64,000 bases of DNA, taken from NCBI GenBank assembly GCA_027494135.1, contig JAOSJK010000001.1:163378-227377 (forward strand). Direction: 5' to 3'. Made by a program: the position numbers and the translations under genes. Under the pieces are notes generated by a model. That model ran no database searches. It was not told where the DNA came from and was given only the letters and a program-made list of their open reading frames with translations. This stretch comes from Acidimicrobiia bacterium (lineage in GTDB: Bacteria; Actinomycetota; Acidimicrobiia; IMCC26256; PALSA-610). Of the stretch, positions 1 to 64,000 are shown one piece after another. How positions within the stretch are numbered: position 1 is the first letter of the stretch; each line of letters opens with the position of its first letter.

Positions 1-91
1 GCGGTGCTGGTGAAGACGTTCATCGTCAAGACGGCGCGGGTCTGTCCCGCCAAGCACTCGAGAGCTGCGAGACGTTGGGGGAGGCGTACGA

Positions 92-719
92 GTGGTGGCG
101 CGTCGGCGTGAGGGGACCGAGATCACCCGCGATGTGCGCTCGCCTCCCGAGGATGCCGATCGCGAGAGCCCGGTGTGGTTGCGGCCGGTGCGTTCGGGCG
201 ACATCGGGGCGATGTACGAGGCGTCGCAGTCGCCGCGTTCGGCGTTCCGGTGGCGGTTCCGGGGCCCGTTCCCGTCGCCGGGACAGTTCTCCGGAGCTGG
301 CGTTTCGGGGCGTGTTGGTGCAGCTCGTCGTGGAGGACAAGGCGACGCGGAGCGCACACGGCGTGGTGATCGCCTACGACCACATGCCCGAGCACGGCGT
401 CTGCTTCCTGGCGTTCCAGCGCTTCGGAGCGTCGCGCGACGGCGGCGAGATGTTCCTGGGCATGTTCCACTTCGTTGAGTACCTGTTCCAACGGTGGACG
501 TTACGCAAGCTCTACGTGGACCTGCCCGAGTACAACGCGGATCTGATCGGCGACGGCCTGGGCGTGATCACGGAGGAGGGCCGACTGCGCGAGTTCAGCT
601 ACTACGACGGCCGCTACTGGGACCGGATCTTCTACGCGATCGACCGAGACCTCTGGGAGCACAAGGCACAGGTGTGGCACCTCTACCTGACCGACGGGCT
701 CGCCCCCGACGTGCGCTGA
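92..719 (+). pseudogene. GNAT family N-acetyltransferase (RimJ/RimL-like), frame broken once
   Basis: The N-terminal part is in the frame of ORF 92..478 (VWLRPVRSGDIGAMYEASQSPRSAFRWRFRGPFPSPGQF). It continues in the frame of ORF 75..719 (ELAFRGVLVQLVVEDKATRSAHGVVIAYDH...GRYWDRIFYAIDRDLW). The switch is near 285-300. Start codon uncertain. Confidence 0.6.
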
Positions 720-1086
720 ATCAGACGCCCCAGTCTCGACGCACATCCCGGTGGCCGGCTCATCGAAGCCCCCGTCCGCCAGTGCCAGGAAGCCAGCGCG
801 TACCGCCCGCGCCCGACAAACCCCCTGCCGGCGCGCACGTCTTGAGCATCTGTTCGGCGTCGGAGGGCCGAGGTAGCGAATCCCCTCTGGCGAATCGCCC
901 CACGGGCGGAGGTCGCCTAGCGCTCGTTTCGGAGGTCCGGACGAGGCTTCGGCACCGACATGCCGCGCTCGCGCCGTATTCCTCATCGAGCCAGACGCGC
1001 GAGCCTGAACGATGCCGCCAGACCGCTGCCGATCACAAGTACCGCAGCCACGTCGGCGTTCAGCAACTGCATCTCGCAGCCGGCAT

Positions 1087-1608
1087 CTAGCGCAACGAAT
1101 GAATGGTGGACCGATCGAGAACGGCTACCCCCTTTGGCAGTACACCCCTACGCTCCTGTGAGCGGGTGGGGGAGTCAGGCTTCGGGCCAGCAACAGTGAC
1201 CGGACCGTTGGCGTAGCACTCGCCTTCTCCGTACTGGTAACCCGGGCTGTGTCCGACGAACTCATAGACGCCTGGAGCAAGACGGAATGAGAACTTGCCG
1301 TCGGAGCCGACGGGGACATTGAAACGCTGGCCCGATGGGGCAACCGCTGTCACCGTGCCGCCAACGGGCGATCGGAGCGGTCTAGGGCCTCCAACCATTT
1401 GCAGTGTTCCGTGCACGACAACTCGATCGGGCGAGCCGTTGTGTGAAGAGGAGTCTGTCGATGTCGTCGTGGTGCGGTTCACTTCGGCACGGTCCGAGGA
1501 CTTGCTGGACGTTGAGCAGGCTCCGAGGCCAAGTGCCACGGCCAGGAATCCAACGCGAAATCGGGGCATCGGCAATAGGACGCCGACACGACGGCCTTGG
1601 GTTCCCAC
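1087..1608 (-). CDS. putative lipoprotein with carboxypeptidase-regulatory-like beta-sandwich domain
   Basis: ORF 1087..1608. MPRFRVGFLAVALGLGAC is a signal peptide plus lipobox, so the internal ATG at 1569 is the likelier start. SDGKFSFRLAPGVYEF resembles CarboxypepD_reg-type repeats. Confidence 0.55.
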   Translation of the reverse strand: MGTQGRRVGVLLPMPRFRVGFLAVALGLGACSTSSKSSDRAEVNRTTTTSTDSSSHNGSPDRVVVHGTLQMVGGPRPLRSPVGGTVTAVAPSGQRFNVPVGSDGKFSFRLAPGVYEFVGHSPGYQYGEGECYANGPVTVAGPKPDSPTRSQERRGVLPKGVAVLDRSTIHSLR

Positions 1609-2067
1609 GCGCTCACGATGCCCTGATCGCGCTCACTGCGCCAGGACACGCGAGCCTCGACAACCGCGTCGGACGGGTGCGTGCCTCGTAACACAGCACC
1701 CGCAGACTGCATCGCGGCACATCCCGGCGCCTTCGACACCGAACAGCGCGCGCATGGACTCCCATCAACCGACCCGTGTGCACCGAACGTCGCCTGGCAC
1801 TGACCCTCAACGGTGCAACCGGCCACCCTCAACGACAGCCCGACGGCCGGCCGTCGGCGACTCGAGCCCCCACCGGATCGGCACGTGCTCTGACCTGCCA
1901 CATTGAGGATCGCGTTGATGTTCGCGGTGAGGTTCAACCGGCGGATCTGGGGATGTGATGCAGACCCCAGCGGCACGCTGGCCGCCGGCGAGCTTGGTTC
2001 GGCGACGGAGCGGCGTAGGTGCCGCCAACGCGACCCGACCCCTGGGTCCTGTGATCGCCGTGTGTGC

Positions 2068-2823
2068 TCAGCGCCAGCCGAGCCGGCGGGCCTCTTGCTC
2101 GATGACGAGCCCGACGGCTCGTGCGACGCGGATGCCGAGGCGTCGGACCTCGCTCCGGAACGTGCTCCACACCTCGGCGTCGAGCACGGGCCGGACCTGC
2201 AGCGCCCGCAGGTCGTCCGTTGAGGTACCAGCACCGCGTTGATCGGCCTCCACGAACTGCGCGACGCCAACCTCAACGACTCTGGTCAACAGGGCACCGA
2301 GCGTGTCGCCGACCGAGCGGCGCCGACGGATCGCATCCGCCGACACGATCGTCCACGCCTCGGCATGCACCACCACCCGGACCGGAGCGCCACGGTGACG
2401 CTGCTGTGCATACAGCGTCCCCTCAACGCGACGTCGCTCACCATCGAGGGAGCGTTCTACGCGCCGCACACGCGCCTCGATTCGCCGCCGCGCCGAGCCG
2501 GCCCTCAGCTGCTCGTCGAAGACGCCCAGCGCAGCCTCCTCGAGCTCCAGGGCCCGCTGCCGCCGCACGCGTAGATCTGCGGCCCACGCTGCGAACTCGG
2601 CCGGGTTCGCGCTCGGCGACGGTGCCGGCGGGCACAGCTCCGCGAGCGCCGCCCGCAGCAGGACGAGCGCGTCGATCTCCACCGGCCTGCTCGTGCTACC
2701 AGTGCTTCCGCCGGTTCCGCTAGCGAAACCGGCAAGTCTGTGCCCGTCATTCAAAGTGGGATCCGCGCACTCGCGTTGAGGGCGGTCAGCCGGGTCGTCG
2801 GGGTCGGTTGTCGGAGTGTGCAT
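2068..2823 (-). CDS. hypothetical protein (cargo of integrative element), Arg/Glu-rich coiled-coil-like
   Basis: 251-aa ORF divergent from the excisionase/integrase genes. No family recognised. The coding call rests only on length and position. Confidence 0.35.
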   Translation of the reverse strand: MHTPTTDPDDPADRPQRECADPTLNDGHRLAGFASGTGGSTGSTSRPVEIDALVLLRAALAELCPPAPSPSANPAEFAAWAADLRVRRQRALELEEAALGVFDEQLRAGSARRRIEARVRRVERSLDGERRRVEGTLYAQQRHRGAPVRVVVHAEAWTIVSADAIRRRRSVGDTLGALLTRVVEVGVAQFVEADQRGAGTSTDDLRALQVRPVLDAEVWSTFRSEVRRLGIRVARAVGLVIEQEARRLGWR

Positions 2824-2907
2824 GTTCCAGATAAGCGCGTTGCAGACGGCGCGCGCGTCACAACATCAAGTACCGAGTCGCGTTTCGGCGGTCGGTCGCG
2901 CTTCTCC

Positions 2908-3135
2908 ATGGTCATGGGAACCACAAAGACCGCCAACAGCACGCAGCCCGGTACGAGCCGGCCACGACTGCTCGACATCTCACAGGTCGCCGAACGGCTC
3001 GGCGTCTCCGTGCGCCACGTCCGACGACTCGTGTTCGAGCACCGAATCCCCTACGTCAAGTGGGGCCATCTCCTGCGCTTCGACCCGACCCATATCGACG
3101 ACTGGATCGACGCCCACCGCACCCCGCCCGCGTGA
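2908..3135 (+). CDS. excisionase-family helix-turn-helix DNA-binding protein
   Basis: Internal ATG at 2908 of ORF 2740..3135. LLDISQVAERLGVSVRHVRRLVFEHRIPYVKWGHLLRFDPTHIDDWI is the typical Xis/MerR-like HTH_17 pattern. It lies immediately upstream of the integrase. Confidence 0.75.
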   Translation: MVMGTTKTANSTQPGTSRPRLLDISQVAERLGVSVRHVRRLVFEHRIPYVKWGHLLRFDPTHIDDWIDAHRTPPA

Positions 3136-3300
3136 GGCTCCGGTGACTCACTGGCCGCACCTGCGCTTCTACGCCGATCGCCGCGGACCGGTCCCGGCAC
3201 GCCGGGCTACCGTGCTCGGCGCAGTGGGAGTGGGCACTCGCCTCGCATTGTGCGTGGCACTTCCCCGAGCTCGCCCGCCCCTTGAATCCGAGGAGGCGTC

Positions 3301-4485
3301 ATGAGCTCGATCGACCCGACGAAACGATCCCCCGACGGGCGGCCGGTCCGTGACACGCGATGGCGCGCCCGCTGGCGTGACCTCGACGGGCAGCACCGTT
3401 CGAAGTGCTTTGATCGCAAGATCGACGCGCAGCGACACCTCGACACGGTCGGCACCGACATGGTCCGCGGCGAGTACACCGATCCGGCGCTGCGCCGAGC
3501 GCGGTTCGACCAGTGGGCGGAGACGTGGTGGAAGCTCAACGCCGATCGGTTCCGGGCGAGCACGCGCTCGACGTCTCGGCGGATCCTCGACGCCTACGTG
3601 ATTCCGCGATTCGGCCCACGCCGCGTCGGTGACATCGACCGCGCGGACGTAAAGGCGTGGGCGGTGGAGCAGCTCGAGGCGGGCGCCGCGCCACGAACGG
3701 TGCGGAATCGGGTTGCGATCGTGAAGTCGATCCTCGACGAGGCAATCGAAGGTCGAGCGATCCGCGACAACCCGGCTCAGGGGCTCCGCCTACCTCGGGG
3801 CCAGGTAGAGGAGCCGACGTTCCTCACCGCAACCCAGATCGAGGCGCTGGCCGACGCGATCGCCCCGCCGTACGGATTCCTGGTGCGTTTCACGGCATAC
3901 ACGGGGCTCCGGCCGGCCGAAGTCGCCGGGCTGCGACTCCGCCGCCTCGACCTGCTCACGCGCCGCGTCGAGGTGATCGAGACCCTCACCACGGTCGCCG
4001 GCAAGGTCGTTCCCGGCCCCACGAAGACCTTCGCGCGGCGCACCGTCGCGCTCCCCGCCTTTCTGGTCGACGACGCCACGCGCTACCTCGGAGCGCTCAC
4101 GAGTCACTCGGGTTCCGCGATCTCACCCGACGGCTATGTGTTCCGCTCCCCGACCGGCGGACCTCTGAACACCGACAACTGGCGGCGCCGGGTGATGATC
4201 CCCGCATTGGGCCGATCGAGCTTGCCGCTCGGGGTGCGCTTCTACGACCTGCGGCACAGCGCAGCCGCGCTCATGATCGCGGCCGGCGCGCACCCACGGC
4301 TCGTCATGGAGCGTCTCGGCCACGCCGACATCTCCACCACGATGAACGTCTACGGGCACGCGTGGCCGACGCTGCACGAGCAGGTCACCGACCGCCTCGA
4401 CGAGCTGCGCGAGGACGCCTTGCGGTCACCGTGGGCGCCTGCACCCGCGACAGTGATCTCGCACACCCGTCGCCGCTCCGCATGA
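3301..4485 (+). CDS. tyrosine-type site-specific integrase (phage integrase family)
   Basis: 394-aa ORF. N-terminal SAM-like domain, then the catalytic region ...TGLRPAEVAGLRL...YDLRHSAAALMIAAGAHPRLVMERLGHADISTTMNVYGH (R..H-x-x-R..Y signature). Confidence 0.9.
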   Translation: MSSIDPTKRSPDGRPVRDTRWRARWRDLDGQHRSKCFDRKIDAQRHLDTVGTDMVRGEYTDPALRRARFDQWAETWWKLNADRFRASTRSTSRRILDAYVIPRFGPRRVGDIDRADVKAWAVEQLEAGAAPRTVRNRVAIVKSILDEAIEGRAIRDNPAQGLRLPRGQVEEPTFLTATQIEALADAIAPPYGFLVRFTAYTGLRPAEVAGLRLRRLDLLTRRVEVIETLTTVAGKVVPGPTKTFARRTVALPAFLVDDATRYLGALTSHSGSAISPDGYVFRSPTGGPLNTDNWRRRVMIPALGRSSLPLGVRFYDLRHSAAALMIAAGAHPRLVMERLGHADISTTMNVYGHAWPTLHEQVTDRLDELREDALRSPWAPAPATVISHTRRRSA

Positions 4486-4577
4486 GCGGCCCGCAGGCAG
4501 GCCCGGGCCGTTTCCGCAGGCGGTCGGACAGAACGAGCCCGTTGACGCGTTCGCGTCAATGTAGCTACAATGACAGC

Positions 4578-4865
4578 ATGTCAGTAGCTACTACCGGCCG
4601 CGGCGTCGAAGTGGGCGTGCGCGAGCTGAAGAACAACCTCAGCCGCTACCTCGACCAGGTCCGCGACGGCGAAGACGTCATCGTCACCGATCGCGGGCAC
4701 CCCGTCGCACGCCTCACCGCCATCGACGATGCCACTAGCAACCTGGCGCGTCTCGTGGAAGCCGGCCTGGTCCGGGCTCCCACGACCCGCGCCCGACACC
4801 GACCGGCGCGACGAGCGAACGCCGGCGGCTCGGTGAGTGACCTGGTGGCCGAACAACGGCGATGA
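4578..4865 (+). CDS. type II antitoxin, Phd/YefM (prevent-host-death) family
   Basis: ATG at 4578 within long shadow ORF 3657..4865. VGVRELKNNLSRYLDQVRDGEDVIVTDRGHPVARL is the family signature. It overlaps the next gene by ATGA. Confidence 0.8.
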   Translation: MSVATTGRGVEVGVRELKNNLSRYLDQVRDGEDVIVTDRGHPVARLTAIDDATSNLARLVEAGLVRAPTTRARHRPARRANAGGSVSDLVAEQRR

Positions 4866-5314
4866 TCACCTACGTCGACACGTCGATGGTGATCAAGCTC
4901 CTAGTCGAAGAACCCGGCTCCGATCACGCGGGTCGCATCTGGGACGAGGCCGACGGCCTCGTCGCCGCCCGCCTCCTCTACGTCGAGGCGCGATCGGCCC
5001 TGGCAGCAGCGAAGCGAGGAGGCCGACTCTCCGCCGCGCAACATCGCCGAACGAAGGCAGACCTAGAGGATCTCTGGGCCCAGCTGGCGATCGTCGAGAT
5101 CACCACCGAGCTCGTCGCCGACGCCGCCGACCTGAGCGAGCACGACCGCCTGCGCGGCTACGACGCGGTCCACCTCGCCGCGGCGCTGCTCGCCGGCGCG
5201 CACGTCTTCGCAACCGCCGATCAAGACCTCGCCACCGCGGCCGGCCGCCACGGCATGCACGTCGCCAACCCGAGCGATCTCCCGGCCGAAGCGGGCCCCG
5301 GACCGAGCTCGTGA
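4862..5314 (+). CDS. vapC: PIN-domain toxin VapC
   Basis: MITYVDTSMVIKLLVEEPGS...YDAVHLAAALLAGAHVFATADQDL carries the PIN acidic residues. It is translationally coupled to the antitoxin. Confidence 0.85.
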   Translation: MITYVDTSMVIKLLVEEPGSDHAGRIWDEADGLVAARLLYVEARSALAAAKRGGRLSAAQHRRTKADLEDLWAQLAIVEITTELVADAADLSEHDRLRGYDAVHLAAALLAGAHVFATADQDLATAAGRHGMHVANPSDLPAEAGPGPSS

Positions 5315-5454
5315 TCGGCGCTCCTCGTGACACCAAAAAAACACGCTGACACAAGTTTGACGCGGAATTACGGCTTCTCGCGGCCTCTCGCGGACACTGC
5401 CGGATAGCCTCTGACCTGGGCTTTCATCGAAAATACCCGATCTCTCGGAAACGC

Positions 5455-5486
5455 AATTGAGGGTTCGAGTCCCTCCGCTCGCACCC
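5455..5486 (+). other. tRNA 3'-end fragment (T-arm plus acceptor strand); candidate att site of the integrase element
   Basis: GAGGG-TTCGAGT-CCCTC-CGCTCGC-A is a perfect T stem-loop followed by 7 nt of acceptor and a discriminator. No matching 5' acceptor, D-arm or anticodon arm can be folded from the upstream 60 nt. It is preceded by an unusually AT-rich stretch (5330-5450). Confidence 0.5.
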
Positions 5487-5580
5487 TCTCACACCCCACG
5501 ATCGGCCCGGATCGGCGACCATGTCGCGTCTGGCCACCGAATCGGTGGGTAGACGCGACATGAACGGGCCGACGGCCCGA
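5475..5580 (+). repeat. copy 1 of duplicated ~105-nt element with 12-bp inverted repeat (unknown cis-element/RNA)
   Basis: Aligns with 7351..7456. Arms are CATGTCGCGTCT (5520-5531) and AGACGCGACATG (5551-5562), separated by 19 nt that hold an inner CCACCG/CGGTGG stem. It lies 65 nt upstream of the membrane-protein ATG at 5628. Confidence 0.7.
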
Positions 5581-5627
5581 GGCCGCTATTGTTCGGTGCT
5601 GTTCCGCCTGCTTGGGGTGAGGCGACG

Positions 5628-6431
5628 ATGGGGATCGGTGAGACGATGTTCTTCGGCGGGTTCACGATTCTGGCGATGCTCTCCTCCGTGGTCGGGCTCG
5701 GAGTGCTCCTGCTCGCCGTCATAATCCTTGCCTCCGGCCGCGGCGATCCCGACCCGTCCGGCCGTCGGGGTCACGCCGTCTACATTGCAGCGGCCTCGTT
5801 CGTCGCCCTGTTCGCGCTGCTGTTCGCTTCCTTCGCCCTAGTCGCGTCGCTCTCCGGCCTCATCGTCGATGACGACTGCTCGGCCTTCCCGATCGGCGAG
5901 AGCACCACCGTCTTCCCAGGCCTCGAACCCGGTAGCAGCTTCGAGTTCGACACGATGGGCTTCGAGTCCGAAGAGATGCTCTGTCCCAGCCGCGGCAACG
6001 CCGTTGCCCGCGACTCGGTGCGCGCGGGTCTGGTGGCCGCGCTCGCTGCCGGGGTCCTCGGCTTCCACCTGAGACGTCGCCGCGAGATGCTCGACGAGCC
6101 CGGATTCGCAGGCAGCGCCGCCTGGCGCGTCGACCGGGCCTACCTCCAGACGGTCTGCTTCACGACGGTTCTCATCTTCCTGTTCGCCGGAGCCTCCGCC
6201 GCGTACGAGCTGTTCCGAGTCTCCGCCCCGGGCGTCACCGGGGAGTTCCTCTCCCGCCGGGCCGAACGGCAGAACGGCGCTTCCGGTGCCATCCCACTCG
6301 CCTATCTCACACTGGCGACCTGGTGGATCTTCCGCAGGCACTGGGTCCAGGCGCGTCCTGAGTCCGCAGCCTCGGAGACCTCGGAGACCTCGGAGATCGC
6401 CGACATGCCGGAAGCGCCGCCCGACCGCTGA
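5628..6431 (+). CDS. integral membrane protein, unknown function
   Basis: ATG 5628 is preceded by GAGG. There are several hydrophobic spans (FFGGFTILAMLSSVVGLGVLLLAVIIL, AVYIAAASFVALFALLFASFALVASL, VLIFLFAGASAAY, IPLAYLTLATWWIF) and an acidic SETSETSE tail. Confidence 0.6.
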   Translation: MGIGETMFFGGFTILAMLSSVVGLGVLLLAVIILASGRGDPDPSGRRGHAVYIAAASFVALFALLFASFALVASLSGLIVDDDCSAFPIGESTTVFPGLEPGSSFEFDTMGFESEEMLCPSRGNAVARDSVRAGLVAALAAGVLGFHLRRRREMLDEPGFAGSAAWRVDRAYLQTVCFTTVLIFLFAGASAAYELFRVSAPGVTGEFLSRRAERQNGASGAIPLAYLTLATWWIFRRHWVQARPESAASETSETSEIADMPEAPPDR

Positions 6432-6686
6432 CCCGTCGAGGCCGAGCTCCGCGCAGGACTGCACGTCGCCATCCGGTCGATCCCCGGATGGCTCGGGCCC
6501 GGACCGAGTCCGCGACAGGCGGTACCAGCGACACACGAGAGACCCGCCGCGACGCACCTGACGCGATGTCTCGACCACCGCCGGACCGCCTGGGATCCGG
6601 ACGGCTGCCGGCGAGCCGACGACTGCTGCCCGCACCTCCTCGTGCGGCGGCGAACGGCTATTGGGGCGGGGCGATCTCAGGTGCTA

Positions 6687-7343
6687 TCAGCCGAGGGGCG
6701 AGCTTGCCCCCGCAGGCCTCGCCAAGGAGCGAGCTTGCCCCCGCAGGCCTCGCCAAGGAGGTCGTCGGCTATCACAAGCTCCACCCATCCATCCGCGGCA
6801 AACGAGACCGCGTCGTAGTCCGGAGATCTCGTGCGCCGCGCGAAGTGCCGCCATCCCGTCGGTCACAGACTGCCTCGCTCTGACGAGGTGAGCTCGCAGC
6901 GGGTCCTGCGCGTAACCGATTGCACGATGGAGGTCACGATCGAAGGCCGCGAGGTTTCGCCGGTTGAGCACCTTGTAGCGGTCGAAATCACGCTCGGCAA
7001 CATCCCAGTCGAAGGTCGTTCGGGCGGTCGCCTCGCCCGTCGCGACGATCGAGCGATATGCCCTGCAAGCCGCCGGGCTCGGTGGCACCGTCGTCGCTGC
7101 TGTCGCGAGCTCCTCCTGCGTGGCTTGCAGGCGGAGATTGATGCCGTCCAACCCCTCTTCCAGGTCGTTCAGAGCAACGCCGAGGAAGAAGATGCCGAGA
7201 GCAACAGCCGCGGCGGCGCAGACCAGGAGCACGGAGACCACGGAGACCGCAACCACCAGGACTGTCCTCCCGGTGCCGCGGGGCCGGTCAACTCCCGGTC
7301 CGTCCACAATGTGAGCGTACGTCGGAGCCGCCTCCGGAATCAC
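6687..7343 (-). CDS. membrane-anchored hypothetical protein (single N-terminal TM helix)
   Basis: 218-aa ORF. TVLVVAVSVVSVLLVCAAAAVALGIFFLGV is a TM helix followed by a soluble domain. The 3' end runs through the 31-bp duplication, whose length is not a multiple of 3, so the true C-terminus is uncertain. Confidence 0.45.
   Translation of the reverse strand: MIPEAAPTYAHIVDGPGVDRPRGTGRTVLVVAVSVVSVLLVCAAAAVALGIFFLGVALNDLEEGLDGINLRLQATQEELATAATTVPPSPAACRAYRSIVATGEATARTTFDWDVAERDFDRYKVLNRRNLAAFDRDLHRAIGYAQDPLRAHLVRARQSVTDGMAALRAAHEISGLRRGLVCRGWMGGACDSRRPPWRGLRGQARSLARPAGASSPLG
6699..6760. repeat. perfect 31-bp tandem duplication (CGAGCTTGCCCCCGCAGGCCTCGCCAAGGAG x2)
   Basis: Read directly: 6699-6729 equals 6730-6760. 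Each unit holds a GGGGC-GAGCTT-GCCCC type hairpin. Confidence 0.9.
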
Positions 7344-7350
7344 GCGGCCG

Positions 7351-7456
7351 CCGCTCGCACCCCTTCACACCCCCGGCAACGTGCGGATCGCCGACCATGT
7401 CGCGCCTGACCACCGAAACAGTGGCCAGACGCGACATGAACGGCCCGACGGCACGA
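7351..7456 (+). repeat. copy 2 of duplicated ~105-nt element with inverted repeat
   Basis: Arms are CATGTCGCGCCT (7396-7407) and AGACGCGACATG (7427-7438), with the same 19-nt spacing as copy 1. It lies 126 nt upstream of ATG 7565. Confidence 0.7.
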
Positions 7457-7564
7457 AAGCACGACTTGCCCGCCGGCACCGGCGGCCCGGCGACCCACCC
7501 GGCGCGCTCCGCCGACTCCCCCAGATCGATCCCCGGCGCTGGTACCTTGCTGCCGGGAGACGGG

Positions 7565-9142
7565 ATGCGAGACGGGCTGCGGAGGTCGAGACGGGTTCCA
7601 ACGTCGGTACTGGCCGGCCTCGTCGTCGCGGCCTCGGTGCGCGGCCGCTGCCCCTGCATCCGCAGAGATGCGTGCGGGCTACTTCGGGAGCGCCGCCGGC
7701 CTCGACCTGCAGTCGCCCATCGTCGCCATCGCCCCCACCCCAACCGGCAACGGCTACTGGCTCGCAGCCTCCGACGGCGGCATCTTCACCTACGGCGACG
7801 CCCGCTTCCACGGCAGCGCCGGCAACATCGCCCTACGCAACCCCATCGTCGCCATCGCCCCCACCCCAACCGGCAACGGCTACTGGCTCGCAGCCTCCGA
7901 CGGCGGCATCTTCACCTACGGCGACGCCCGCTTCCACGGCAGCGCCGGCAACATCGCCCTACGCAACCCCATCGTCGCCATCGCCCCCACCCCAACCGGC
8001 AACGGCTACTGGCTCGCAGCCTCCGACGGCGGCATCTTCACCTACGGCGACGCCCGCTTCCACGGCAGCGCCGGCAACATCGCCCTACACAGCCCCATCG
8101 TCGCCATCGCCCCCACCCCAACCGGCAACGGCTACTGGCTCGCAGCCTCCGACGGCGGCATCTTCACCTACGGCGACGCCCGCTTCCACGGCAGCGCCGG
8201 CAACATCGCCCTACACAGCCCCATCGTCGCCATCGCCCCCACCCCAACCGGCAACGGCTACTGGCTCGCAGCCTCCGACGGCGGCATCTTCACCTACGGC
8301 GACGCCCGCTTCCACGGCAGCGCCTCGGGCGGGCGTCGGCGCCGGTAAGGGGCATGGGCGCCTCGCGCGACGGCCTCTCGTACTGGCTCGCGGCCTCCGA
8401 CGGGGCGGTCTTCGCCCTCGACGCCGCGGTCCACCCGAGGCCGGCGGGGCGCAGGTTCGCCACGAAGGCACGCCCTCTCGAGGTGCTGATCACCGGCGAC
8501 TCGCTCGCAGTCGCCCTGCAGGACGGGCTCGACACCGGGCTGCGCGCCACGCGGCGGGCGGAGGCGATCCGCAGGGGTCGTTGGTGCTACGGGCTGACCG
8601 CCTCGTGGGAGCCGTCGCCCCCGAATCCCTTCTGCCAGGCATTCTCCTTCTACGCCCCGTCGATGCTCACCGACGAGATCGCCACCTACGACCCCGACGC
8701 CGTCGTGCTGATGCTCGGGACGTGGGACTGGCAGGGCCGGCGGGTCGGCTCCCGCGTGCTCACCCCGCCGAGCGGCCCGTGGTGGCGTTGGTACGAGCGC
8801 ATCATCGACGACGCCTTCCGCCGGCTCACGAGCAAGGGCGCGATCGTCTACTGGGTCGGGTACGCGGCCTGCGACGGCGGCACGCAGACCGACTTCGAGC
8901 GGACCCTGAACGCGACCGCTCGACGGGCGGCGTGGAGGAACCCGACCCGAGCCGTGTACCTCGACCTCCATGCCGAGGTCTGCCCCAACGGGCCGATCAG
9001 GAACCTGGGCAGGCTGCCCGACGGCCGGCGCGTCGTGCTGCTCGACCAGACGGGCCACTTCAGCGAGACCGGCGCCGAGTACACGGGCCGCTGGATCACC
9101 GAGGAGTTGGCGCCCACGTTCCGGCTCCCCAGCCACGACTGA
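7565..9142 (+). pseudogene. secreted lipoprotein: six GYWLAASDGG-type repeats fused to an SGNH/GDSL hydrolase; frame broken twice
   Basis: The signal peptide MRDGLRRSRRVPTSVLAGLVVAAS is in frame 2. The repeats are in frame 0 (ORF 7668..8348: PIVAIAPTPTGNGYWLAASDGGIFTYGDARFHGSAGNIAL x5). The sixth repeat and the SGNH domain (VLITGDSLAVAL...) are back in frame 2 (ORF 7397..9142). Removing one G at 7636-7637 creates the lipobox VAAS-C. Adding one G at 8331-8333 joins the repeats to the hydrolase. Confidence 0.75.
7716..8324 (+). repeat. 126-bp tandem repeat array, ~4.8 near-identical units (coding)
   Basis: Units start at 7716, 7842, 7968, 8094 and 8220. The only differences seen are CGCAAC (RN) versus CACAGC (HS) at the unit ends. 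Confidence 0.95.
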
Positions 9143-9290
9143 CCGCGGCGCGAACCGGCACAGGCCCAGCGCCCCCGTTGCGGCTCGCACCGGGCCGGCA
9201 ACGGCTCCCCGACCTCGACTGACCGCGGCACGAACCGGCACCGGCCCGGCGCCCCGCGGCGGCGCGCACCGGGCCGGCAACGACATCCGC
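9136..9290. repeat. ~80-bp tandem duplication including the hydrolase stop codon
   Basis: CGACTGACCGCGGC(G/A)CGAACCGGCAC...GCACCGGGCCGGCAACG occurs at 9136 and again at 9216. Each unit has a CCGTTGC...GCAACGG-type or GC-rich palindrome. Confidence 0.8.
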
Positions 9291-9374
9291 CCACGACCTC
9301 CACCCACGACGCCCCGTGTGACGTCTGGCACACATCCTTGCCACGGCCTCTGACCGTGAGTCAGGATTTGACCG

Positions 9375-10043
9375 ATGGTCAGAACCGACGCTCCCGACAC
9401 CTCCGATGCGGGCACCGACCGCCGGGAGCGCCGCAAGGCGGAGCGTCGCGAGGCGATTCTCGACGCGGCGCAGCGGCTCTTCACGGTCCGCGGGCTCGAG
9501 GCCACGACCATGGACGACATCGCACGCGAGTGCGACATCGCGAAGGGCACCCTCTACCTGTCGTTCGACAGCAAGGACGACATCGCCTTCGCCGTGCTAT
9601 CCCGTGCACTTCACGAGCTGCACGAGACGCTACGGGCCTCGGTGGTCGACGGCCGCGGTACTGCTCTCGAGCGGATCCAGAGGATCGCCGACGCCTACTA
9701 CGCGTTCTCCGTGGAGCGGCCCGGCGCGTTCCGCTACCTCTTCCTCGTCCCCCACCCCGACTACGCGGGCAGGGTCACACCCGAGGTGGCCGAGGAGACT
9801 GAGCTCCTCGGCTTCGCGTCGCTCGAGCTCCTGGTCGGCCTCCTGCGCCAGGGCGTCGAGGAAAAGTCGCTCGCGCTGAGCGATCCCTGGTCGGCGGCGG
9901 TGGGCATGTGGTCCGCTCTCACCGGCGTGATCGTGATCCCCACGCGCGACGCGCCGAGCAGCCTCGTAGGAGTCGATCACGCCGACCTCGTACGACAGAT
10001 GGTGCAGGCACTGCTACGCGGCCTGCACCCCGATCACGCCTGA
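9375..10043 (+). CDS. TetR/AcrR family transcriptional regulator
   Basis: RREAILDAAQRLFTVRGLEATTMDDIARECDIAKGTLYLSFDSKDDI is the TetR_N HTH. Confidence 0.9.
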   Translation: MVRTDAPDTSDAGTDRRERRKAERREAILDAAQRLFTVRGLEATTMDDIARECDIAKGTLYLSFDSKDDIAFAVLSRALHELHETLRASVVDGRGTALERIQRIADAYYAFSVERPGAFRYLFLVPHPDYAGRVTPEVAEETELLGFASLELLVGLLRQGVEEKSLALSDPWSAAVGMWSALTGVIVIPTRDAPSSLVGVDHADLVRQMVQALLRGLHPDHA

Positions 10044-10122
10044 GCCAGAGACCAGTTCACATCCGCCCGTCACGACCACACACCACAACGCCCACGACAG
10101 TGAGATGAGCCCTGGAGGGGTC

Positions 10123-10782
10123 ATGGATTTCGAGACGCCGCTCTTCGAAGGCAGCCGGTTCCTACGCGCGCTCGGGCCCGACCGGGCCGGGCAGCTGATC
10201 GACCGTTGCGACATCTTCTTCTCCGAGCATCGCGACCACGACGACCTGGCTCGGCTCTTCGCCGCCTTCAGGGCGTCCGAGCACCACACCGTCGCGACGC
10301 TGCGCGAGTGGATGCGCGACACCACCGAGCCCGAGGTCCTCTCCGCCTACTGCGACGTCGCCGCCGAGGAGTCGCGGCATGCCGTGCTGTGGACTGATCG
10401 GATGCGCGCGCTCGTAGGCGACTCGGAGGTCGCGCGCCGCTACGCCGATCCGTGCGGGATGCCCGCCCTGTCCGAGCACTTCCGGCTCTGGGACTCGTAC
10501 GCGACCTCGTGCAGTCTCCCGACACGCCTCGCATACCTCAGCATCGTCGACGCCTGGTCGGGCATCGCCTACAACTCGTATCTTCTCTGGGCGGACTCCT
10601 CGACGCGCGAGACGCTGGAGGAGATACTCGCCGACGAGGTCGCTCACGTAGGGCTGGCAGAGTCCATGATCGACCGCCTTGTTCCCGACGACGATGACCG
10701 CGAGACCATGGCGATCGACGAGGCGTGCATCGCCGGACTCCTCTACGAGGTGACCAACGGGTTCCTGTCGAGCGGAATCTGA
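10123..10782 (+). CDS. ferritin-like di-iron protein (two E-x-x-H motifs), function unknown
   Basis: ATG 10123 is preceded by GGAGGGG. EESRH and DEVAH motifs sit about 100 residues apart, as in di-iron carboxylate proteins. Confidence 0.55.
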   Translation: MDFETPLFEGSRFLRALGPDRAGQLIDRCDIFFSEHRDHDDLARLFAAFRASEHHTVATLREWMRDTTEPEVLSAYCDVAAEESRHAVLWTDRMRALVGDSEVARRYADPCGMPALSEHFRLWDSYATSCSLPTRLAYLSIVDAWSGIAYNSYLLWADSSTRETLEEILADEVAHVGLAESMIDRLVPDDDDRETMAIDEACIAGLLYEVTNGFLSSGI

Positions 10783-10805
10783 CAGGAAGCCCACGAGGAG
10801 CCTGA

Positions 10806-11465
10806 GTGCACGCGATCGCGCCCTTCGCCGGATTGACCGAGTTCAGCAAGGAAGCGCTGGAGCTGCTGCGCGACCCCAGCCAGTTCAAGTGGTACACGGT
10901 CACCCTCATCTCGTTCGTGATGTACGTCTACGCGAACGAGGTCGAGCGCGAGAACTGGTCGGCCGTCCTGGCCGGCATCGCGCTGTGGTGCGCCGACTGG
11001 ATCAACGAGATCATCAACGGCCTGGTCCTCCACTTCACCGACCGGTCGGCGATCTGGACGACCACCGGCGAGACCTCGTACCTGATCCTGATCGGGCTCA
11101 CGATAGAGATCAGCTTCATGTTCCTGGTCGCCGGAGTGATCTTCGTGAAGTCGCTGCCCAAGAACCGGAGCCTGAAGATCCTCGGGATGCCGAACCGATG
11201 GTTCATGGTCCTGGCGTTCTCGTGCTTCGCCGTCATCGTCGAGGTGCTGCTCAACAAGACCGGGTACTTCCACTGGGACTACTGGTGGTGGAACACACCG
11301 TTCGTCGTCCTCATCGTCCTCTTCGGATACGGGTGGTTCTTCCTGGTCGCCGCCTGGGTCTTCGACATGGAGGACCGGCGGCGGCAGGTGAAGGTCGTGG
11401 CCACGATGGCATCCATGGTCGTTGCCGGGCTCCTCGTCTTCGGGACCGTCCTCGGCTGGATCTGA
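10806..11465 (+). CDS. polytopic membrane protein, Trp/Phe-rich, unknown family
   Basis: GTG 10806 is preceded by GAGGAG. About 6 hydrophobic spans. It follows the di-iron gene by 23 nt. Confidence 0.6.
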   Translation: MHAIAPFAGLTEFSKEALELLRDPSQFKWYTVTLISFVMYVYANEVERENWSAVLAGIALWCADWINEIINGLVLHFTDRSAIWTTTGETSYLILIGLTIEISFMFLVAGVIFVKSLPKNRSLKILGMPNRWFMVLAFSCFAVIVEVLLNKTGYFHWDYWWWNTPFVVLIVLFGYGWFFLVAAWVFDMEDRRRQVKVVATMASMVVAGLLVFGTVLGWI

Positions 11466-11624
11466 GGCCACGGCCGGCCCCAACCGGGCCTCCGCCCCCG
11501 TTCCGCCGCCCGGAATCCGGCTCCGAGACGAAGTTCCGGCAGTTTCCGCTCACCCCTTGCCCCGCGCGCGACGAATAGAGACCGTGAGGCGTAGGAGCAC
11601 GGCCGACGCACACAGGACGGGGAC

Positions 11625-13379
11625 TTGAGCCAGCCCGAGAGCAGCGGCGACGAACGAGCGCCGGACACCGATGAGTCAGAGGCACGCGCGGCCGTCCGAC
11701 GGCGCGCGAGGCAGCGCCTCCGTCGGGCCCAGACGTTGGTCGAGCACTCCTCCGACATCCTCTTCATCGTCGATGCCGCCGGCAACCCCATCTACATGAG
11801 TCCCAGAGCCGGGGAGGTCCTCGGATACGCGCAGGACCGCCCGCTCGGGAAGAGCACCCTCGACCTGCTGCACCCCGACGACGTCGAGGCGACTGCCGAG
11901 GCGCTCGCGCTGGTCATGTCGGGTGGCCTCGAACACGAGTCGCTCGTGGTCCGGACACGCACGGTCGACGGTGGCTACCGGCACCTTGAGCTGCGCGCGA
12001 GGAGCTTCCTCGACGATCCCGACGTCGAAGGGGTGCTCGTCAGCGCCCGCGACCTCACGGATCAGAAGCGTGCGGAGGACGACCTCCGGCGCAGTGAGCA
12101 GCGGTTCCGGACCGTCGTACAGAACTCGTCCGACATGATCATCGTCATCGACGCTGCCGCGACGATCTCCTACGTCAGCCCATCGTCGCTGAGGATCCTC
12201 GGTCGATCCGACACCGACCTCGTCGGCACGAACGCACTCGACCTGGTTCACCCAGACGACCTCGAGGCGGTAGCTCGGCGCCTGAAGATGCGCATCGAGG
12301 AGGGCGGCCCCCACGAACCGACCGCACTGCGCGTACTCCACGCCGATGGCAGATGGATCGACATCGAGGTCGTGTCGAACAACCTCCTCGACGACGAGGA
12401 GGTGCGCGGCGTCGTCGTCAACGTCCGGGACATAACCGAGCGGGTCCGGATGACTGCGGCACTGGAGCACGCGCAGAAGCGCCTCGTCGACTCCTTCGAG
12501 CACGCTGCGGTCGGCATGGCCATCCTGGATCTCCAGGGCAACTACGCCCGGGTGAACGCCGCGCTCTGCGAGATGCTGGGCCACGCGGAGGCCGAGCTGC
12601 TCGGATCGTCGTTCGCAGCGGTCACCCACCCCGACTACGTCGACCGCGTGGTGAGCAGCCACGAAGAGGCGGCGGCGCGTGGGAACGACACCTACGAGCT
12701 CGAGAAGCAGTACCTGCACCGCGACGGACACGCGGTCTGGGCGCGATTGGCGATCACGGTGGTTCGCGACGACGAGGGCGATCCCGAGTACTACCTGTCG
12801 CAGGCAATCGACGTGACGGCGCAGAAGGAGCTAGAGAAGCGGCTCGCTCACGAGGCGGTACACGACCACCTCACGGGACTACCCACGCGCCCGCTCCTCT
12901 TCGACCGGCTCGACCAGGCTCTCGCCGCGGCTCGCCGCAGCTCGCGGCAGGTCGGCGTCCTCTTCGTAGACCTCGACGGGTTCAAGCTCGTGAACGACTC
13001 GCTGGGTCACGCAGCCGGCGACGACGTATTGATCGCAGTCGCACGCCGGCTCCGCTCCGCGGTGCGCGAGGTGGACACGCCGGCGCGCTTCGGCGGCGAC
13101 GAGTTCGTCGTCATCTGCCCCGACATCGCTGGGATCGCCGACGCCATAGGGATAGCGGAGCGGATCCGCGAAGCCCTCGAGGCAGGCATCCCGGTGTCGG
13201 GGACCGAGGTGACCATCGGGGCGAGCGTGGGGATCGCCATCGCCGACGGCAGCGCCGCGGGTGACGCGCTGCTTCGGGAGGCCGACTCCGCCACCTACGG
13301 CGTGAAGCGGCGCGGCGGCGGCACCTGGGAGCTGGCCGTGACCACTAACTGCGACGCGGCCCCACCGGACGGATCCTGA
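11625..13379 (+). CDS. PAS/PAC sensor diguanylate cyclase (3 PAS-like modules plus GGDEF)
   Basis: 584 aa, TTG start. Repeated PAS blocks (IVDAAGNPIYMSPRA, IDAAATISYVSPSS, LDLQGNYARVNAAL), then LTGLPTRPLL...RFGGDEFVVICP. Confidence 0.9.
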   Translation: MSQPESSGDERAPDTDESEARAAVRRRARQRLRRAQTLVEHSSDILFIVDAAGNPIYMSPRAGEVLGYAQDRPLGKSTLDLLHPDDVEATAEALALVMSGGLEHESLVVRTRTVDGGYRHLELRARSFLDDPDVEGVLVSARDLTDQKRAEDDLRRSEQRFRTVVQNSSDMIIVIDAAATISYVSPSSLRILGRSDTDLVGTNALDLVHPDDLEAVARRLKMRIEEGGPHEPTALRVLHADGRWIDIEVVSNNLLDDEEVRGVVVNVRDITERVRMTAALEHAQKRLVDSFEHAAVGMAILDLQGNYARVNAALCEMLGHAEAELLGSSFAAVTHPDYVDRVVSSHEEAAARGNDTYELEKQYLHRDGHAVWARLAITVVRDDEGDPEYYLSQAIDVTAQKELEKRLAHEAVHDHLTGLPTRPLLFDRLDQALAAARRSSRQVGVLFVDLDGFKLVNDSLGHAAGDDVLIAVARRLRSAVREVDTPARFGGDEFVVICPDIAGIADAIGIAERIREALEAGIPVSGTEVTIGASVGIAIADGSAAGDALLREADSATYGVKRRGGGTWELAVTTNCDAAPPDGS

Positions 13380-13445
13380 GGACTCGGCTCGACCCGGCCC
13401 GGCCCGGCTCGGCCCGGCGAGGCCGCGGTCGGTACCGTCTGCAGC

Positions 13446-14060
13446 GTGACCACGATCGAGGTCTTCGCCGACGTCTCCTGCGCCTTCACCCACTACGGGC
13501 TCAGCCATCTGGCCGAGCTGCGCTCGGCCCGCCGGCTCGACTTCGTCTTGCGTGTGCGGGCCTGGCCGCTGGAGTGGGTGAACGACCGCCCGATCGACCC
13601 CGACGCCGTCGAACGCCAGGTCACGGCTCTGCGGCGCGGCATCGCGCCCGACCTCTTCGCCGGGTTCGATCCGGAGGTACTTCCCACGTCGTCGATCCCG
13701 GCCCTCGGCCTCGCCGCGGCCGCCTACGAGACGGACGACGAGACCGGCGAGGCGGTGAGCTTCGCTCTGCGCGACACGCTCTTCGAACATGGGCGCGACA
13801 TCTCCGACCCGAGCGTGCTCGACGACGTGGCTACACGGTTCGGTATCGATCCACCCTCACCCGACGCTGCCGACGCGGCCGTCCGCTCCGATTGGGCCGA
13901 CGGGCAGAGTCGCGGCGTAGTCGGGTCGCCCCACTTCTTCACCCCCGGCGGCGACGGCGTCTTCTGCCCCAGCCTCGAGATCACCAAGGGCGAGGGTGGC
14001 CCGCAGATCGAGTACCGCGCCGACATCGTGGAGGCTCTGCTCGCCGGCATCGTGGAATGA
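13446..14060 (+). CDS. DsbA/FrnE-like thioredoxin-fold protein (degenerate CxxC)
   Basis: FADVSCAFTH replaces the CxxC motif. GVVGSPHFF is typical of the DsbA-like family. Confidence 0.65.
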   Translation: MTTIEVFADVSCAFTHYGLSHLAELRSARRLDFVLRVRAWPLEWVNDRPIDPDAVERQVTALRRGIAPDLFAGFDPEVLPTSSIPALGLAAAAYETDDETGEAVSFALRDTLFEHGRDISDPSVLDDVATRFGIDPPSPDAADAAVRSDWADGQSRGVVGSPHFFTPGGDGVFCPSLEITKGEGGPQIEYRADIVEALLAGIVE

Positions 14061-14129
14061 TGCGCGGCGGCAGGGCCAGTCGTCCCGCGGGCCGTGGTGC
14101 GGGGGTCCCCAGCGGAGCGGTGCGCGTGC

Positions 14130-14477
14130 TCAGCGACGACGCCTGCGGAGCCGCTTCCTGCGGGTGCGCCGCTCCTCAGCCGCGGTCTGCTCCCCGACGA
14201 TCTCGCGTCCGGCGGCGTTCACGATGTCCTCGGCCTCGTTGAGGAGGGCCGCGACGTCTCCCCCGAGATCAGCGGGTTCCTCCGACACGGGGGCCATCGC
14301 CTGGCGGAGGCTCCCGTAGTCCCAGCCGGCATCGGCGCGGCGCATCTCGAACTTGGGGCAGTCGGCGGGGCAGCGCCACGGCGCCTCGGGCGCGATGTCG
14401 AGCCGGCACTTGCGCACCGTGTCGCCCGACGGGTACGTCCGGCTCTCGTAGTGCTTGCACTCCGTCCGCATCGGCAT
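14130..14477 (-). CDS. conserved small Cys-rich protein with poly-Arg C-terminal tail
   Basis: MPMRTECKHYESRTYPSGDTVRKCRLDIAPEAPWRCPADCPKF (4 Cys)...ERRTRRKRLRRRRR. ATG 14477 chosen inside ORF 14130..14576. Confidence 0.55.
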   Translation of the reverse strand: MPMRTECKHYESRTYPSGDTVRKCRLDIAPEAPWRCPADCPKFEMRRADAGWDYGSLRQAMAPVSEEPADLGGDVAALLNEAEDIVNAAGREIVGEQTAAEERRTRRKRLRRRRR

Positions 14478-14521
14478 CAACCCATTGTGGCCGACGCGAC
14501 ACGCCGGCTCCCGGCACCGTC

Positions 14522-15079
14522 CTATCCGAGCCAGTCGGGAGCGCGCGACAACAGGTAGCGGCTCACCGACAGGCACCGCTCCAGCGTCTCGCAGGGGATC
14601 TCCTCACCCTGGCGGATCTTGAGCAGCGACGCCTGCTGGTGCGCGACGATCCGCAGCGTCCGCTCGGGAGCGTCGGTCGCAGACGGGTACGAGTCGGTCG
14701 CCGAGACCTCCAGCGGCAGATCGGGACCCCCGATCCCTGCGAGCTCGGTGGCGAGCACGAGCAGATCGGGGCCGTGGGGCAGCGGTGGAAGCGCCCACGT
14801 GAAGTTCAACGGGAAGTGGTAGGCGTCGCCGGGCTCCTCGTCGTCGGGCAGCTGCATCACTGCGTCCTCGAATCCGAGGAGCACGCGCGGGTCAACCTCC
14901 AGAGACAGGTAGAGGTCGACCGGGCCCTCGCACCCCTCCTCCGGGTGAACATCTACCTCCCAGGTCTGGCGGAGGGAGTACGACTCGACGAAGTGACGCT
15001 CGTCGTGAACGTGGAAGCCGTGCTCGACCGCGTGGTCCTTCAAGTCGGCGACGAAGCCGGCGATGTCGACTACGGCCAC
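14522..15079 (-). CDS. acidic hypothetical protein
   Basis: GTG 15079 is preceded by GGGAGG and lies 1 nt after the rdgB stop. No family recognised. Confidence 0.5.
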   Translation of the reverse strand: MAVVDIAGFVADLKDHAVEHGFHVHDERHFVESYSLRQTWEVDVHPEEGCEGPVDLYLSLEVDPRVLLGFEDAVMQLPDDEEPGDAYHFPLNFTWALPPLPHGPDLLVLATELAGIGGPDLPLEVSATDSYPSATDAPERTLRIVAHQQASLLKIRQGEEIPCETLERCLSVSRYLLSRAPDWLG

Positions 15080-15080
15080 C

Positions 15081-15773
15081 TCAGCCTCCCGTTCCGATCC
15101 CGTTGCCGAGCGATGCGGCGAGTGCGCGGAACGCCCGACCACGATGCGAGATCGCGTGTTTCTCGGCAGGGCTCATCTGCGCGAAGGTACGCCCGTCGCC
15201 ACCCACCGGCACGAACACAGGGTCGTAGCCGAACCCCTGCTCTCCGCGCGGCTCGTCTGCGACGACACCCTCGACGGTGCCGAGCGAGACCACCTCGTGC
15301 CCGTCGGGGAAGTACGCCAGCGCGACGGTCGCGAAGCGGCACGTCCGGCCTTCCGGCTCGACGCCCTCCATCTCGGCGACGAGCTTCGCCACGTTCTCGG
15401 CGTAGCTCGCGCCCTCACCCGCGTACCGGGCGGAGCGGACTCCCGGCTCGCCGCCCAGCGCGTCGACGTCGAGTCCGGTGTCGTCGGCGATTGCCGGGAG
15501 TCCGAACGCCATGCACCATCCGGCGGCCTTGATGCGCGCGTTCTCCTCGATCGTCGCACCGGTCTCCTCGACATCCGGTGGCTCACCAAGCTCCGGCAGC
15601 GCGGCCACCACATCGGCCATCAGCGCAGCGGGGGCCACCATGTATGCAGCGGCTCCCTCGCAGACATCGAGCGGGGCGATCTCAAGCGTCTCCTGCGCTC
15701 CACGGCCGAGGATCTCGACGATCTCACGCGCCTTGTCGGCGTTGCCGGTGGCGAGCACGAACGCGCCGGTCAC
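15081..15773 (-). CDS. rdgB: non-canonical purine NTP pyrophosphatase RdgB/HAM1
   Basis: [13 protein letters not shown]...[22 protein letters not shown]...GFGYDPVF...SHRGRA. GTG 15773 overlaps the rph stop (GTGA). Confidence 0.9.
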
Positions 15774-16510
15774 CGGCGCGCCACCGGCGGCTCCGCGATC
15801 ATCTCGATCTGCGCTACCACGATCTCGGTGATCCCGACCTCGGCGAGCGCGATCAGCGAGTCGAGCTCGCCCCGGGTGAACGCCTGGCCCTCGGCGGTCC
15901 CCTGCACCTCCACGAAGCGGCCCGAGGCCGTCATCACGACGTTCATGTCGACCTCGGCGCGTACGTCCTCGGAGTACTCGAGGTCGAGCATCGGCACGGC
16001 ATCGATTACTCCGACGGAGATCGCGGCGCAGGCCTCCCTGACCGGGTGAGCGCCAATGAGCCCCTTGGAGACGAGTCGGGAGCAGGCATCGTGGAGGGCG
16101 ATCCATCCTCCGCAGATCGACGCGGTGCGCGTGCCGCCGTCGGCCTGCAGCACGTCGCAGTCGACGATCACCTGGACCTCGGCCATCGCCGTGAGGTCGG
16201 TCACCGCGCGCAGCGACCGGCCGATCAGCCGCTGGATCTCCTGCGTCCTCCCCGACGGCCGCCCCTTCGCCGCCTCACGGCCTACGCGCTCGGGGCTCGA
16301 GCCGGGCAGCATCGAGTACTCGGCGGTCACCCAGCCACGACCCGTGCCGCGGAGCCACGGTGGCACGCGATCCTCGACAGACGCCGTGCAGAGCACGCGG
16401 GTACGGCCGAACTCCACGAGGACGGACCCCATCGCCATCTCCGTGAAGTCGCGTGTGAACACGACCTGCCTGAGCTCGTCGGTCTCGCGGCCCGATGCGC
16501 GTAGCGTCAC
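15770..16510 (-). CDS. rph: ribonuclease PH
   Basis: [17 protein letters not shown]...[15 protein letters not shown]...[16 protein letters not shown]. Confidence 0.95.
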
Positions 16511-16582
16511 TGGTGATCCTCGCTGGTTGGGGTGCCGGCAGGAGTGCTGGTCGCGCTACCGGCGGGCAGGTGGCCCACCGGC

Positions 16583-17305
16583 TCAGATGTACGTCGTCAC
16601 GTGGGGTGCAGCGAGCACCACCGCGCGGCCGAAGGCATCGGAGCCCTCCTCCACGGAGGCTACCGGGTCGAGGCCGGGCCACAGGTGTGTGAGCATCAGG
16701 TGGCGGGCACCGACCGATCGGGCCATCTCGCCCGCCTGACGCGCCGAGAGGTGCATCGGGCTGCGTACGTCGTCGTGCTGGTAGGTGGCCTCGCAGAGCA
16801 GCAGATCCGGGCCCGGCCCGAAGACCTCTGCCGACCAGCCCGGTCCCGTGTCCGACGTGTACACGAGCCGCTTGCCGGCGTAGGCGATCTCGACCGCGAG
16901 AGTCGGGGGCGGATGATCCGTCGTCGAGAACCGCAGGGCGGCATCGCCGATGCTCACGCGGTCGCCGTCGCCGACACCGTGCCACTCGAAGGTGTCGCCC
17001 CAGGAGCCGACGAGCCTCTCCAGGTGCCTCTCGACGCCTTCGGGGGCGTACACGGGGAGGCCCGAGCGCTCCAGCCCGTACTGGTAGAGAACGTGCAGGC
17101 CGTAGAGGTCGACGCAGTGATCGGGGTGACCGTGGGTGATCACCACCGCGGTGAGGTCTTGTGGGGGCACGTGCTGCTGAAGGTTGGCGAACGACCCGTT
17201 GCCGCAGTCGACCCAGAGCGTTGCGTCGCCGGCTCGCACGAGGTAGCCGCTGCATGCCCCACCCCACGGGGCCCCGTAGGAGCCGGAGCATCCCAGCACC
17301 GTCAT
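16583..17305 (-). CDS. MBL-fold metallo-hydrolase (Rv1339-like position)
   Basis: MTVLGCSGS...VVITHGHPDHCVDL. It sits between murI and rph, as Rv1339 does in M. tuberculosis. Confidence 0.8.
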   Translation of the reverse strand: MTVLGCSGSYGAPWGGACSGYLVRAGDATLWVDCGNGSFANLQQHVPPQDLTAVVITHGHPDHCVDLYGLHVLYQYGLERSGLPVYAPEGVERHLERLVGSWGDTFEWHGVGDGDRVSIGDAALRFSTTDHPPPTLAVEIAYAGKRLVYTSDTGPGWSAEVFGPGPDLLLCEATYQHDDVRSPMHLSARQAGEMARSVGARHLMLTHLWPGLDPVASVEEGSDAFGRAVVLAAPHVTTYI

Positions 17306-17391
17306 GCGCAGACCACCGCCGCTCGCAGCGGCAGAGTCGTTCTCTACGGCCCCCGGGTCGCGACCTGCATCGTCACGCGCCGGCCGGGGCG

Positions 17392-18266
17392 TCACCACTC
17401 CCATGCCTCCACGTCGACCACCTCGGGCCCCAGGAACCTGCCGCCGAGCATTCGGAACCTCTCGACGCTCCCACTGGTCATGAACCGCCGGGAGGGCTGG
17501 GCGTCGTCAGGCCCGGGGCGGCGGTGCTCGCCGTCGAGGGAGGCCCGCACCTCGAAGGCCGTCTCGTCGGCGCTCGATACGAGGACGACCTCGGGGCCCA
17601 TCACGTCGCCGATCGTGGCGCCAGCAGGGGGTAGTGAGTGCAGCCGAGGACGAGCGTGTCGACCTCTGCCTCGATCACGGGGGCGAGGAGGCGCTCCGCG
17701 AGGATGTGGACCTGCTCCGACTCGACGTCTCCGGCCTCGACGAACTCGACGAAACCGGGGCACGCGGCGCAGGTCAGCGCGATCTCGCCGTCGAGAGCCG
17801 CCGCTGCGCGCTGGTAGGAGCCTGACCTGATCGTGCCGACCGTGCCGATGACCCCGACCCTCCCTGTCCTCGTCGCGGTGCGGGCGGCGCGGATGCCTGG
17901 CTCGATCACCCCGACGACGGGGATGTCGATCCGCTCCCGGAGATGTTCGAGCGCAGCGGCCGCTGCGCTGTTGCACGCCACGACGATCATCTTTACGTCC
18001 TGCTCCAAGAGAAGATCGGTGATCTCGAGCGCGAACTTCAGGACGACTTCCGGGGGTTTCGAGCCGTAGGGGAAGCGCCCCGTGTCGCCGAAGTACAGGA
18101 GGTGCTCGTCGGGGAGCAGGTCGAGGAGGGCCCTCGCCACCGTCAGCCCGCCCAGGCCGCTGTCGAAGACGCCGATCGGCCGGTGGTCGTCGGTGCCCGG
18201 GTTCGGGGGGCCGGCGGCGACGGGTGAGCCGTCGGTGGCTGCGTCTCCGTGCTGAGCGCGGTTCAT
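17392..18266 (-). pseudogene. murI: glutamate racemase MurI, frame broken once (probable sequencing indel)
   Basis: IGVFDSGLGGLTV, VVACNSAA and LGCTHYPLL are in the frame of ORF 17601..19436. The C-terminal part, IGDVMGPEVVLVSSADETAFEV..., is in ORF 17392..17976. The switch is near 17614-17622. Confidence 0.85.
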
Positions 18267-18279
18267 CGCGTACGAGACG

Positions 18280-19247
18280 CTACCGGGCTGCGGCCCGGCG
18301 GAGGCGGTCAGCGACGGCGGCGCCGATCCCCTCCTCGGGGGAGGCACCGCCAGGAGCACGTCGAGGCCTTCGAGGTCGGCCTCGCGCAGGCGCGCGTAGA
18401 GAACGTGCGCATAGTCGCGCGCATCTGCGGGTGGGCCGAGCAGCACCACCGTCGCGGGCAACGCCGCCGGCGGCGCGGGCGCGAGCAGCCCGACCGCCTC
18501 CCCGCCCGCCACCAGGGCCGCCGCCAGGTCGAGCACCTCGTCCTCGGCACAGACGACGACTCGCGCCTGCGGGGAGTAGTGGGAGCGACGTGTGCCGGGT
18601 GCTGCGATCTGGCCCTGTGTGAGTCGCTCGGGCACCTCGCCGAGGACCGCAGCGAGATCGTCCTCCGTGACCCCGCCCAGCCTCAACATCAGGGGCGCGG
18701 CGCCGCTGCAGTCGACGATGGTGGACTCGACTCCGACGCCGCACGGACCACCGTCGAGGATCAGGTCGACGTCGTCGCCGAGGTCGGCGGCGACGTCGGC
18801 CGCGCAGGTGGGGCTCACCCTCCCGAATCGGTTCGCCGACGGAGCCGCCAACCCTCCGCCGTGCTCGGCCAGGAGCGCCGACGCTACCGGGTGGGCCGGC
18901 ACTCGGAGCCCGACCGTCTCACGCCCGCCCGTCACGGCGTCGGGCACTCTCCCCGGTCGCCGCCGAAGCACGAGCGTGAGCGGTCCGGGCCAGAACGACT
19001 CCCCCAGGGAGCGCGCCGCCTCGGGCACCTCGGCGGCCCACAGGTCGAGGTCGCCGGGCCGGCCGATGTGCACGATCACCGGATGATCGAGCGGCCGCCG
19101 CTTCACCGTGAACAGGCGGCGTACCGCGCGCTCGTGGGAGGCGTCGGCACCGAGCCCGTAGACGGTCTCCGTGGGGAACGCGACCAGACCCCCGTCGCGC
19201 AGGATGCGAGCCGCGCGAATGATCTCGCGCCGCGAAGGCTGCACCAT
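18280..19247 (-). pseudogene. tsaC: L-threonylcarbamoyladenylate synthase (Sua5/YwlC long form), frame broken once
   Basis: LVAFPTETVYGLGAD and APSANRFG are present. The C-terminal end EEGIGAAVADRLRRAAAR* lies in the frame of ORF 18280..18744. The switch is at the G5 run 18337-18341. As sequenced, the ORF runs on into murI. Confidence 0.85.
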
Positions 19248-20185
19248 CACCAGTAGTTGATCCGGCCGGCGCGCTCCTCGACGACATCGAGGTCGTCGGT
19301 CCAGGCGCCCGACGACAGGTACTTCCAGCCGCCGTCGGGAAGCAGGACCACGATCGTCCCCGACTCGATCGTCGCCGCTGCCTTGATGGCTCCCACGGCA
19401 GCCGCACCGGACGAGATCCCGGCAAAGACCCCGCACTCCTCGAGCAGGCGGCGCGTACCCACGATCGACTCGCGCGGCCGGACGATGAGCCGCCGGTCGA
19501 GCACACCCGGATCGAAGATCGGCGGCACGAAGCCGTCGTCGAGGTTGCGCAGCCCCTGCACCAGCTCTCCCGCCGGAGGCTCGACGGCGATCACCTTCAG
19601 GTCGGGGTTCTGCTCCTTCAGGTACCGGCCGGCGCCCATGAGAGTGCCACTCGTCCCGAGCCCCGCGACGAAGACGTCGATCTCCGGGCAGTCGCGCGAG
19701 ATCTCGGGGCCGGTGCCCTTGTAGTGAGCGAGCGGGTTCGCCGGGTTGCCGTACTGGAACAGCATCACGTACCCGGGCTCGTCGGTCGCGATCTTCTCTG
19801 CGAGGCGGATCGCCCCGTTACTGCCCTCGTCGCCGGGCGAGAGCGTCACCTCCGCACCGAATATCTCGAGTAGCTGGCGCCGCTCGACCGAGACGTTCTC
19901 GGGCATCACGACCCGCAGGGAGTACCCGCGGCTGCGCGCCACCAGCGCCAGTCCGATGCCCGTGTTGCCCGACGACGGCTCGAGGATCGCCGCGCCCGGG
20001 GTGAGCACGCCGTCGGCCTCGCCCATCTCGACCATCTCGAGAGCGATCCTGTCCTTCGACGAGCCACCGGGGTTCTGTCCCTCCAGCTTCGCGTAGATGC
20101 GCACCGCCGGATTCGGCGAGAGAGCGTGCACACCGACGAGCGGCGTGTTCCCGATCAGGTCGAGTATCGACTCGTGTCTGGTCAT
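19247..20185 (-). CDS. cysM: cysteine synthase, CysM type (PLP fold II)
   Basis: NPGGSSKDRIA (PLP lysine) and PSSGNTGIGLA. Adjacent to cysO and mec, as in M. tuberculosis. Confidence 0.9.
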   Translation of the reverse strand: MTRHESILDLIGNTPLVGVHALSPNPAVRIYAKLEGQNPGGSSKDRIALEMVEMGEADGVLTPGAAILEPSSGNTGIGLALVARSRGYSLRVVMPENVSVERRQLLEIFGAEVTLSPGDEGSNGAIRLAEKIATDEPGYVMLFQYGNPANPLAHYKGTGPEISRDCPEIDVFVAGLGTSGTLMGAGRYLKEQNPDLKVIAVEPPAGELVQGLRNLDDGFVPPIFDPGVLDRRLIVRPRESIVGTRRLLEECGVFAGISSGAAAVGAIKAAATIESGTIVVLLPDGGWKYLSSGAWTDDLDVVEERAGRINYW

Positions 20186-20213
20186 GGCGGGCCTCGGCCC
20201 GGCGGCCTTCGCC

Positions 20214-20489
20214 CTAGCCGCCCGCCACGGCGGGGAGGATCGAGAGGACGTCGCCGTCGTCGACCTTCGTGTCGAGCTGCTGCAGGTATCGGATGTCGTC
20301 GTCGTTGACGTAGACGTTCACGAACCTGTGGAGATCGCCGTCGTCGCCGAGGAGGTTCTCCCTGAACGCGGGATACGCCGCGATGAGGGCTGTGAAGACC
20401 TCGCCCACCGTCGCGCCGTCGGCCGTTATCGACGCCTGACCATCGGCGTGGGCCCTCAGCACTGTGGGAAGTCGGACCTCGACTGGCAA
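20214..20489 (-). CDS. cysO: MoaD/ThiS-family sulfur carrier protein CysO
   Basis: 91 aa ending ...DGDVLSILPAVAGG*. Confidence 0.8.
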   Translation of the reverse strand: MPVEVRLPTVLRAHADGQASITADGATVGEVFTALIAAYPAFRENLLGDDGDLHRFVNVYVNDDDIRYLQQLDTKVDDGDVLSILPAVAGG

Positions 20490-20606
20490 CTCGGATCTCC
20501 TGCACTCGCCGGCCGGAACAGGCTACAACCCCTGCCCCAGGGCGAGGTACTCGCCCACTGCATCCACGGCACCCGGTGGCTACCGCCTCACCCGGTGGCC
20601 CCGGCC

Positions 20607-21121
20607 TCAGCCGTCCGTCTCTACCACTACCGGCACCTCGGATATCTCCCCCGAGCGGATGCGGAACGCGCGCAGCACAGGCACCTCGTCGCGCAGCGAC
20701 ACGATCGCGTAGAACCATCCGGGGTCAGCCGCCTGCCGGACGTCGGTCAGCGACGGATACGCCTCCGTGTGCGTGTGCGAGTGCCACACACCCACGATCT
20801 CGTCGCCGCGGGCCTCGGCTCGCGCACCGCTCCGAGCAGATCCCGCGGCTCGACCGTGTAGAGGCGCGCCGACTCCTCCGTGTTCCGGCACGGGTGGACG
20901 GCGGACACGACACCCGTCGCATCCCCGTCGACCATCGGCCCACTCAGCAGTCCGCACGCCTCGGCGAGGAACCTCTCGCCCCACAGCTCGACGACGGCTG
21001 CGCGGCAGTGCGCGACGATCTCGTCGCGTTGCCGAGCGGTCAACCGCAGCGGTGGCCCCGCCGAATCATCGGGCGCCGCGTCGGACCCGACGTCGGGTGC
21101 GCCCCCCTGTGCTCCGCTCAC
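20607..21121 (-). pseudogene. mec: JAMM/MPN+ metalloprotease Mec, frame broken once
   Basis: The N-terminal part, LRLTARQRDEIVAHCRAA...EACGLLSG, is in the frame of ORF 20747..21679. The JAMM motif VWHSHTHTEAYPSLTD is in ORF 20607..20984. The switch is near 20830-20850. GTG 21121 overlaps the upstream stop. Confidence 0.8.
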
Positions 21122-23415
21122 GCCCCCGGCGCCTCTTGGATCGCCCTCCAGACCCTCTCCGGCGTCGCCGGCATGTCGAGGTGCCGCACGCCGAGGTGAG
21201 CGAGCGCGTCGACGACGGCGTTCTGCACGGCCGGAGTCGCGCCGATGGTGCCGGACTCGCCGATCCCCTTGGCGCCGAGCGGGTTGAGCGGAGTTGCCGT
21301 CTCGGTGTTGGAGACCTCGAACGAGGGCAGCTCGGCGGCGGAGGGGATCTTGTAGTCCATCAGGTTCGACGTGATCGGGTTGCCGTCGTCGTCCCAGCGC
21401 ACCTCCTCGAAGAGGGCCTGCGCCGCGCCCTGCGCGACTCCGCCGTGCTGCTGGCCGGCCACTAGGAGGGGGTTGAGGACCCTTCCGCAGTCGTCGACCG
21501 CGATGTGCCGCCTCAGCGTGACGGCCCCGGTCTCGGAGTCGATCTCGACGACGGCGACGTGTGCGCCGAACGGGAACGAGGAGGCGCCCTGATCCCAGTC
21601 GTGCTCGTAGGCGAGACCCGGTTCCATGCCGGCGGGGCGTCGCTCGTCGTCGCCGGCCGCAACCGCGAGGTCGGCCCACGACAGCGTGCTCGCGGGGACT
21701 CCCGCCACGTGGAGGCCGCCGTCGCCGACAACGACATCCGCGACGCTCGCCTCCAGGAGATGCGCCGCGAGCTGCCTGCCCTTCTCCAGGACCACCTTCC
21801 CCGCCTCGACGATCGCGGAGCCTCCGATCTGCAGTGAGCGCGAGCCCATCGTGCCCGACCCGGTCGGCACCGCAGCGGTGTCGGACTGCACCACGCGCAC
21901 CGACTCCATCGGCACCCCGAGGAGATCACTGACCAGCATTGCGAACGCGGTCTCGTGCCCCTGCCCGTGGCGCTGGTCCCCACCCTCACGGTGACACCAC
22001 CGTCGGTGGCGACCTCGAGGGCGCCGAACTCCTTGAAGATGCCCGGCGCAGTGATCTCCACGTAGCAGGAGACACCGATCCCCATCAGCTTCGTGTCGCC
22101 GCGGCCTCGGCGCTCAGCCTGCTCGGCACGCAGGGCGTCGTACCCGGCCGCATCCAGCGCCGCATCGAGTGCCTTCTCGTACTCGCCGACGTCGTAGGTC
22201 GCACCGCCGGCGGTCGTGAACGGGAACTCGTCGGGCGGGATGAAGTTGCGGCGACGGATCTCTACGGGATCGAGGCCGAGCTCCGCGGCTCCCAAGTCGA
22301 TGATCCGCTCGATGAGGCTCGCCGCCTCGGGCCGGCCCGCTCCCCGGTAGGCGGCTGTCGGAGTGGTGTTCGTCGCCGCGGCCCGGCCTCCGATCACGAT
22401 CTTCGGTATCCGGTACACGCCCGACGACATGGTGCGCGTCATGAACATCATCACGGCGCCGAGGATCGGGTAGGCACCACCGTCACTGACGATGTTCCCG
22501 CGCAGCCCGACGATGGTGCCGTCGCGCTTCAGCCCCAGCTCCATCTCCTGCACCTGGCCGCGCCCCTGCACCATCGCGACCATGTTCTCCGAGCGTGTCT
22601 CGGTCCACTTCACCGGACGACCGAGGTCCAGAGCGGCCTTGGCGGCGATCATGTACTCGACGTAGACGGCGGCCTTCGGTCCGAACCCGCCGCCGACCGC
22701 GGGTGCGACCACCCGCACCAGCGCCGCGCCGAGCCCGATGGCCGGGGCGAGCGCGTCGCGCACCGCGTGTGGGCCCTGCGTCGGCACCCAGAGGGTGATC
22801 CCTCCCTGCGGCTCACCGGGGACCGCCACGATCCCGTTCCCCTCCATGGGCACGCCGGCGAGGCGCTGGTTCCGGAACCTGCCCGACACGATCACGTCGG
22901 CACCGTCGAAGACGGTGTCGTCTTCGTGTGCGCGCAGCGTGAGAGCGGCGTTCGACCCGTGCTCCGGGAAGAGGATCGGCGCGTCCTCGGCGAGCGCGGC
23001 CTCGGCGTCGGCCACGGCGGGCAGCGGGTCGTAGTCGACCAGCACCTGCTCGGCGGCGTCGACCGCCTGCGCACGCGTCTCGGCGACCACGGCGGCGACG
23101 ATGTCGCCGACGAATCGCACCCGGTCGCGAGCGAGGGGCGGCCGGTTCATCTCCTCGGGGATCATCATGAACCCCTGGACGTCGGGGGAGTGCGAGGTCG
23201 TCAGCCGTGAACACGCCGACCACCCCGGGCATCGCCCCGGCCTCACCCGTCTCGATGCTCTCGATCAGCGCGTGCGCGACGGTCGAGCGCACGAAGACGA
23301 GGTGAGTCAGGCTGTCGACGCGCAGGTCGTCGAAGTAGCGGGCCTCGCCGAGCAGGATCTCCGGGTCCTCTCGGCGCAGCACCGCATTGCCGAGGATCGA
23401 GCCGGACTTGCGCAT
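21118..23415 (-). pseudogene. xanthine dehydrogenase family molybdopterin-binding (CoxL-like) large subunit, frame broken twice
   Basis: The pieces are ORFs 22813..23415 (MRKSGSILGNAVLRREDPEILLG), 21513..23246 (...GGGFGPK...AYRGAGRPEA) and 21118..21939 (...NPLGAKGIGESGTIG). Switches are at the G5 run 23184-23188 and near 21970. Confidence 0.85.
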
Positions 23416-23500
23416 ATCGGTCCCCCTGGGGCGCCTCTGGAAGCGGTCGGCACACTACCGGACCATCGCCGGCCTCCGGCCGCCGCGACAGAATGCACCC

Positions 23501-24435
23501 ATGAGAGCGGTACGCAACACCGAGAGCGGCATAGCGGTCGTCGAGGTCCCTGTCCCCGACCGCGAAGGCGTCAGGGTGAACGTCGCCTCGGCGAGCATCT
23601 GTGGCACCGATCTCGAGCTGGTTGCTCTCGGGGCGCTCCCCTCACCCTCGGCCACGAGGTGAGCGGCGTCACCGACGACGGCACGCCTGTCGCGGTCCTC
23701 CCGCTCGAGTACTGCGGCACGTGCGATCGCTGCCTGGCCGGCGAGACGGCGCAGTGCCGCACCGCCATGGCCCACATGTACGGCCTGGCGAGCGACGGTG
23801 GAATGGCGGACACGATGGTCGTGCGGGAGGACACGGTGGTCCCGCTCCCTGACGGCCTCGACGTCCGCGACGCCAGCCTCGTGGAGCCTCTGGCCGTCGC
23901 CCTCCATGCGGCGAACCGCGCAGGGCTCCGCGGGGGCCAGCGGGTCGCCGTGATCGGCGCCGGGTCGATCGGGCTGCTCTGTGCGGCGATCGCGCGCGAC
24001 TTCGGCTGCGATGTCGCGATCGCGGCGCGCCATCCGGCGCAGTATGCCGCTGCGGAGGCACTCGGCGCGAGCCTCGGGCCGGGAGGCGCGTACGACGTCG
24101 TCTTCGAGGCGGCGGGTTCGGCGACCGCCTTCGCCCAGGCGTCCGACCTCTGCGACCGTGGAGGCACGATCGCTCTCGTCTCGACCTCGTGGCGCCCCGT
24201 CTCGATCTCGTTCATGGCGGCCCAGCTCAAGGAGGTGACGCTGGTCCCGGCGATCGTCTACGGCCACTGCCACGGCGACCGCGAGTTCGACACCGCCGCG
24301 CAGATCCTGGCGCGCCACCCGGAGATCCCCTCGGCGGTGATCACCCACAGGTTCCCGCTCGACGACGCCGCCGATGCCTTCCGGGTGGCAGCCGACCGGG
24401 CGGCGGGCGCGATCAAGGTGGTGCTGGAGCCCTAG
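23501..24435 (+). pseudogene. zinc-binding alcohol dehydrogenase (MDR family), frame broken once
   Basis: MRAVRNTESGIAVVEVPVP...ICGTDLEL is in the frame of ORF 23387..23662. LTLGHEVSG...GAGSIGLL follows in ORF 23101..24435. The switch is at the C4 run 23638-23641. Confidence 0.8.
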
Positions 24436-24465
24436 CCGTCGCGCCGGCCTCGACATGCATGACGT

Positions 24466-25444
24466 TCAGGGGGTCGGCGCGTCCTCCCGCAGGAGGCGCT
24501 CGGTACGGAGGTCGTCCCAGAGCGCCGGCGGGATCGGCACCGAGAAGTCGGCCGCGTTCTCTTCGATCTCGGCTGCGGTCCGCGCCCCGGTGAGCACCGT
24601 CGCAACGGCGGGATGCGCAGCGGGGAATTGCAGTGCCGCCGCGCGCAGCGGCACCCCGTGCCGCGCGCAGACTGCGCCGATCCGACCTGCGCGCGCGACC
24701 AGCGCCGCCGGACGCCGGCGCGTAGTCGTACGTTGCGCCCGCGTGCGGGTCGGCGAGGAGTCCGCTGTTGAACACGCCGCCGGCGACGACTGCGACGCCC
24801 TCGTCGGTGCATGCGGGGAGCAGGTCGTCGAGCGCACCCTGCTCCAGCAGTGTGTAGCGACCGGCGAGGAGCACGCAGTCGACGCCCGCCTCGCGCACGA
24901 ATCGGGTGAGCAGCCCCGTCTGGTTCATGCCCGCGCCGACGGCCCCGACCGCCCCTTCGTCCCGGAGCCGGCGCAGAGCCGGGAACGCGCCGGCGAGCGC
25001 TTCGGGTCCGTGATCGTCGGGGTCGTGGACGTGGACGACGTCGACGCGGTCTAGGCCCAGGCGGTCGAGGCTCTCAGCGAGCGAGCGGAGCACTCCGTCG
25101 TGCGAGAAGTCGAAGACCGGTCGCAGCGGCGGCGCATCGGCGAAGATCGAGTCGTCGTCGCGGCCGGGGACGAGCAGCCGCCCGACCTTCGTGGCGAGCA
25201 CGTACTCCCGACGCGGCCGGTCGCGCAGCGCGGCGCCGAACCTCCGCTCCGAGAGGCCGTGGCCGTACAGCGGAGCCGTGTCGAAGGCGCGTACCCCGAG
25301 GTCCCACGCCGTGTCGATGGTGTCGCGGGCGTCGGCGTCGGCGACCGACCGGAACATGCTGCCGAGCGGCGCGCCGCCGAGGCCCAGACGCGTGACCCGC
25401 AGCTCGGTGCGGCCGAGAGCGACTCGCTCCACGGGGTCCGGCAC
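24466..25444 (-). pseudogene. aldo/keto reductase (candidate L-fucose / D-threo-aldose 1-dehydrogenase), frame broken once
   Basis: RVTRLGLGGAPLG...FDTAPLYGHGLSE is in ORF 24413..25468. The C-terminal part, ...AAALQFPAAHPAVATVLTGARTAAEIEEN, is in ORF 24466..24837. The switch is near 24715. GTG 25444 follows GGAGGGGG. Confidence 0.75.
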
Positions 25445-26755
25445 TACGAGCCCCCTCCGGCCGTCCACACCGAGCCTCCGGGGAACTCGAGCGCGTCGAG
25501 CGACTCCGGGAGCATCTCTATCGAGTAGCCCGGAGCCTCCGGCACCAGGTAGCGGCCCTGGCGCACCCGCACGGGGTCGAGGAAGTGCTCGTGGAGGTGG
25601 TCGGCGAACTCGGTCGTCCGATCGTCGAGCGGGGAGCCGAGCGCGACATGGTCGATGAGGGAGATGTGCTGCACGTACTCGCAGAGCCCCAGCCCGCCCG
25701 CGTGGGGGCAGACCGGCACTCCGAGCTTCGCCGCCATCAGCAGCACCGCGAGCACCTCGTTGAGACCGCCGAGCCTGCAGGCATCCACCTGGCAGTAGTC
25801 GATCGCGCCGACCGCGAGCAGCTGCTTGAACACGACCTTGTTCGGCGCGTGCTCCCCGGTCGCCACCCCTACCGGGGCGACGGCGCTGCGGATGGCGGCG
25901 TGGCCGAGCACGTCGTCGGGGCTGGTGGGCTCCTCGATCCAGCGCAGCCTGTAGGGCGCCAGGTGGCGCATCCAGTCGATCGCCTCCGGAACGTCCCAGA
26001 CCTGGTTCGCGTCGGCCATGAGATCGCGCTCCCAGCCGATCTCCTCGCGCATGACCTCGCAGCGGCGCACGTCACCCGCCACGTCGATGCCGACCTTGGT
26101 CTTGAAGCTCGTCCAGCCGGCGTCGATCGCCCTCTCCGCAGAGGCGGCGCACCTTCTCCTCCGGGTACCCGAGCCAGCCCGCCGACGTGATGTAGGCGGG
26201 GTAGCCGACTTCGCGCATCGCACCCTCGCGAGCCACCCTTCCCGGTGCCGCGGCGCGCAGGAGGTCGAGCGCCTCGTCGGGCGTGATCAAGTCGGTCAGG
26301 TAGCGGAAGTCGACCAATGACACGAAGTGCTCGGGAGTCAGGTCGGCTACGAGCTTCCAGACGGGCACGCCTTCGACCTTGGCCCACAGGTCCCACACCG
26401 CGTTGACGATCGCGGCGGTCGCCAGGTGCACGACGCCCTTCTCGGGCCCGAGCCACCGCAGCTGGCTGTCGTTGGTGAGCCGGCGGTGGAACGTGGCGAA
26501 GTCGCCGGTGATCTCGTCGAGGTCGCGACCTACGACGTGCGGGGCCAGGGCGTCGATCGCCGCGCAGACGACCTCGGTCCCCCTGCCGATCGTGAAGGTC
26601 ATGCCGTGGCCGGAGTACCCGTCGACATGATCGGTCACCAGCACTACGTACGCAGCCGAGTAGTCGGGGTCGCCGTGGACTGCGTCGGAGCCGGCGAGCG
26701 TCCGCGAGGTGGGTGCCCTCACGTCTCGCGTGCTGTACCCGGTGATCCGCGTCAA
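25444..26755 (-). pseudogene. L-fuconate dehydratase (enolase superfamily, MR/MLE), frame broken once
   Basis: (TTG)TRITGYSTRDVRAPTSRTLAGSDAVHGDPDYSAAYVVLVTD... is in ORF 26072..26962. ...ADANQVWDV...IEEPTSPDD...LGGLNE follows in ORF 25444..26223. The switch is near 26150. Confidence 0.85.
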
Positions 26756-29059
26756 GAGGTCGTGCCTTCCCAGCTCACTCGGTAGACGTCGCCGCCGTCT
26801 TCGGGGTAGTCGGTCTCGAGCGCGACGTTCGTGACCACGCACCGTTCGCGCGGGCGACGATCTCGTTCCCGGCGACCACCGTCGCCTCGTCGTCCCAGGT
26901 GAGAACGCCGATACGGCACCGCTCGAAGCGGTTGCCCGAGACGCGCGTGCCGGTGGCCCCACGCTCGATCAGGGCGCCGGTGTCGCAGCGGAACGCCGTG
27001 TTGCCCTCGACGGTGGTTCCGCTGCCGCCCTCGACGCCGATCCCGCGCATGGTGCGGCGCGCCTCGTTGCCCCGGACCACGGCATCCGACGAGTGCTGGA
27101 CGTGGATGCCGAACCAGCGCGTCTCGTAGCGGTTCCCTCGATCCGCGCCCCGGAGGTGCGCGAGACGCGGATGGCGCAGAGGTCGTCGCGGCAATCGTTT
27201 CCCTCCACTACGTGGCCGTCGCCGCCTGCCACGTCGATCCCCGCGCCCCAGCGCAGCCCCTGCTGCCGGTTGCCGGTCACCTCGACGCCGCTGGTGCCCA
27301 TGAGCCCGATGTTGCCGAGGTCGACCGAGTTCGCCGAGATCACGTGGCCCTCGCCGCCGCTGATCGCGATCGACTGCACCCGGCAACCGGTCACGGTCAG
27401 GGAGTCGGGTCCGCTCGCCACGATGCAGGTCGGAGGGAAGAGGAAGTACCCCGGCGAACCTCCGGTGACGGTGAGGCCGGAGAGCGTCGCGCCGGAGCCG
27501 ACCATGCGCACGACCACCCCACCTCCGGCGTCGAGGACCGCTTCTTCGGGGGCGACTCCGGGAGCGGCGCGCAGTGTCACACCCTCGGGGACGCTGAGTG
27601 GGAAGACCTCGGTGCCGGCGTCGTAGGTGCCCGCGCCGACCTCGACGACGTCACCTGGTCGGGCGCCATCGAGCGCGGCGCCTATCGACGCGCTCTGCTC
27701 TCCGTTGCGCGTCACTCTCCCGCCGGTCCGCCCCTCACTCACGACGACGGGTCCGCCCTCCGGCAGGAGGTCCACGCGGTACACCGCGCCGAGTGACGGG
27801 AGCGGCCCGGGGGCGAGCAGATGGAGGCCCTCGTCGCTCTGGCGGAACTCGACCGCGCGCCCATCGTCGCCCGTCACCGCCGTCACCCTGCCCGATGCGA
27901 GCCCGAGCCCCGAGAAGACGGCTGCCTCGTTCGAGTCGAGGTCGATCGCGTTGACCCTCGTAGCCCCACCGCTCGCGGCGCCGGGCGTGACCGTGTACCA
28001 GGTGCGCCCCGACCCCGGCACTCCGAACGGGCGGCTGCCGTCGATCGCGTCGGCGTGCGACGTCACCCACTCCCCTGCCTCACGCAGCACGCGCGCCTGG
28101 ATGTCGGGGATTGTGCCGTCGACCTTCGGACCGATGTTGAGCAGCAGGTTGCCGCCCTTCGCGACCACCTCGGTGAGCATCGCGACCACCTGCGGCGCGC
28201 TGAGGTAATCGTCGTCCTCCTCGACCTGGTTGAAGCAGAACGAGTGCCCCATTCCGCGGCAGAGCTCCCAGGGGCCGTCAGGCGTCTTCTCGGGGATCTC
28301 GTACTCGTAGGTGCGGAAGTCGGCATGCGACGCGAAGAAGCGGTCGTTGACGGCAGCGTCGATGCCGAGTCGCTGCGCGGCGGCGAAATAGTCGTCGACT
28401 ATCCGGTCGGAGCGCCAGTGCGCGGCCGAGTGCCCCCAGTGACCGTCGCCCCAGAGCACCGCCGGCTGATACCGCTCGACGAGCTCGGCGATCTGGGGCC
28501 GCATGAACGCGTCTACGTAGCCTTCGGGGTCCGGGTAGCTCGGGTGCGCCCAGTCGAGGAGCGAGTAGTAGGTGCCGTATACGAGGCCCGCCGCGCGCAC
28601 GGCCGTCGCGAGCTCCCCGACCACGTCTCGGTGCGGACCCTGGCGCACCGAGCTCCTGTCGGTCAGGGCGGTGTCCCACCAGCAGAAGCCGTCGTGGTGC
28701 TTCGTGACCATCACCACGTAGCCCATCCCCGCCGCAGAGGCGAGCCCCGCGTACTCGCCGGCGTCGAAGCGCTCGAAGGTCAGGTGCGGGATGAAGTCGT
28801 CGAAGGAGTAGCCCGGCCAGTGCTCCGCGTGCCAGGCCATCACCTCGGGGAGCGGCGACGTCGGGTGGAGGGCGACGTCGGCGCGCGGCTCCAGGTGCGA
28901 CCAGTACCAGTCGGCGTACTCGTGCACCGGCGAGAACGCCGGGACCGTCGCTATGTTCGCGTGGACGAACATGCCGAACCGCTTCTCCGCGAACCACCGC
29001 GGCTCCGGGTACCGGCGTGTCTCGCCATCGGCCGGGGGGCCTGTCACGTCGGGTGTCAT
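26752..29059 (-). pseudogene. GH29 alpha-L-fucosidase fused to a C-terminal right-handed beta-helix domain, frame broken twice
   Basis: FGMFVHANIATVPAF...KHHDGFCWWDT...GGNLLLNIGP marks GH29. Repeated G-x-x-V-x-G-N turns follow. The pieces are ORFs 26969..29059 and 26775..27386, with a last segment ...CVVTNVALETDYPEDGGDVYRVSWEGTTS*. Switches are near 27130 and 26860. Confidence 0.85.
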
Positions 29060-30143
29060 CCAAGGGCCTCCTCGGCCACAGCCTGCATCTGATCGGTCGC
29101 CTCACCCGGATCGATCTCACCGAGCAGAGCCCGGTGTAGCGCCAGCCAGCCGGCGTCCTCGATATCGGGGAACCTCGGAAGCGGAGGGTACGTGATCATC
29201 CCGCTGGCGATCGTGGCCCGGGTGATCTCCAGCCGGCGGGCGTCGACCTCGTCGACCGGTTCCTGCGCGGCGAGGACCTCCGCGTGGGCGCAGACCGCGC
29301 CGCTCGCGGCCTCCAGCTGGTTCGCCTCCGCAGACGCGAGATCCACGAGCAGTGCCCGAGCTCCGTCGATGTCGCCACACGTGGTCGGGATCGCCCAGGA
29401 GTGGCACCCCGCATACGACACGACGCCATCGGGACCACCTAGATAGGGGTGTGGCTCGAGCGATCCTCCGACGCGGGACCCGCGAAGCGCGCCAGTAGCG
29501 CCCGGCCACGCCGCCGCGACGGCGACCCGGCCGTCGCCGAGCGCCGCGTCGACGTCGTCGTAGTGCCAGTCGGGCTGTGACGAGGGCGCCCTGGCGCGAT
29601 GGAGACGAGCATCTCCACCGCTCTGCGCGCCTCATCGGTGCACAGCGTGGGACGGAGAGCGTCGTCGAAGAGCCGACCGCCCAGCGTCGTCACGACCTCG
29701 AAGAAGGTGCCGAAGAGGCCCGACTCGCGACCGGGGAGGCCGAAGACGAGCGGTGAGTCGAGCATCTGCACCCAGGTTGCGGGCACCGGTTCGGCGCCGC
29801 ACATGTCGCGGTTCGCCCAGAGGACCCGAACGTCGACGTTCCGAGGGACCGAGAGCAGCGGGCCCCGGAAGCGGCAGAGCTCGACCGCACGCGGCGAGAG
29901 CGGCCTCAGCACCGCGGGCTCGACCACGTGGTCGAGCGGCCTGAGCCACTCCGCCTGGGACGGCGCGTACTTCGAGTGGGTCGAGAGGACGTCGATCCGC
30001 TCTCCACGAGCCAGAAGGGCGGCGACGGCCCGGTTGAGGCTCGGGTGGTCGGAGTGGACTACCACCTCGACGTCGCGTCCGGAGAGCATCTCGTAGAGCC
30101 CGTCGTACATCGGACCGCCGACGAGCGCCAACCGCAGTGTCAC
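29056..30143 (-). pseudogene. periplasmic-binding-protein-like protein without signal peptide, frame broken
   Basis: (GTG)TLRLALVGGPMYDGLYEML... is in the frame of ORF 29439..30956. ...SYAGCHSWAIPTTCGDIDGARALLVDLAS... is in ORF 29056..29421. The family assignment is tentative. Confidence 0.4.
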
Positions 30144-30260
30144 GAGCCACCCCTCCCGCCTCGGCAGCCACCCCGACGGGCGGTCCGCGGACCCTAGTGC
30201 GACCCCGGGCGCGACGGTAGCGAGAGAATCGTGGGGCCTGCGGCGCGGTACCGTGCGCCC

Positions 30261-30722
30261 ATGCCCGGACGAGGTGACAAGACCGTCATCACCAACCGCC
30301 GCGCGCGACACGACTACACGCTGGGCGACACCTTCGAGTGCGGCGTGGTCCTTCACGGTGCCGAGGTGAAGTCGATCCGCGACGGGCGCGCGAACCTTCA
30401 GGACTCCTACGCGCGCGTCGACTCCGGCGAGGTCTGGCTCCACGGGATGCACGTGTCGCCGTACGCCTTCTCGCGCGACGATCTCGACCCGGTGAGGCCA
30501 CGCAAGCTGCTGCTCCACCGGCGCCAGATCGATGAGATCGAGAAGGCCACCGCCGAGAAGGGGGTCACGCTCGTGCCGCTGCGCGTCTACTTCAGCGACG
30601 GTCGTGCGAAGGTCGAGATTGCGGTGGCCACCGGGAAGCGCAAGTACGACAAGCGTCAGGCGATCGCCACCCGCGACGCACAACGCGAGACGGAGCGGGC
30701 GCTCAAGGAGTCGCACCGCTGA
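30261..30722 (+). CDS. smpB: SsrA-binding protein SmpB
   Basis: TNRRARHDYTLGDTFECGVVLHGAEVKSIRDGRANLQDSYARV...RKLLLHRRQIDEI. Confidence 0.95.
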   Translation: MPGRGDKTVITNRRARHDYTLGDTFECGVVLHGAEVKSIRDGRANLQDSYARVDSGEVWLHGMHVSPYAFSRDDLDPVRPRKLLLHRRQIDEIEKATAEKGVTLVPLRVYFSDGRAKVEIAVATGKRKYDKRQAIATRDAQRETERALKESHR

Positions 30723-32713
30723 CGGGTCCGCCTCCCGACGGCACACCCTCAGGACGCGCACGCACACCGGCCGGCACACCATCCGGACGCGCACGCACAC
30801 CGGCCGGCACACCATCCGGACGCGCACGCACACCGGCCGGAACCCCCTCCGGACGCGCACGCACACCAGCCTCCTCGGTGGGCTCGGGCGCGGCTTCGAC
30901 CGCGGGCATCGAGAGCGTGAACCTGCACCCCCGCCGGGTGCCTCGGTCAGCACCAAGCGGCCACCGAGGAGACCTGCGAGCTGCCGGCAGAGGTAGAGCC
31001 CGAGGCCCGTCCCCCCTGTCTCCGGGTGGACGACTGGTCGAGCTGCACGAAGCGCTGGAAGACCCTCTCGCGGTCCTCCGCCGGGATCCCGGGGCCCTGG
31101 TCGTCGATGGTGAAGAGGATCTCGGCGCCGGAGCGCGACGCGCGGACCTCGATCGGCCCGTCCGGGGCGTACTTGCCGGCGTTCTCCACCAGGTTCGAGA
31201 GGATCTGCTGGAGCTTGACCGGGTCGGTGACCACGGTCTCGATCCCCACACCCACAGACGCCGTTGCGCGCCCATCGGTCAGGCGCGAGGTGTCGCGCAC
31301 CACCTGCTCGAGGAGCTGCGCCACAGCGACGGGACGATGGTTGATCGCAACGGTGTCGTGCTCCGTGGAGGCAACGACGAGGAGCTCGTTGATCAACCTC
31401 TGCAGGCGGTCCCCCTGCTCCGAAGCGGTCTCCAGCAGCGCATGGCGCTTCTCGTCGTCGAGCCTGCCCTCCAGGCGCGTGATGGTGCCCATCCGCCGAG
31501 CATCACGGCAAGCGGCGTTCGGAGCTCGTGGGAGACTGCAGCGACGAAGTCGCCCTTCTGCTGGTTCAGGTCGACCTGACGGGCCAACGCCTGCTCGCGC
31601 TCCTCGTAGAGGCGGGCGTTCGCCGAGGTGAGAGAGGCCTGGCCCGCGAATGCCGCGAGCGTCTCGACCCTGCCGGCCGAGCTCCCGTCGTGCTTCCCCC
31701 TGCCTCCACACGGCGACGACGAGCGGTCCGGCCGCGTCCGGACGCGACGCTGCGGCCAGGAGGCTCTGCGCGTCGGGAATCGCTCTCGTGAGCGTGTCGG
31801 GTCCTCCAGGTTCTGCGTTGCCGCCGAGCGCGAGCTCGCAGTCCCCCGTCCGCCCCGCACTTCTGACGAGCTCGGCGACCAGCTCCGGAGGTGCGGGGCG
31901 CGTCCCGTGATCGTCTACGAGCGATCCCACCCAGGTGCCGCTCGTATCCGTCGAGCAGCACACCGCCGCCAGCCCGGTGCAGAGACTGCGAGCCTCGCCG
32001 GCAAGGAGACCGAGAGCCTCCTCGAATCCCGATAGCCGGGAGGTGCGGGCCGACGCCTCGTAGAGCCGCTCGAAGCGCAGGTGCTCGTCGCGCTGGGCGG
32101 CGGCGTGACGCGAGTTGAGAGCGACGGCGCCTACGAGAGGTACGAGGAGGAGTGGCAGCACGGGGTTCTGCCGGTAGAGCTGATAGGCGATCGGGCCCAG
32201 CGGCGCCGCGGCAAAGGTCATCAGAGCCGCTGTGGGCACGGAACGGACGAGCACGTCGTAGAAGGTCGCGCGCTCGACGATCGACAGCACCATCGCGGTC
32301 GCAGCGACGTCGATGAGCGAGAAGCAGAGCACGCAGGCGATGGCGGCGGCCCATGCGAGCGCGTCGCCGAAGTCGGTGCGACCGAGCGCCTGGAAGGCGA
32401 CGCCTGCGATCGTGACCGCAGCGAGCCGGTTGGTCACGTTGAAGAGCAGCTTCAGACCGGTGGTCCGCTCGGCGAGAAGTGCGACGGCCTCACCGACCGC
32501 CGCGGCGACCCCCGCGCCCACTGGACCTACCAGGAAGAAGGCGACCGGGAGGATGGTCTCGATCAACGTGAACGTGCACTTGTGGCGACGGAACTCGAGC
32601 CGCATGGTGAACGACCCACCCAGCGCGAACGCCACCGCGAGGATCGCGATGGTGCGCGCATCGCCGAGCGTGGAGCCCGCCCCGATGCTGAGGCGAGCGA
32701 AGCCGACTGCCAA
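30703..32713 (-). pseudogene. sensor histidine kinase: polytopic membrane domain, GAF, HisKA and HATPase; frame broken several times
   Basis: TTG 32713. The H-box FVAAVSHELRTPL is in ORF 31393..31860. LSNLVENAGKYAP and IDDQGPGIP are in ORF 30947..32713. ...CRFTLSMP is in ORF 30703..31275. Switches are near 31700, 31500, 31000 and 30950. The 3' end is uncertain. Confidence 0.8.
30740..30871. repeat. 33-bp tandem repeat x4 (GGCACACCATCCGGACGCGCACGCACACCGGCC)
   Basis: Units are at 30740, 30773, 30806 and 30839. The two central units are identical and the outer two are diverged. Confidence 0.9.
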
Positions 32714-32791
32714 GGCGGCCTCGAACGCGACCAGGAGCCCGATCCGGCTCCCGACGCTCCCCTAGCGGGCTACGGCGACGCGCCGCTCCAG

Positions 32792-34507
32792 CTACCCCCA
32801 GTCTGCAGCGTTCCACGACGCCGAGCTCCAACGGGTTGCCTCCCACATCTCGTCGGTCCAGCGTGTCGCCGCCCACTCCTCGTCGCTCCACCTGGTCGCG
32901 TTCCACCGTGTCGCACTCCAACGGGTTGCACTCCAACGGGTGGCGGCCCACTCCTCGTCACTCCACCGAGTCGCGCTCCAACGGGTCGCGCTCCAGCGAG
33001 TCGCGTTCCAGCGAGTCGCGTTCCAACGGGTGGCGGCCCACTCCTGATCACTCCAGCGGGTCGCGTTCCAACGGGTCGCGCTCCACCGCGTCGCCGCCCA
33101 CTCCTGGTCGCTCCAGCGGGTCGCGTTCCAACGGGTCGCGTTCCACCGAGTCGCACTCCACCGGGTCGCGTTCCACCGCGTCGCACTCCACCGGGTGGCC
33201 GCCCACGGCATCCGGTCTCTCAGGCCACGCCCGAGGCCGCCGAACGCGATCGGTTGACGCTGCCACCAGTCGCGCCGGGGCTCTGCCTGGTCGGCACCAT
33301 CAAGGCTGACCGCCAACGCGGAGCCATCCTCGATCGAGACCCCGCCGTCTATCAGCGCGCCCTTCAGATCGTCGGGCGTGGCCTCGGGGTGCAGCTGCAC
33401 GAGCGTCGCGAGCCCGCCGGCCACCAGCGCGGCGGCCATCGATGTGCCGCTCCCCCGGAAGTACGCGTCGCCGATGCGGCCCTCCGGGTGCTCGGTGTCG
33501 ATCGTCGACCCGGGCGCCCGTAGCGAGATCACGGAGACGCCGGGGGCCACGACGTCGGGCTTCGAGTAGCGACGGAAGTCCTCGCGCCCCGAGAACTCGG
33601 GGACGGCGTCGTCTGCGACGTCGGGCGTGCCGTTCGTGTCGGAGGCCCCGACGGTGACGATCCACGGGTCGCTCCCCGGCGAGGTGACGACGCCGTCGCC
33701 CTCGTTGCCGGCGGCTCCGACGACCGCGATCCCCGACGCCCAGGCCGCCTCTACGGCACCCGAGAGCGGGTTCGCCATGTAGGGCAGGTTGGTGTCGACG
33801 CCGAACGAGAGGCTCATGACCCGGATCTCGTACGCGTCGCGGTTGACTATCGCCCAACCGATTCCGGCGATGAGCTTCGACAGGGTCGTGCGACCGTCGG
33901 CGCCTGCGACCTTCACCGAGACGACGCTGGCTCCGGGAGCGACGCCGGTGTGCGGCACAGCGTCGCCTGCGCTCGCGCTGCCGTCACCAGCGATGAGACC
34001 TGCCATGAACGTGCCGTGCCCGTACCGGTCTACGCCGTCGCCCTCACCCGACAGGTCGGGGCCGCGGATCACGCGGCCCGCCAGGTCGGGGGCCTCGGCG
34101 ACGCCGGTGTCGATCAGCGCCACCCCGACACCGGCTCCGGCGTCGGCCGACCACCCGTCGGCAGGGTCGAGCGCCGAGAGCTGGAGGTCGTGGGAGGCGG
34201 GATCGAAGTCGCTGCCGGTCGCCTCGAGCACCATGTCGGGTGTCACCCGGAGGTCCGGGTCGGCCGAGAGCATCGCGAGCGCACGCGCATCGACCGTCGC
34301 GGCGACGCCGCCGACGAGGCCGAGATCTGCGTCGACGCGTCCGCCCGCGGCCGCCACCGCAGCAGCGGCGGCCCCCGAGTCGGATGCCTCGACGATCACG
34401 GCCTGGTCTGCGCCACCGCTCATGCGCGCGGCGGCCGGCGCTGCGATCAGCCCCGGGAGGAGCAGTGCGATTGCCGCCGCTGTCCGGCGGAGCGACGGGC
34501 GGTTCAC
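32792..34507 (-). CDS. secreted S8 (subtilisin-like) serine peptidase with a C-terminal Trp-every-5th-residue repeat tail
   Basis: Signal peptide MNRPSLRRTAAAIALLLPGLIAAPAAA. Catalytic triad contexts ALIDTGV, HGTFMAGLIAG and GTSMAAALVAG. The tail is WSATRWNATRW... Confidence 0.9.
   Translation of the reverse strand: MNRPSLRRTAAAIALLLPGLIAAPAAARMSGGADQAVIVEASDSGAAAAAVAAAGGRVDADLGLVGGVAATVDARALAMLSADPDLRVTPDMVLEATGSDFDPASHDLQLSALDPADGWSADAGAGVGVALIDTGVAEAPDLAGRVIRGPDLSGEGDGVDRYGHGTFMAGLIAGDGSASAGDAVPHTGVAPGASVVSVKVAGADGRTTLSKLIAGIGWAIVNRDAYEIRVMSLSFGVDTNLPYMANPLSGAVEAAWASGIAVVGAAGNEGDGVVTSPGSDPWIVTVGASDTNGTPDVADDAVPEFSGREDFRRYSKPDVVAPGVSVISLRAPGSTIDTEHPEGRIGDAYFRGSGTSMAAALVAGGLATLVQLHPEATPDDLKGALIDGGVSIEDGSALAVSLDGADQAEPRRDWWQRQPIAFGGLGRGLRDRMPWAATRWSATRWNATRWSATRWNATRWNATRWSDQEWAATRWSATRWNATRWSDQEWAATRWNATRWNATRWSATRWSATRWSDEEWAATRWSATRWSATRWNATRWSDEEWAATRWTDEMWEATRWSSASWNAADWG
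32795..33205 (-). repeat. 15-bp (pentapeptide) coding periodicity, 27 units W-x-x-x-x
   Basis: 28 Trp residues are spaced exactly 5 apart in the ORF 32792..34507 translation. Units are similar but not identical at the DNA level. Confidence 0.9.
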
Positions 34508-34938
34508 GCGGCGGCTCCCGAGAAGAAGTAGTCGAAGAAGTGCACGAACTCCTCAACGTTGAACGGCTTGGTGATGTAGTAGTCGGCGCCCGACTGCCAG
34601 CCTTCCCAGACGTCCTCGTCGGTCGCCTTCGCGGTGAGCAGGACCACCGGGATGTGCTGGGTCTGCGGGTCGCCCTTCAACTCGCGCAGGACCGTGTAGC
34701 CGTCTCGCCCCGGCATCATGATGTCGAGGACGATGAGGTCGGGCATGAGCTCGTGCGCTGCCACGACCGCGGCGTCACCGTCCTCGACGATGTGCACGTC
34801 GAAGCCCTCGGCGCCGAGGTTCATCTCGAAGAGGGTCCGCATTCCGGGCTCGTCCTCCGCGTACAGGATGCGGCCGGCGCGACGCGGGGAGTCTTCACGG
34901 GTGATCTCTGGGTCGCTCATCAGAGGGTTCTTCGACAC
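34504..34938 (-). CDS. stand-alone response-regulator receiver (CheY-like)
   Basis: RILYAEDEPGMR...PDLIVLDIMMPGRDG...PVVLLTAKA...YITKPF. Its stop overlaps the S8 GTG start (GTGA). Confidence 0.9.
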   Translation of the reverse strand: MSKNPLMSDPEITREDSPRRAGRILYAEDEPGMRTLFEMNLGAEGFDVHIVEDGDAAVVAAHELMPDLIVLDIMMPGRDGYTVLRELKGDPQTQHIPVVLLTAKATDEDVWEGWQSGADYYITKPFNVEEFVHFFDYFFSGAAA

Positions 34939-35152
34939 TCAGAGCGCGCACTCTTGAGCCATTCTGGGCTATGACCTCGTCCTGGTCGTAGATCTGACGA
35001 CTCTCCGTGGTCACCGTGCGCTCTCGAAATCGTATTAACGGCTCGTATGCCTTGTTATGCCTATATCCGGCATACCCGGTGGAGGAGGGCGAGCCCGCGG
35101 GCTCCCCAGGTCACCTCGGGGTGGGCCGCTGCACCGCTGCACCCTGTGAGGG

Positions 35153-36175
35153 GTGTGGCATGGTGGCCGCGTGAGCGGCCTCGCCCTCGCCGTAGCGGTC
35201 GCACTCGCGTTCGACCTCACGAACGGCTTCCATGATTCGGCGAACTCGGTGGCGGCCCTGGTCGCCACCCGCGCCGCGAGGCCGGCGGCGGCGATCCTGC
35301 TCGTCTCGGTCTTCTACATGCTCGGGCCCTTCCTCGCGGGCACTGCGGTGGCCGACACGGTCGGCGGCCTGGTGACGCTCGACGGGACTACCGCCATCAC
35401 GAGCGTCGGGGCGGCCCTGACCGGCGCGCTCGCGTGGAACCTGCTCACCTGGTGGCGCGGTCTGCCGTCGAGCTCGAGCCACGCGCTCGTGGGCGGGCTC
35501 GTCGGCGCTGCGATGGTCGAGGCGGGCGGAGGAGCAGTCCACTGGGGCGGCGTCGAAGGGCTCCGTCCTGCCGGGGTGCTCGGAGTACTCGCCGCGCTCG
35601 CGGTCTCGCCGCTCCTCGGCTTCGGGGCCGGCCTCCTGGGTGCGCGCGCTGCAAGGCGTGCGACACGTCGAGCCTCGGTGGCGATGCGGCGCTCCGTACT
35701 CCGCGCGGAGTGGTTCACGGCGTCGGCTCTGGCGTTCAGCAACGGGGCGAACGACGCCCAGAAGACGATGGGCGTGATCACCCTTCTCCTGGTCGCAGAC
35801 GGCCGGCTCGACACCTTCTCCGTACCCGTGTGGGTGAAGCTCGCGGCGGCGATCACCCTGACGTTCGGCACCAGCCTCGGAGGATGGCGGATCGTGCGGA
35901 CGGTCGGCGGTGGCATATACCGGCTCCGTCCGCTCGACGGCCTCGTGAGCCAGAGCGGCTCGGCGGCTGTCGTGCTCACGAGCGCGGCGATCGGGGCGCC
36001 GGTGAGCACGACCCACGTGGTCGCGTCGTCGGTGGTGGGGGTGGGAGCGGGGCAGCGTTGGCGGCACGTACGGTGGGCCGTGGTTCGCGAGATGGGGCTC
36101 GGCTGGTTGGTGACGTTGCCCGCGAGCGCCGCTCTCGGCGCAGCCGCGGTCCCCGTCTGGAGGTGGTTGGTGTGA
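35153..36175 (+). CDS. inorganic phosphate transporter, PiT family
   Basis: NGFHDSANSVAALVATR and NGANDAQKTMG duplicated signature motifs. GTG at 35171 is an alternative start. Confidence 0.9.
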   Translation: MWHGGRVSGLALAVAVALAFDLTNGFHDSANSVAALVATRAARPAAAILLVSVFYMLGPFLAGTAVADTVGGLVTLDGTTAITSVGAALTGALAWNLLTWWRGLPSSSSHALVGGLVGAAMVEAGGGAVHWGGVEGLRPAGVLGVLAALAVSPLLGFGAGLLGARAARRATRRASVAMRRSVLRAEWFTASALAFSNGANDAQKTMGVITLLLVADGRLDTFSVPVWVKLAAAITLTFGTSLGGWRIVRTVGGGIYRLRPLDGLVSQSGSAAVVLTSAAIGAPVSTTHVVASSVVGVGAGQRWRHVRWAVVREMGLGWLVTLPASAALGAAAVPVWRWLV

Positions 36176-36777
36176 AGCACTGGTTCCTACCCGACAGCCC
36201 CGACGTGATCGGTCTCCTGCTGCGCCAGGCCGACATCACGATCCACGGACTCGACGCGTTCGCAGCCTGGTCGTCGGGCGACGAGGCCGGGGCCCAGACG
36301 GTGCGCGACTGCGAGCACCAAGCCGACGACGCGCGCCGCGAGCTCCACCGCGCGCTTCGGGAGGCGTTCAGCACCCCGATCGACGCCGAGGACCTGTACG
36401 CGCTCTCGGAGCGGCTCGACGCCGTCCTCAACGGTGCGAAGAACGCGGTGCGCGAGTCGGAGGTCATGCAGATGCAACCCGACGCGCCGATGGCTGCGAT
36501 GGCAGCGGAGCTCGCCGGGGCCGTCGAGCACCTGCGCGACGCTCTGGCTGCTCTGCTCCGCGACGCCGACGAGGCGACGGCCGCCGCCGACGCCGCCATC
36601 CGGCGCGAGCGCGAGATGGAGCGGATCTACCGAAAGGCGATGTCGGACCTGCTCGATCAGGCGGAGCTGCGCGAGGTGATTGGCCGCCGAGAGCTGTACC
36701 GGCGCTACTCCCGCCTCGGCGAGGAGGTCGTGAGCGTCGCGGAGCGGGTCTGGTACGCCCTGGTGAAGGGCGGCTGA
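36172..36777 (+). CDS. DUF47/PhoU-like Pit accessory protein
   Basis: GTG 36172 overlaps the pit stop. All-helical, with ...HQADDARRELHRALREAFSTPIDAEDLYALSERLD... Confidence 0.8.
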   Translation: MKHWFLPDSPDVIGLLLRQADITIHGLDAFAAWSSGDEAGAQTVRDCEHQADDARRELHRALREAFSTPIDAEDLYALSERLDAVLNGAKNAVRESEVMQMQPDAPMAAMAAELAGAVEHLRDALAALLRDADEATAAADAAIRREREMERIYRKAMSDLLDQAELREVIGRRELYRRYSRLGEEVVSVAERVWYALVKGG

Positions 36778-36929
36778 AGCCGCCCTGATCCCCTGCGTGC
36801 CGCCCTGCCGAGCCGATCGCGGCTGGATGTGGGGGCTGCGGGAATCGATGTCCTCGCCGGGTTGTACGATATGGGGACCGAATCGGGGCACCTTCGCACC
36901 TGCCCCGGCCGGAAGCGACACATTGACAT

Positions 36930-37285
36930 GGGGGTGCGTGGCTTCGATTCTGGGAATCGAGGTGGGTGAAGCGAGCCGACGTCCCCGGAACGTCGTTAAA
37001 GAGCCGGGACCATAGATACTTGCCGAGGACAACCTCGCACTCGCTGCCTAGTCACTGACTAGCAGCGCGTCCGATCCGACCCAGCCGCTCGGTCGGGACA
37101 GGGCGCCATCTCGAGCGGCTAACCGGTGGGACGGGCCCCGTGGCCCACCGGGACATCACAGCGAGGCTGGGTCCGCCGCCGGGTGCCGATGCCCGACAGC
37201 GGACCGAGATCAATCACCGGCTGCGCTCGGAGAAGCCCCACTGAGAGCCTGGAAGACGCGGGTTCGACTCCCGCCACCTCCACGA
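36930..37285 (+). ncRNA. ssrA: tmRNA (SsrA)
   Basis: The 5' GGGGGTG pairs with the 3' CACCTCC, including the G3:U70 wobble. T-arm is GCGGGTTCGACTCCCGC. The tag ORF at 37022-37051, GCC GAG GAC AAC CTC GCA CTC GCT GCC TAG, encodes AEDNLALAA*. CCA is not encoded (CGA). Confidence 0.9.
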
Positions 37286-37300
37286 TTTCGAGACCTAAGT

Positions 37301-38170
37301 GGCTCTCCTGACATGTTTGTGGGTTAGTTCCGGCCGGGTAGGGCGGGCCGGTGACCGCCGAGGGCGAGCATGGCGAGGGCGATTAGGGCGGCGGGGTTCT
37401 TGAACCCGAAGGCGATGCGGGTGAGGAGCCGGATCTTGGTGTTGGTCGACTCGATGAGAGCGTTGGAGAGCTCGCTGTCGAGGGCTGCGTCGATCTCGGC
37501 GCGGTGACGCCGGATGGCTTGTTGAAGCTTCACGAACGCGGGGATCCGGCAGCGGCACGCCCAGGTGAGCCATCGGTCGAGCGCGTCCTTGCCGGCGTGA
37601 CCCTTGAGCTGGAACACGGTACGTAGACCTTCTTTGAGCAGGTAGGCGCGGTGCAGCCGTGGGTCGGTCTTGGCGATCCAGGCGAGTTTGGCGGCTTGGT
37701 GGTCGGTGAGGTTCTCGGGGTTCTTCCAGAGCGCGTAGCGGGACTGTTGCAAGGCGCGGGCCCGGTCGTGGCCTGGGCGGGGTGGAGCGTCACGACGGGG
37801 GCGGCCGCTTGGTCGGTGGCCTTCGCCGCGAGCAACGGCCCGGGCGTCGTTCCACGCGGCGCGGCGGACCTCGTCGAGGGCGTCGGTGGCCCACGCGACC
37901 ACGTGGAACGCGTCAGCGCACAGGATGGCGTTGGGGCAGTGGGTTCTGACCGCGTTGGCGATCCATGTCGCCGCGTCGGCGCTGACATGGGTGATCAACG
38001 CGCATCGCTCGGCGCCGACCAGCTCGAAGAACGTCGCGAGGGTGGCCTCGTCCCGGCCGACCGAGGCCCACACGAGCCGGCCCGTGTCATGATCGACGAC
38101 CACCGTCAGGTAGCGGTGCCCGCGCTTGTAGCTGATCTCCGAAGACGTCGGTGACGTATACAGCGGTGAG
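37301..38170 (-). mobile_element. ISL3-family IS remnant (5'-truncated), inserted ~15 nt after ssrA
   Basis: The terminal inverted repeat GGCTCTCCTGACATG begins at 37301. The transposase C-terminal ~270 aa are present. The upstream part is missing. Confidence 0.75.
37324..38170 (-). pseudogene. ISL3 family transposase, N-terminally truncated
   Basis: This is the C-terminal part of ORF 37324..39111: ISYKRGHRYLTVVVDHDTGRLVWASVGRD...CADAFHVVAWATDALDEVRR...NALIESTNTKIRLLTRIAFGFKNPAALIALAML. Confidence 0.8.
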
Positions 38171-38178
38171 ATCAAAGG
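38171..38178. repeat. 8-bp target-site duplication ATCAAAGG (left)
   Basis: It directly abuts the IRL GGCTCTTCGCGTTTGAGCGGGG. An identical octamer lies at 43242-43249. Confidence 0.8.
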
Positions 38179-38278
38179 GGCTCTTCGCGTTTGAGCGGGG
38201 TCGGGTAGGTCCGTAGGCGGTACAGGGGCTCTGCGAATCTGAGGGTGTCTTACGCCTTCGGATCCGGGGAGAGCCCCT

Positions 38279-39445
38279 GTGGAAGTTGACCCTACGCGCA
38301 TCTGCGAGCTGTTGGTAGGTCTGCCTGACGTGAACGTGCTCGGGGTGATCGACGAGTCGGGCGGCGTGTTGAGGGTCGTGATCGAGATCCGCGGTCCGCG
38401 TCCCGCGTGCGCACGGTGCGGGTGGCCGGCGCAGGTCAAGGACCGGCCGGTTGTCGAGCTCGTTGATCTGCCCTGCTTCGGTAGGTCTGTCCGGCTGGTG
38501 TGGCGCAAGCACCGTTGGGCGTGTGTCAACGGGTCGTGTCCGGTTCGGTCGTGGACAGGAGTGGACGTTCGGATAGCGGTGGCACGCTCCGCGATGACGG
38601 ATCGTGCGGGCCGGTGGGTGACCCGCCAGGTCGGTGAGCACGGCCGCACTGTGAACGAGATCGCCGGCGAGCTCGAGTGTGCCTGGCATACCGTCAACGA
38701 CGCGGTGAGGGCATACGGCGAGGCACTCGTCGATGACGACCCCGACCGGATCGGCGAGCCAACCGCACTCGGGTTGGATGAGACCCTGTTCGCACGGCTC
38801 GGCGAGTTCGGCCGGCAGCACTGGTCGACGTCGATCGTCGATGTACGCGCCGGCGTGCTGCTCGATGTCGTTCCGGGCCGCAGCGGCGCAGAACCGTGCC
38901 GGTGGCTCGCCACACGCAGTGATGCGTGGCTGGCGAACATCGCGTACGCGACGCTCGATCTGTCGGGGCCGTACAGGGCTGTGTTCGACACGATGACCCC
39001 CGACGCGATCCAGGTCGCAGATCCATTCCATGTCGTCAAGCTCGCGAACCAGAAGCTCGATGAGTGCCGCCGTCGAGTGCAGAACGAGACGTGCGGCCAT
39101 CGTTGCCGCAAGGACGACCCGCTCTACCGCTGCCGGCGGTTGTTGACCCGCGCCGATGAACGTCTCGACGAACACGGTCGCACGAAGCTGCTCGGGCTTC
39201 TCGACGCCGGTGACCCCCATGGCGAGGTGCGCACTGCGTGGCACGCGAAGGAGGTTGTACGAAGCATCTATGAGCATCACGATCCCGAGCTCGCAGGCGA
39301 GTTCGTCGACAGGCTCGGCCACGATCTCCAGGACCCGTCATGCCCGATTGAAGTCCGCTCACTTGGCCGGACCCTTCTGCGCTGGAAGGATCAGATCGCG
39401 GCGTGGCATCGCGCTCACGTGAGCAACGGGCCGACCGAAGCGGCG
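38279..39445 (+). pseudogene. ISL3 family transposase, N-terminal 389 codons (interrupted)
   Basis: ORF 38279..39568: ...CARCGWPAQVKDRPVVELVDLP...ADPFHVVKLANQKLDECRR...HVSNGPTEAA, after which unrelated sequence follows. Confidence 0.85.
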
Positions 39446-39631
39446 ATTATCAGGAGCGCTCGTCGGAGTGTCGTTGACGTCGTCGACGAGGCAGTTGAGG
39501 CCGTTGGGGAACGCGTTCTCTGGAGCGTGTCGTTGAGGTCCCCGATGTGGCGGGCGGCGTGGAGGTAGACATCGTCGTCCTTGGCCCGCACCTCGCTGGT
39601 CGACCAGCGGAGGTGACGGTGAGGGTGCAGC

Positions 39632-40705
39632 GTGGTGATGCCCGTGACGGGCGGCGAGTCGTGGACAGTGGTTGGTGACGACTGGATTCCTGTCGTGCCG
39701 GTCGAGCGCTATCTGGGGCATCTGGCCGGGATCGAACGGTCTCCGAACACGGTGCGCGCCTACGCCCACGGGTTGCGGTTGTGGTTCGAGTTCCTCGAGC
39801 GGCACGATCTCGCGTGGGACGCAGCGGGCATCGAGGATGTGTCTCGGTTCGTGGCGTGGCTGCGGGCGCCGGCGGACAACGTGATCGTGCTCGATGACAC
39901 CGCGGCGGTGCGGAGCGCGGCGACGGTGAACCGGCATCTGGCCGCCCTGTTCGGGTTCTATGACTTCCACGCCCGTTCTGGGGTGGGGTTGGCGGCGGAT
40001 CTGGTGGCGTGGCGGCGGGTGTCGCGGGGTTCCTACAAGCCGTTCTTGCATCACGTGTCGCAGGGCCGGCCGGTCGCTGCCCGGCCGGTGAGGTTACGTG
40101 TTGATCGCCGCCTGCCCGTGACGTTGAGCGTCGAGGAGATCGCTCAGATCTTGGCAGCGTGTGATCGTCTGCGGGACCGGTTCCTGTTCGCGTTGTTGGC
40201 CGAGACGGGGATGCGGATCGGTCAAGCCCCTCGGGTTGCGTCACAGCGACTTCGTGAGCCGCGAACGGACGGTGATGATCGTGCCGCGAGGCGACAACGC
40301 CAACGGCGCCCGAGCCAAGTGCACGTCGCCGGTGAGTGTGCCGGTGTCGGCGCCGCTGGTTCGGCTCTACAGCGACTACATGCACACCGAGTACGGCGCC
40401 CTCGATTCGGACTACGTGTTCGTCAACTTGTGGTCGGCACCGGTGGGTCGCCCGTTGCGCTATCAGGCAGTCGTCAAGCTCGTCGGCCGACTGCGGGCCC
40501 GCACGGGCATCGAGTTCAGCGCACACATGCTGCGCCATAGCCGAGCGACAGAGCTGATCCGTGGCGGTGTGGCGATCGAGATCGTCTCAAGTTGTTGACT
40601 CACCGGTCGGTGACCACGACCAGCGACGCTTACGTGCACCTCGACGTTGAGGATCTGCGCGCTGAACTGGTCCGAGCCGGCGCATGGGTGCCGGCCTCAT
40701 GTTGA
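39632..40705 (+). pseudogene. tyrosine recombinase (Tn554 TnpA-like), frame broken twice
   Basis: ORF 39632..40540 (...SPNTVRAYAHGLRLWFEFL...LLAETGMRIGQA), then ORF 40161..40598 (LGLRHSDF...FSAHMLRHSRATELIRGG), then a third frame (LLTHRSVTTTSDAYVH). Switches are near 40225 and 40590. Confidence 0.75.
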
Positions 40706-42652
40706 GCGTCGTCTCGGTTCCCGATCCCGACGGCGACCAGATGGGGGCGTTGTTGGTCGCGGCAGTCCGTCCCGAGTTCGCCGGCCACATCGTTCGGGTC
40801 GACGCCGACAACCCGGTGTTCGGACGGGGTCGCTGCGGCGTCGGCGGCTGCGAGCGGACGTCGTGGGCGCGCCAGCTGTGCGCGGCTCACCATCAACGCT
40901 GGACCAAACACGGCAAACCCGAGGTCGAACACTTCCGGGACACCACCGGCCCGATCGCCGTGCGCGCCGGTTCCGAGAGGGTCGACGCGTTCGATCTGTC
41001 CGCGCTCGACCAACGAGCGCGTCTGGAGGTCGGCTACGTCTTGCAGTGCCGCCATGACGAACGCGGCGTTCGGGTCCTGCCCTCGACTATCCGTCATCTC
41101 GCCGCCCTCTACGTTGACAGCGGCGCCCGGTCGCTGCTCGACCGGCCGGTCGAGCCATGGCTCGACGCCGTGCGAGCCAAACGCTGGAAGGACCCGACCC
41201 GCACGGTCGCGCTCGTCCGCTACGCCCATCAGCGTCTCACTGACTTGGGCGGCATCGATGTCGAAGCCGAATACGCCAGCGACATCTGGGTGGCTGCCCG
41301 CCTCGGGATCCACGTGACGCGTTCAGCGACCCAGACCCGCTTCGACACCATCGCTCAGCCGTGGCTGCGCACCGCTGTCAAACGATGGGCTCGGCTGCGG
41401 CTCGGATCCGGCAAGACGTTCGGCACCGTGCACGTCGACGCCCGAGCGATGCTGTGGTTCAGCCGGTTCCTCGCCGGACGTGACCCCGACGCCACCGATG
41501 AGCGTGCGATCACCCGCGACGCGCTCGAGGCCTACCTCGTCTGGATCACCGCTTCCCACCTGGCAGCGCACACCTCGAGCACCTACATCACCTGCCTACG
41601 AGGTTTCCTCGACACGAGCCGTCGCCACCGGTGGCTGCCCGCACTGTCATCAACAGCCGCTCTCTACCACGACGACCTGCCGAGCCGTCCCCGGCCGCTG
41701 CCGCGTTTCATCTCCGAGTTCGTGATGGGCCAGCTCGAAGACCCCGATCGCCTCGCCGTCCTACCCGACGCCACCACCCGAGCGCTGATCGTCGTGATCA
41801 TGGAGACCGGGCTGCGCGCCAACGACGCCTGCGCGTTGCCGTTCAACCCGATCATCGACGACTCAGCCGGATGGCCGTGTCTGCGCTACTTCAACGCCAA
41901 GATGGCCGCCGAACAACTCGTTCCCCTCAGCGCCACCGCCGCCGACGCGATCCGCGCCCAGCAAGCAGACCTCCGCCGACGTTGGCCCGCCGGACCGCCG
42001 GTGCTGTTCCCCGCTCCGCACTCCAACCCCGACGGGACACACCCGTTCAGCTACGCGACGCTGCGGGCCCGTCTCGCCCGCTGGCAAGACGACATCGACG
42101 TGCACGACGAGACCGGCCAGCACGTGCGCGTCACCGCTCACCAGTTCCGTCACACGCTCGGCACACGGTTGATCAACCAGGGCGTCCCCCAACACGTCAT
42201 CCAACGCCTCCTCGGACACGCCTCCCCGCAGATGACCGCCCGCTACGCCACCTTGCACGACACCACCGTCCGCCAAGCCTTCGACGAGTACTGCCGCCAA
42301 CGCGTCAACCTCGCCGGCGACCGCATCGTCTACGACCCCGCCGGTATCACCGCCGACGCCGAGTGGACCAAGCACAACATGACCAGAGTGCAGGCCAGCC
42401 TGCCCAACGGCTACTGCGGGCGACCACCACAACAGAACTGCCCGCACCCCCAACGCCTGCCTCACCTGCCCCGACTTCCAGACCACCCCGGCGTTCCTCG
42501 ACGTCCACCGCCACCAACGCGATGAGACCCGGATCCTGATCGCCACCGCCGAAGCCGACGGCCAGTTCCGGCTCGCCGCGAACCACCGCCAGGTCCACGA
42601 CAACCTCGATCAACTCATCGACGCCCTCGATGCCATCGGAGACTCCCCATGA
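40684..42652 (+). pseudogene. large tyrosine recombinase (Tn554 TnpB-like), frame broken once
   Basis: ORF 40684..42525: ...METGLRANDA...HQFRHTLGTRLINQGVPQHVIQRLLGHASPQMTARYATL. The C-terminal part, NACLTCPDFQTTPAFLDVH...DALDAIGDSP*, is in another frame. The switch is at the C5 run 42447-42451. Confidence 0.8.
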
Positions 42653-43023
42653 GCACCACCGAGAACACCGCCCTCGCCGTCGCCACCGAGCGGCGCGTTC
42701 AAGACACCCGGCTACGCGCCATCGGCGCGATCCGACAGCTCGACACCGCCGGCGAGACCATCACGTTCGCCAGCGTCTCCCAACGATCAGGAGTGTCACG
42801 ATCATGGCTCTACCGCCAACCCGACCTACGCGCCGAGATCAACCGCCTGCGAGCCACCCCAGCCCCGACAGTCCCTTCAGCCCAGCGAGCCTCCACCGAC
42901 TCACAGCACCGACGCCTCGAGGCCACCCTCGACGAGATCCAACGCCTCAAGGCCGAGAACCAACAACTCCGGGAACTGCTCGCCCAGCGCCTCGGACAAC
43001 AACGCGTCGACGGGCCAAACTGA
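42649..43023 (+). CDS. small TnpC-like protein (HTH plus coiled coil)
   Basis: 124 aa. ITFASVSQRSGVSRSWLYRQPDLRAEI...LDEIQRLKAENQQLRELL. Its ATG overlaps the upstream stop. Confidence 0.65.
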   Translation: MSTTENTALAVATERRVQDTRLRAIGAIRQLDTAGETITFASVSQRSGVSRSWLYRQPDLRAEINRLRATPAPTVPSAQRASTDSQHRRLEATLDEIQRLKAENQQLRELLAQRLGQQRVDGPN

Positions 43024-43099
43024 CCTCGTCGGCAACATGTCCACGACGTGCAGGCCCTGGCGAACAAGGCATTCCCTGTCCGCGCTCCAGATAACGGCG

Positions 43100-43228
43100 A
43101 ACAACCTCATCAAGCGGATCAAGCGCGTCGCGTTCGGCTTCACGAACTTCCGCAACTACCGCGTCCGGGTCCTGCTCTACGCCGGCAAGCCGAACTGGGA
43201 CCTACTCGCCAGCGTCACACCCCGCTGA
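43100..43228 (+). pseudogene. ISL3 family transposase, C-terminal fragment
   Basis: NNLIKRIKRVAFGFTNFRNYRVRVLLYAGKPNWDLL, in the same codon phase as the 38279 part. Confidence 0.85.
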
Positions 43229-43241
43229 AACGCGAAGAACC

Positions 43242-43249
43242 ATCAAAGG
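43242..43249. repeat. 8-bp target-site duplication ATCAAAGG (right)
   Basis: It directly follows the IRR. Confidence 0.8.
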
Positions 43250-43523
43250 CGCGGCCCTGTTGATGAGCTGCACCCGGGTTGCATGCAGTGATGCCGATGT
43301 CGCCGAACCAGTTGAATACCTTGCCCCAGTAGTCCTCGACATAGGTCGCCGTGTTCTGCGCCCACTCGGTGGTGCGCCACCAGAACGTCTCGTTGAACTC
43401 CTCGGAGTGCGGTTCAGACCCGTGGACCCCAACCCCCAAGTAGTAACCGGTCCTGTGCCGAAGACCCCAGGGAGTTGTTCCGATCCATGTCATGAAGATT
43501 GGATCAGCGTTTTGACAGCTCAT
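43250..43523 (-). pseudogene. Trp-rich hypothetical protein, 3' end cut by IS insertions
   Basis: ORF 43215..43523: MSCQNADPIFMTWIGTTPWGLRHRTGYYLGVGVHGSEPHSEEFNETFWWRTTEWAQNTATYVEDYWGKVFNWFGD... Its ATG overlaps the upstream gene's stop (ATGA). The frame runs into the ISL3 end. Confidence 0.4.
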
Positions 43524-44291
43524 GCCGTCGCCTCCGCTCCCGTGTTCAGCACACTCCTCAGCGACATCACCTGTGCCGAGCCGTCGGCGATGAGAAGCGC
43601 ATCGGTCGTTCCTTTGATTGGGACAACCTCAGCCGCAGCCAGAGTCGCGGCGCCGTCAGCCGATTTCCACGACGAAGCCTCCGAGAGGTAGAGGGTGAGC
43701 AAGCTGTCCGGCCCGCGGTGCAGCAATGCGATTCCCTCTTCAGTGACCTCTGCGTACACCACCTGCCCAGGGAGGGAGTGACGCAGATCGGTCTTCCCAC
43801 CCTCCCTGCGCGTTGGATACAAACAGGCGGGCGAGGCCTTGGCCATCAACCGTCCAGGCCACCGCCGGCTCACCGTTCGCCTGTGTCATTCCAGAGGGGC
43901 CCGATTCGCCGAGGGCCTCCGCGAGGATGGAGACCTGCAATCCACCGCTCGCTGAGGCAGACGAGACGGCCAGGCGTGACCCGAAATGCTCTTCGAGGCC
44001 TGGGCCGCCTGACTCGATCAGCGCATGCGCTCCGCCGCCTGGCGCGAGATCCACCGCCGTCACCCATGCCGAAGCCTCTTCCATCGCGGCAATTTGATCG
44101 ATTCGACGAAGCTCATAGCTCTTCGACAAAGTCACGATCGCCGGCTCAGCTCTCCAGTATCCGATCGTCACCGTATCGACGTGTTCGGACATGTGCTCAG
44201 GCACGGTCTGCAGTTCTGCGAGCACCTCGGCGCTTGGGCGAGCGTCGAAGGTCTCACCCTCCACGACTGAACTGACGTATCCGCCGAGATA
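43520..44291 (-). pseudogene. hypothetical protein, 5' end removed by IS3, one frame break
   Basis: ORFs 43740..44264 and 43520..43873 overlap and read as one beta-rich protein. The open frame continues upstream to the IS3 end at 44292 without a start codon. Confidence 0.4.
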
Positions 44292-44345
44292 TGAGCCGCC
44301 CTGGGATCCGCGGAGGCTCCATACCTTGGAAGCGAGGATGGAGTC

Positions 44346-44678
44346 ATGGGATCACAGGGCAAGCCAACGCAGAGGCGGTACTCGCCCGAGTTGAAGGAGC
44401 GCGCGGTTCGGATGGTGCTCCAGCTCCGGGCGGAGACGGGTGAGCGGCATGGGAGCGTGAAGCGTGTCGCCGAGCAGCTGGACGTCGGGGTCGAGTCGTT
44501 GCGGTCGTGGGTGAAGCAGCACGAGGTCGATCACGGCGCACGGCCGGGTACGACGACTGAGGAGGCCGGCCGGATCAAGGCGCTCGAGCAGGAGAACAAG
44601 GAGCTGCGTCGCGCGAATGCGATCTTGAAGTCGGCGTCGGCTTTCTTCGCGGCGGAGCTCGACCGCCCGCAGAGGTGA
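44346..44678 (+). CDS. IS3 family transposase OrfA (HTH)
   Basis: RRYSPELKERAVRMV...RVAEQLDVGVESLRSWVKQ...LEQENKELRRANAILKSASAFFA. Confidence 0.9.
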   Translation: MGSQGKPTQRRYSPELKERAVRMVLQLRAETGERHGSVKRVAEQLDVGVESLRSWVKQHEVDHGARPGTTTEEAGRIKALEQENKELRRANAILKSASAFFAAELDRPQR

Positions 44679-45587
44679 TGGTGCGCTATATCGACGCGCA
44701 CCGCGACGAGTTCGGAGTCGAGCCCATCTGCCGCACCTTGGAGATGGCTCCGAGCACGTACTACTCGGCGAAGTCCCGCCCGCCGTCGCAGCGCAGCGTG
44801 CGCGACGCGGTGATGATGCAGTTGCTCATGGTGCTGTGGGTCGCGAACCGCAAGGTCTACGGGGCGCACAAGCTCTGGAAGGCAGCCCGGCGTGCCGGGC
44901 ACGACATCGGCCGAGACCAGGTCGCTCGCCTCATGCGGGAACTGGCGATCGAGGGCGTGTCGAGGCGCCGCAAGAAGGTCTTCACGACCCGTCAGGATCC
45001 CGACGCCGTGCGGGCTCCGGACCTGGTGAACCGGGACTTCACAGCGGATCGTCCCGACGCCTTGTGGGTAACCGACCTCACCTACGTGCCGCCCCGATCC
45101 GGGATGGCGTACGTGTGCTTCATCGTCGATGCGTTCTCCCGCCGGATCGTCGGCTGGCGCGTCGCCGCGAACATGAAGAACGAGATGGTCCTCGACGCGC
45201 TCGAGAAGGAACGCCACTCAAGAGGTGCTCGCCGACTCGTCGGCCTAGTCACCCATTACGACGCCGGATCGCAATTCACGTCGGTGCGCTTCACCGAACG
45301 TCTCGATGAGATCGGCGCACGCCCGAGTATCGGCACCGTCGCGGACAGTTACGACAACGCGCTGGCCGAGACCACCAACGGGCTCTACAAGACCGGAGTG
45401 CGTCTACGGGCCCGACACGAACGGCTGGGACGACGTCGACGAGCTCGAGCTCGCGACACTCTCGTGGGTGCACTGGTTCAACCACGACCGGCTCCACAGC
45501 CACTGCGATGACGTACCCCCAGCAGAGTTCGAGCACGCGTTCTACGCTGCCCCCACGACCACCAGCGAGACGGTTGGAATCCAATAA
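44675..45587 (+). pseudogene. IS3 family transposase OrfB (DDE integrase core), extra frame break
   Basis: ORF 44675..45511: ...WVTDLTYV...CFIVDAFSRRIVGW...HYDAGSQFTS...DNALAETTNGLYKT. ORF 45306..45587 follows: ECVYGPDTNGWDDVDELELATLSWVHWFNHDRLH. The switch is near 45395. Confidence 0.85.
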
Positions 45588-45620
45588 CCCGAGCCTCCAT
45601 GAGACCCAGGGCGGTTCACG

Positions 45621-46573
45621 GAGCCATTTGGAGCCGTGTCGGGTGTGGCCTGAGCCGTGCTTGCCGGCGGACTCGTTGTTGCCGGGGCACATGCCGGCCC
45701 ACGACGCGAGATGCCCGGCGGTGGGGGAAGCGGGACATGTCGGTGCCGATCTCAGCGAGGATCACCTGGGCGGTGCGCTGGGACACCCCCGGGATCGTCA
45801 CCAACAACGTCACCGCCGCCTGGTGAGGGTCCAGCAGCGCCTCGATCCGTTCGGTCAGCGCGGCGATGGTGGTGTCCGCGTGGTCGATACGGGCCAGCAT
45901 CGCTCCACACATGAGGGCGTGGTGATCGTTGAACCGTCCGGCGAGAGCGTCTTGGAGCTCGGGGATCTTCTTGCGCAGCCTGCCTTTGGCGAGATCCGCG
46001 AGCATCTCGGGATCGCGTTGGCCTGCGATGAGCGCGTCGGAGCATCTCCCGCCCGGACTTGGTCAGCACGTGAGACGCGACCGACGACAACTTCACCCCG
46101 GCATCCTCGAGGATCTTGTGGAGCCGTTGCACTTCCCGGCCGCGTTCTTCGATCACGGACTTGCGGTAACGGGTCAGATCCCGTTGCTCGCGAGTTGGGC
46201 GCGGCGGAATGAATGACGGGCGGACCAGGCCGTGCTCCAACAGCTGGGCGCCCCACTGGGCGTCGGCAACGTCGGTCTTGCGGCCCGGCACGTTGCGCAT
46301 GTGGCGAGCGTTGATCACCCATACCTCGCCGATCGCGTCTTCGAGCACCCAGTGCACCGGCTTCCAGTACACGCCGGTGGCTTCCATCCCCACCAGCGTC
46401 ACCTCCCGTTCGACGAGCCAGTCCGACAGCACCAACAGCTGAGAGACGGTCGTGCCGAACTCGGCGACCTCCTCGCGGCGGCCGCCGCCACCATCGGGCA
46501 TGCGGGCGCACGCCACCACCGAGTCGCGGTGCACATCCAAGAACGCGCACCGCTCGACAAGTACCTGCATCAC
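45621..46573 (-). pseudogene. IS110 family transposase, 3'-truncated by IS3 and frame-broken
   Basis: ORF 45752..46573 (CAFLDVHRDSVVACA...VGMEATGVYWKP), ORF 45616..46005 (...LVTIPGVSQRTAQVILAEIGTDMSRF) and the start of ORF 45291..45692 (MCPGNNESAGKHGSGHTRHGSKWLR), which stops at the IS3 end. Confidence 0.8.
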
Positions 46574-46925
46574 GGGCTCCTTCCGCTCGGCAACGGTGTG
46601 GCCAGCCGGATGGGGGCCTCGCCGGAAGAGACTGAGGTACGTGCTCGAAGCAACAGGACGGAGCGCCCGAGACCCCCGGGATCAAGCTAACGACGGGCTC
46701 CGAACGCCATAGAAACTGACGACCTCGGCCCGGCCAGCCACCCCGATTCTCATACGCCGAGAGCGGCCTCGCCAGAGGCCATGGGAGCTAACTACTTTCG
46801 ACCTCAAGCGCCCTAGAACCGAGTGCGTTTGCGTCCGGTTCGCCGACCCTAGGTTCGCCCAGGCGTCCCGTCAAGAGGCACTTCAACGCTTCACCGGCAC
46901 CGTCGCGGTCGCCGCCGCGAACGAC

Positions 46926-47339
46926 CTACCAATAATCGCCGCCCCGCCCGAAGCCGCCACAGCCCCCAGATGCTGCACGCAACGCACCACCACCTACACC
47001 TCGAAAGCGCAAGGCAAACTCATCCAGCCGTACTACTGGGGTAGCGAGAAATTGGTCTTGGCGAGATAACGCCGACCCTGTTAGCGGAATTAATACGGCA
47101 CTTCGGACATGGCACTCGGCCGGCCCGGACCGGCGTCGCTCGGCCGGAGCCGCGTTGCGCTCGTCGGACTTCATGGTCTCACCGGTGAGCTTCAGGCAGA
47201 TGTCATCCTATGTGTCGATCGCGGAGACAACGGCATCCGATGCTGCTGCGTTGAATAGCGCGGCATCGAGGGAGACCTCCGCCGCTTCGAGGAGGTCCTC
47301 CGCCTCGGCCAGATCGCGCGCATCCTCCAGCGCGCTCAT
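46926..47339 (-). pseudogene. HEPN-domain toxin partner of MNT, with in-frame TAG
   Basis: MSALEDARDLAEAEDLLEAAEVSLDAALFNAAASDAVVSAIDT-TAG(47210..47208)-DDICLKLTGETMKSDERNAA... ORFs 47208..47654 and 46926..47174 are in the same phase. The ATG overlaps the MNT stop (ATGA). Confidence 0.55.
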
Positions 47340-48058
47340 TCCAGCACCTTCGCCATATGCCGGAGGGAGCGTCCCGCGACCACGACCGCATCCTCGCTCA
47401 ACGCCCTCACCAGCCGATCGCCGGTTGCGACGAGCTTCGAGAACTCCACCTCGGAGTACTGGAGCATCCGGCACGCGTTTTCCGACCAAAGCAGGACGCT
47501 CTCGGCGAGCGCGAACGTCTGGGTCTCCCAGCGGTTGTCGTCTTCTGGTACAGCATCCGGCCGAATAGCCAGGACGTCCGCGCCACTCGACGGAGTCACC
47601 TGTCCTCGTGCGGCCGATCCGAAGACCCACACCGCCACCGGCCGGACACGCCATGACCGCACTGCTGCGGCCACGCGGGCGAGGAGCTCGTCACGTGCAC
47701 CGGCGGCAGCGAGCACGACTGCCGCAGCGACCTGGTCTCGATTGAGCACGTAGAGGGTCGCGGTGCCGGCAAGCGCGCAGGTGACCAGGCCCGACTCCAC
47801 GAGCGGCGCGATCGCCTTGCGCACGCCGGACTGGCAGGCGGCGCCGCCGGACAGCCCCGCTATCTTGTTCCCCGTGAGAGGCACGGTCGTCGCGGCGAGA
47901 ATGCGCCGCACGACGCCACGAGCGCCCGGCTCCAAGTCGTGCTCGATGACGGTCGCCGGGTAGGTGGGCGGGCTTGACCACGCCTCGAGCTTCCGCGGGC
48001 CGGCCCAGAGCTGCCAGACGTTCGCGACCAGCGCGCCCCACTCGTTCGTGACCGTCAT
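47336..48058 (-). CDS. nucleotidyltransferase-domain (MNT-type) antitoxin with N-terminal wHTH
   Basis: ATG 48058 inside ORF 47336..48733. ...LTGNKIAGLSGGAACQSGVRKAIAPLVESGLV...VAVWVFGSAARGQVTPSSGADVLAI. Confidence 0.65.
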   Translation of the reverse strand: MTVTNEWGALVANVWQLWAGPRKLEAWSSPPTYPATVIEHDLEPGARGVVRRILAATTVPLTGNKIAGLSGGAACQSGVRKAIAPLVESGLVTCALAGTATLYVLNRDQVAAAVVLAAAGARDELLARVAAAVRSWRVRPVAVWVFGSAARGQVTPSSGADVLAIRPDAVPEDDNRWETQTFALAESVLLWSENACRMLQYSEVEFSKLVATGDRLVRALSEDAVVVAGRSLRHMAKVLE

Positions 48059-48291
48059 GTTGAGGGCAGTCGGGCCCTCGCTGATCTCCGCGACGCTCGA
48101 GGGCACGCTCCATCTCCGGCGTCGCTGACAGTCTCGCCAAACGGTCGCTCCCGACAACGTCACGGTCAGCGCCCCCTCAGCCGTCGAGCGCGCCCGTGAA
48201 GTCGTCTCCGAAGTCGAGTCGCGGGGCGCACGAGGGTCGCCAGCCGGACCGGGTTGGCGCGCCGACGCCCATCGACAACACTGGCGGCTCG

Positions 48292-49823
48292 ATGGCCACG
48301 GAGTTCGATTTCGCTCTCGACCAATCCGTAGTACGGCGGCTGGGTCTCGAACGCGAGGTGGTCGACGCTGCCGCGCGCGACAGGGCGACGGAGCGCCTGC
48401 GCGACCTCGACGTCGTCCTGCCCACCTTCGCCGAGCTACGCGACCCGGCGACGATGTCGGCCCATCGCCGCGCTCCGGCTCGCAGGCATCGACCACGATG
48501 CCCCCCATGCCGCCAACCTCTTGAGGGTCCACTGGCACAACGGCCCGGGCGGTGCCGGCCCGCTCGACGTACCAGAGCACGTCGTCTTGGGTCCCGAGAT
48601 CACCGGCGTCGAGGCCCCCGTGGTCGTGCTGCTCGGCGACCGCTTCCCCATGATCGGTGCGCACAAGGTGCTCGCGGCCTACTCGTGCCTGGTGCCACGC
48701 CTGGTGACCGGCCAGTTCGACCCCACCCGCCACCGGGCCGTATGGCCCTCGACCGGCAACTACGCCCGCGGCGGTGTGGCGATCTCACGCATCATGGGCT
48801 GCCGTGGCGTGGCAGTTCTGCCCGAGGGCATGAGTCGCGAGCGCTTCGAGTGGCTCGAACGCTGGGTGACCGATCCGGCCGACATCATTCGCACGCCCGG
48901 CTCCGAGGCCAACGTGAAGGAGATCTACGACGAGTGCGCCCGCCTCGAAGCGGACCCGGACAATGTCGTCCTCAATCAGTTCTGCGAGTTCGGCAACCAC
49001 CTGGCGCACTACGCGATCACCGGTACCGCTTGTGAGCGTGTCGCCGACCACCTGATCGGGCGCGGAATCGGCGGACGAGTGGCGGCCTTCGTGTCTGCCT
49101 CGGGATCTGCGGGCACCATCGGTGCCGGCGATCGGCTGAAGGAGAGCCACGGCGCACGCATCGTCGGCGTCGAAGCGCTGGAGTGCCCGACGATGCTCGA
49201 GAACGGCTTCGGCGACCACAACATCCAGGGCATCGCCGACAAGCACATCCCGCTGATCCACAACGTGATGAACATGGATCTGGTCACGGCCATCTCCGAT
49301 CGCGCCACCGACGACCTGAATGTGTTGCTCCAGTCGGATGCCGGGCGATCCATGCTGTCGGAGCGCGGCGCTTCCGACGAGGTGATCGCCCACCTCGACG
49401 ACTTCGGGCCGTCGGGCATCTGCAACCTCCTGGCAGCGGCACGCACCGCCCGGTACCTGCGCCTTGGGCCCGAAGACCTGGTGATCACCGTGGCCACCGA
49501 CGCCGCGCCGCTCTACGCGTCCGAGCGAGAACAGACGCTGCAGCAGCGCTTCTCCGACGGGTTCGACGATGCGGCAGCACGCGAGGTGTTCGCCCGCCAC
49601 GTCCTGGGCCTGGGCACCGAGGACCTCATAGAGTGCACCGAGCGTGAGCGACGGAGGATCTTCAACCTCGGCTATTTCACGTGGGTCGAGCAGCAGGGCA
49701 CCCCACTCGACCTCTTCGTTGCCCGACGTGAGCAGGGAGTTCTGGCGCGGCCTGCGGCCGCTCCTAGGCGACTGGGACGAGCTGATCGTCGACATGAACG
49801 CGCGCATCGGCCTCGATCACTGA
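48292..49823 (+). pseudogene. fold-type II PLP-dependent enzyme (cysteine synthase/TrpB-like superfamily, long form), frame broken twice
   Basis: [20 protein letters not shown]... is in the frame of ORF 48196. ...[13 protein letters not shown]...[12 protein letters not shown]... is in ORF 48521..50074. The C-terminal part is [28 protein letters not shown]. Switches are near 48468 and 49735. Confidence 0.7.
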
Positions 49824-49827
49824 GCTC

Positions 49828-51357
<1,530 letters not shown>

Positions 51358-51382
51358 CATTTTGTTGAATCCCCACCACGCT

Positions 51383-53959
51383 GTGGGGGTGCAGCCCACC
51401 ACAGAGTTCGCCTGCAACGGTCGAGCCGTCAAGGTGCGCTCCAACCACCCGCACCTGCTCGCTGCACTGCGCGACGAGCTCGACATCACCTCTCCGAAGG
51501 ACGGCTGCTCACCGGCCGGGCAGTGCGGCTGCTGCACGGTGCTGATCGACGGCAAGGCGCGCGTCGCTTGCCAGACGTCGATCGAGAAGGTCGCCGGGGC
51601 CGAGGTCGTGACGCTCGAAGGCCTCGATCCCGACGAGCGCGCCCTCTTCGCTCGCACCTTCGCCGCCCACGGTGCACTCCAGTGCGGTTTCTGCACGCCA
51701 GGGATCATGATCCGGGCCAGGGCGCTGATCGACGCCGACGGCGCCGACCTCGACCGAGACAAGGCCGCCCGCCATCTCGGCGGGCACCTCTGTCGATGCA
51801 CCGGCTACACGAAGATCCTCGACGCGATAGAGGACATCGCCGCAGGTAAGGTCGTCGAGCCGAAGACAGTGGGCCCCATCGGCACGCGCGGCTCGCGCTA
51901 CCAGGCCATCAACCTCGCGCTCGGTACGAAGGACTACGTCGACGACATACGCATCGAAGGCATCCTTCACGGAGCGCTGCGCCTGACCGACCACGCCCGG
52001 GCCGACGTCGTGCGCATCGACACCACTGCGGCCCTGGCACTCGGCGGCGTGCACGCGGTGTACTGCGCAGCCGACGTGCCCGGCGAGTTGCGCGTCGGGA
52101 TCATCCATCGCGACTGGCCGGTCTTCATCCCCGAGGGTGGTCGCACCTCCTACCTGGGCGACGTGCTCGCGATCGTCGTCGCCGACGATCGCGAGACTGC
52201 GCGGCGCGGCGCCGGCCTGGTCGAGGTCGAGTACCGGCCGCTCCCTCCGGTGACCGACGCAGAGACCGCCCTCGATGCCGACGACGCCGTCTGGGGCATC
52301 GAGGGCAATCTGCTGTCGCGCTCCGCATACACGCGCGGCGACGTGGACGGCGCGCTCGCCGCGTCGGCCCACATCGTCCACGACATCTTCAAGACCCAGC
52401 GGGTCGAGCACGCGTTCCTGGAGCCCGAGTCGACCCTGGCCGTGCCTCGTCCCGACGGGACGCTGAAGGTGTACTCCGGCGGGCAGGGCGTCTGGGACGA
52501 CCGCGACCAGATCGCCTCGATCATCGACGTCCCCAAGTCAACCGTCGAGGTCGAGCAGGTCTCCAACGGCGGGGCGTTCGGCGGCAAGGAAGACATGAGC
52601 AACCAGGGCCAGACCGCCCTGGCCGCTCACCTGCTGGGCAGGCCCGTCAAGTGCACGCTCTCCCGCGAGGAGTCGTTCCTCATGCACGCCAAGCGGCACC
52701 CAATCCGCGTCGAGGTCTGGGCCGGCTGCGACAAGAGAGGCCTCCTCACCGGTCTGCGGGCGCGCCTCCTGGGCGATTCCGGGCCGTACGCCTCGGTCGG
52801 GATGAAGGTGCTGGAGCGGGCTGCGGGCCACATGGGCGGCCCCTACTCCTGGCCCTCGATGGACGTCGAGGCACTGGCCGTTCGCACCAACAACAGCGTC
52901 TGCGGGGCGTTCAGAGGCTTCGGCGCCAATCAGGCGCAGTTCGCCACCGAGGGTGTGATGGACCGGCTCGCCGAGGCGCTGGGCATCAGCGGATGGGAGA
53001 TGCGCGAACGCAACGTGATCGAGCCCGGCGCGCTGTGGGGTCCCGGGCAACCGATGGACGAGGGCTGCCGCGGGGCGCGCGCCTGTCTCGAAGCCGTACG
53101 CGACGCTTACGAGGGCGCCCGCGCCGCGGGCAAAGCTGTGGGCCTGGGACTAGCACTCAAGAACTCGGGGCTGGGCAACGGTTTTCTGGAGACGGCCCGG
53201 GCGGTCGTGCGCTTCGAGCCCGACGGCACCGTCGAGGTGAGGCACTGCTGGACCGAGATGGGCCAGGGTGTGCACACCGTCGCGATACAGGTGGCGGTGG
53301 AGGAGCTCGGCGTGGAAGCCGGCCGGATCAGGGTCGTGGTCGACACGACCCGCGAGCTCGGAGCCGGCCAGACAACCGGTTCGCGCGGGACGCTGATGAG
53401 CGCCGGCGCGATCGCCGCGGCCTGCCGCGAGGCGCGCGCAGACGGCTGCCGCACCGGGGTCGACTACGAGGGCGAGTACCGGGTCGACTGGACCAACGCG
53501 ATGGAGGACGGTGTAGAGGCGCCGATCCTCCACTCGGCTTTCGGATACGCGGCGCAGGTCGTGATCTGCGACGCGACCAGCGGTCGAATCGAGCGGGTCG
53601 TGGCCGCCCACGACGTCGGCCGGGCCGTCAACCCCGACCTCTGCGAGGGCCAGGTGCAGGGCGCCGTGCACATGGGCCTCGGTTACGCGCTGTCCGAGGA
53701 GTTCCCCTGCGACGAGCAGGGCCGTCCCACCAATATGACACTGCGCAGCCTCGGGATCCTGCGGGCCAAGGACATGCCCGAGGTGGACGTGATCCTCGTG
53801 GAGGTTCCCCAACCGAGGGCGCCGTACGGGATCAAGGGTGTGGGCGAGATCGGCCTGGTGCCGACGGCGGGAGCGGTCGCCGCCGCGCTGTGGGCTTTCG
53901 ACGGCCGCTGGCGCACGAAGCTTCCCCTTGCCCCGGTCCGGGCGGTCGCCCGGCCGTGA
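51383..53959 (+). CDS. fused [2Fe-2S] plus molybdopterin-binding hydroxylase (XdhD-like, no FAD domain)
   Basis: GCSPAGQCGCCTVLIDG...QCGFCTPGIMI...CRCTGYTKI, then the Moco domain ...GGAFGGKED...FRGFGANQ...GIKGVGEIG. The GTG start at 51383/51389 was chosen after the upstream stop. Confidence 0.85.
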   Translation: MGVQPTTEFACNGRAVKVRSNHPHLLAALRDELDITSPKDGCSPAGQCGCCTVLIDGKARVACQTSIEKVAGAEVVTLEGLDPDERALFARTFAAHGALQCGFCTPGIMIRARALIDADGADLDRDKAARHLGGHLCRCTGYTKILDAIEDIAAGKVVEPKTVGPIGTRGSRYQAINLALGTKDYVDDIRIEGILHGALRLTDHARADVVRIDTTAALALGGVHAVYCAADVPGELRVGIIHRDWPVFIPEGGRTSYLGDVLAIVVADDRETARRGAGLVEVEYRPLPPVTDAETALDADDAVWGIEGNLLSRSAYTRGDVDGALAASAHIVHDIFKTQRVEHAFLEPESTLAVPRPDGTLKVYSGGQGVWDDRDQIASIIDVPKSTVEVEQVSNGGAFGGKEDMSNQGQTALAAHLLGRPVKCTLSREESFLMHAKRHPIRVEVWAGCDKRGLLTGLRARLLGDSGPYASVGMKVLERAAGHMGGPYSWPSMDVEALAVRTNNSVCGAFRGFGANQAQFATEGVMDRLAEALGISGWEMRERNVIEPGALWGPGQPMDEGCRGARACLEAVRDAYEGARAAGKAVGLGLALKNSGLGNGFLETARAVVRFEPDGTVEVRHCWTEMGQGVHTVAIQVAVEELGVEAGRIRVVVDTTRELGAGQTTGSRGTLMSAGAIAAACREARADGCRTGVDYEGEYRVDWTNAMEDGVEAPILHSAFGYAAQVVICDATSGRIERVVAAHDVGRAVNPDLCEGQVQGAVHMGLGYALSEEFPCDEQGRPTNMTLRSLGILRAKDMPEVDVILVEVPQPRAPYGIKGVGEIGLVPTAGAVAAALWAFDGRWRTKLPLAPVRAVARP

Positions 53960-54976
53960 GCGGTGCGATGACCCCGGGACTGGTGTGCGGTCACCACCAC
54001 CTCTACTCGACGCTGGCGCGCGGCATGCCCGCCCCGTCGCGGACCCCAACCCGGTTCACCGAGATACTCGAGTCGGTGTGGTGGCGCCTCGACGCCGCGC
54101 TCGACCTCGAGATGGTCCGGTGGTCTGCGCTGCTCGGCGCGGTCGAGGCGCTCGAGCGAGGCACCACCGCGATCATCGATCACCACTCCTCGCCCAACGC
54201 CGTCGAAGGCTCTCTGAGTGTCATCGCAGACGCCTGCGCAGAGGTGGGTGTGCGTGCTGTCTGCGCCTACGAGGTCACCGATAGGCACGGACCCGACGGC
54301 GCCCGCCGGGGCCTGGAGGAGAACGCCCGCTACCTGTCGGAGGGCGGGCGGGGTCTGGTCGGCGCGCACGCCTGCCTGACGCTTTCCGACGAGTCGCTCG
54401 ACGCCGTCGCCGGGCTCGCACGCGACCACGGCGTCGGCGTGCACGTTCACGTGGCCGAGGACCGGACCGACGCCGACGCCGGCGCCCGCCTGGAGCCCCA
54501 CGCGACGCCCGACTGGCTCCTCGCCCACGCGGTGCACCTCGACCGTGACCTGCCCGGCACCATCGCCCACAACCCCCGCTCCAACATGAACAACGCGGTC
54601 GGCTACGCGCGACCGGCACGCCGACCTAACCGGGTCGTGCTCGGTACCGACGGCATCGGGGCCGACATGCTCGAGGAGTTCCGCTTCGCATACGCGCGCC
54701 TGCGCGAAGACGACGTGACCGCGACCCCCCGACATCGCGTGGGCCTGGCTCGAGCACGGCCGCGACCTCGTACCCGAGGCCGCCGAGGACGAGGTCGTTT
54801 GGTTGTACGAACCGATGGATCCATGGCACCTCGCGTACACCCCCGGAGTCGGCCCGGTCGAGGTGCGCGTCGACGGTGAGGTCGTGCTCGCGAATGGGCG
54901 CCCGACACGCGTCGACGTGCACGAGATCCGGGCCCGCGCCCGGGAGGAGGCAATCCGCCTGTGGCAACGCCTGTGA
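53956..54976 (+). pseudogene. SsnA-like amidohydrolase (putative aminohydrolase), frame broken once
   Basis: LVCGHHHLYSTLARGMP...HVHVAED...HNPRSNMNNAVG is in the frame of ORF 52651..54879. The C-terminal part, DIAWAWLEHGRDLV...[10 protein letters not shown], is in another frame. The switch is at the C6 run 54725-54730. Confidence 0.75.
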
Positions 54977-55989
54977 ACGAACGAGTCGCCCTCTACCTTC
55001 AAGACGCCCACCCGATTCGCGAGGGGATCCGCTACGCGGCGTACGCAGAGGAACGCGGCTTTGCCGCCGTCTGGCAGGCCGAGAGCCGCCTCGTGCGCGA
55101 GGCGACGGTGCCCATGGCCGCCTACCTCTCCCACACGCAGCGCATCCGTGTCGGCTCGGGCGTGATCAACAACTGGACACGCAACGTCGCGCTCCTCGCC
55201 TCCACCTTTGCGACTCTCGACGACCTCGCGCCCGGTCGGGTCATCCTCGGCATCGGCGCGTGGTGGGACCCGCTGGCCGCCAAGGTTGGCATCGACCGGT
55301 TAAGGCCGCTGCGGGCGATGCGCGAGACCGTGGAAGTCGTTCGGGCGCTGCTCGCCGACGAGACCGTCACCTACCGCGGCGAGTTCGTGAACCTCGACGG
55401 TGTTGAGCTCGACTACGTGCACCAGGAGCGCCGGCCCAAGGACGTCCCCATCTACATCGGAGCCACGGGAATGAAGATGATGGAGCTCACCGGTGAGATC
55501 GCCGACGGCGCGCTGCTCAACTACCTGGTCTCGCCCCGATACAACGAGCAGGCAATGGAGCATCTCGAGAGCGGCGCGCTACGCGCCGGCCGCCACGCCG
55601 AAGACCTCGACCGTCCGCAGCTAGTGGTCTGCTCGCTCGACGACGACCGCGACCGGGCTCTCGACGCGGCACGCTTGCTCGTCACGCAGTACCTAGGCCA
55701 GCAGCCGCACATCATGAAGGCCTCGGGGGTGCCTTCCGCGCTCGTCGAAGAGATCGGATCCGTGCTCACGTGGCCCGCCTCGCACGAGCAGATCGAGGCC
55801 GCAGCACGGCTCGTGCCCGACGAGGTGGTGCAGATGATCACAGCTTCGGGAACACCTGACGAGTGCCGCGCCAAGGTGGACGAGTACCTCGCTGCTGGGG
55901 CGACCTGCGCGGTGCTCTACCCGCTCGGAGACGACGTAGAGGCGATGATCGACGCGTTCGCGACCGCGACGGGCGGGGACGCCGGGTGA
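54973..55989 (+). CDS. LLM-class (luciferase-like) flavin/F420-dependent oxidoreductase
   Basis: ...[16 protein letters not shown]...[13 protein letters not shown]...ILGIGAWW...[24 protein letters not shown]. Confidence 0.8.
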
Positions 55990-57383
55990 GCGCGCCGGAC
56001 GGCCTCGCCGCGGCGGGCCCGGTCGACCTGCTGGTGCGAAGCGCCGATCTGCTGGTCACGATGGATGACCAACGGCGCGAGATCTCCAGGGGCTGGGTGG
56101 CCGCACACGGCGGCGCGGTCGCCGCGGTTGGCCTTCCGGGTGAAGAGCCCGAGGCGACCCAGGTGATCGATGCGCACGGCTGCCTGGTCACCCCGGGCCT
56201 GATCAACACCCACCACCACATCTACCAGAACCTCACGCGCGCGTTCGCTCCCGCGCTCGACGGCGATCTCTTCCAATGGCTGCAGACGCTGTATCCGATC
56301 TGGACCCGACTCGACGAGGAGGCCGCACATGTGTCGACCTGGATCGGGTGTGTAGAGCTCGCGCTGGGCGGATGCACCACCACCATGGATCACCTTTACG
56401 TGCACCCACGCGGTGCCGGCGACCTGATTACAGCCGAGATCCGCGCGGCCGGCGAGGTGGGCCTGCGATTCCACGCGACACGCGGCTCGATGAGCCTGTC
56501 CGCGAAGGACGGCGGCCTGCCACCCAACTCGGTGGTGCAGGACGACGACGAGATCCTCGCCGACTCGGAGCGACTGGTCGCCATGCACCACGACCGCTCC
56601 CCCGGCGCCATGGTGCAGGTGGCGCTCGCACCCTGCTCGCCGTTCTCCGTCACTCCGCAACTGATGCGAGCGACGGCCGAGTTGGCGGAGCGCCTCGACG
56701 TGCGACTCCACACCCACCTCGCGGAGACCGCCGAGGAGGACGCGTACTGCCTCGAGCACTTCGGACGTAGACCGATCGAGCACTTCGAGGAGTGCGGGTG
56801 GGGTAGCGACCGGGCGTGGGTGGCGCACATGGTGTGCCCCGACGACGGCGAGATCTCGAGGCTCGGTGCATGGGGTACGGGAGTGGCGCACTGTCCCAGC
56901 TCCAACATGCTCATCGGTGCCGGGCTCTCGCCGGTGGGCGAGCTGCGCGCCGCCGGGGTGCCGGTGGGTCTGGGGTGCGACGGCTCGGCCTCGACCGACT
57001 GCGCCTCGCTGTGGATGGAGGCCCGCAACGCACTTCTGGTCGGCCGGCTCCGCAATGGAGCGTCGTCGATGCGGGCCCGTGATGCGCTGGAGATGGCCAC
57101 TCGCGCGGGAGCGACCTGCCTGGGGCGCGACGGTGAGATCGGCGTGCTCGCTCCCGGCGCCTGCGCCGACCTGGTTGTCTGGCCACTCGAGGGCGTCCAG
57201 TTCGCCGGGGCGTTGAGCGACCCGCTCGAGGCGTGGCTGCGCTGCGGACCGGTCGCGGCACGCCACACCGTCGTCAACGGCAGGCTCGTCGTCGCCGACG
57301 GCGAACCGACGCACCCGCACGTGTCCGAGATGCTCGATCGTCACCGGGCGATCGCGACCCGATGGCAACAGGTGGCTTCATGA
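55986..57383 (+). CDS. 8-oxoguanine deaminase-like amidohydrolase (cog0402)
   Basis: [20 protein letters not shown]...LHTHLAET...VAHCPSSNM...[10 protein letters not shown]. Confidence 0.8.
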
Positions 57384-58239
57384 GCGTAACGATTCCCGAG
57401 GAGCTCGACGACGTGCTCGACCTGCTCGACGAGCGGCCGGCGACCCAGCTCCTCGCCGGAGGCACCGACTTCATGGTCGAGGTCAACTTCGGCCACCGTC
57501 GCCCGAGCGAGATCTGCGCTCTGCGCCGCGTCGACAAGCTGACGCAACGGCGGCGCGACGGCGACGACCTGGTCCTCGGGGCCATGACGACGTATCGCGA
57601 AATGGAGCACGGCAGTCACGCCGGCGGCGACCTCGACCTCGCAGCTCTCGCTCCGGCGCTGGCCCAGGCCGCGCGCACGGTCGGGTCCCCCAGATCCGCA
57701 ACGTCGGCACCATCGGTGGCAATCTGGGTACTGCCTCGCCCGCAGGCGACACGCTGCCGGTGCTCGCCGCGCTCGACGCCCGGGTCGTCGTCGCATCCAA
57801 GGGAGAGCGACACGAGGTAGCGATCGAAGACTTCTTCACCGGGCCCAAGCGCAGCGCCCTGAGACCGGGCGAACTGATAGCCGAGGTGCGCCTTCCCGTC
57901 CGGCGGGGACCGCAGGAGTTTCTCAAGGTCGGGGCGCGCAACTCCATGGTCATCTCGGTGTGCAGCCTCGCCCTCGTCATCGACCTCGACGGCCGTCGGG
58001 TGAGCTGCGCGCTCGGGTCGGTCGGCCCGACCGTGTTGCGGGCGTCCGCCGCCGAGCAGCGCGCCGAGGCTGAGATCGACTGGCGGACGGGCCGCCTTGG
58101 TGATCCGGACTTCGCCGTCGAGTTCGGTCGCCTCGTGGCCGCCGAGGCGTGCCCGATCGACGACCACCGATCGACCGCCGGGTACCGGCGTCATGCCATC
58201 GGGGTCCTCGCCGAACGAGCTCTGAGGAGGACGTCGTGA
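57380..58239 (+). pseudogene. molybdenum hydroxylase FAD-binding (CoxM/XdhB-like) subunit, frame broken once
   Basis: LLAGGTDFMVEVNFG... is in the frame of ORF 57233..57820. ...IRNVGTIGGNLGTASPAGDTLPVLAALDARVVV... leads into ORF 57760..58239. The switch is at the C5 run 57687-57691. Confidence 0.8.
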
Positions 58240-58751
58240 ACGACGAACCGACAAGTCATGCCGTGACACCCGAGGTCGGCTACGTGCTGCGCGTCAACGG
58301 GCGCGAGCACCGGATCGAGGCCGCATGGTCGGGCGAGAGCCTCCTCTGGGTGCTGCGCGAGCGGCTGGGGCTCTCGGGCTCCAAGAACGCCTGCGAACAG
58401 GGCGAGTGCGGCTCCTGCTCGGTGCTGGTCGACGGCCGGCTCGTCTGCGCGTGCCTCGTCCTGGCGGCATCGGCGGTCGGGGCCGAGATAACCACCGTCG
58501 AGGGCGCCAGTCCACAGGGCGTGCTCACCGACGTGCAGAGCGCGTTTCTCGCCGAGGGTGCGGTGCAGTGCGGGTTCTGCACACCAGGGCTGGTCATGTC
58601 GGTGCACGACCTTCTCAAAGCGAACCCAGAGCCCGACGATCTCGAGGTGCGCGAAGCGATCTCGGGAAACCTCTGCCGGTGCACGGGATACGGGCGCATC
58701 TTCGCCGCCATCGAGAACACGGTCGCAGCGCGTCGCGGGGCTGAGTCGTGA
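58236..58751 (+). CDS. [2Fe-2S] small subunit (CoxS-like)
   Basis: CEQGECGSCSVLVDG...QCGFCTPGLVM...CRCTGYGRI. Confidence 0.9.
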   Translation: MNDEPTSHAVTPEVGYVLRVNGREHRIEAAWSGESLLWVLRERLGLSGSKNACEQGECGSCSVLVDGRLVCACLVLAASAVGAEITTVEGASPQGVLTDVQSAFLAEGAVQCGFCTPGLVMSVHDLLKANPEPDDLEVREAISGNLCRCTGYGRIFAAIENTVAARRGAES

Positions 58752-61045
58752 GCACGCGCGACGGCGGTCTGTCTCTCCTGCGACGAGCGAGCCGCGTCGG
58801 CGAGAACGCGCCCCGACCCGACGGCACCCTCAAGGTGCGCGGTGAGTTCGCGTACTCGTCCGACCTCTATGCCGAGGGCATGCTGTGGGGCGCAACTGTG
58901 CGCTCGACGGAGGTGCATGCCCGCATCTGTTCGGTCGACATCTCGGGCGCCCTCGCCACGCCGGGAGTGCACGTCGTCGTCACCGCCGACGACGTGCCCG
59001 GCTCACCCTACTACGGACTGGACGGGGACGATCAACCCGTCTTCGCGTCTGCAGTGGTGCGCCACCTCGGCGAACCTATCGCCGCCGTCGCCGCCGACCA
59101 TCCGGAGGCGGCCCGTCTGGCGGCGTCGCGCGTGGTCGTCGAGTACGAGCCACTCGCACCGTTGCTGGACCCCGAGCGGGCACTCACCGCCGAGCCGATC
59201 CATCCCAACGGAAACCTGTTCCGCCACCTGCCGATCCGCAAGGGTGACCCGGACGCAACCGGAGACGTCGTCGTCGAGGGGAGCTACGCCACCGGCATGC
59301 AGGACCAGGCCTTTCTCGGCCCCGAGTCAGGGCTCGCGATACCCGACTCCGGCGGCGACGGAGTGGAGCTGTTCATCTCGACACAGTGGCTGCACGTGGA
59401 CCGCGACCAGGTCGCGGCCTGTCTCGGCCTCGAGCCGGAGAGAGTGCGCCTCACGCTGTCGGGCGTAGGTGGCGCCTTCGGCGCCCGCGAAGACATCAGT
59501 CTCCAGGTTCACCTCTGCATGCTGGCGCTGCGTGCCGGTCGTCCGGTGAAGATGGTCTACAACCGCGCCGAGAGCTTCTTCGGTCACGTTCACCGCCACC
59601 CGTCGCGTCTCTGGTACCGCCACCACGCGGACCGCGACGGAACGCTCGTGAAGGTGGAGGCCCGGTTGCTGCTCGACGGCGGCGCGTACCTGTCGTCGTC
59701 GTTCCACGTGCTGGGAAACGCGGCATCGTTCGCGGTCGGCCCCTACCGGGTTCCCAACGTGGTCATCGACTCTTGGAACGTCCGTACCAACAACCCTCCC
59801 TGCGGGGCGATGCGCGGATTCGGCGTCGTGCAGTCGTGCTTCGGCCACGAGGCGCAGATGGACAAGCTCGCTGCGGCGCTCGGCCACGACCCAGTCGAGC
59901 TGCGGTTGCGCAACGCGCTCGGGCACGGCGACACATGCGCGACAGGGCAGCGGATCACCGGCACGTTGCCGATGGCCGAGGTGATCGCCCGCACCGCCGC
60001 GCTGCCGCTGCCGCCCGAGCTCACCGAGCACACGCCGATGCTGGCACTGCCCGGCGGGGCGGGCCGGTGCGCCGACCGGAGCCGGGTTGTGCGCGGCGTC
60101 GGCTTTGCCGCGAGCTACAAGAACCTCATGTACGCCGAGGGCTTCGACGACTTCTCAACGGCCCGCTGCCGCATCGACCACGGCGTCGTCACCGTGCACT
60201 GCGCCTGCGCCGAGGTAGGCCAGGGCTTCGTCACGCTGGTCTGCCAGATCGCCCGCGAGGTCCTGCGCATCGATGACGTCGTGGTAGCGCCGGCCGACAC
60301 CGTCGAGGTGGGCTCTGCCGGGTCTACCTCGGCGAGTCGACAGACGTGGATGTCCGGTGGCGCCGTCGAAGCCGCCTGCATCGCGGCACGCGACCGCGTC
60401 ATCTCCGAGCTGGCCCTTCGGTCTGGCGTCGAGGTCGCGTCGCTTGTACTGGTCGACGACCGCGTCGTGTCGGGCGACGGTCGCGTCGACACGACCATGA
60501 CCGAAGCCGCCGCTGGGCTCGTCGTGGACGAGACCCGCGAGTTCCATCACGCACCCACGCAGCCGCTGGACGAGAACGGGCAGGGTGACGCCCACGTTTC
60601 CTTCTCGGGCACCGCCCACCGCGCCGTCGTCGACGTTGACCTCGACCTCGGTCTGGTGCGGGTAGTTCAGATCGCCACCGCGCAGGACGTGGGACGGGCG
60701 CTCAATCCACTAGCGGTCGGCGGGCAGATCGAGGGCGGCGTGGCCCAGGGTGTCGGGCTTGCGGTGATGGAGGAGATCGTGGTGGACGGCGGGCGGATCC
60801 GAAACGCCTCGTTCACCGACTACCTGATCCCGACCGCGCTCGACATGCCGGAGGTGGTGTGGGACTTGATCGAGGAGCCCGAGCCCGGCGCGCCCTTCGG
60901 CGCCAAGGGCGTGGGCGAGCCCCCGGTGGTGTCGTCGACCCCAGCCGTGGTGGCGGCGATCAGGGCCGCCACCGGCCTCGCTCTCGATCGGGTACCAGTG
61001 CGGCCGCAGGACATCGTGCGGGGTCGCGCTTCGACAGCCACATGA
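58748..61045 (+). CDS. molybdopterin-binding large subunit (CoxL/XdhA-like)
   Basis: 765-aa intact ORF. ...GVGGAFGAREDIS...MRGFGVVQ...FGAKGVGEPP. Confidence 0.9.
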   Translation: MSTRDGGLSLLRRASRVGENAPRPDGTLKVRGEFAYSSDLYAEGMLWGATVRSTEVHARICSVDISGALATPGVHVVVTADDVPGSPYYGLDGDDQPVFASAVVRHLGEPIAAVAADHPEAARLAASRVVVEYEPLAPLLDPERALTAEPIHPNGNLFRHLPIRKGDPDATGDVVVEGSYATGMQDQAFLGPESGLAIPDSGGDGVELFISTQWLHVDRDQVAACLGLEPERVRLTLSGVGGAFGAREDISLQVHLCMLALRAGRPVKMVYNRAESFFGHVHRHPSRLWYRHHADRDGTLVKVEARLLLDGGAYLSSSFHVLGNAASFAVGPYRVPNVVIDSWNVRTNNPPCGAMRGFGVVQSCFGHEAQMDKLAAALGHDPVELRLRNALGHGDTCATGQRITGTLPMAEVIARTAALPLPPELTEHTPMLALPGGAGRCADRSRVVRGVGFAASYKNLMYAEGFDDFSTARCRIDHGVVTVHCACAEVGQGFVTLVCQIAREVLRIDDVVVAPADTVEVGSAGSTSASRQTWMSGGAVEAACIAARDRVISELALRSGVEVASLVLVDDRVVSGDGRVDTTMTEAAAGLVVDETREFHHAPTQPLDENGQGDAHVSFSGTAHRAVVDVDLDLGLVRVVQIATAQDVGRALNPLAVGGQIEGGVAQGVGLAVMEEIVVDGGRIRNASFTDYLIPTALDMPEVVWDLIEEPEPGAPFGAKGVGEPPVVSSTPAVVAAIRAATGLALDRVPVRPQDIVRGRASTAT

Positions 61046-61854
61046 GGTCCGGCACGTCTTCGTTCGCCGGCTCGGAGGGCCGCGTCGCCTATCGCTGGTG
61101 GCGGCCTGCCGGAGTGGTTCGTCGCCTCGTGGTGGTGGTGCACGGCTACGCCGAGCACGGGGGACGCTACGCCCACCTCGCCGAGCACCTCGTGGGACAT
61201 GACGCGGCCGTCTACGCACCCGATCACCTAGGCCACGGTTTCTCCGATGGAGAGCGGGCTCTGATCGCCGACTTCGAGCACGTGGTCGACGACCTCGAGA
61301 CGCTTGTCGAGATCGCTCGCGCCGAGCCCGACATCGGCGCTGCGCCGCTGGTCGTGATCGGCCACTCGATGGGTGGCCTTCTCTGCGCACGCTTCGCCCA
61401 GCGCAACTCCGACGCCGCAGCCGGACTGGTGTTCCTCGGTGCCGTGCTCGGCGACTGGCCCTGGGCTCGCGAGGTGCTGGCACTACCGGAGCTGCCCGCC
61501 GTGGACAGCGACCCCTACGGGATGAGCCGCGACCTCGAAGTCTGCCGGACCTACGCCGACGATCCCCTCGTGTACCACGGGACCTACCGCCGCGAGCTGC
61601 TCGAGGCCGAGGTGGCCTGCCTCGATCGCATGCGTTCGGAGCTCGGCCGCGTGACCGCTCCGGTCTTGTTCCTCCACGGCGCCGAGGACCCGTTCGTGCC
61701 GTACGGACCGTCGCTCGCGGCGGTACAGGGCATGGCCTCGCGCGACGTGACCGAGAAGCTCTACGCGGGAGCGAAGCACGAACTCGTCAACGAGACGAAC
61801 CGCGACGAGGTCATGGCCGACGTCGCCAACTTCGTCGAGCGCGTCACGTGCTGA
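61042..61854 (+). CDS. alpha/beta hydrolase (lysophospholipase / monoacylglycerol lipase-like)
   Basis: VVVHGYAEHGGRY...VIGHSMGGL...LHGAEDPFVP...AKHEL. Confidence 0.8.
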   Translation: MRSGTSSFAGSEGRVAYRWWRPAGVVRRLVVVVHGYAEHGGRYAHLAEHLVGHDAAVYAPDHLGHGFSDGERALIADFEHVVDDLETLVEIARAEPDIGAAPLVVIGHSMGGLLCARFAQRNSDAAAGLVFLGAVLGDWPWAREVLALPELPAVDSDPYGMSRDLEVCRTYADDPLVYHGTYRRELLEAEVACLDRMRSELGRVTAPVLFLHGAEDPFVPYGPSLAAVQGMASRDVTEKLYAGAKHELVNETNRDEVMADVANFVERVTC

Positions 61855-61881
61855 CGCCCCACGATCGCGCTACCAACGGGC

Positions 61882-62241
61882 CTAGGTCGCGCCACCGGTC
61901 ATGGGAAGTGCGATCGTGAGCTTCAGCTCGCGGGCGCCGGTGACGTCGGCTTCGAGGCCATCAGTCTCCGTGAGGTCGTCGCCGTCGACGAAGACCAGGC
62001 AACGCGGGTCGAGCCACCCGAACTGGTTGTAGAACCAGTCGCGCAGCTCGTCGCCGTGGCGCTCCACGAGGCGTTCGAGCACGTCGCGCACTCGCACCGG
62101 ACCCGAATCGAAGTGCACCGGCTCCTCGCGCACCCCGATGCGTCGCCGCAGACTCCCGAAGTATGCGACCGTGATCGTCGTGCCGCCGCCGGCACCGGGG
62201 ACAGTCGGGATCTCCGACGCCTCCGGAGCCTCCTTGCTCAC
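61882..62241 (-). CDS. MoaD/ThiS-family ubiquitin-like protein with GG followed by two extra residues
   Basis: 119 aa ending ...LTIALPMTGGAT*. Its start overlaps the NrfD-like stop. Confidence 0.6.
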   Translation of the reverse strand: MSKEAPEASEIPTVPGAGGGTTITVAYFGSLRRRIGVREEPVHFDSGPVRVRDVLERLVERHGDELRDWFYNQFGWLDPRCLVFVDGDDLTETDGLEADVTGARELKLTIALPMTGGAT

Positions 62242-63224
62242 CCCCGTGTCCGGCGCGCCGGGACCGAGGGCATCGTGACCGGCGGGTAGATGCCCGCCTT
62301 CAGTGTGTCGAGGCGCAGCAGGAACCCGCCGACGACCAGGAGAGGCAGCGCCACCACTACCAGAGCGTTGCGGGCACCCCCGGCGGCGGCGGCCACCAGC
62401 GCCAGCAACGCCGGGAGAGCTGTGCCGGCTAGCAGCGAGACGAAGAGGAAGGTCGTGCGTGATGAGCCGCGCACGAGCCGGTCGATGCTCTCCTTCTTGC
62501 CCGGCGCCTCTTTGTCGGTGGTCAGGTGTAGCAGCATCGACACCGCCAGGGCGGCGCTCAGGACAGCCAGCGTGACGGCCTGACCCGATGTGACGTCGTC
62601 GCCGTCGAGCACCACGAGCACCAACACCGTTGCTGTCGCCATGGCGAGCGAGGACGCCAGGAACTGGAACGGCACGGCCACGGAGTGCCAGTACGGGATC
62701 GAGCGCGGGCGGGCGAGCACCGCGCCAGCGTAGAGCATCACCACCACGGCGGCGATCGAAGCCAGCACCAGCATCACAGAGCCTGCGCCATCGGCTTCGG
62801 ATTCCCAGCCGAGACCCGAGAAGGGAGTTGAGTCGCCGATCTCGAGGTCAGGGAGCATGAGCAGCCCACCGAAGGTGAGGAAGACGAGGTCGGCCCACGC
62901 TCCCCAGCTGATCCAACTCGCCTTCACATTCCGGAAGGCGCGCCAGGCCTGCAGCGGTCGCCCCAAATCGGCGATGAGGACAACGCCTCCGATGGCGATG
63001 AGCACGAAGCTGACCACGTCTACAAGCGGAAGGCCCAGCACCCGACCGAGCTCGGTCGTCACGTCGAAGGCGCGCCCGACGAGGAAGACGCCGCCGCCGA
63101 TGCCCATGAGCGTGAACCAGATCGCATGGTTGAGGCCCCAGACCCTCTGCGTCTTGGGACCCAGGACCCAGCGGTCCATGAAGACATTCTGAGGCAGCGG
63201 AGCTGCGGTCACCGGGGCACTCAT
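62238..63224 (-). CDS. NrfD/PsrC-like polytopic membrane subunit
   Basis: 328 aa with about 8-9 hydrophobic helices. It is translationally coupled to the upstream ferredoxin subunit. Confidence 0.75.
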   Translation of the reverse strand: MSAPVTAAPLPQNVFMDRWVLGPKTQRVWGLNHAIWFTLMGIGGGVFLVGRAFDVTTELGRVLGLPLVDVVSFVLIAIGGVVLIADLGRPLQAWRAFRNVKASWISWGAWADLVFLTFGGLLMLPDLEIGDSTPFSGLGWESEADGAGSVMLVLASIAAVVVMLYAGAVLARPRSIPYWHSVAVPFQFLASSLAMATATVLVLVVLDGDDVTSGQAVTLAVLSAALAVSMLLHLTTDKEAPGKKESIDRLVRGSSRTTFLFVSLLAGTALPALLALVAAAAGGARNALVVVALPLLVVGGFLLRLDTLKAGIYPPVTMPSVPARRTRG

Positions 63225-63883
63225 GAGAGCCCCACGTAGGCCGTGGTGGCACCAGTCTGAGCATCGGGTCTCAGCACCTCACGCGGTCCGCGCTCGGCGG
63301 TGTAGCGGCTCACCCGGCTGTCCGGGTCGTCGAGGTCACCGAAGATGCGGCACTCGGCCGGGCAGGTGACCACGCAGACCGGCGTTGCCAGCGGGTCAAC
63401 GCCCGGCATCAAACCGTTCGCCGTTCCGAAGTCGATGCGGTGAGCGCAGTAAGTGCACTTCGAGACGGTGCCCGGGATGCGCCCCGCTGCGGTGTAGGGC
63501 TCGAGCAGGCTCGGTCGGCCGCGCGACCCGTCGCCGAGCACCTCGCCCGACGCTTCCTCGAACAGGTGTAGCGCACCGTAGGGGCACGCGGCCATGCACG
63601 CCCGCGAACCGATGCAGCGATCCTCGTCGGCGAGGACGATGCCGTCGTCGCGTCGCCGCAGGGCTCCCGAGGGGCATGCCGTGACGCATGGCGCGTCGGT
63701 GCAGTGGTTGCACAACGTCGGCAGGTACGACATGCGGGCATCGGGGTACTCGCCCACTTCGTACTCGACGACCGGCGCGTACCACGCGTCGACCGGCGAG
63801 AGGTTCTCGACCTTGCAGGCCACCGTGCACGCCTGGCAGCCGATGCAGCGGCCGACATCGATGACCATGCCCCAGCGAGTCAT
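63221..63883 (-). CDS. 4Fe-4S ferredoxin-type subunit (DmsB/PsrB/NrfC-like)
   Basis: MVIDVGRCIGCQACTVACK, LCNHCTDAPCVTACP, RCIGSRACMAACP and KCTYCAHR...VCVVTCP cluster motifs. Confidence 0.9.
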   Translation of the reverse strand: MTRWGMVIDVGRCIGCQACTVACKVENLSPVDAWYAPVVEYEVGEYPDARMSYLPTLCNHCTDAPCVTACPSGALRRRDDGIVLADEDRCIGSRACMAACPYGALHLFEEASGEVLGDGSRGRPSLLEPYTAAGRIPGTVSKCTYCAHRIDFGTANGLMPGVDPLATPVCVVTCPAECRIFGDLDDPDSRVSRYTAERGPREVLRPDAQTGATTAYVGLS

Positions 63884-64000
63884 CGCCTTCCTCCTTCGAT
63901 CGTGGCGACATTGACTGCGATGACCGAGTCGAGGGCGCCCGACAGGAAGTCGATGTGCTCCTCGTCGAGGTTCAGCAGGGCGTTGAAGTTGACCTCGTCG
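63880..64000 (-). CDS. C-terminal end of a Mo-bisPGD oxidoreductase catalytic subunit (partial, runs off the window)
   Basis: The minus-strand frame ends ...DEVNFNALLNLDEEHIDFLSGALDSVIAVNVATIEGGRR* and overlaps the ferredoxin ATG (ATGA). The assignment comes from operon context only. Confidence 0.45.
   Translation of the reverse strand, partial: DEVNFNALLNLDEEHIDFLSGALDSVIAVNVATIEGGRR

Follow-up and report, generated by a model that had tools for sequence, protein, structure and literature searches.

What is an element that can fold into a hairpin doing in two copies, each in the 5′ region of a gene for an envelope protein? The question arises in a 64,000-nt stretch of Acidimicrobiia DNA (hereafter, the window), where a sequence-only reading had left several answers standing: a short leader peptide, a structured RNA or attenuator, a protein-binding palindrome, or a recombination site whose two copies enclose an inserted module. 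We followed the element through the window, through related loci and through sequence databases, and we lean toward the last of these answers with confidence somewhat above the halfway mark.

A bipartite direct repeat encloses two genes

A repeat search returned the pair as a direct repeat (n = 2) of 109 nt, 5472-5580 against 7348-7456, with 82% identity when ungapped and 83% in a local alignment, which confirms the duplication that had been noticed by eye. Both copies start with CCGCTCGCACCC, and both are bipartite, with a block A, 11 unrelated nucleotides and a block B. Block A consists of the last 12 nt of a tRNA and 11 nt of its trailer and is identical between the copies at 21 of 23 nt; block B is a hairpin with short flanks. 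The palindrome CATGTCGCG(T/C)CT-19 nt-AGACGCGACATG is present in both copies, at 5520-5562 and 7396-7438, and the number expected in shuffled sequences was zero. A profile built from both copies found no third copy in the 64-kb window. A degenerate candidate near 9183 (GCTCGCACC) was rejected, its 9-mer match being at chance level. The repeat, the enclosed module and the gene to its right comprise the following features:

5472-5580, plus strand: repeat copy 1 (block A 5475-5497, spacer 5498-5508, block B 5509-5580)
5520-5562, plus strand: 43-nt hairpin or palindrome of copy 1, with a 12-13 bp outer stem, an internal mismatch, a 6 bp inner stem and a 3-nt loop
5566-5578, plus strand: small palindrome GGGCCGACGGCCC, just after the copy 1 hairpin
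5581-7347: 1.77-kb inter-repeat module with two genes, from the open reading frame (ORF) list
5628-6431, plus strand: multi-pass membrane protein gene, whose homologues give faint DUF5671 matches
6687-7343, minus strand: gene for an N-terminally anchored 218-aa protein, from the ORF list
7348-7456, plus strand: repeat copy 2 (block A 7351-7373, block B 7385-7456)
7396-7438, plus strand: 43-nt hairpin or palindrome of copy 2, with full pairing on the minus strand only, via G-U pairs
7565-9142, plus strand: gene right of copy 2, with a signal- or transmembrane-like start, a domain of five 126-nt repeats in another frame and a C-terminal domain in the first frame

The module genes are convergent and have no PADLOC, Pfam or NCBIfam family, while copy 2 sits between divergently oriented genes. 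None of the genes between and beside the copies is a transposase. Homologues of the membrane protein lie in differing contexts, and the sole context with DNA (L078) lacks the hairpin. The gene at ATG 7565, split over two frames, is by its sequence a putative pseudogene or disrupted gene, or else an assembly error. The placement of the repeat upstream of envelope genes holds in the window, where the distances of 65 nt to ATG 5628 and 126 nt to ATG 7565 are correct when counted from the hairpin ends. It is not seen in L002, an Acidimicrobiia metagenome-assembled genome (JAOSJL01) and the sole related genome with this hairpin, where the hairpin is found 3′ of genes or beside opposite-strand genes with no conserved 5′-UTR relation.

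Copy 1 lies at the junction of an integrase island

Copy 1 abuts a tRNA 3′ fragment, and its left edge falls inside the acceptor strand. The fragment and the island to its left comprise the following features:

2908-3135, plus strand: excisionase-family HTH gene (NCBIfam TIGR01764, 41.4 bits against a cutoff of 28.8; Pfam HTH_17 on an identical Logan contig)
3301-4485, plus strand: phage-type tyrosine integrase (Pfam Phage_integrase / Phage_int_M)
4482-4865 and 4862-5314, plus strand: Phd/YefM antitoxin and PIN toxin, by Pfam matches, assigned to the island as cargo by the junction
5456-5486, plus strand: tRNA 3′ fragment of about 30 nt, with T-arm GAGGG-TTCGAGT-CCCTC, acceptor strand CGCTCGC and ACC, as read from the sequence

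The tRNA 3′ fragment is the core of the island's right junction and is attR-like. The same integrase-Phd-PIN order is found in a relative (L076). After integrases of 66% and 62% identity (L074 and L075), a nearly identical tRNA fragment is followed by unrelated DNA with no hairpin, and an integrase homologue of 59% identity adjoins a tmRNA 3′ end. Since the related integrase loci have no hairpin past the tRNA fragment, the hairpin region is host-side DNA and not the attachment site of the integrase family. The sequence breaks off at 5440-5464 in assemblies of the same strain, in keeping with alternative junctions where the island attaches.

No complete tRNA was found in the window or in an additional 1.9 kb of L003, and ARAGORN found no tRNA with this acceptor among all fetched loci. 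The tmRNA gene of the window (36930-37283) was rejected as the source of the fragment, the two having different 3′ ends. The integrase was likewise rejected as an integron integrase, with TIGR02249 reaching 38.9 bits against a cutoff of 265 and covering the C-terminal 67 residues only.

Hairpin pairs flank modules in related loci

The hairpin of L002 is identical to that of copy 1 at 39 of 43 nt, and its exact arms occur only twice in the whole assembly, as an 84-nt pair that is 90.5% identical. We found that this pair flanks a PRTase and DprA-like module that matches the ShosT/ShosA and PsyrT/PsyrA models and is, by prediction, a ShosTA-like toxin-antitoxin or defense module. Gene order is the same in L112 (ERZ25039603), where both flanks carry another hairpin family (82 nt, 80.5% identical). 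In L114, the module is absent and one hairpin of the L112 family stands between the same two genes; this locus is collinear with the left flank plus X1 and with X2 plus the right flank of L112. At the level of sequence, L114 versus L112 is an attB versus attL/attR pattern. No recombinase lies within 8-18 kb of the hairpins in L002, L112 or L114, and no tRNA lies near the L002 pair. Between the window and the L002 and L112 sequences compared, tblastx found no shared orthologous genes.

Strong hairpins are scarce in these loci and cluster at module boundaries, which account for 2 of 4 in the window, both of those in L112 and 2 of 3 in L002. Such hairpins stand directly after stop codons in L001, L002, L112 and L114, often between convergent genes. 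The four W-type copies (window and L002) agree throughout the outer 9 bp and the CGAC / AACGG flanks and vary in the interior; the agreement extends to L001 and is partly a product of the search pattern. The L001 palindrome has an interior of other length and sequence, with pairing kept. Turnover of hairpin families is seen between genomes with 86% identity in their GDE proteins, and a solo hairpin in L002 (7834-7897) is missing at the orthologous spot in L112 and is bounded by an 11-nt duplication, CGGGCCGACCG, in a small palindrome. A target-site duplication is seen for this solo hairpin; the flanks of W-type copies give no clear one.

Searches for further copies returned little. BLASTN of copy 1 and the L112 hairpin against PLSDB plasmids, and of copy 1 against INPHARED phages, gave chance matches or none, and pattern scans of IMG/VR gave nothing or unrelated palindromes only. 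Neither IMG/VR nor 241 million metagenome records yielded a W-type copy. The metagenome scan produced 68 loci, most of them coding-sequence coincidences in three conserved gene families, with about five forming a separate hairpin subfamily (CCATGTCGCGCTCAGT...). We did not count these loci as homologues because this stem base is expected by chance at such a database size. Several metagenome contigs end near related hairpins.

Junction repeats of an inserted module are the favored explanation

We consider it somewhat probable that a small module was inserted here and that the two copies are its att-like junction repeats, centered on a terminator-like intergenic hairpin. The ancestral layout would have been a tRNA gene followed by a trailer with a long GC-rich, terminator-type hairpin. 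The 1.77-kb two-gene module would have entered through recombination, the recombining segment extending from the final 12 nt of the tRNA to include the hairpin and leaving one copy on each side of the module (5472-5580 and 7348-7456). Later or independently, the excisionase/integrase/Phd-PIN island would have integrated at the same tRNA and left the fragment before copy 1. The agent may have been a recombinase that acts on the hairpin in trans, or a RecA-type single crossover of a circular module with one hairpin copy. By analogy, the window module would have arrived by the same kind of event as in the relatives, and the hairpin may be the recombining core and may also terminate transcription.

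The recombination-site origin had been raised earlier as one option, with 1.9 kb between the copies; it is now favored by the tRNA-end repeat, the island junction and the related hairpin-pair loci, and the module measures 1.77 kb. The repeat, its tRNA-end boundary and the island junction are established at the window locus, and the hairpin is shown to lie outside the attachment site proper to that integrase family. Equally established are, in relatives, the hairpin pairs around the insertion and the single hairpin in the empty site. We infer the insertion at the window locus by analogy, because the empty site comes from an analogous set of loci and the window does not include the intact tRNA. 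Block A, with its tRNA end and trailer, is duplicated together with the hairpin, and such a stretch has no place in a hairpin element standing on its own. The 17-18% divergence of the window copies and their 11-nt unrelated block suggest that the event is old or that the partners were never identical.

Two counterpoints come from the relatives. The L112 repeat spans the hairpin element only, a picture that would also result if the module had carried in a terminator from a family that is common locally. The L002 hairpin family differs from that of L112 and L114 at the same site, which calls for either one more replacement or a separate insertion. Another possibility, which we regard as distinctly unlikely, is that the intergenic hairpins are themselves recombination sites, with integron-like insertion and excision of cassettes at terminator hairpins in some Acidimicrobiia by a putative recombinase in trans. 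The small accessory cassettes would then be toxin-antitoxin or defense pairs and membrane proteins; after each event, a filled site would have matched hairpins to the left and right of the cassette, and an empty site a single hairpin.

Hairpin structure and the weighing of alternatives

Both copies fold more stably than shuffled sequences, with z = -4.2 and -4.3 for the two 106-mers on the plus strand and z = -3.0 and -5.5 on the minus strand, and the folding energy of the 43-mer ranges from -24 to -36 kcal/mol. Copy 1 pairs better on the plus strand and copy 2 on the minus strand. Both window hairpins have a similar small palindrome next downstream. A T-tail is absent after both hairpins, and a terminator scan lists neither. 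Rfam covariance models (cmscan of window positions 1-12000, E <= 1) gave nothing relevant, with a lone chance miRNA match elsewhere. RYYYAAC/GTTRRRY core sites are also absent, the stem base being CATGTCGCG/CGCGACATG with no paired AAC/GTT boxes. The four W-type copies contain no compensatory change, being too alike to inform, and one of their stem positions never pairs; the three X-type sequences have three pairs changed on both sides.

A role at the RNA level, as a tail-less intrinsic-type terminator, a 3′-end stabilizer or a 5′-UTR stem for the envelope genes with an incidental duplication, would draw on this very stable fold (z about -4 for the 106-mer), on the both-sided pair changes of the X-type sequences and on the position of hairpins right after stop codons or, for copy 1, after a tRNA 3′ end. 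We nevertheless hold it to be quite improbable, as neither an Rfam match nor a T-tail was found, the W-type copies bring no compensatory change and keep one unpaired stem position, and the two copies prefer opposite strands. Copy 2, between divergent genes, has no transcript to terminate, and a terminator leaves the repeated tRNA end unexplained. The 5′-UTR riboswitch or attenuator that had been proposed is unsupported by the same Rfam result and strand preference and by an inconsistent gene position, the L002 neighbors being on the opposite strand. The leader peptide, MSRL(A/T)TE(S/T)V(G/A)RRDMNGPTAR, which would control downstream expression, is close to refuted. Its translation had been read correctly, both copies having an ATG-started ORF with three synonymous codons among the six that differ. 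However, the three non-synonymous changes (GCC/ACC/CCC and GGT/GCC/GTC) are at codon positions 1 and 2, which are unpaired hairpin positions, and the frame is not kept: the ORFs opened by the hairpin ATG have 67, 581, 32 and 112 aa, their peptides diverge directly past the palindrome, and the L001 frame is shifted, with a stop inside the palindrome. By reading the sequence, we saw no Shine-Dalgarno sequence before the ATG, and a mirror MSRL...RRDM ORF exists on the minus strand because the element is a palindrome.

As for readings at the DNA level, an operator palindrome would have a dimeric DNA-binding protein sit on 9-bp half-sites, CATGTCGCG / CGCGACATG, and regulate the adjacent genes or aid recombination. 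The invariant outer 9 bp and flanks around a varying interior are what speaks for it, but this invariance is partly imposed by the search pattern, and in very large databases hairpins with this stem base are about as frequent as chance predicts. A gap of 25 nt separates the half-sites, the complementary interior, which still pairs in L001 despite its other sequence and length, points to a hairpin, and the neighboring genes are entirely different between loci, making an operator very improbable. A REP- or MITE-like mobile hairpin, that is, a non-autonomous 43-nt palindrome with CGAC...AACGG flanks, would have inserted twice in the window, or hopped locally, irrespective of how the module arrived. 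This is unlikely but has several observations in its favor, namely a near-identical hairpin at unrelated loci of another genome, always with 5′ CGAC and 3′ AACGG(G), the L002 solo hairpin with its 11-nt duplication and absence from L112, the small palindrome after both window hairpins, the turnover of hairpin families between relatives and the metagenome contigs that stop close to related hairpins. Against it, copies are few (two in 64 kb, exactly two with exact arms in the L002 assembly and no W-type copy in the metagenome and IMG/VR scans) and always form same-orientation pairs around a module, and no RAYT-type or other transposase is among the genes between and beside the copies. Nor would a hairpin element bring block A with its tRNA end, which is duplicated too.

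Comparison with known systems

Taken as junction repeats of an inserted module, the window copies resemble the attL/attR of tRNA-targeting integrative elements, including their tandem accretion and integrase-less cargo remnants. The repeat starts in the tRNA 3′ acceptor strand, an excisionase-integrase island abuts it, an integrase-less gene set lies between same-orientation repeats, and a single-repeat empty site exists in an analogous locus set (L114 versus L112 and L002). On the other hand, tRNA makes up only 12 nt of the window repeat, against about 95 nt of trailer and hairpin, the same hairpin pairs occur in L002 with no tRNA nearby, and the attachment site of the neighboring integrase family has no hairpin.

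REP, REPIN and BIME sequences and the Neisseria dRS3/NTS repeats are GC-rich intergenic hairpin repeats that flank genes (PMC2817692, PMC3116915, PMC11893778). A genome may hold tens to hundreds of REPs, which are often arranged as inverted doublets by a RAYT gene. The hairpins described here are similar to REP, dRS3 and NTS repeats in their conserved stem-foot bases, their position 3′ of genes, their lineage-specific families with turnover and their occasional occurrence on both sides of a gene. They differ from REPs in that each assembly has two copies, which point the same way, in that no RAYT or GIY-YIG gene was seen, and in that the window repeat includes a non-hairpin flank, the tRNA end.

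The likeness to integron attC sites and cassettes lies in imperfect two-stem palindromes with unpaired bases between the stems, in the same orientation at each boundary, in sequences that are similar within an array and differ between hosts, and in toxin-antitoxin cargo. Unlike integrons, these loci have no RYYYAAC/GTTRRRY core sites, no integron integrase (TIGR02249 far under its cutoff) and no array beyond one unit, and each unit has two genes (convergent in the window) instead of one promoterless ORF. The ends of IS200/IS605 elements and PATEs are similar in their subterminal hairpins of the same orientation, a unit of about 1.7-1.9 kb and a conserved tetranucleotide at the hairpin foot. 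Peel-and-paste elements carry away both hairpins, whereas the empty site of L114, an analogous locus and not the window itself, keeps one; in addition, there is no TnpA or TnpB, and the sequence shared by the repeats extends past the hairpin on either side. Finally, the tail-less (I-shaped) terminators of high-GC Actinomycetota are also long GC-rich stem-loops with no U-tract, located after stop codons or tRNAs and often between convergent genes. Independent terminators share no sequence across loci and genomes, while the hairpins here do, and copy 2 lies between divergent genes.

Implications for gene acquisition in Acidimicrobiia

If the copies are indeed junction repeats, the element marks the edges of a small horizontally acquired module by a tRNA integration hotspot and is not a new regulatory RNA. 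In an actinobacterial class that has received little study, the related loci show small accessory modules, among them the predicted ShosTA-like defense pair, set between matching long hairpins. Together with such bracketing pairs, the module-free allele with one hairpin provides a searchable signature for cassette-like insertions, and the hairpin-pair pattern opens a testable way to ask how genes enter terminator regions with no linked recombinase. To our knowledge, no integron-like mechanism has been described in this lineage, and if the hairpin is a recombination substrate, such a mechanism would be new to it.

The repeat pair and its hairpin

A repeat search of the window returned a pair of direct repeats, 109 nt long and 82% identical (copy 1, 5472-5580; copy 2, 7348-7456), bearing out the sequence-only reading, which had described a duplicated element of about 105 nt. 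Local alignment of the copies gave 83% identity, and MAFFT agreed with the repeat search. Both copies open with CCGCTCGCACCC, and each holds a 43-nt palindrome, CATGTCGCG(T/C)CT-N19-AGACGCGACATG (5520-5562 and 7396-7438), for which shuffled sequence gave zero matches; the copies also fold far more stably than dinucleotide shuffles (z about -4). The repeat is bipartite, with block A (5475-5497 and 7351-7373, 21/23 identical) separated by 11 unrelated bases from block B (5509-5580 and 7385-7456), which is the hairpin with short flanks. An nhmmer profile built from copies 1 and 2 detected no additional copy anywhere in the 64 kb, and looser searches with the hairpin arms were likewise negative.

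An integrase island abuts copy 1

Read from sequence, 5456-5486 consists of a T-arm, an acceptor strand and ACC, while ARAGORN reported no tRNA genes in the window. The features that bear on this fragment are:

2908-3135, excisionase-family gene (TIGR01764)
3301-4485, phage-type tyrosine integrase gene, upstream of the tRNA fragment
Phd antitoxin gene and PIN toxin gene, upstream of the tRNA fragment in the same island
36930-37283, tmRNA (ARAGORN), with a 3' end unlike the tRNA fragment

We retrieved homologues of the window integrase together with their contigs for context comparison. GGTTCGACTCCC(T/A)CCGCTCGCACC follows the integrase homologues at loci L074 (66% identical) and L075 (62%), where the sequence past the tRNA end bears no relation to the window and lacks a hairpin. 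A 59% homologue (L076), with the int-Phd-PIN order kept, is located at a tmRNA 3' end. These comparisons identify 5456-5486 as the core of an attR-type junction. Because the tRNA end in L074 and L075 precedes unrelated, hairpin-free DNA, everything from 5487 on, the hairpin included, is host-side DNA outside the attachment site of this integrase family. Same-strain Logan assemblies (SRR25580095) break at 5440-5464, inside the P-arm/tRNA core of the island (the end of contig L004 and the start of L073), which suggests alternative junctions in the population, for instance the attP of an excised island or an allele without the island.

A conserved motif, CTCTGACCTG, is common to the window (~5404-5416) and the L074, L075, and L076 integrase loci, where it precedes the T-arm copy by about 50 nt. 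Since it is present whether the element occupies a tRNA or a tmRNA, it is likely an element-side (P-arm) binding site. Immediately after the window tmRNA gene comes a long minus-strand ORF (37324-39111). The L076 tmRNA 3' end, which the window-integrase relative targets, is identical over 25 nt to the window tmRNA, so this site may be another integration hotspot.

The second copy and the module between the copies

No T-arm lies upstream of 7351. Since the similarity of copy 2 to copy 1 begins in the acceptor strand and takes in 11 nt of trailer, copy 2 is a second unit of tRNA end, trailer, and hairpin rather than a hairpin standing by itself. The interval between copies 1 and 2 holds two genes:

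5628-6431, multi-pass membrane protein gene; homologues have faint DUF5671 matches
6687-7343, minus strand, encoding a 218-aa protein with an N-terminal anchor, convergent with the 5628-6431 gene

Neither module protein matched a defence, Pfam, or NCBIfam family. A 31-nt tandem duplication (6690-6751, 94% identical) lies at the 3' end of the 6687-7343 gene, and the same-strain Logan contigs L003 and L073 both stop within it, at 6727.

To the right of copy 2, gene 7565-9142 is split across two reading frames. After a signal/TM-like start, five 126-nt repeats (7668-8348), which encode GYWLAASDGGIFTYGDARFHGS, are read in the other frame, and the C-terminal domain (8350-9142) returns to the original one. 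Either the gene is a pseudogene or the repeat is mis-assembled. Between the stop codon of ORF 8350-9142 and a TetR gene at 9375 is an 80-nt tandem duplication (9122-9282) with a small stem CGTTGC...GCAACG in each unit. Elsewhere, the tandem arrays at 32797-33236 and 30734-30898 (periods of 15 nt and 33 nt) are probably coding repeats.

Paired hairpins flank a defence-like module in other genomes

Two loci emerged when 185,579 species genomes were scanned for ACCATGTCGCG-N20-30-CGCGACATGAAC. The first, L001, has a single hairpin directly 3' of an hspR-like stop codon, with the arms and flanks of the window family (W-type) and an interior that is different yet still pairs. The second, L002, from an Acidimicrobiia MAG, has two copies 1674 nt apart (84 nt, 90.5% identical), the sole exact-arm copies of that MAG, which differ from window copy 1 at 4/43 positions and keep the CGAC and AACGGG flanks unchanged. 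The L002 pair flanks a PRTase gene and a DprA-like gene, placed between the egtD 3' end and a GDE-type glycosidase gene, that match the PADLOC ShosT/ShosA and PsyrT/PsyrA models and Pfam Pribosyltran and DNA_processg_A. ShosTA belongs to the toxin-antitoxin defence systems (PMC11961720, PMC12961424). A metagenome scan added no W-type copy, yielding mostly coding coincidences and one separate hairpin subfamily; we gave these hairpins no weight because this stem base is expected by chance at such database size.

Relatives retrieved through orthologues of the L002 glycosidase (GDE) included L112, which has the same gene order (GDE, PRTase, DprA-like, egtD). The ShosTA/PsyrTA-like pairs between GDE and egtD are:

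L002, 289-1790, PRTase and DprA-like genes
L112, 10528-12026, PRTase and DprA-like genes

Both intergenic hairpins in L112 (X1 and X2) belong to another family, CTTTGGCGTCACTTACTC...GAGTAAGTGACGCCAAAG, and the copies share 80.5% identity over 82 nt, with one base pair changed on both sides. At L114 (GDE 83% identical), GDE directly faces egtD with one hairpin of this second family between them, an arrangement identical in the independent Logan contig L115. L114 is collinear with the L112 left flank plus X1 and also with X2 plus the right flank, as would be expected of an empty site compared with two insertion junctions or, equally, of a precise deletion between repeats. The module proteins of L002 and L112 are 56% and 64% identical, against 86% for GDE, which would fit either rapid evolution or separate fillings of the site. 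Strong hairpins (at least 14 bp) were few in the loci compared and clustered at module boundaries. A solitary hairpin insertion of 61 nt is also present in L002 (7834-7897; GTTCTTGCGTCACTT...AAGTGACGCAAGAAC plus a G-rich tail), bounded by an 11-nt duplication, CGGGCCGACCG, within a small palindrome. Since this hairpin is missing at the orthologous L112 site (~4441-4449), hairpins in this group can also turn up alone.

Interpretation of the repeat pair

The sequence-only reading had left several explanations open, and our findings favour the recombination-site origin over a leader peptide or a riboswitch. An ORF does run through the repeat, but the four W-type copies vary at first and second codon positions that coincide with the loop and internal mismatch, the translation diverges straight after the palindrome (ORFs of 67, 581, 32, and 112 aa), the frame is lost in L001, and the palindrome generates a mirror ORF on the opposite strand. 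A structured 5'-UTR RNA is likewise disfavoured: the element matched no Rfam family, pairing is better on the plus strand for copy 1 and on the minus strand for copy 2, the W-type copies show no compensatory changes, and the L002 hairpins are found 3' of genes or next to genes on the minus strand. The element is neither a new riboswitch nor a leader peptide. The hairpin positions in L001, L002, L112, and L114 agree with a terminator; however, there is no T-tail, and copy 2 lies between divergent genes. A terminator-like role of an ancestral single copy is plausible, but it leaves the repeat unexplained. The palindrome could conceivably be a protein-binding operator, although its complementary interior favours a hairpin.

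On balance, we lean towards a junction-repeat pair around a small inserted module beside a tRNA integration site. Among known systems, the nearest are the direct repeats that integration leaves behind at tRNA genes, with tandem arrays of integrase-less remnants counted among them; unlike those, the repeat here is mostly trailer and hairpin, and tRNA-free pairs of this hairpin occur elsewhere. Integron attC sites differ in that core sites and IntI are both missing here, REP/REPIN elements in that the copy number here is far too low, and IS200/IS605 ends in that the empty site (L114) retains its hairpin. A hairpin-centred mechanism of cassette insertion in Acidimicrobiia seems improbable to us, and it would be of high interest if shown.

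What the first reader, a model, noticed from the sequence alone, without database searches (positions are those of the whole stretch)
32795..33205. S8 peptidase tail with tryptophan at every fifth residue, 28 times without a register break
The last 137 residues read WAATR WSATR WNATR WSATR WNATR WNATR WSDQE WAATR ... WSDEE WAATR WTDEM WEATR WSSAS WNAAD WG. The period is exactly five throughout. Basic ATR pentads are punctuated every 4-6 units by acidic SD(Q/E)E pentads. The DNA units are similar but not identical (alternative codons, S/N alternation), and the frame holds for about 410 nt in a sequence otherwise full of indels. This points to selection at the protein level, not slippage noise. 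A strict 5-residue aromatic period is reminiscent of pentapeptide-repeat beta-helices, but the consensus differs from A(D/N)LXX. I do not recognise it as a named repeat family. It could be a cell-wall/glycan anchor or a solenoid spacer for the protease.
Basis: seen in the sequence. Interest (0 to 1): 0.7.

Follow-up and report, generated by a model that had tools for sequence, protein, structure and literature searches.

The report
Tryptophan-pentad tail on sensor-linked subtilase
A secreted bacterial protease ends in a real, strongly conserved tail with a tryptophan at every fifth residue; the tail matches no described repeat family, marks a large protease subfamily found in several phyla, and its gene almost always sits directly upstream of one particular membrane sensor gene, which points to an undescribed protease-sensor pair.

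Summary
ORF 32792-34507(-) encodes a 571-aa S8 subtilase whose last 137 residues carry 28 Trp at exact spacing 5. The tail is not slippage noise. Among 120 close homologues, 1790 of 1808 period positions are W (14 are F), and only 2 proteins break register. In all, 272 S8-linked tails from Actinomycetota, Chloroflexota, Dormibacterota and Saccharimonadales share W-[ST..]-[GA]-[ST..]-[R/S/Q..]; only the Trp is invariant. Pfam, NCBIfam, PDB sequences and literature searches return nothing for the tail. AlphaFold2 gives no fold for it in two runs, so the pentapeptide-repeat beta-helix idea is not supported. New here: the gene is followed on the same strand by a signal transducer with one specific loop-poor 8-TM sensor domain in 57 of 58 evaluable metagenome loci. 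The output is a histidine kinase in this window and GGDEF/EAL in other lineages. My best reading (about 0.4) is a non-globular, multivalent Trp tether, analogous to the Nanog tryptophan repeat, that holds the protease at the membrane beside its sensor. The rivals are a tandem peptide precursor or self-substrate, a novel solenoid, and a glycan or substrate binder. The function is inferred, not shown.

The parts
34504..34938 (-). Stand-alone receiver-domain response regulator (144 aa). Its stop codon overlaps the S8 GTG start by 4 nt.
   Evidence: Pfam Response_reg, E 1.9e-25. ORF coordinates. The same gene lies upstream of the S8 gene in L001, L002 and many metagenome loci.
32792..34507 (-). 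Complete CDS of the S8 subtilase with the Trp-pentad tail (571 aa plus stop).
   Evidence: It is 100% identical to P0001.
34424..34507 (-). N-terminal signal peptide, about aa 1-28 (MNRPSLRRTAAAIALLLPGLIAAPAAAR).
   Evidence: Read from the sequence. AF2 gives a lone helix at 4-21 with low pLDDT. No dedicated signal-peptide predictor was available, so this is an inference.
34208..34411 (-). Prodomain-like alpha/beta module, about aa 33-100.
   Evidence: AF2 gives pLDDT about 90-97 and strands/helices E35-40, H44-53, E57-62, E67-72, H74-82, E87-96. No Pfam hit, so calling it an I9-type prodomain is an inference.
33350..34138 (-). Peptidase_S8 catalytic domain (aa 124-386). D133, H164, S356 and N268 are invariant in 95 homologues.
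   Evidence: Pfam PF00082, E 6e-40. Invariant columns. AF2 pLDDT >90. Closest solved structures are 9ues and 3afg.
33206..33349 (-). Conserved linker (aa 387-434) ending ...DWWQRQPIAFGGLGRGLRDRMP, which leads into the tail.
   Evidence: W414, Q416 and M433 are invariant and P434 is nearly invariant. The entry motif is visible in all homologues.
32795..33205 (-). Trp-pentad tail: 28 Trp at spacing 5 in 27 full pentads, then the terminal WG.
   Evidence: No family, structure or fold match.
30947..32713 (-). Downstream sensor histidine kinase, frameshifted in this assembly. Further pieces lie in ORFs 31393..31860(-) and 30703..31275(-).
   Evidence: HATPase_c and HisKA hits. phmmer against the intact 680-aa L002 kinase matches three window ORFs.
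31994..32710 (-). 8-TM membrane sensor domain ('SENSN', aa ~2-240 of the kinase). This is the conserved partner of the tail-bearing protease.
   Evidence: The local HMM scores the window ORF at E 4e-89. The topology model is N-in, C-in with short outer loops. Pfam gives only sub-threshold MASE9, E 0.04-0.36, on homologues.

Best explanation
The tail is the C-terminal module of an active, secreted subtilase. It is a non-globular array that presents one tryptophan every five residues among small or polar residues (here W-[S/N/A]-A-T-R, with acidic pentads interspersed). It is the signature of a large subtilase subfamily. The gene for that subfamily is almost always followed by a gene for a signal transducer with one specific 8-TM, loop-poor sensor domain. 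In this window the transducer is a histidine kinase with a receiver protein upstream; in other lineages it is GAF-GGDEF(-EAL). I propose that the tail is a multivalent aromatic tether. Many individually weak Trp contacts would add up to hold the protease at the outer face of the cytoplasmic membrane next to its sensor. Those contacts could be with the lipid head-group interface or wall glycans, with other tails, and perhaps with the Trp-lined outer rim of the sensor. The protease would then act as the extracytoplasmic arm of a sensor that has almost no extracytoplasmic surface of its own. Trp number would set avidity, as in the Nanog tryptophan repeat. Shown here: the repeat and its frame; protein-level selection; an intact catalytic triad; cross-phylum conservation; the gene pairing; and the absence of any detectable known fold or family. 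Inferred: secretion, what the tail binds, and the direction and nature of the signal.
For: Conservation and selection. All 119 closest homologues carry the tail, with 8-28 pentads. W occupies 1790 of 1808 period positions, and F accounts for 14 of the 18 exceptions. There is no off-register W, 2 of 120 proteins break register, and 109 of 120 end with W plus one residue. Codons vary synonymously. Across 272 S8-linked tails there are 105 different dominant pentads, yet position 1 is always W and position 3 is mostly G/A/S. In the L167-type subgroup the 8 pentads all differ from one another but are conserved between orthologues, so the Trp spacing is maintained without repeat homogenisation.

Non-globular character. 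AF2 gives pLDDT 25-45 with an alignment and 46.7 with pTM 0.13 for the tail alone.

Surface context. The protein has a signal-peptide-like N-terminus and an intact triad. Hosts named by record title are Acidimicrobiia, other Actinomycetota (including a cultured Actinoplanes), Chloroflexota/Anaerolineae, Dormibacterota and Saccharimonadales.

Partner. The SENSN domain gene lies immediately downstream on the same strand in 57 of 58 evaluable metagenome loci. It is also downstream in 15 genome loci that were found only through the DNA pattern (TGG N12)x10. Because output domains swap (HisKA/HATPase 16, GGDEF+/-EAL 22), the constant partner is the membrane domain itself. Predicted topology leaves only short outer loops, with mean inner-loop charge +2.4 and outer -0.6. 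In the window no terminator lies between the receiver, S8 and kinase genes, and the receiver and S8 genes overlap by 4 nt.

Avidity analogy. In Nanog, a W-every-fifth repeat mediates dimerisation whose strength scales with Trp number and falls sharply below eight (PMC5446312).

Membrane affinity. Wimley-White interfacial free energy is negative for 95% of 204 tails, with a median of -7.4 kcal/mol (the scale values were recalled from memory).
Against: There is no direct evidence for any binding partner. The window protein's own tail has a computed interfacial free energy of about +1.75 kcal/mol because of its acidic pentads, so simple membrane partitioning is not predicted for this member. Tail net charge does not covary with the charge of the sensor's outer loops (Spearman rho 0.04, n=66), which gives no support for a direct electrostatic tail-sensor contact. 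Trp-pentad arrays also occur in another S8 subfamily, between the prodomain and the catalytic domain, with no sensor gene next to them in the short contig available (P0138/L203). The array is therefore not intrinsically tied to the sensor. One locus (L198) has three tandem S8 genes and no sensor directly downstream. One host MAG is labelled Acidobacteriota (L102). Low AF2 confidence cannot distinguish disorder from a fold that is absent from its training data.
Confidence: 0.4

Rival explanations
1. Tandem peptide precursor or self-substrate. The protease, or a partner, cuts its own tail at each Trp or Arg and releases pentapeptides. These act in or at the membrane on the downstream loop-poor sensor, giving an autocrine, quorum-type or protease-activity signal.
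For: The protease-sensor pairing is near-universal. The sensor has almost no extracytoplasmic surface, so a membrane-active or small ligand is plausible; the same argument was made for MASE9 in 10.1101/2021.11.05.467447. The unit length is exact, and pentads are lineage-specific yet homogeneous within a protein. From my own knowledge: subtilisins favour large hydrophobic P1 residues, and Bacillus Phr pentapeptides are released by subtilisin, Epr and Vpr.
Against: In the L167-type subgroup the eight pentads all differ and are conserved individually, so they cannot yield one common peptide. The conserved entry (MPW) and exit (SW.S..WG) caps and the interspersed acidic pentads are not explained. 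Arg is absent from many lineages. P0138-type arrays lie N-terminal of the catalytic domain and have no sensor nearby. No processing data exist.
Confidence: 0.15
2. A regular solenoid, either a pentapeptide-repeat-like beta-helix or a beta-turn spiral with stacked Trp, that serves as a rigid spacer or stalk.
For: The period is strictly 5. With W placed as the central residue i, many pentads read [A/V/S/T](i-2)-[N/R/T](i-1)-W(i)-x-[G/A/S](i+2), which resembles A(D/N)LXX; examples are ANWAG and VNWGS. Position 3 is mostly G/A, which suits turns. Orthologue-conserved distinct pentads suggest defined environments for each unit.
Against: No tail type hits PF00805. The single significant hit, WGSVN against Pentapeptide_2 (the XNXGX PPE-MPTR repeat), is compositional. 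AF2 predicts no strands and gives very low confidence in two runs. Acidic pentads recur at irregular intervals of 4, 6, 5 and 2 units, which does not fit a fixed 4-pentad coil. Copy number varies from 6 to 37.
Confidence: 0.1
3. A substrate- or glycan-targeting module. The Trp array would work like the aromatic platform of a carbohydrate-binding module and direct the protease to an external polymer, such as another organism's wall, EPS or an insoluble substrate, rather than to the producer's own envelope.
For: Trp in a small-polar context is typical of sugar-stacking surfaces (my own knowledge). The array is portable within S8 enzymes: it is C-terminal here and N-terminal of the catalytic domain in P0138, P0139 and P0157. 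Long Trp-pentad arrays also occur in other extracellular proteins, namely the InlB-B-repeat protein P0133 and the adhesion GPCR ectodomain P0121.
Against: It does not explain the near-obligate pairing with a membrane sensor. No CBM or wall-binding family is detected. No folded platform is predicted.
Confidence: 0.12
4. Functionless low-complexity expansion: a 15-nt slippage-prone repeat that is tolerated at the end of the gene.
For: It is a tandem DNA repeat with variable copy number. Expansion in whole units preserves register without any selection.
Against: The tail is retained across at least four phyla and 272 proteins with invariant Trp. When Trp is replaced, it is replaced almost only by Phe. 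Codons vary synonymously. Non-homogenised pentads are conserved between orthologues. Conserved caps sit at both ends.
Confidence: 0.03

Closest known systems
Nanog tryptophan repeat (WR), mammalian pluripotency factor
   Same: It is a simple repeat with Trp at every fifth residue and small polar residues between. The Trp residues are the functional elements. Association strength scales with Trp number and drops steeply below eight (PMC5446312). The bacterial tails have 6-37 Trp, median 14.
   Different: It is eukaryotic, nuclear, about 10 pentads long and attached to a homeodomain. There is no sequence homology or shared ancestry. Self-association of the bacterial tail is untested. This is an analogy of pattern and possibly of mechanism, not family membership.
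Pentapeptide repeat proteins (Pfam PF00805; right-handed quadrilateral beta-helix, e.g. MfpA, Qnr)
   Same: Tandem 5-residue period, with small residues at the positions flanking a central hydrophobic residue.
   Different: The central residue is Trp rather than Leu/Phe. There is no PF00805 hit at E<=10, no beta-helix in AF2, and the tail is extracytoplasmic and attached to a protease.
Non-covalent surface-anchoring repeats of Gram-positive enzymes (choline-binding repeats, GW modules, WxL, SLH, LysM)
   Same: They are C-terminal, aromatic-rich tandem repeats of variable copy number on secreted enzymes of single-membrane bacteria. This comparison rests on my own knowledge.
   Different: Those are folded units of 20-80 residues with known ligands. 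None is detected here, and the unit here is only 5 residues with no predicted fold.
Protease-transducer pairs and accessory-dependent intramembrane sensors (LapG/LapD; BceS with BceAB, LiaS with LiaF)
   Same: An extracytoplasmic protein is encoded next to a membrane signal transducer that has c-di-GMP or kinase modules. The transducer itself has little or no external sensing surface. Details of the comparators come from my own knowledge.
   Different: LapG is a cysteine protease of diderm bacteria and LapD has a folded periplasmic domain. No homology was detected to any of these. The direction of signalling here is unknown.
MASE9 membrane sensor domain (PF20972)
   Same: It is a promiscuous polytopic N-terminal domain found in front of GGDEF-EAL and other outputs, and its ligand binding has been proposed to occur within the membrane (10.1101/2021.11.05.467447). 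The partner domain gives weak hits to it.
   Different: The hits are far below the gathering score (11-14 bits against 24.3). The partner domain is better treated as an unassigned MASE-like domain.
Mycosins (T7SS-associated S8 proteases, TIGR03921)
   Same: This is the best-scoring NCBIfam model for the catalytic domain. Mycosins are actinobacterial envelope-associated subtilases.
   Different: The score is 128 against a cut-off of 278.75. There is no C-terminal transmembrane anchor and no ESX genes are nearby.

Membership tests
Peptidase S8 (subtilase) | Match to the Peptidase_S8 profile above the gathering score | tested here: met
   PF00082, 137.8 bits against a cut-off of 21.8, aa 124-386.
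Peptidase S8 (subtilase) | Asp-His-Ser catalytic triad plus oxyanion Asn | tested here: met
   D133, H164, S356 and N268 are invariant in 95 aligned homologues.
Pentapeptide repeat proteins (PF00805) | Tandem repeats with a period of five residues | tested here: met
   28 Trp at exact spacing 5.
Pentapeptide repeat proteins (PF00805) | A(D/N)LXX consensus (central Leu/Phe) recognised by the family profiles | tested here: not met
   The window tail has no Pfam hit at E<=10. None of 10 tail types hits PF00805; Pentapeptide_4 gives only 11.7-14.7 bits against a cut-off of 38.
Pentapeptide repeat proteins (PF00805) | Right-handed quadrilateral beta-helix fold | tested here: inconclusive
   AF2 predicts no strands, with pLDDT 25-45 and 46.7 with pTM 0.13. 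Low confidence cannot exclude an unfamiliar fold.
Pentapeptide_2 (PF01469, PPE-MPTR XNXGX repeat) | Profile match above the gathering score | tested here: not met
   The window tail has no hit. Only the distant WGSVN tail of L035 hits (74.1 bits), which looks like a compositional N-x-G match.
Nanog-type tryptophan repeat | Trp at every fifth residue in a polar, low-complexity context | tested here: met
   The definition is taken from PMC5446312.
Nanog-type tryptophan repeat | Trp-dependent homo- or hetero-dimerisation | not testable with these tools
   It needs AUC, pull-downs or W-to-A mutants.
Nanog-type tryptophan repeat | Common descent or shared context with Nanog (C-terminal of a homeodomain) | tested here: not met
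   The repeat here sits on a bacterial secreted S8 protease, and no homeodomain was detected.
Known Gram-positive wall-binding repeats (CW_binding_1, GW/SH3b, LysM, SLH, WxL) | Match to any of the family profiles | tested here: not met
   Pfam and NCBIfam scans of the whole protein and of the tail at E<=10 return only S8-type models.
Mycosin (TIGR03921) | Score above the equivalog cut-off | tested here: not met
   128 bits against 278.75.
MASE9 (partner sensor domain) | Profile match above the gathering score | tested here: not met
   11.2 and 14.3 bits against 24.3 for L005 and L010, and no hit for L002.

The most novel reading that the evidence does not exclude
The Trp-tail subtilase and the 8-TM domain together form a previously undescribed protease-coupled transmembrane signalling device of Actinomycetota, Chloroflexota, Dormibacterota and Saccharimonadia. 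In this reading the tail is a tethered, membrane-interfacial ligand or handle for the loop-poor sensor. Its occupancy, displacement or cleavage by the attached protease would convert the state of extracellular proteolysis (substrate load, cell density or envelope state) into histidine-kinase or c-di-GMP output.
Probability: 0.2. Interest if true: 0.85.

Novelty: new variant of a known kind. Interest (0 to 1): 0.7.

Why it matters
The tail would define a new, easily recognisable extracellular repeat type: W every fifth residue, seen here in 272 S8-linked examples. It would also define a conserved two-gene module, protease plus 8-TM sensor, in poorly studied but environmentally abundant lineages such as Acidimicrobiia, Chloroflexota, Dormibacterota and Saccharimonadia. 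It would supply a concrete candidate partner for one membrane-embedded (MASE-like) sensor domain, a class whose signals are mostly unknown. It would also make testable how single-membrane bacteria keep a secreted protease at the surface without a sortase signal or a transmembrane anchor. The convergence with the Nanog tryptophan repeat suggests a general physical principle, in which avidity is set by the number of evenly spaced Trp residues. That principle could be studied in a simple bacterial system; one cultured host exists, Actinoplanes sp. NPDC051343.

Tried and rejected
1. Chance or a wrong frame is rejected by the 100% identical database protein and by tail-bearing homologues.
2. Membership in a known family is rejected for the tail. 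Pfam, NCBIfam and PDB sequence searches were empty. Ten other tail types were tested, and only a compositional Pentapeptide_2 hit appeared, for the WGSVN tail.
3. Structure prediction was run twice and gave no fold. I therefore ran no fold search, since matches to a low-confidence model would be meaningless.
4. Literature searches for Trp pentapeptide repeats, Trp-Arg ladders, Trp-rich subtilase tails and the literal peptide strings found only the Nanog repeat as an analogue and nothing on bacteria.
5. A Trp-Arg cation-pi ladder as the general principle is rejected, because Arg is missing from many lineages, for example WSGST, WTGNT, WVPSD and WAGAN.
6. N-glycosylation sequons (NAT in WNATR) are not conserved in homologues, which mostly read WTASR or WTATR.
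7. Charge complementarity between the tail and the sensor's outer loops showed no correlation (rho 0.04).
8. Simple membrane partitioning, estimated with the Wimley-White scale, is favourable for most tails but not for the window's own tail.
9. Many tail-only hits in the 1.84-billion representative library are translations of eukaryotic satellite DNA (WNGME, WSGVE, WSEVK), and I discarded them.
10. A word-based search with the sensor domain found only 10 proteins, so I used a local HMM on the fetched loci instead.
11. The sensor as a sorting enzyme (exosortase- or CPBP-like) was considered. I rejected it by inspection: its conserved residues include no Cys or His motifs, and it is fused to signalling outputs.
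Full report
OBSERVATION

The minus-strand ORF 32792..34507 (GTG start, 571 aa) ends in 137 residues that read WAATR WSATR WNATR ... WSSAS WNAAD WG. A script confirmed 28 Trp, all TGG, at spacing exactly 5 from W435 to W570. The other 434 residues hold only 6 Trp. Twenty pentads are W[S/N/A/E]ATR and five are acidic (WSDQE x2, WSDEE x2, WTDEM). Each of the first four acidic pentads is followed by WAATR. At the DNA level the array has period 15 with 20.9 copies and only 70% matches, plus a 60-nt higher-order unit. Arg, Thr and Ala each use three or four synonymous codons across units while the amino acids stay constant. A 100% identical protein is on record as 'S8 family serine peptidase [Acidimicrobiia bacterium]' (P0001).

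THE PROTEIN

Pfam finds a Peptidase_S8 domain at aa 124-386 and nothing else. NCBIfam gives only sub-threshold subtilase models, the best being mycosin at 128 bits against a cut-off of 278.75. The tail alone matches no Pfam or NCBIfam model at E<=10. In an alignment of 95 homologues the catalytic residues D133, H164 and S356 and the oxyanion N268 are invariant. So are W414, Q416 and M433 in the linker that leads into the tail. AlphaFold2 with that alignment models the N-terminal helix (a signal-peptide-like segment), a prodomain-like alpha/beta module (aa ~33-100) and the catalytic domain at pLDDT >90. The tail comes out at pLDDT 25-45 with no secondary structure. The tail plus linker folded alone gives pLDDT 46.7 and pTM 0.13. 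PDB sequence search finds ordinary subtilisins for the core (best 9ues and 3afg) and nothing for the tail.

THE TAIL IS A FAMILY FEATURE

All 119 other best homologues carry the same kind of tail. They are 53-79% identical, come from metagenomes and from Acidimicrobiia or Actinomycetota MAGs, and are often labelled 'AprX'. The tail follows a conserved entry (...WWQ[RH].P.AF.GLG....MPW), and most end in SW[PN]S..WG. Over these 120 proteins, 1790 of 1808 period positions are W, 14 are F and 4 are other residues. No off-register W occurs inside a tail, two proteins show a register break, there are 8-28 pentads, and 109 proteins end with W plus one residue.

A tail-only phmmer search of 1.84 billion cluster representatives gave 871 hits at E<=1e-3. 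Of the 149 new proteins among the best 150 hits, 60 carry the S8 core according to a local HMM. Two more (P0138, P0139) are S8 enzymes with the array on the N-terminal side of the catalytic domain. Many of the remainder are translations of eukaryotic satellite DNA.

It showed that long in-frame W-x4 ORFs with a recognisable domain are S8 peptidases. By record title they come from Acidimicrobiia, other Actinomycetota (Frankiales, Acidothermus, Nitriliruptoraceae and a cultured Actinoplanes sp.), Chloroflexota/Anaerolineae, Dormibacterota and Saccharimonadales, plus one MAG labelled Acidobacteriota.

Across 272 S8-linked tails there are 105 different dominant pentads, with 6-37 Trp in register (median 14). 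Position 1 is always W. Position 2 is mostly S/T/D/A, position 3 G/A/S, position 4 S/T/V/A and position 5 R/S/Q/N/T. Arg is therefore not universal, which removes a Trp-Arg ladder as the general principle.

One distant subgroup (L167-type) is informative. It has eight mutually different pentads (WVPSD WY.ST WEV.R WNRV. WYGND WPG.. W.GS. WYG...) that are conserved between orthologues. The Trp spacing is thus kept by selection even where repeat homogenisation is not operating.

A CONSERVED PARTNER

In the window, a stand-alone receiver protein (34504..34938) overlaps the S8 start by 4 nt. A membrane histidine kinase follows the S8 stop (30947..32713, frameshifted in this assembly). No terminator-like site separates the three genes. 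The same order recurs in L001 and L002: PilZ on the opposite strand, then receiver, S8, kinase and a MinD-like protein.

Comparison across loci showed that what is conserved downstream of the S8 gene is the kinase's N-terminal ~240-aa polytopic domain, not the kinase core. In Chloroflexota (L005) and another actinobacterial lineage (L010), that same domain is fused to GAF-GGDEF or GAF-GGDEF-EAL instead. I built an HMM of the domain ('SENSN', from 10 seeds) and applied it to 80 metagenome loci retrieved through the S8 core. Of 58 loci with at least 600 nt downstream, 57 have a SENSN gene on the same strand. The outputs are HisKA/HATPase in 16, GGDEF with or without EAL in 22, and cut off by the contig end in 19. 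Among genome loci found only by the Trp-period DNA pattern, 15 also have SENSN downstream, including the Dormibacterota and Saccharimonadales examples.

Pfam gives only sub-threshold MASE9 hits for the domain. MASE9 has been described as a promiscuous membrane sensor thought to bind its ligand within the membrane (10.1101/2021.11.05.467447). An alignment of 67 SENSN domains indicates about eight TM segments with N-in/C-in topology. Mean inner-loop charge is +2.4 and outer-loop charge -0.6, and the outer loops are very short and often end in Trp.

WHAT IT MOST LIKELY IS

The data show an active, secreted-type subtilase with a selected, non-globular, Trp-periodic tail, encoded in an operon-like unit with a sensor that has almost no external surface. 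The simplest mechanism that uses all of this is a multivalent aromatic tether. It would keep the protease at the outer face of the membrane beside its sensor, with avidity set by the number of Trp.

The closest published precedent for a W-every-fifth array is the Nanog tryptophan repeat. There the Trp residues mediate homo- and heterodimerisation, and strength scales with Trp number and collapses below eight (PMC5446312). This is an analogy, not homology.

Supporting but weak: Wimley-White interfacial free energy is negative for 95% of 204 tails, with a median of -7.4 kcal/mol. Against: the window's own tail computes to +1.75 kcal/mol, and tail charge does not covary with sensor outer-loop charge (rho 0.04). 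Trp arrays also exist in another S8 subfamily without an adjacent sensor in the one short contig available. I put this explanation at about 0.4.

RIVALS

(a) Tandem peptide precursor or self-substrate feeding the sensor (0.15). It is attractive because of the pairing and the exact unit length. It is weakened by the heterogeneous but conserved pentads of the L167 type, by the caps and by the acidic pentads.

(b) A novel solenoid or PRP-like helix (0.1). Many pentads can be read as [small]-[N/R/T]-W-x-[G/A], but no PF00805 signal and no AF2 fold were obtained.

(c) A glycan- or substrate-targeting module (0.12). This is compatible with the array's portability, but it does not explain the sensor pairing.

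(d) Neutral low complexity (0.03). This is contradicted by the conservation data.

NOVELTY

Neither the tail nor the protease-SENSN pairing is covered by Pfam (2025 copy), NCBIfam release 20, PDB sequences or the open-access literature that I could search. Absence from these sources is not proof that it has never been described. I rate it a new variant of a known kind: a tandem-repeat extension on a secreted enzyme, and an accessory protein plus membrane transducer. There is a real chance, about 0.2, that the pair is a distinct protease-coupled signalling device.

LIMITS

Secretion, localisation, tail conformation, binding partner and signalling direction are all inferred. The SENSN HMM and the topology model are my own constructions from fetched loci. 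The Wimley-White values were recalled from memory. Taxon labels are those of the deposited MAG records.

Noticed in passing
window 30739-30871: A 33-nt tandem repeat (4.0 copies, 94% matches). It encodes (GVRARP[E/D]GVPA)n in ORF 30703..31275(-), which appears to be the out-of-frame C-terminal continuation of the frameshifted histidine kinase.
   Followed up: partly
window 30703-32713 (-): The sensor histidine kinase is split over at least three reading frames (30947..32713, 31393..31860, 30703..31275), whereas homologues have a single ~680-aa ORF (L002). This is either assembly indels or a pseudogene. The neighbouring S8 gene is intact.
   Followed up: partly
L002 9509-10468: The gene after the kinase encodes a MinD/ParA-like protein (sub-threshold TIGR01968 hit) that carries its own short pentapeptide repeat, (VATNG)x4, near the N-terminus. 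No homologue was detected in window 26001-40000.
   Followed up: no
L203 123-1697 (protein P0138; also P0139, P0157): A different S8 subfamily carries 25 Trp pentads (WDASQ/WDGSQ) between the prodomain and the catalytic domain instead of at the C-terminus. The next gene is convergent and no SENSN domain is present in the 3.3-kb contig.
   Followed up: partly
protein P0121 (1154 aa, metagenome-derived): A eukaryote-type adhesion GPCR (GPS motif plus 7tm_2) has 93 consecutive Trp pentads (WNGQV/WNGLV) in its ectodomain, just before the autoproteolysis site. This is an independent occurrence of a very long W-x4 array on an extracellular receptor.
   Followed up: no
protein P0133 (1226 aa); L098 (Thermoplasmata MAG, 490-aa ORF); L067 (1441-aa ORF): Three further long ORFs carry in-frame Trp pentads without a detected S8 core: WNANV x39 on a protein with InlB B-repeat domains, WDSSG x16 in an archaeal MAG, and WSNPN x13.
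   Followed up: no
proteins P0123, P0140, P0148, P0177, P0259, P0262 and others: Many 'proteins' in the 1.84-billion representative library that match the tail are translations of eukaryotic satellite-like DNA (WNGME, WSGVE and WSEVK runs, often starting at residue 3). They inflate hit counts for any W-x4 query.
   Followed up: partly
L198 840-10420: Three S8 genes lie in tandem, two with WNSVN tails (8 and 17 Trp). This is the only evaluable metagenome locus without a SENSN gene directly downstream; a GGDEF gene lies about 2.4 kb further on.
   Followed up: no
L102 (record title Candidatus Angelobacter, Acidobacteriota): One tail-bearing S8 (WSGQS x11) sits in a MAG assigned to a diderm phylum, unlike all the other hosts. 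This may reflect binning contamination or horizontal transfer. The downstream region is cut off.
   Followed up: no
window 30231-30722 (+) and 35153-36777 (+): The flanking genes are ordinary: smpB on one side, and a PHO4-family phosphate transporter plus a PhoU-like (DUF47) protein on the other. The PilZ gene found upstream of the receiver in L001 and L002 was not detected in window 26001-40000.
   Followed up: partly

Follow-up and report, generated by a model that had tools for sequence, protein, structure and literature searches.

The genome of an Acidimicrobiia bacterium contains an ISL3 transposase gene that is cut in two by a segment encoding recombinases of its own. This raises the questions of what the inserted segment is, and whether its position within another mobile element is accidental. 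The locus lies in the window, that is, the whole stretch of 64,000 nucleotides that was analysed, and all coordinates below without a contig name refer to it.

An insert of 3654 bp in an ISL3 transposase gene

The host ISL3 spans 38179-43241, and its transposase gene is divided by a Tn554-like insert of exactly 3654 bp (39446-43099). The following features were assigned to the locus:

38171-38178 and 43242-43249: 8-bp target duplication of ISL3, ATCAAAGG
38179-38198 and 43222-43241: ISL3 inverted repeats, GGCTCTTCGCGTTTGAGCGG and, as reverse complement, GGTTCTTCGCGTTTCAGCGG; 18 of 20 positions match
38279-39445, + strand: 5' part of the ISL3 transposase gene, residues 1-389, ending ...SNGPTEAA
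39441-39445, + strand: left core CGGCG, native to the target, the last 5 nt of the ISL3 5' part
39446-43094, + strand: body of the Tn554-like element, 3649 bp
39446-39459 and 43082-43094: element ends, an imperfect inverted repeat, ATTATCAGGAGCGC and GCGCTCCAGATAA
39468-39536, + strand: left subterminal repeats, GTGTCGTTGA at 39468-39477 and 39527-39536
39516-39527: second copy of the terminal arm, TTCTCTGGAGCG
39613-40705, + strand: tnpA, tyrosine recombinase composed of an N-terminal SAM-like and a catalytic domain
40684-42652, + strand: tnpB, long tyrosine recombinase, 655 aa in the intact copy described below
42649-43023, + strand: tnpC, 124 aa, Pfam DUF6262, homologous to Tn558 TnpC
43027-43048, + strand: imperfect palindrome CGTCGGCAACATGTCCACGACG, directly 3' of tnpC
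43095-43099, + strand: right core (coupling sequence) CGGCG, the extra copy imported with the element
43100-43228, + strand: 3' part of the ISL3 transposase gene, from NNLIKRIKRVAFGF... to the stop codon; the protein resumes NNLIKR...

Joining of the two transposase parts gave a 431-aa DDE_Tnp_ISL3 protein with the domain at residues 165-413 (PF01610, E 3.9e-50). Together with the coordinates this agrees with the original prediction, in which the gene was split between ...NGPTEAA and NNLIKR... by exactly 3654 bp. The domain, the terminal inverted repeats and the 8-bp duplication, the latter two retained as had been proposed, place the host element in the ISL3 family. The pentamer CGGCG was also found at both junctions as expected, and it is the crossover or coupling sequence of the insertion rather than a target duplication. 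The neighbourhood of the ISL3 is a graveyard of insertion sequences.

The 3649 bp of the element are filled by tnpA, tnpB and tnpC alone, which bears out the claim that it carries no cargo. The GTGTCGTTGA motif, noted earlier as occurring twice near the left end, was located at the two positions given above and belongs to a 25-nt direct repeat that is 80% identical. These left subterminal features were found again in the related elements that were aligned, and the repeats are presumably accessory recombinase-binding sites. The palindrome 3' of tnpC was likewise present in the aligned relatives, is perfect in the Euzebya relative and is possibly a binding site or a terminator. An ORF running from an ATG in this right-end palindrome into the ISL3 3' fragment was in frame in the window and in copies L012, L018 and L021; it was rejected on account of a stop codon in L026, L028, L035 and L037, the DNA palindrome being what is conserved. 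Homologues of TnpB fall into at least 640 clusters, and many public contigs are exactly one element in length.

Coding capacity and a second copy

A second, intact copy of the element was found in the same genome at C12:951604-955257, encoding a TnpA of 364 aa (355 from an inner start), a TnpB of 655 aa and a TnpC of 124 aa. Besides these two, no other copies or solo ends were detected in the window's own genome. The tnpA and tnpB genes overlap by 22 nt, and the tnpB stop and tnpC start overlap as ATGA. Relative to C12, the tnpA frame of the window copy is broken by the loss of 2 nt after 39629, an inserted C at 40227 and the loss of one base after 40587, and its tnpB frame by an inserted C at 42447; another indel lies at 39561, and 40062 A and 42693 G are further variants specific to the window. 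The frame-breaking indels split tnpA between two reading frames, with ORFs of 302 and 145 aa, and leave tnpB with an ORF of 613 aa whose tail is wrong. The predicted lengths of ~355, ~655 and 124 codons thus hold for the intact C12 copy, whereas in the window both large frames are broken. Due to these frameshifts the window copy is probably inactive by itself, and the C12 copy could act on it in trans.

Pfam Phage_integrase matched both TnpA and TnpB, and the catalytic motifs were visible in pairwise alignments with Tn558. In TnpB, an N-terminal CCCH finger formed by C46, C51, C61 and H64 and a helical extension precede the core-binding domain and the catalytic domain, and the C-terminal region bears the motif CPHPNACLTC. 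Its catalytic residues (R, H-x-x-R, H and Y, here R373, H481, R484, H507 and Y516) are invariant across 48 TnpB homologues. The predicted TnpB fold resembles XerH, IntI, Tn1549 Int, lambda Int and Cre in Foldseek. When the Foldseek search was aimed at the N-terminal extension, every hit was a complete tyrosine recombinase whose alignment covered the C-terminal 300-360 residues, with no fold match for the first ~200 residues.

Placement relative to the Tn554 family

Tn558 on Staphylococcus arlettae pSN65 was used as the yardstick for the Tn554 family (Tn554, Tn558, Tn559 and Tn6674, of Firmicutes). All three proteins were homologous to their Tn558 counterparts, at 38% identity over 354 aa for TnpA (E 1e-85), 30% over 463 aa for TnpB (E 1e-67) and 33% for TnpC (E 9e-16). 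DUF6262, the name used by NCBI for Tn558 TnpC, is the TnpC match in both elements. The order tnpA-tnpB-tnpC is shared, the genes being co-directional and overlapping as in Tn558 when read in the intact C12 copy, and so are the sizes (361/637/121 aa in Tn558 vs 364/655/124 aa). In the tree, TnpB joined Tn558 and actinobacterial TnpB with support of 100/100, and TnpA joined Tn554-type TnpA, at a distance from the nine ordinary tyrosine recombinases that were included from the window's genome; other recombinases encoded in this genome scored at most 44 bits against TnpA. The homology and the tree uphold the proposed TnpA/TnpB/TnpC identity. Clustering with Xer proteins or phage integrases, which the original prediction had named as evidence against itself, was seen for neither recombinase, and the best Xer models reached 99-113 bits vs NCBIfam equivalog cut-offs of 220-335. 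Among taxonomic relatives of the genome, 60 close genomes yielded only TnpB homologues at 28-33% identity, and the close relatives of the element came from other Acidimicrobiia MAGs.

In the broad sense the element belongs to the Tn554 group. It has the tnpA-tnpB-tnpC module with two large tyrosine recombinases and homology of all three proteins, it inserts at a specific site and in a specific orientation, generating no true target duplication, and nucleotides of the left flank are carried to the right, as in the Tn554 family, where 5-6 nt of the donor left flank reappear at the new right junction (PMC10214605). Here the carried stretch can be read as 5 nt, or 6 if an invariant A is counted. 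In the strict sense of TnCentral, by which the family is restricted to Firmicutes, inserts in radC (att554) and carries passenger resistance genes, the element falls outside. Its hosts are Actinomycetota MAGs and Rhodococcus (Acidimicrobiia, Euzebya and Rhodococcus), its target is the ISL3 transposase gene instead of radC/att554, and it measures 3.65 kb without passengers as compared to 6-7 kb with passenger genes. Furthermore, the first ~195 residues of TnpB, including the CCCH finger, could not be aligned with Tn558 TnpB.

Actinobacterial elements with Tn554-related tnpA/tnpB(/tnpC) were described by Van Houdt et al. in 2012, e.g. on Paenarthrobacter nicotinovorans pAO1 (PMC3414803), and resemble the present element in combining a long and an ordinary tyrosine recombinase with a TnpC homologue and in being cargo-free, multi-copy and actinobacterial. 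Their targets were left undefined, repeated attB sites being only guessed (PMC3414803). The TnpB of the pAO1 copy is 41% identical and its ends, core-ATTATCTGGGGC ... CTCAAGATAA-core-A, are alike. However, this copy interrupts a gene for a tyrosine recombinase, with ...AAFVQ on one side and TQVGHSYASTT on the other, and not ISL3, and its TnpB has three CCCH-like N-terminal fingers as opposed to one in the ISL3-specific clade. Judged by these comparisons, the clade that includes the window element is a distinct ISL3-specific branch. The actinobacterial relatives of Tn554 have been known since 2012 (PMC3414803); new here is their target specificity, and no description of ISL3 targeting by such elements was found in the literature searched.

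SEs are likewise target-specific, their new right junction receives a 6-bp footprint that derives from the left flank, and in one reported case an SE has inserted into an IS3 gene (PMC10214605). They differ in having a fourth core gene (tfp) and cargo and in being confined to Gammaproteobacteria. In SEs and GInts the core comprises four genes, with a catalytically dead Tfp/GinC encoded between the recombinases, and SE and GInt genes lack blast-level similarity to each other (PMC10214605). The present element is set apart from both by architecture, as it has three genes and the tnpA/tnpB overlap of 22 nt leaves no Tfp/GinC between them.

Target specificity

Junctions of related elements were collected at 27 loci in genomes and 23 in metagenomes, as well as in Rhodococcus sp. 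IEGM 1307 and a Euzebya MAG, and the junction windows were compared by small alignments. In total, 36 left and 39 right junctions were read, and all 75 fall on one and the same codon of ISL3 with a single orientation, the element always following the direction of the transposase gene. The codon, N-x-x-x-E-x-x|N, is common to more than 20 different ISL3 sequences and places the insertion two codons past the presumed catalytic glutamate of the DDE transposase; the insertion inactivates ISL3. The target consensus is AAYGSNNNNAYYGARG-[N5]-AAC. Before the Rhodococcus and Euzebya loci were added, 21 unique left and 23 unique right flanks were counted. Three blocks are invariant, AAC-G (-16 to -13), GA (-4 and -3) and AAC (+1 to +3), and G occurs at -1 in 20 of the 21 left flanks. 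Read by eye, the target arms bear little likeness to the arms of the element itself (3-4 of 11 positions). The ISL3 site is no accident of this locus but the specific target of the element's relatives, and since these always sit at the same conserved codons, the element represents a transposon specialised in parasitising another transposon.

Uninterrupted ISL3 relatives contained exactly the joined sequence with a single core that had been predicted, i.e. one 5-nt core at uninterrupted copies and two at occupied sites. Three empty copies in the MFD04944 MAG read GAAG-CGGTC-AACCTG and are otherwise almost identical to occupied copies. Five empty relatives in the window's genome read ACCGAGG-CGATC/CGATG-AACAAC; as these good-looking targets are unoccupied, activity of the element there may be low or absent.

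Carry-over of the core

The left and right cores differ in 9 of 25 two-ended copies, the right core being foreign. In L015, L017, L019, L023 and L026 the left core is native to the copy's own ISL3 lineage, while the right core is the native core of another lineage of the same or a related genome. The cores of L015 and L017 are reciprocal (GCCTC/CGGTC and CGGTC/GCCTC). These five well-supported cases give a two-sided p of about 0.06 for the left-native/right-foreign asymmetry vs 50:50. The foreign right core is flank carry-over as reported for Tn554. Within the window's genome, 16 of 1410 positions distinguish one ISL3 copy from the other, as against 2 of 3654 for the two elements (Fisher p = 1e-7), which was counted in favour of independent invasion; the low divergence between the elements could instead be due to gene conversion.

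Weighing of alternative explanations

In all, the insert is very probably a minimal, cargo-free actinobacterial transposon of the Tn554 branch, driven by TnpA and TnpB with TnpC and site-specific for the ISL3 motif. The shared position could alternatively reflect common descent and not specificity, if one ancient insertion in an ancestral ISL3 had produced an ISL3::element composite that diversified and was spread by ISL3 transposition, intact ISL3 supplying the transposase in trans. Amplification of such a composite also predicts the pattern seen in MFD04944, where at least 11 occupied and 3 empty ISL3 of one type, nearly identical, are found at different loci; a comparison of 6 occupied with 3 empty copies in this MAG gave only 3 variable sites in the ISL3 halves, which argues weakly against a single clone. 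This origin is nevertheless very unlikely, as occupied and empty sister copies have a common haplotype, near-identical elements reside in very different ISL3 lineages of one genome (L012 vs L015; L021/L022 vs L023 types), foreign right cores record moves across ISL3 lineages, and in the window's genome the divergence between the ISL3 halves exceeds that between the elements about 20-fold. Some additional hitch-hiking of the element on ISL3 may occur.

That the three genes are passengers or accessories within a composite ISL3 transposon, or what is left of an integrase module after a prophage or integrative island chanced to land in the IS, is suggested by Pfam and NCBIfam matches that are only generic 'phage integrase' or Xer-like and below family cut-offs. 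This was considered extremely improbable given that the unit interrupts the DDE domain of ISL3 (residue 389 of 431), has inverted ends of its own, keeps a constant length of ~3.65 kb in dozens of places, contains tnpA, tnpB, tnpC and nothing more, and encodes three proteins far closer to Tn558 than to any Xer or integrase. The chance of an RIT or gamma-mobile-trio-type element is practically negligible. Three co-directional overlapping genes, two of them for tyrosine recombinases, fit such a type, as do very weak NCBIfam matches (TnpA to GmtY, E 0.0035; TnpB to GmtY, 1.3e-5, and to GmtZ, 0.006), but the Gmt scores are far under the cut-offs. RIT elements are defined by three adjacent tyrosine recombinases, RitA, RitB and RitC (PMC3414803, PMC8138268), and the third protein here is a 124-aa DUF6262 protein with no recombinase domain, hence the element is not RIT; the tree was computed on sequences other than RIT, and the RIT question was decided by architecture. 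A closer call concerns the window copy alone, which may be a dead, decaying relic of the family as described, immobile even with help, if the indels are real. Four frame-breaking indels relative to C12 in both recombinase genes, surroundings full of insertion-sequence remains and the five empty ISL3 targets speak for this. On the other hand, the window copy matches C12 exactly in its two ends, its two cores and its subterminal repeats, so it should remain a substrate in trans, and where a MAG contains a repeat in two copies, indels can be polishing errors. The probability of a relic was placed slightly short of even.

Proposed mechanism

For a site-specific Tn554-branch transposon, the homology, junction census, empty sites and core carry-over form the observed basis of the following scheme. 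TnpA and TnpB would bind the 11-bp inverted arms TTATCWGGAGC at both ends, and the ends would be joined into a circle whose junction, arm, 5 or 6 nt spacer and arm, is a dif- or lox-like core site with the predicted sequence ...GCTCCAGATAA-NNNNN-ATTATCTGGAGC..., the spacer being copied from the left flank of the donor site. This putative circular intermediate would recombine with an ISL3 gene through staggered cuts 5-6 nt apart, for which homology of the spacer would not be needed. The target's own 5 nt would end up at the left junction and the carried 5 nt at the right. We suspect that TnpB reads the target through its N-terminal extension with the CCCH finger; TnpC and the subterminal repeats would presumably have roles as well.

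Wider implications

The transposition route of Tn554 is still an unsettled question (PMC10214605). The element and its relatives offer a defined target, ~14 informative bases and dozens of natural insertion events, and the natural record of carry-over constrains the mechanism with respect to the 5-6 nt overlap, the dispensability of homology and the left-flank origin. Rhodococcus sp. IEGM 1307 (GCA_030056915.1) is a cultured host with an apparently intact copy, whose left-flank core is GTATC.

A broader reading, which we put forward tentatively and regard as somewhat doubtful, is that an entire clade of Tn554-like transposons is an obligate hyperparasite of ISL3 and that sister clades hit other recombinase genes via their TnpB fingers. 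If so, the clade would recognise the DNA of the catalytic-glutamate motif, which is hard for ISL3 to change, and the number and sequence of the N-terminal CCCH fingers of TnpB would set the target in sister clades. The insertion would knock out the transposase, and spread between cells would take place on ISL3 mobilised in trans by intact sisters. As the 5-nt core would be swapped at every move, an element on leaving could rewrite two codons beside the ISL3 catalytic glutamate.

The locus provides a clear case of one transposon specialised on the catalytic-motif codons of another, comparable to homing elements at sites that the host cannot mutate. For IS4321 and IS5075 (IS110/IS1111 family), too, a conserved part of another mobile element serves as a harmless and widespread landing site, in their case the inverted repeats of Tn21-type transposons; they differ in employing a DEDD transposase and not two tyrosine recombinases, and in targeting terminal repeats and not catalytic-motif coding sequence. 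The element may limit the expansion of ISL3 in Actinomycetota. Annotation pipelines label these genes 'integrase', and assemblies break at them.

Host ISL3 element and its insert

The source MAG comprises 3.93 Mb in 80 contigs at 77.5% completeness, and the window corresponds to C1:163378-227377. Two ISL3-type features were distinguished around the insert:

38179-43241, host ISL3 element with inverted repeats matching at 18/20 positions and the 8-bp duplication ATCAAAGG on both sides
37324-38170, minus strand, part of an older ISL3-type transposase gene that is distantly related (...SNALIESTNTKIRLLTRIAFGF...)

The host transposase frame halted at 39445 (...SNGPTEAA) and was picked up at 43100 (NNLIKRIKRVAFGF...) after an insert of 3654 bp that carried CGGCG at either junction and GTGTCGTTGA at 39468 and 39527. 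When rejoined, the frame encoded a full DDE_Tnp_ISL3 transposase of 431 aa (E 3.9e-50), broken at residue 389 within the DDE domain. The original prediction of a duplicated-target ISL3 with both repeats, cut after NGPTEAA by 3654 bp, and of a pentamer and a motif each occurring twice, was borne out. Within this genome, its three-gene unit was found intact only in a second copy, as tnpA and tnpB of the window copy are broken: tnpA is split over two frames (ORFs of 302 and 145 aa) and tnpB is without its final ~60 residues.

The host ISL3 landed at the truncated end of the older gene fragment, whose own N-x-x-x-E-x-x-N site is whole and without insertion. DNA to the right of the host ISL3 (43250 on) does not correspond to the missing N-terminal part, and the older element was therefore truncated before the ISL3 arrived.

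Placement in the Tn554 family

TnpA contains Phage_int_SAM_1 and Phage_integrase domains, TnpB has Phage_integrase within its C-terminal half and the third protein, of 124 aa, is DUF6262. NCBIfam returned Xer-like matches only, all sub-threshold. A tblastn search of plasmids brought up Tn558 (Staphylococcus arlettae pSN65), a Tn554-family transposon with fexA whose TnpC is labelled 'DUF6262 family protein' by NCBI. Pairwise identities to the Tn558 proteins were 38% over 354 aa for TnpA (E 1e-85), 30% over 463 aa for TnpB (E 1e-67) and 33% over 109 aa for TnpC (E 9e-16), while tyrosine recombinases of the same genome did not exceed 44 bits against TnpA and gave no match to TnpB. A maximum-likelihood tree placed the TnpB catalytic regions of the element, an Aldehydirespiratoraceae relative, pAO1, Mycobacterium dioxanotrophicus and Tn558 in one clade with 100/100 support, and kept the TnpA proteins in a group of their own, away from nine ordinary recombinases that this genome also encodes. 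Neither recombinase fell among Xer or phage integrases, a grouping that would have spoken against the predicted Tn554-type placement. A RIT element was ruled out because the third gene encodes no recombinase.

The TnpB catalytic residues were invariant among the homologues aligned, as was an N-terminal finger, C-x4-C-x9-C-x2-H; a further motif, C-x-H-x3-C-x2-C, lies C-terminally. In Foldseek searches with the AlphaFold model (mean pLDDT 78.9), the C-terminal 300-360 residues aligned with XerH, IntI, Tn1549 Int, lambda Int and Cre, and the first ~200 residues were without any structural match.

A second copy in the same genome

The search for further copies of the 3.65-kb unit, by BLAST of the whole genome, returned one, at C12:951604-955257. 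It occupies the equal position within another copy of this ISL3, and the flanks beyond that ISL3 copy are unrelated. Its genes are intact (364, 655 and 124 aa), with tnpA and tnpB overlapping by 22 nt and tnpB and tnpC by ATGA. Two substitutions and five indels separate the two elements; four of the five indels break frames in the window copy (39629, 40227, 40587 and 42447). They represent either decay or polishing error, and it is doubtful whether the window copy is active.

Between the ISL3 copies, 16/1410 positions differ, against 2/3654 between the two inserts (Fisher p = 1e-7). With the ISL3 copies far more diverged than their inserts, the comparison favours a separate invasion of each ISL3 copy after the two had diverged; gene conversion between the inserts is an alternative. 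The second ISL3 with its element (C12:950337-955399; positions 5338-10400 of locus L001) lacks a matching 8-bp duplication, its flanks reading ...CGTTATCG on the left and GTGAAACG... on the right; these flanks may have been exchanged through recombination between ISL3 copies.

Target specificity

Related loci were collected from Acidimicrobiia-type MAGs (27) and from metagenomes (23 more), with at least 11 element copies in one MAG. Homologous protein clusters numbered at least 640, the best 120 of which were 58-95% identical. Many contigs of TnpB homologues among clusters P0008-P0127 measured 3.6-3.9 kb (e.g. 3654, 3662 and 3692 bp), the length of one element, because short-read assemblers break at the ends of a multi-copy element.

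All reachable junctions were read, 36 left and 39 right, including those of a Euzebya MAG and of the cultured Rhodococcus sp. IEGM 1307, both with TnpB only ~60% identical. Every one lay in an ISL3-type transposase gene, in one orientation and at one codon, N-x-x-x-E-x-x | N, so that the proposed comparison of flanks between copies revealed a single target despite highly diverse host genes.

Examples of host protein junctions
SNGPTEAA|NNLIKRIKR; SNGPTEAV|NLLIEKIRR; SNGPTEGL|NLCVKKVKR; SNGRIEGT|NNLLQVLRR
TNAATEAA|NNLAKRVKR; SNGLTESV|NTKLRLLTR; SNGLIEGI|NSKIRLINA; SNGVCEAV|NGLIKRIKR

Over the unique flanks (21 left, 23 right), the target DNA consensus was AAYGSNNNNAYYGARG-[N5]-AAC, with invariant AAC-G at -16 to -13, GA at -4/-3 and AAC at +1 to +3, and G at -1 in 20/21 unique left flanks. 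In DDE transposases the catalytic Glu is usually followed by Lys seven residues on. In the host protein E387 is followed at this distance by K394 and is presumably the catalytic glutamate; if so, the element splits the gene two codons past the catalytic residue. In locus L018 (6467-6520), a 9-bp unit, GTCAAGCGG, is tandemly expanded to about five copies (KRVKRVKRVKR) inside the ISL3 gene, adjoining the insertion site on its 3' side.

Empty sites and carry-over of the core

In the MFD04944 MAG, where one ISL3 type carries the element at least 11 times, three further copies of that type are uninterrupted. They read GAAG-CGGTC-AACCTG, with a single core, and over 1288 bp scarcely differ from their occupied counterparts. 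An empty copy of the window's own ISL3, with which the junction was to be confirmed, was not found in its genome; five uninterrupted relatives there (62-66% protein identity) are colinear and have one core each (ACCGAGG-CGATC/CGATG-AACAAC).

Empty ISL3 relatives in the window's genome
C1:610359-611663
C1:802126-803430
C14:13201-14451
C14:14559-15863
C21:4031-5335

An occupied site thus equals target plus a 3649-bp body plus one extra 5-nt core. The targets of these five fit the consensus, yet are unoccupied; elements of other samples (L034, L037 and L065) have CGATC as their foreign right core.

Both cores were alike in 16/25 two-ended copies, including the window copy, and unlike in 9/25 (L015, L017, L018, L019, L020, L023, L026, L035 and L071). 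Wherever the core native to an ISL3 lineage was known, it stood on the left, and the right core in those copies was native to another ISL3 lineage of the same or a related genome; five cases of this asymmetry are secure. Loci L015 (GCCTC / CGGTC) and L017 (CGGTC / GCCTC), both of one genome, have reciprocal pairs of cores, foreign CCGCC in L023 and L019 derives from TEAA-type ISL3s and foreign GCACC in L026 is native to the NGRIEGT type. All foreign cores match E-x-x codons of some ISL3 (GCG GCG, GCG GTC, GGC CTC, GGC ACC, GCA GCC, GCG ATC and others). A single ancient insertion is ruled out by these matches, and the core comparison shows that the element really moved between different ISL3 genes.

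Ends and proposed recombination

The element begins with ATTMTCWGGAGC... and ends with ...GCTCCAGATAA. Joining the ends via one core would give GCTCCAGATAA-NNNNNA-TTATCWGGAGC in a predicted circle, whose junction would resemble dif or lox core sites, with two 11-bp inverted arms flanking a spacer of 6 nt. The left end has an additional arm copy ~60-70 bp inside, plus the repeated GTGTCGTTGA, and 3' of tnpC lies an imperfect palindrome that is perfect in the Euzebya copy. In locus L021 (8546-8990) the tnpC frame is open for at least 140 codons, all that were translated, and its stop, read by eye, appears to be the TAA within the terminal GATAA.

As the target arms, read by eye, scarcely resemble the element arms, we suspect that TnpB reads the target through its N-terminal extension. 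The relative on pAO1 (TnpB 41% identical) fits this view, having the same type of ends but three such fingers and a different target, a tyrosine-recombinase gene entered between ...AAFVQ and TQVGHSYASTT; TGCAG lies at either junction.

According to TnCentral, the Tn554 family is confined to Firmicutes, inserts in radC and forms circles; the present element shares the Tn554-type machinery but is free of cargo, resides in an actinobacterial host and targets ISL3. Tn554-related tnpAB(C) elements were recognised in Actinobacteria by Van Houdt et al. 2012 (PMC3414803), who left their targets undefined, and our literature search found no paper reporting targeting of ISL3. What is new here is a sharply defined target inside another transposon for a cargo-free actinobacterial element of Tn554 type.

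Further nesting and probable rearrangement

Element copies of at least 7 kb or with split tnpB (L013 1249-8413, L029 1166-11924 and L031 2505 onward) were themselves struck by later insertions, a third level of nesting. Loci L019 and L020 (OZ242187.1, ~125-153 kb) contain three copies or ends inside ~20 kb. One right junction is duplicated there in inverted form, its ISL3 flank ending after 18 bp, and the flanks of one copy belong to different ISL3 lineages on the left and on the right, which suggests that the region was rearranged via recombination between element copies.

Follow-up and report, generated by a model that had tools for sequence, protein, structure and literature searches.

Gene content and layout of the array

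Within the window, the 64,000-nucleotide stretch of an Acidimicrobiia contig analysed here, ten tightly packed plus-strand genes form a co-directional array (Table 1) in which each gene is start-stop coupled to its neighbor or nearly so. The array that the sequence-only reading had placed at 48292-61045 was confirmed, with gene order and families as described there; a tenth gene, overlooked in its count of nine, extends the array to 61854. The 4-nt overlaps reported for most of the genes were found at six junctions (g3/g4, g4/g5, g5/g6, g6/g7, g7/g8, and g8/g9), each reading GTGA or ATGA, and ATGA coupling also joins g9 to g10. No terminator-like sites were found on the plus strand between cluster genes. 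A homologue of g10 occurs in 1 of 80 related loci, and this gene is probably a local passenger.

Table 1. Genes of the array, with positions in the window.
Gene	Product	Position	Strand	Basis
g1 (PALP1)	CysK-like fold-type II PLP enzyme, ~500 aa	48292..49823	+	Pfam PF00291
g2 (PALP2)	Threonine-synthase-like PLP enzyme, N-terminal Cys-rich ribbon	49828..51357	+	PF00291
g3	Fused 2Fe-2S + molybdopterin hydroxylase, DOPDH/XdhAC-like	51383..53959	+	TIGR03311-type, Pfam domains
g4	Short SsnA-like amidohydrolase	53956..54976	+	Best family SsnA (NF005540)
g5	Mer-like luciferase-family oxidoreductase (LLM), probably F420-dependent	54973..55989	+	PF00296
g6	8-oxoguanine-deaminase-family amidohydrolase	55986..57383	+	NF006055
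g7	Xanthine dehydrogenase FAD subunit, PucC/XdhB/CoxM type	57380..58239	+	PF00941, CO_deh_flav_C
g8	2Fe-2S subunit, PucE/XdhC/CoxS type	58236..58751	+	Fer2 and Fer2_2
g9	Xanthine dehydrogenase molybdopterin subunit, PucD type	58748..61045	+	TIGR03196
g10	Alpha/beta hydrolase	61042..61854	+	ATGA junction; weak lysophospholipase-type matches only

The first two genes are a conserved adjacent pair of PLP enzymes, one CysK-like and one ThrC-like; with PALP1 as the query, PALP2 follows it in 23 of 24 loci. An AlphaFold model of a g1 orthologue (P0011; pLDDT 90.4) has CysK, beta-cyanoalanine synthase, and CBS as its best PDB matches (target TM ~0.8), and g1 carries helical extensions at its N- and C-terminus. 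At the other end of the array, g6 passes the cut-off of its family (NF006055; 603.4 bits against 532) and 13 of 80 loci contain a homologue that is at least 45% identical to it. The three genes that follow it, labelled CoxM, CoxS, and CoxL from the sequence alone, encode a PucC/E/D-type xanthine dehydrogenase (XDH); a CO dehydrogenase identity was rejected on the TIGR03196 score of g9 (816 bits, cut-off 783.65). The 2Fe-2S subunit g8 is 48% identical to E. coli XdhC. An active-site comparison of the two Moco subunits, as had been proposed, found the XDH catalytic Glu/Arg/Glu retained in both g3 and g9.

The g3-g4 core and its reductase slot

The resemblance of g3 and g4 to the E. coli ygfK-ssnA-ygfM-xdhD region, recognized in the sequence-only reading, proved to be the right lead, although the region, described there as unresolved, was solved in 2025 as a reductive uric-acid/2,8-dioxopurine pathway (Li et al., 2025, PMC12507026; Liu et al., 2025, bioRxiv 10.1101/2025.04.24.650524). 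[quoted passage not shown]

For TIGR03311, g3 scores 807.2 bits, just under the cut-off of 830.45, and the next family reaches 449 bits. It contains Fer2_2, Ald_Xan_dh_C, and MoCoBD_1/2 domains and no FAD domain. Its identity to E. coli XdhD is only 24%, and the insert in which XdhD Glu606 lies is missing from it. Orthologues ~70% identical to g3 were found in 80 loci, in nearly all of which g4 lies directly 3′ of g3, so the expected conserved clustering holds; in a survey of all nine families, at least four loci (L060, L069, L079, and L080) had every one of them inside a 20-kb span. The g4 fragment scores 249.7 bits for NF005540 and an intact orthologue 264.8, against a cut-off of 444, and SsnA family cut-offs are missed. 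The ~340-aa protein has no counterpart to the N-terminal ~55 residues of E. coli SsnA, is 38% identical to residues 54-331 of the latter, and has orthologues that are short as well. By analogy with the 2025 papers, the most likely activity of g3 is the dehydroxylation of urate to 2,8-dioxopurine and not one of the two hydroxylations earlier proposed for the cluster.

The third member of the core, g5, matches PF00296 with 234.9 bits, and its top NCBIfam matches are all F420 LLM families. Its nearest solved structures are of Mer (PDB 8qq8, 1z69, and 1f07; E about 6e-42 to 1e-41), while its score for the Mer family, 195.7, lies under the cut-off of 276. The host genome carries cofD, of F420 biosynthesis (326 bits, cut-off 257). 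Of 401 Actinomycetota genomes, 29 have a g5 orthologue, and 28 of these 29 also have an SsnA-like gene. In 60 related Acidimicrobiia loci whose sequence continues for 3 kb or more past SsnA, the slot after SsnA holds only an LLM in 33, only a YgfK homologue in 23, neither in 4, and both in none, an exclusion that reflects ~2 evolutionary switches only, so that its Fisher p-value treats the loci as more independent than they are. Each of the two begins right after SsnA. The YgfK homologue of the slot genuinely belongs to its family, passing TIGR03315 with 912.9 bits (cut-off 835.3), and the sister loci L021 (YgfK) and L023 (LLM) differ in the reductase slot alone. By the same analogy with the published pathway, g5 is most likely an F420-dependent 2,8-dioxopurine ring reductase that replaces YgfK.

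Pathway, substrate, and integrity of the cluster

Taken together, the cluster is likely to encode the upper half of a reductive uric-acid/2,8-dioxopurine-type purine breakdown, here in an Acidimicrobiia version that relies on F420. Urate would be made from guanine-type bases, hypoxanthine, and xanthine by g6 and g7-g9; g3 would strip the C6 oxygen to yield 2,8-dioxopurine, g5 would reduce the ring with F420H2, a job done in E. coli by the Fe-S flavoenzyme YgfK, and g4 would open the reduced ring. A CN-hydrolase, an M20 carbamoylase, and a diaminopropionate ammonia-lyase could then take off the ureido groups and convert the C3 skeleton to pyruvate and ammonia, and g1-g2 probably work on a beta-substituted alanine intermediate, e.g., diaminopropionate or 3-ureidoalanine. 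The nine genes had been proposed as a complete breakdown route; however, the decarbamoylating enzymes and the ammonia-lyase (YgeX-type; 337 bits, cut-off 276) lie outside the window, with a BMP-type ABC transporter, at 232.9-243.8 kb of the contig (C1). This downstream set, which includes an HTH regulator, lies 8-18 kb past the cluster, and in some relatives, L064 and L037 among them, it is contiguous with the g3-g5 core. HIU hydrolase, a marker of the oxidative route, is absent from the host genome. The earlier suggestion of a non-textbook purine catabolism distinct from the oxidative urate route is supported.

The array could instead consist of separate units lying side by side, with g6-g9 serving purine salvage or oxidation, g3-g5 acting on a substrate of their own, and g1-g2 being housekeeping-type enzymes unrelated to purines, a reading that we regard as improbable. 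It is consistent with the shifts of the three modules in position and orientation among loci, with the presence of the PLP pair or XDH within 10 kb in only ~1/4 of XdhD loci, and with one Acidimicrobiia family (f6) in which the PLP pair sits off the core among the housekeeping genes ClpP, ComM, DprA, XerC, and RNase PH. However, all 24 PALP1-carrying genomes in the sample of 401 Actinomycetota have an SsnA-like gene, compared with 15 of the 377 that lack PALP1. In Nanopelagicales MAGs and in MAGs labelled Deltaproteobacteria and Armatimonadota, the pair also adjoins a fused FeS-Moco gene and a short amidohydrolase gene, SsnA-like in the latter two groups; further neighbors are carbamoyltransferases and, at some loci, an LLM or carbamate kinase. 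Another four actinobacterial lineages likewise have the pair next to FeS-Moco and SsnA-like genes. The coupling or near-coupling of all ten genes without an internal terminator likewise argues for one pathway, as does the fact that the XDH product, urate, is the starting substrate of the published route.

Still less probable is that g3, g4, and g5 only resemble urate enzymes and serve to degrade some other N-heterocycle, such as a pterin, an 8-oxoguanine derivative, or a compound of the nicotinate type, which they would hydroxylate, reduce, and hydrolyze. Both g3 and g4 fall under their family cut-offs, the structures nearest to g5 act on pterins, selenium markers are absent, and the family of g6 (the cog0402 group) includes pterin-type deaminases. 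However, the same g3-g4 pair precedes a bona fide YgfK, passing TIGR03315, in 23 loci, and YgfK is the demonstrated 2,8-dioxopurine reductase. The neighborhoods are purine-specific, with PucD-type XDH, adenine deaminase, and a BMP nucleoside-type transporter, and also hold ureido-cleaving enzymes and diaminopropionate ammonia-lyase; g3 itself keeps the purine-hydroxylase triad. The pterin or other heterocycle once offered as substrate is without specific support.

Six frame switches, overlooked in the sequence-only reading, break four of the nine genes: g1 (~48461 and ~49722) and g2 (~50818 and ~50944), each spread over three frames, g4 (~54725), and g7 (~57682). PF00291 positions 8-189 and 240-295 lie on separate pieces of g2, and PF00941 positions 4-99 and 99-169 in two frames of g7. 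Orthologues align end to end over the switches, g1 with its L060 orthologue at residues 1-46 and 47-471 and g7 with its orthologues at residues 1-103 and 97-270. The frameshifts are assembly errors, because switches occur at the same density genome-wide (1309 candidates, ~0.35 per kb of coding sequence), rpoB is split likewise (frames 1/2/1/3, three switches), as are ctaD and gyrB, and all six sites lie at C/G homopolymers, candidates genome-wide being enriched near runs of 5 or more (29% vs. 5.9%). That the genes are instead decaying pseudogenes, as six switches packed into 12.7 kb might suggest, is rejected as highly implausible, the true frames of the broken genes containing no in-frame stops or deletions.

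Comparison with known systems

As in E. coli, C. sporogenes, and C. difficile, an XdhAC/TIGR03311-type Moco enzyme has a homologue of SsnA and a slot for a ring reductase as its neighbors, XDH would feed urate into the route, and ureido-cleaving enzymes and a YgeX-type ammonia-lyase are found in the same genome, adjacent in relatives. In architecture, size, and the missing FAD subunit, g3 resembles clostridial DOPDH/XdhAC. However, SsnA is here a short form, the candidate ring reductase is a Mer-like F420 LLM instead of YgfK/UacX, and the PLP pair is an addition. No hydantoinase (HyuA) reaches its cut-off in the whole genome and none was found in related loci, which leaves one ring opening without a candidate enzyme, and decarbamoylation would fall to the CN-hydrolase and an allantoate-amidohydrolase-type M20 enzyme in place of YgeW/YqeA and YgeY. 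The published pathway was worked out in gut bacteria and is described for anaerobes, and the gut-bacterial enzymes need a selenium cofactor (Li et al., 2025; Liu et al., 2025). In contrast, SelD and YqeB were not found in the 77%-complete host genome (among 38 relatives, one has YqeB), and the host, an uncultured member of an environmental actinobacterial class, has an aa3-type oxidase.

The XDH resembles B. subtilis PucABCDE in its separate FAD, 2Fe-2S, and Moco subunits, the Glu/Arg/Glu residues, and the match of g9 to the PucD equivalog model. It differs in its FAD-FeS-Moco gene order, in the absence of PucA/PucB maturation genes from the cluster, and in its place within a reductive-pathway operon rather than a uricase/allantoinase regulon. 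Mer, the F420-dependent methylenetetrahydromethanopterin reductase, shares with g5 full-length similarity, the TIM-barrel LLM class, and, for g5 by prediction, hydride transfer on an N-heterocycle, whereas the context of g5 is purine catabolism, not C1 metabolism.

The exchange of the ring reductase for an F420 enzyme has already been predicted in print: a 2025 paper on the reductive pathway (Fig. 3c and Discussion) notes an F420 luciferase-family enzyme replacing YgfK in Chloroflexota SsnA neighborhoods. As here, a PF00296 LLM lies in an SsnA/XdhD neighborhood without YgfK, and the same F420-dependent reduction was proposed. That remark covers Chloroflexota only and comes without positional or phylogenetic analysis. 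The Acidimicrobiia add a swap within a single actinobacterial class, at a fixed slot found in both states and as the difference between sister loci, and an LLM orthologue that is almost confined to SsnA-bearing genomes.

The gene array and its frame switches

The plus-strand array extends over positions 48292-61854 of the window, whose G+C content is 70%, and comprises ten genes, g1 to g10, delimited by frame analysis and stop-to-stop ORFs. The gene families and coordinates proposed in the sequence-only reading were borne out by this analysis and by profile searches. GTGA or ATGA overlaps occur at seven junctions, and a terminator scan found no plus-strand terminator-like sites between array genes; taken together, the promoter and terminator scans gave no usable signal for operon limits. 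The start of the last gene, g10, is coupled through ATGA to g9, the gene for the Moco subunit of xanthine dehydrogenase (XDH). Because a g10 homologue is present in only one of 80 related loci, it is probably a local passenger.

Genes of the array, and associated loci elsewhere in the genome (C1, contig carrying the window; L081, stretch of C1 holding the lower-half genes; C7, another contig)
Feature	Position	Strand	Assignment	Basis
g1, g2 (PALP1, PALP2)		+	two PALP-family PLP enzymes	PF00291
g3	51383-53959	+	fused 2Fe-2S/Moco hydroxylase	TIGR03311 "Se_dep_XDH", 807.2 bits, cut-off 830.45
g4		+	SsnA-like amidohydrolase	closest family, SsnA
g5		+	luciferase-like (LLM) oxidoreductase	top matches F420 families only; Mer-like
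g6		+	8-oxoguanine-deaminase family	NF006055, 603.4, cut-off 532
g7, g8, g9		+	XDH FAD, 2Fe-2S and Moco subunits	PucD TIGR03196, 816, cut-off 783.65
g10	61042-61854	+	alpha/beta hydrolase	weak lysophospholipase-type matches only
lower-half genes	C1:232893-243774 (= L081:7516-18397)		8-18 kb past g10, outside the window	tblastn, profile scans
diaminopropionate ammonia-lyase	L081:14232-15333 (C1:239.6-240.7 kb)		YgeX type, outside the window	NF006058, 337.2 vs 276
decarboxylase-like pair and aldehyde dehydrogenase	L081:4665-7639 (window-equivalent 66665-69639)		sulfopyruvate/phosphonopyruvate-decarboxylase-like alpha/beta pair; frameshifted succinate-semialdehyde-type dehydrogenase	
Moco hydroxylase and hydantoinase-like genes	C7:405-11101		FeS, FAD and Moco subunits adjoining two hydantoinase/dihydropyrimidinase-like genes	best 256.7 vs 393

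Four genes have discontinuous ORFs, with six frame switches in total (two each in g1, near 48461 and 49722, and g2, near 50818 and 50944, and one each in g4, near 54725, and g7, near 57682). A pseudogene reading of these was rejected on the strength of a segmentation of the whole genome together with checks of rpoB, gyrB and ctaD. A codon model trained on the genome's long ORFs, applied as a codon-usage Viterbi segmentation of all 3.93 Mb, yielded 1309 points at which the frame changes on the same strand with no intervening stop; under a stricter filter their density was ~0.35 per kb of coding sequence, evenly spread. The rpoB gene (C1:1464604-1467929) lies in four pieces, in frames 1, 2, 1 and 3, and ctaD (C1:46915-48443) and gyrB are likewise split across frames. 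Runs of 3-6 C or G bases are found at all six switch sites of the cluster, and genome-wide a run of at least five bases lies within 20 nt of 29% of candidates, vs 5.9% of random coding positions. Orthologous proteins span the switches end to end in alignment, with no other lesion. The six switches are thus most probably indel errors and not gene decay, the assembly being a draft MAG (77.5% complete, 4.1% contamination). In it a frame-breaking indel occurs about once in every 3 kb of coding sequence, with enrichment at homopolymers, and this baseline bears on any pseudogene or "split gene" call.

Molybdenum hydroxylases of the cluster and selenium

In the reductive urate pathway, urate is converted to 2,8-dioxopurine by XdhD or by clostridial XdhAC, also termed DOPDH (Li et al., 2025, PMC12507026; Liu et al., 2025, bioRxiv 10.1101/2025.04.24.650524). 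The ring is reduced by YgfK or UacX and then opened by SsnA, and the product is carried to pyruvate and ammonia via HyuA, YgeW/YqeA (or UacY), YgeY and YgeX (PMC12507026; bioRxiv 10.1101/2025.04.24.650524). The E. coli ygfK-ssnA-ygfM-xdhD region, which the sequence-only reading had taken to be unresolved, was thereby solved in 2025 (PMC12507026; bioRxiv 10.1101/2025.04.24.650524). The present cluster is likely an F420-type variant of this pathway, in which XDH and the deaminase would make urate, g3 would convert it to 2,8-dioxopurine, g5 would reduce the latter with F420H2, g4 would open the reduced ring, and distal genes would complete the breakdown.

The domain architecture and length of g3 match those of an XdhD/DOPDH-type FeS-Moco enzyme, with a TIGR03311 score below the cut-off. 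Clostridial DOPDH consists of FeS and Moco domains without an FAD subunit, its Moco part covering residues 307-839, and g3 resembles it in both architecture and size. With E. coli XdhD it shares only 24% identity, so by sequence g3 is assigned to the TIGR03311/clostridial type and not to the enterobacterial type. Glu606 of E. coli XdhD was considered as a DOPDH signature but cannot classify g3, because the insert bearing it is absent from g3 and XdhA alike. The sequence-only reading had suggested comparing the active sites of the two Moco proteins, and both carry the Glu/Arg/Glu of purine hydroxylases: the first Glu in GGKE of g3 and GARE of g9, the Arg in RHP and the second Glu in GVGE. In a tree of 60 orthologues the terminal branch of g3 is unusually long (0.4, median 0.08), and g3 takes a basal position in the YgfK-type clade despite the LLM-type organization of its own locus; sequence errors or a third switch may account for this.

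The three subunits g7-g9 form a PucCDE-type XDH, as judged from the PucD equivalog score, the presence of both partner subunits (FAD_binding_5 with CO_deh_flav_C; Fer2/Fer2_2) and the catalytic Glu/Arg/Glu, with motifs GARE, RHP and GVGE kept. The deaminase g6 scores above the curated 8-oxoguanine deaminase cut-off, and its substrate is predicted from this family. Because XDH and g3 lie in one operon, a redox-neutral conversion of xanthine to 2,8-dioxopurine by the two enzymes is conceivable.

The gut enzymes are defined by a selenium-cofactor trait that is not evident here, since SelD is common phylum-wide (273 of 401 genomes in the Actinomycetota sample) and YqeB occurs once in 38 SsnA-bearing relatives, 34 of which have SelD. 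A phylogenetic profile was for the same reason, SelD being too common and YqeB almost absent, uninformative on selenium dependence. Neither SelD (best match 27 bits) nor YqeB was found in this 77.5%-complete genome. Across the 401 genomes, SelD genes often carry an in-frame TGA (selenocysteine-containing SelD), and selenium use in the sample is well above what we had expected for the phylum.

The YgfK slot, the short SsnA-like enzyme and the lower half of the proposed pathway

The product of g5 has the LLM fold (PF00296, 234.9 bits), and its 16 best NCBIfam matches are all F420-dependent LLM families, none above cut-off. Among PDB structures, Mer, the F420-dependent methylenetetrahydromethanopterin reductase, matches best (over the full length, E about 6e-42), and FGD and Adf come next. 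The genome makes F420, as cofD is present (326, cut-off 257). Fold, nearest relatives and F420 biosynthesis in the genome together point to an F420-dependent LLM enzyme, with cofactor use predicted.

YgfK was not found in the cluster; genome-wide, a GltD/YgfT-like gene at C1:664 kb matches it best. When species-representative genomes were scanned with g3, 80 loci were obtained, nearly all from Acidimicrobiia MAGs and about 70% identical, and in almost all of them g4 directly follows g3. Sixty loci extend 3 kb or more past SsnA; among these, the next slot holds a g5 orthologue in 33, a YgfK homologue in 23, neither in four and both in none; either gene starts right after SsnA, and the YgfK homologue passes the equivalog cut-off (912.9 vs 835.3). 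The two states form two clades on the g3-orthologue tree, with a minimum of two changes, which argues for few replacement events and not 56 independent ones. The sister loci L021 (YgfK) and L023 (LLM) differ in state. In the Actinomycetota sample, g5 orthologues (at least 68% identical) occur in 29 of 401 genomes, 28 of which also have SsnA.

For g4, SsnA outscores every other family by a wide margin, and identity to residues 54-331 of E. coli SsnA is 38%. An intact orthologue scores 264.8 (cut-off 444), is 350 aa long and spans only positions 58-340 of the SsnA model, so g4 represents a short subfamily; such a gene is present in 39 of the 401 genomes. For the hydantoinase HyuA, nothing genome-wide exceeds the TIGR02033 cut-off (best 256.7 bits, on contig C7), and HyuA is absent among the conserved neighbors of related loci. 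Genome-wide, only the C7 hydantoinase-like gene is a candidate for the missing HyuA step; it belongs to a group, a three-subunit Moco hydroxylase with two such genes, that may serve pyrimidine or hydantoin metabolism. Two other substitutes were rejected: a TRZ/ATZ amidohydrolase near the transporter, conserved in just one of 80 loci, and pyrC beside pyrB on contig C12, which belongs to pyrimidine biosynthesis.

The sequence-only reading had proposed a survey of co-occurrence, and all nine families are indeed found within 20 kb in at least four related loci (L060, L069, L079 and L080); in another, L010, the order g3-g9 is identical. Recurrent neighbors across the 80 loci include a CN-hydrolase (34), an allantoate-amidohydrolase-type M20 enzyme (24) and diaminopropionate ammonia-lyase (11), together with a BMP-type ABC transporter, an HTH_22 regulator, adenine deaminase, an OTCase-type carbamoyltransferase, and XDH with a g6-like deaminase. 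When these neighbor families were searched against the genome by tblastn, along with profile scans, a lower half was located on the same contig. It encodes a BMP substrate-binding protein, a TRZ/ATZ amidohydrolase, an ABC ATPase, two permeases, diaminopropionate ammonia-lyase (35% identical to E. coli YgeX), an HTH_22 regulator, a small Thiamine_BP-like protein, an M20 carbamoylase and a CN-hydrolase. The locus has no orthologues of YgeW/YqeA, UacY or YgeY, the best matches to E. coli YgeW and YgeY elsewhere in the genome being 27-28% identical; ureido-cleavage analogues, the CN-hydrolase and the M20 enzyme of allantoate-amidohydrolase type, are present instead. The two halves are contiguous in relatives (e.g., L064, L037) and here are separated by a Psr/Nrf-type molybdoenzyme operon, the sulfopyruvate-decarboxylase-like pair and the aldehyde dehydrogenase. 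The genome has an aa3 oxidase, and no HIU hydrolase was found in it.

A second, collinear lower sub-cluster, running from aldehyde dehydrogenase to CN-hydrolase and with many frame switches, lies on contig C18 (L082, 13085 bases). It shares ~75-77% DNA identity with the C1 copy and is either a paralogous region or a binned contig of a related organism.

The PLP pair and comparison with the known pathway

The family of PALP1 numbers at least 8000 proteins, whose annotations go no further than cysteine synthase or PLP-dependent enzyme. Its model (pLDDT 90.4) has a CysK/CBS/beta-cyanoalanine-synthase core, and the fold search returned generic CysK/CBS matches only, with nothing for the terminal extensions. 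PALP2 is remotely threonine-synthase-like and follows PALP1 in 23 of 24 loci. PALP1 occurs in 24 of the 401 genomes, all 24 with SsnA, and in the Acidimicrobiia part of the sample no genome has one without the other. In MAGs of Deltaproteobacteria, Armatimonadota, Nanopelagicales and other actinobacteria, the pair adjoins an FeS-Moco gene, a short amidohydrolase and two carbamoyltransferases; some of these loci also have an LLM, carbamate kinase or HyuA-like gene. In Acidimicrobiia family f6 (L118, L120-L122, L124-L126, L128-L131) the pair has housekeeping genes around it: PALP1-PALP2 lead a conserved array that also carries ClpP, a ComM/Mg-chelatase-like ATPase, DprA and XerC, with RNase PH, RdgB and MurI nearby, whereas the XdhD-SsnA genes lie at a distant site in these genomes. 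Simple replacement of YgeX by the pair is not supported, as a true diaminopropionate ammonia-lyase coexists with it in this genome and in L127. The most natural guess, and only a guess, is beta-elimination or beta-replacement on diaminopropionate or 3-ureidoalanine.

A more ambitious joint reading, which we regard as improbable, is that aerobic environmental actinobacteria run a selenium-free "anaerobic-type" purine pathway with XDH-g3 electron exchange, an F420H2-driven g5 and the PLP pair as the finishing step. XDH would exchange electrons with the FAD-less, DOPDH-like g3, so that xanthine would in effect be isomerized to 2,8-dioxopurine with no external low-potential donor. The PLP pair would be a new two-enzyme module that takes over from YgeY and YgeX, or assists them, through beta-elimination on diaminopropionate or 3-ureidoalanine.

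The likelier reading, in which F420 serves a variant reductive urate pathway, presents several well-defined and inexpensive targets for enzymology: an F420-dependent 2,8-dioxopurine reductase, the short SsnA, a PLP family of no known function and a possibly selenium-independent DOPDH, for urate-lowering biocatalysts that work in air. The core is spread widely across Acidimicrobiia and further environmental lineages (~10% of the 401-genome actinobacterial sample). This distribution, the oxygen-respiring hosts, the F420 enzyme in place of YgfK and the absent selenium maturation markers together suggest an environmentally important route of nitrogen and carbon recycling whose chemistry is workable on different cofactors. 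The 2025 description presented the reductive urate pathway as a selenium-dependent trait of gut anaerobes, and an F420 swap for YgfK has already been predicted in print for Chloroflexota. New here are the clean positional alternation of LLM and YgfK inside one class, the near-exclusive genome-level tie to SsnA of both the LLM and the PLP pair, a shortened SsnA, the lack of HyuA and selenium markers, and an aerobic environmental host. A core in oxygen-respiring organisms, with YgfK cleanly replaced by an F420 enzyme and selenium maturation markers absent, would widen the 2025 picture.
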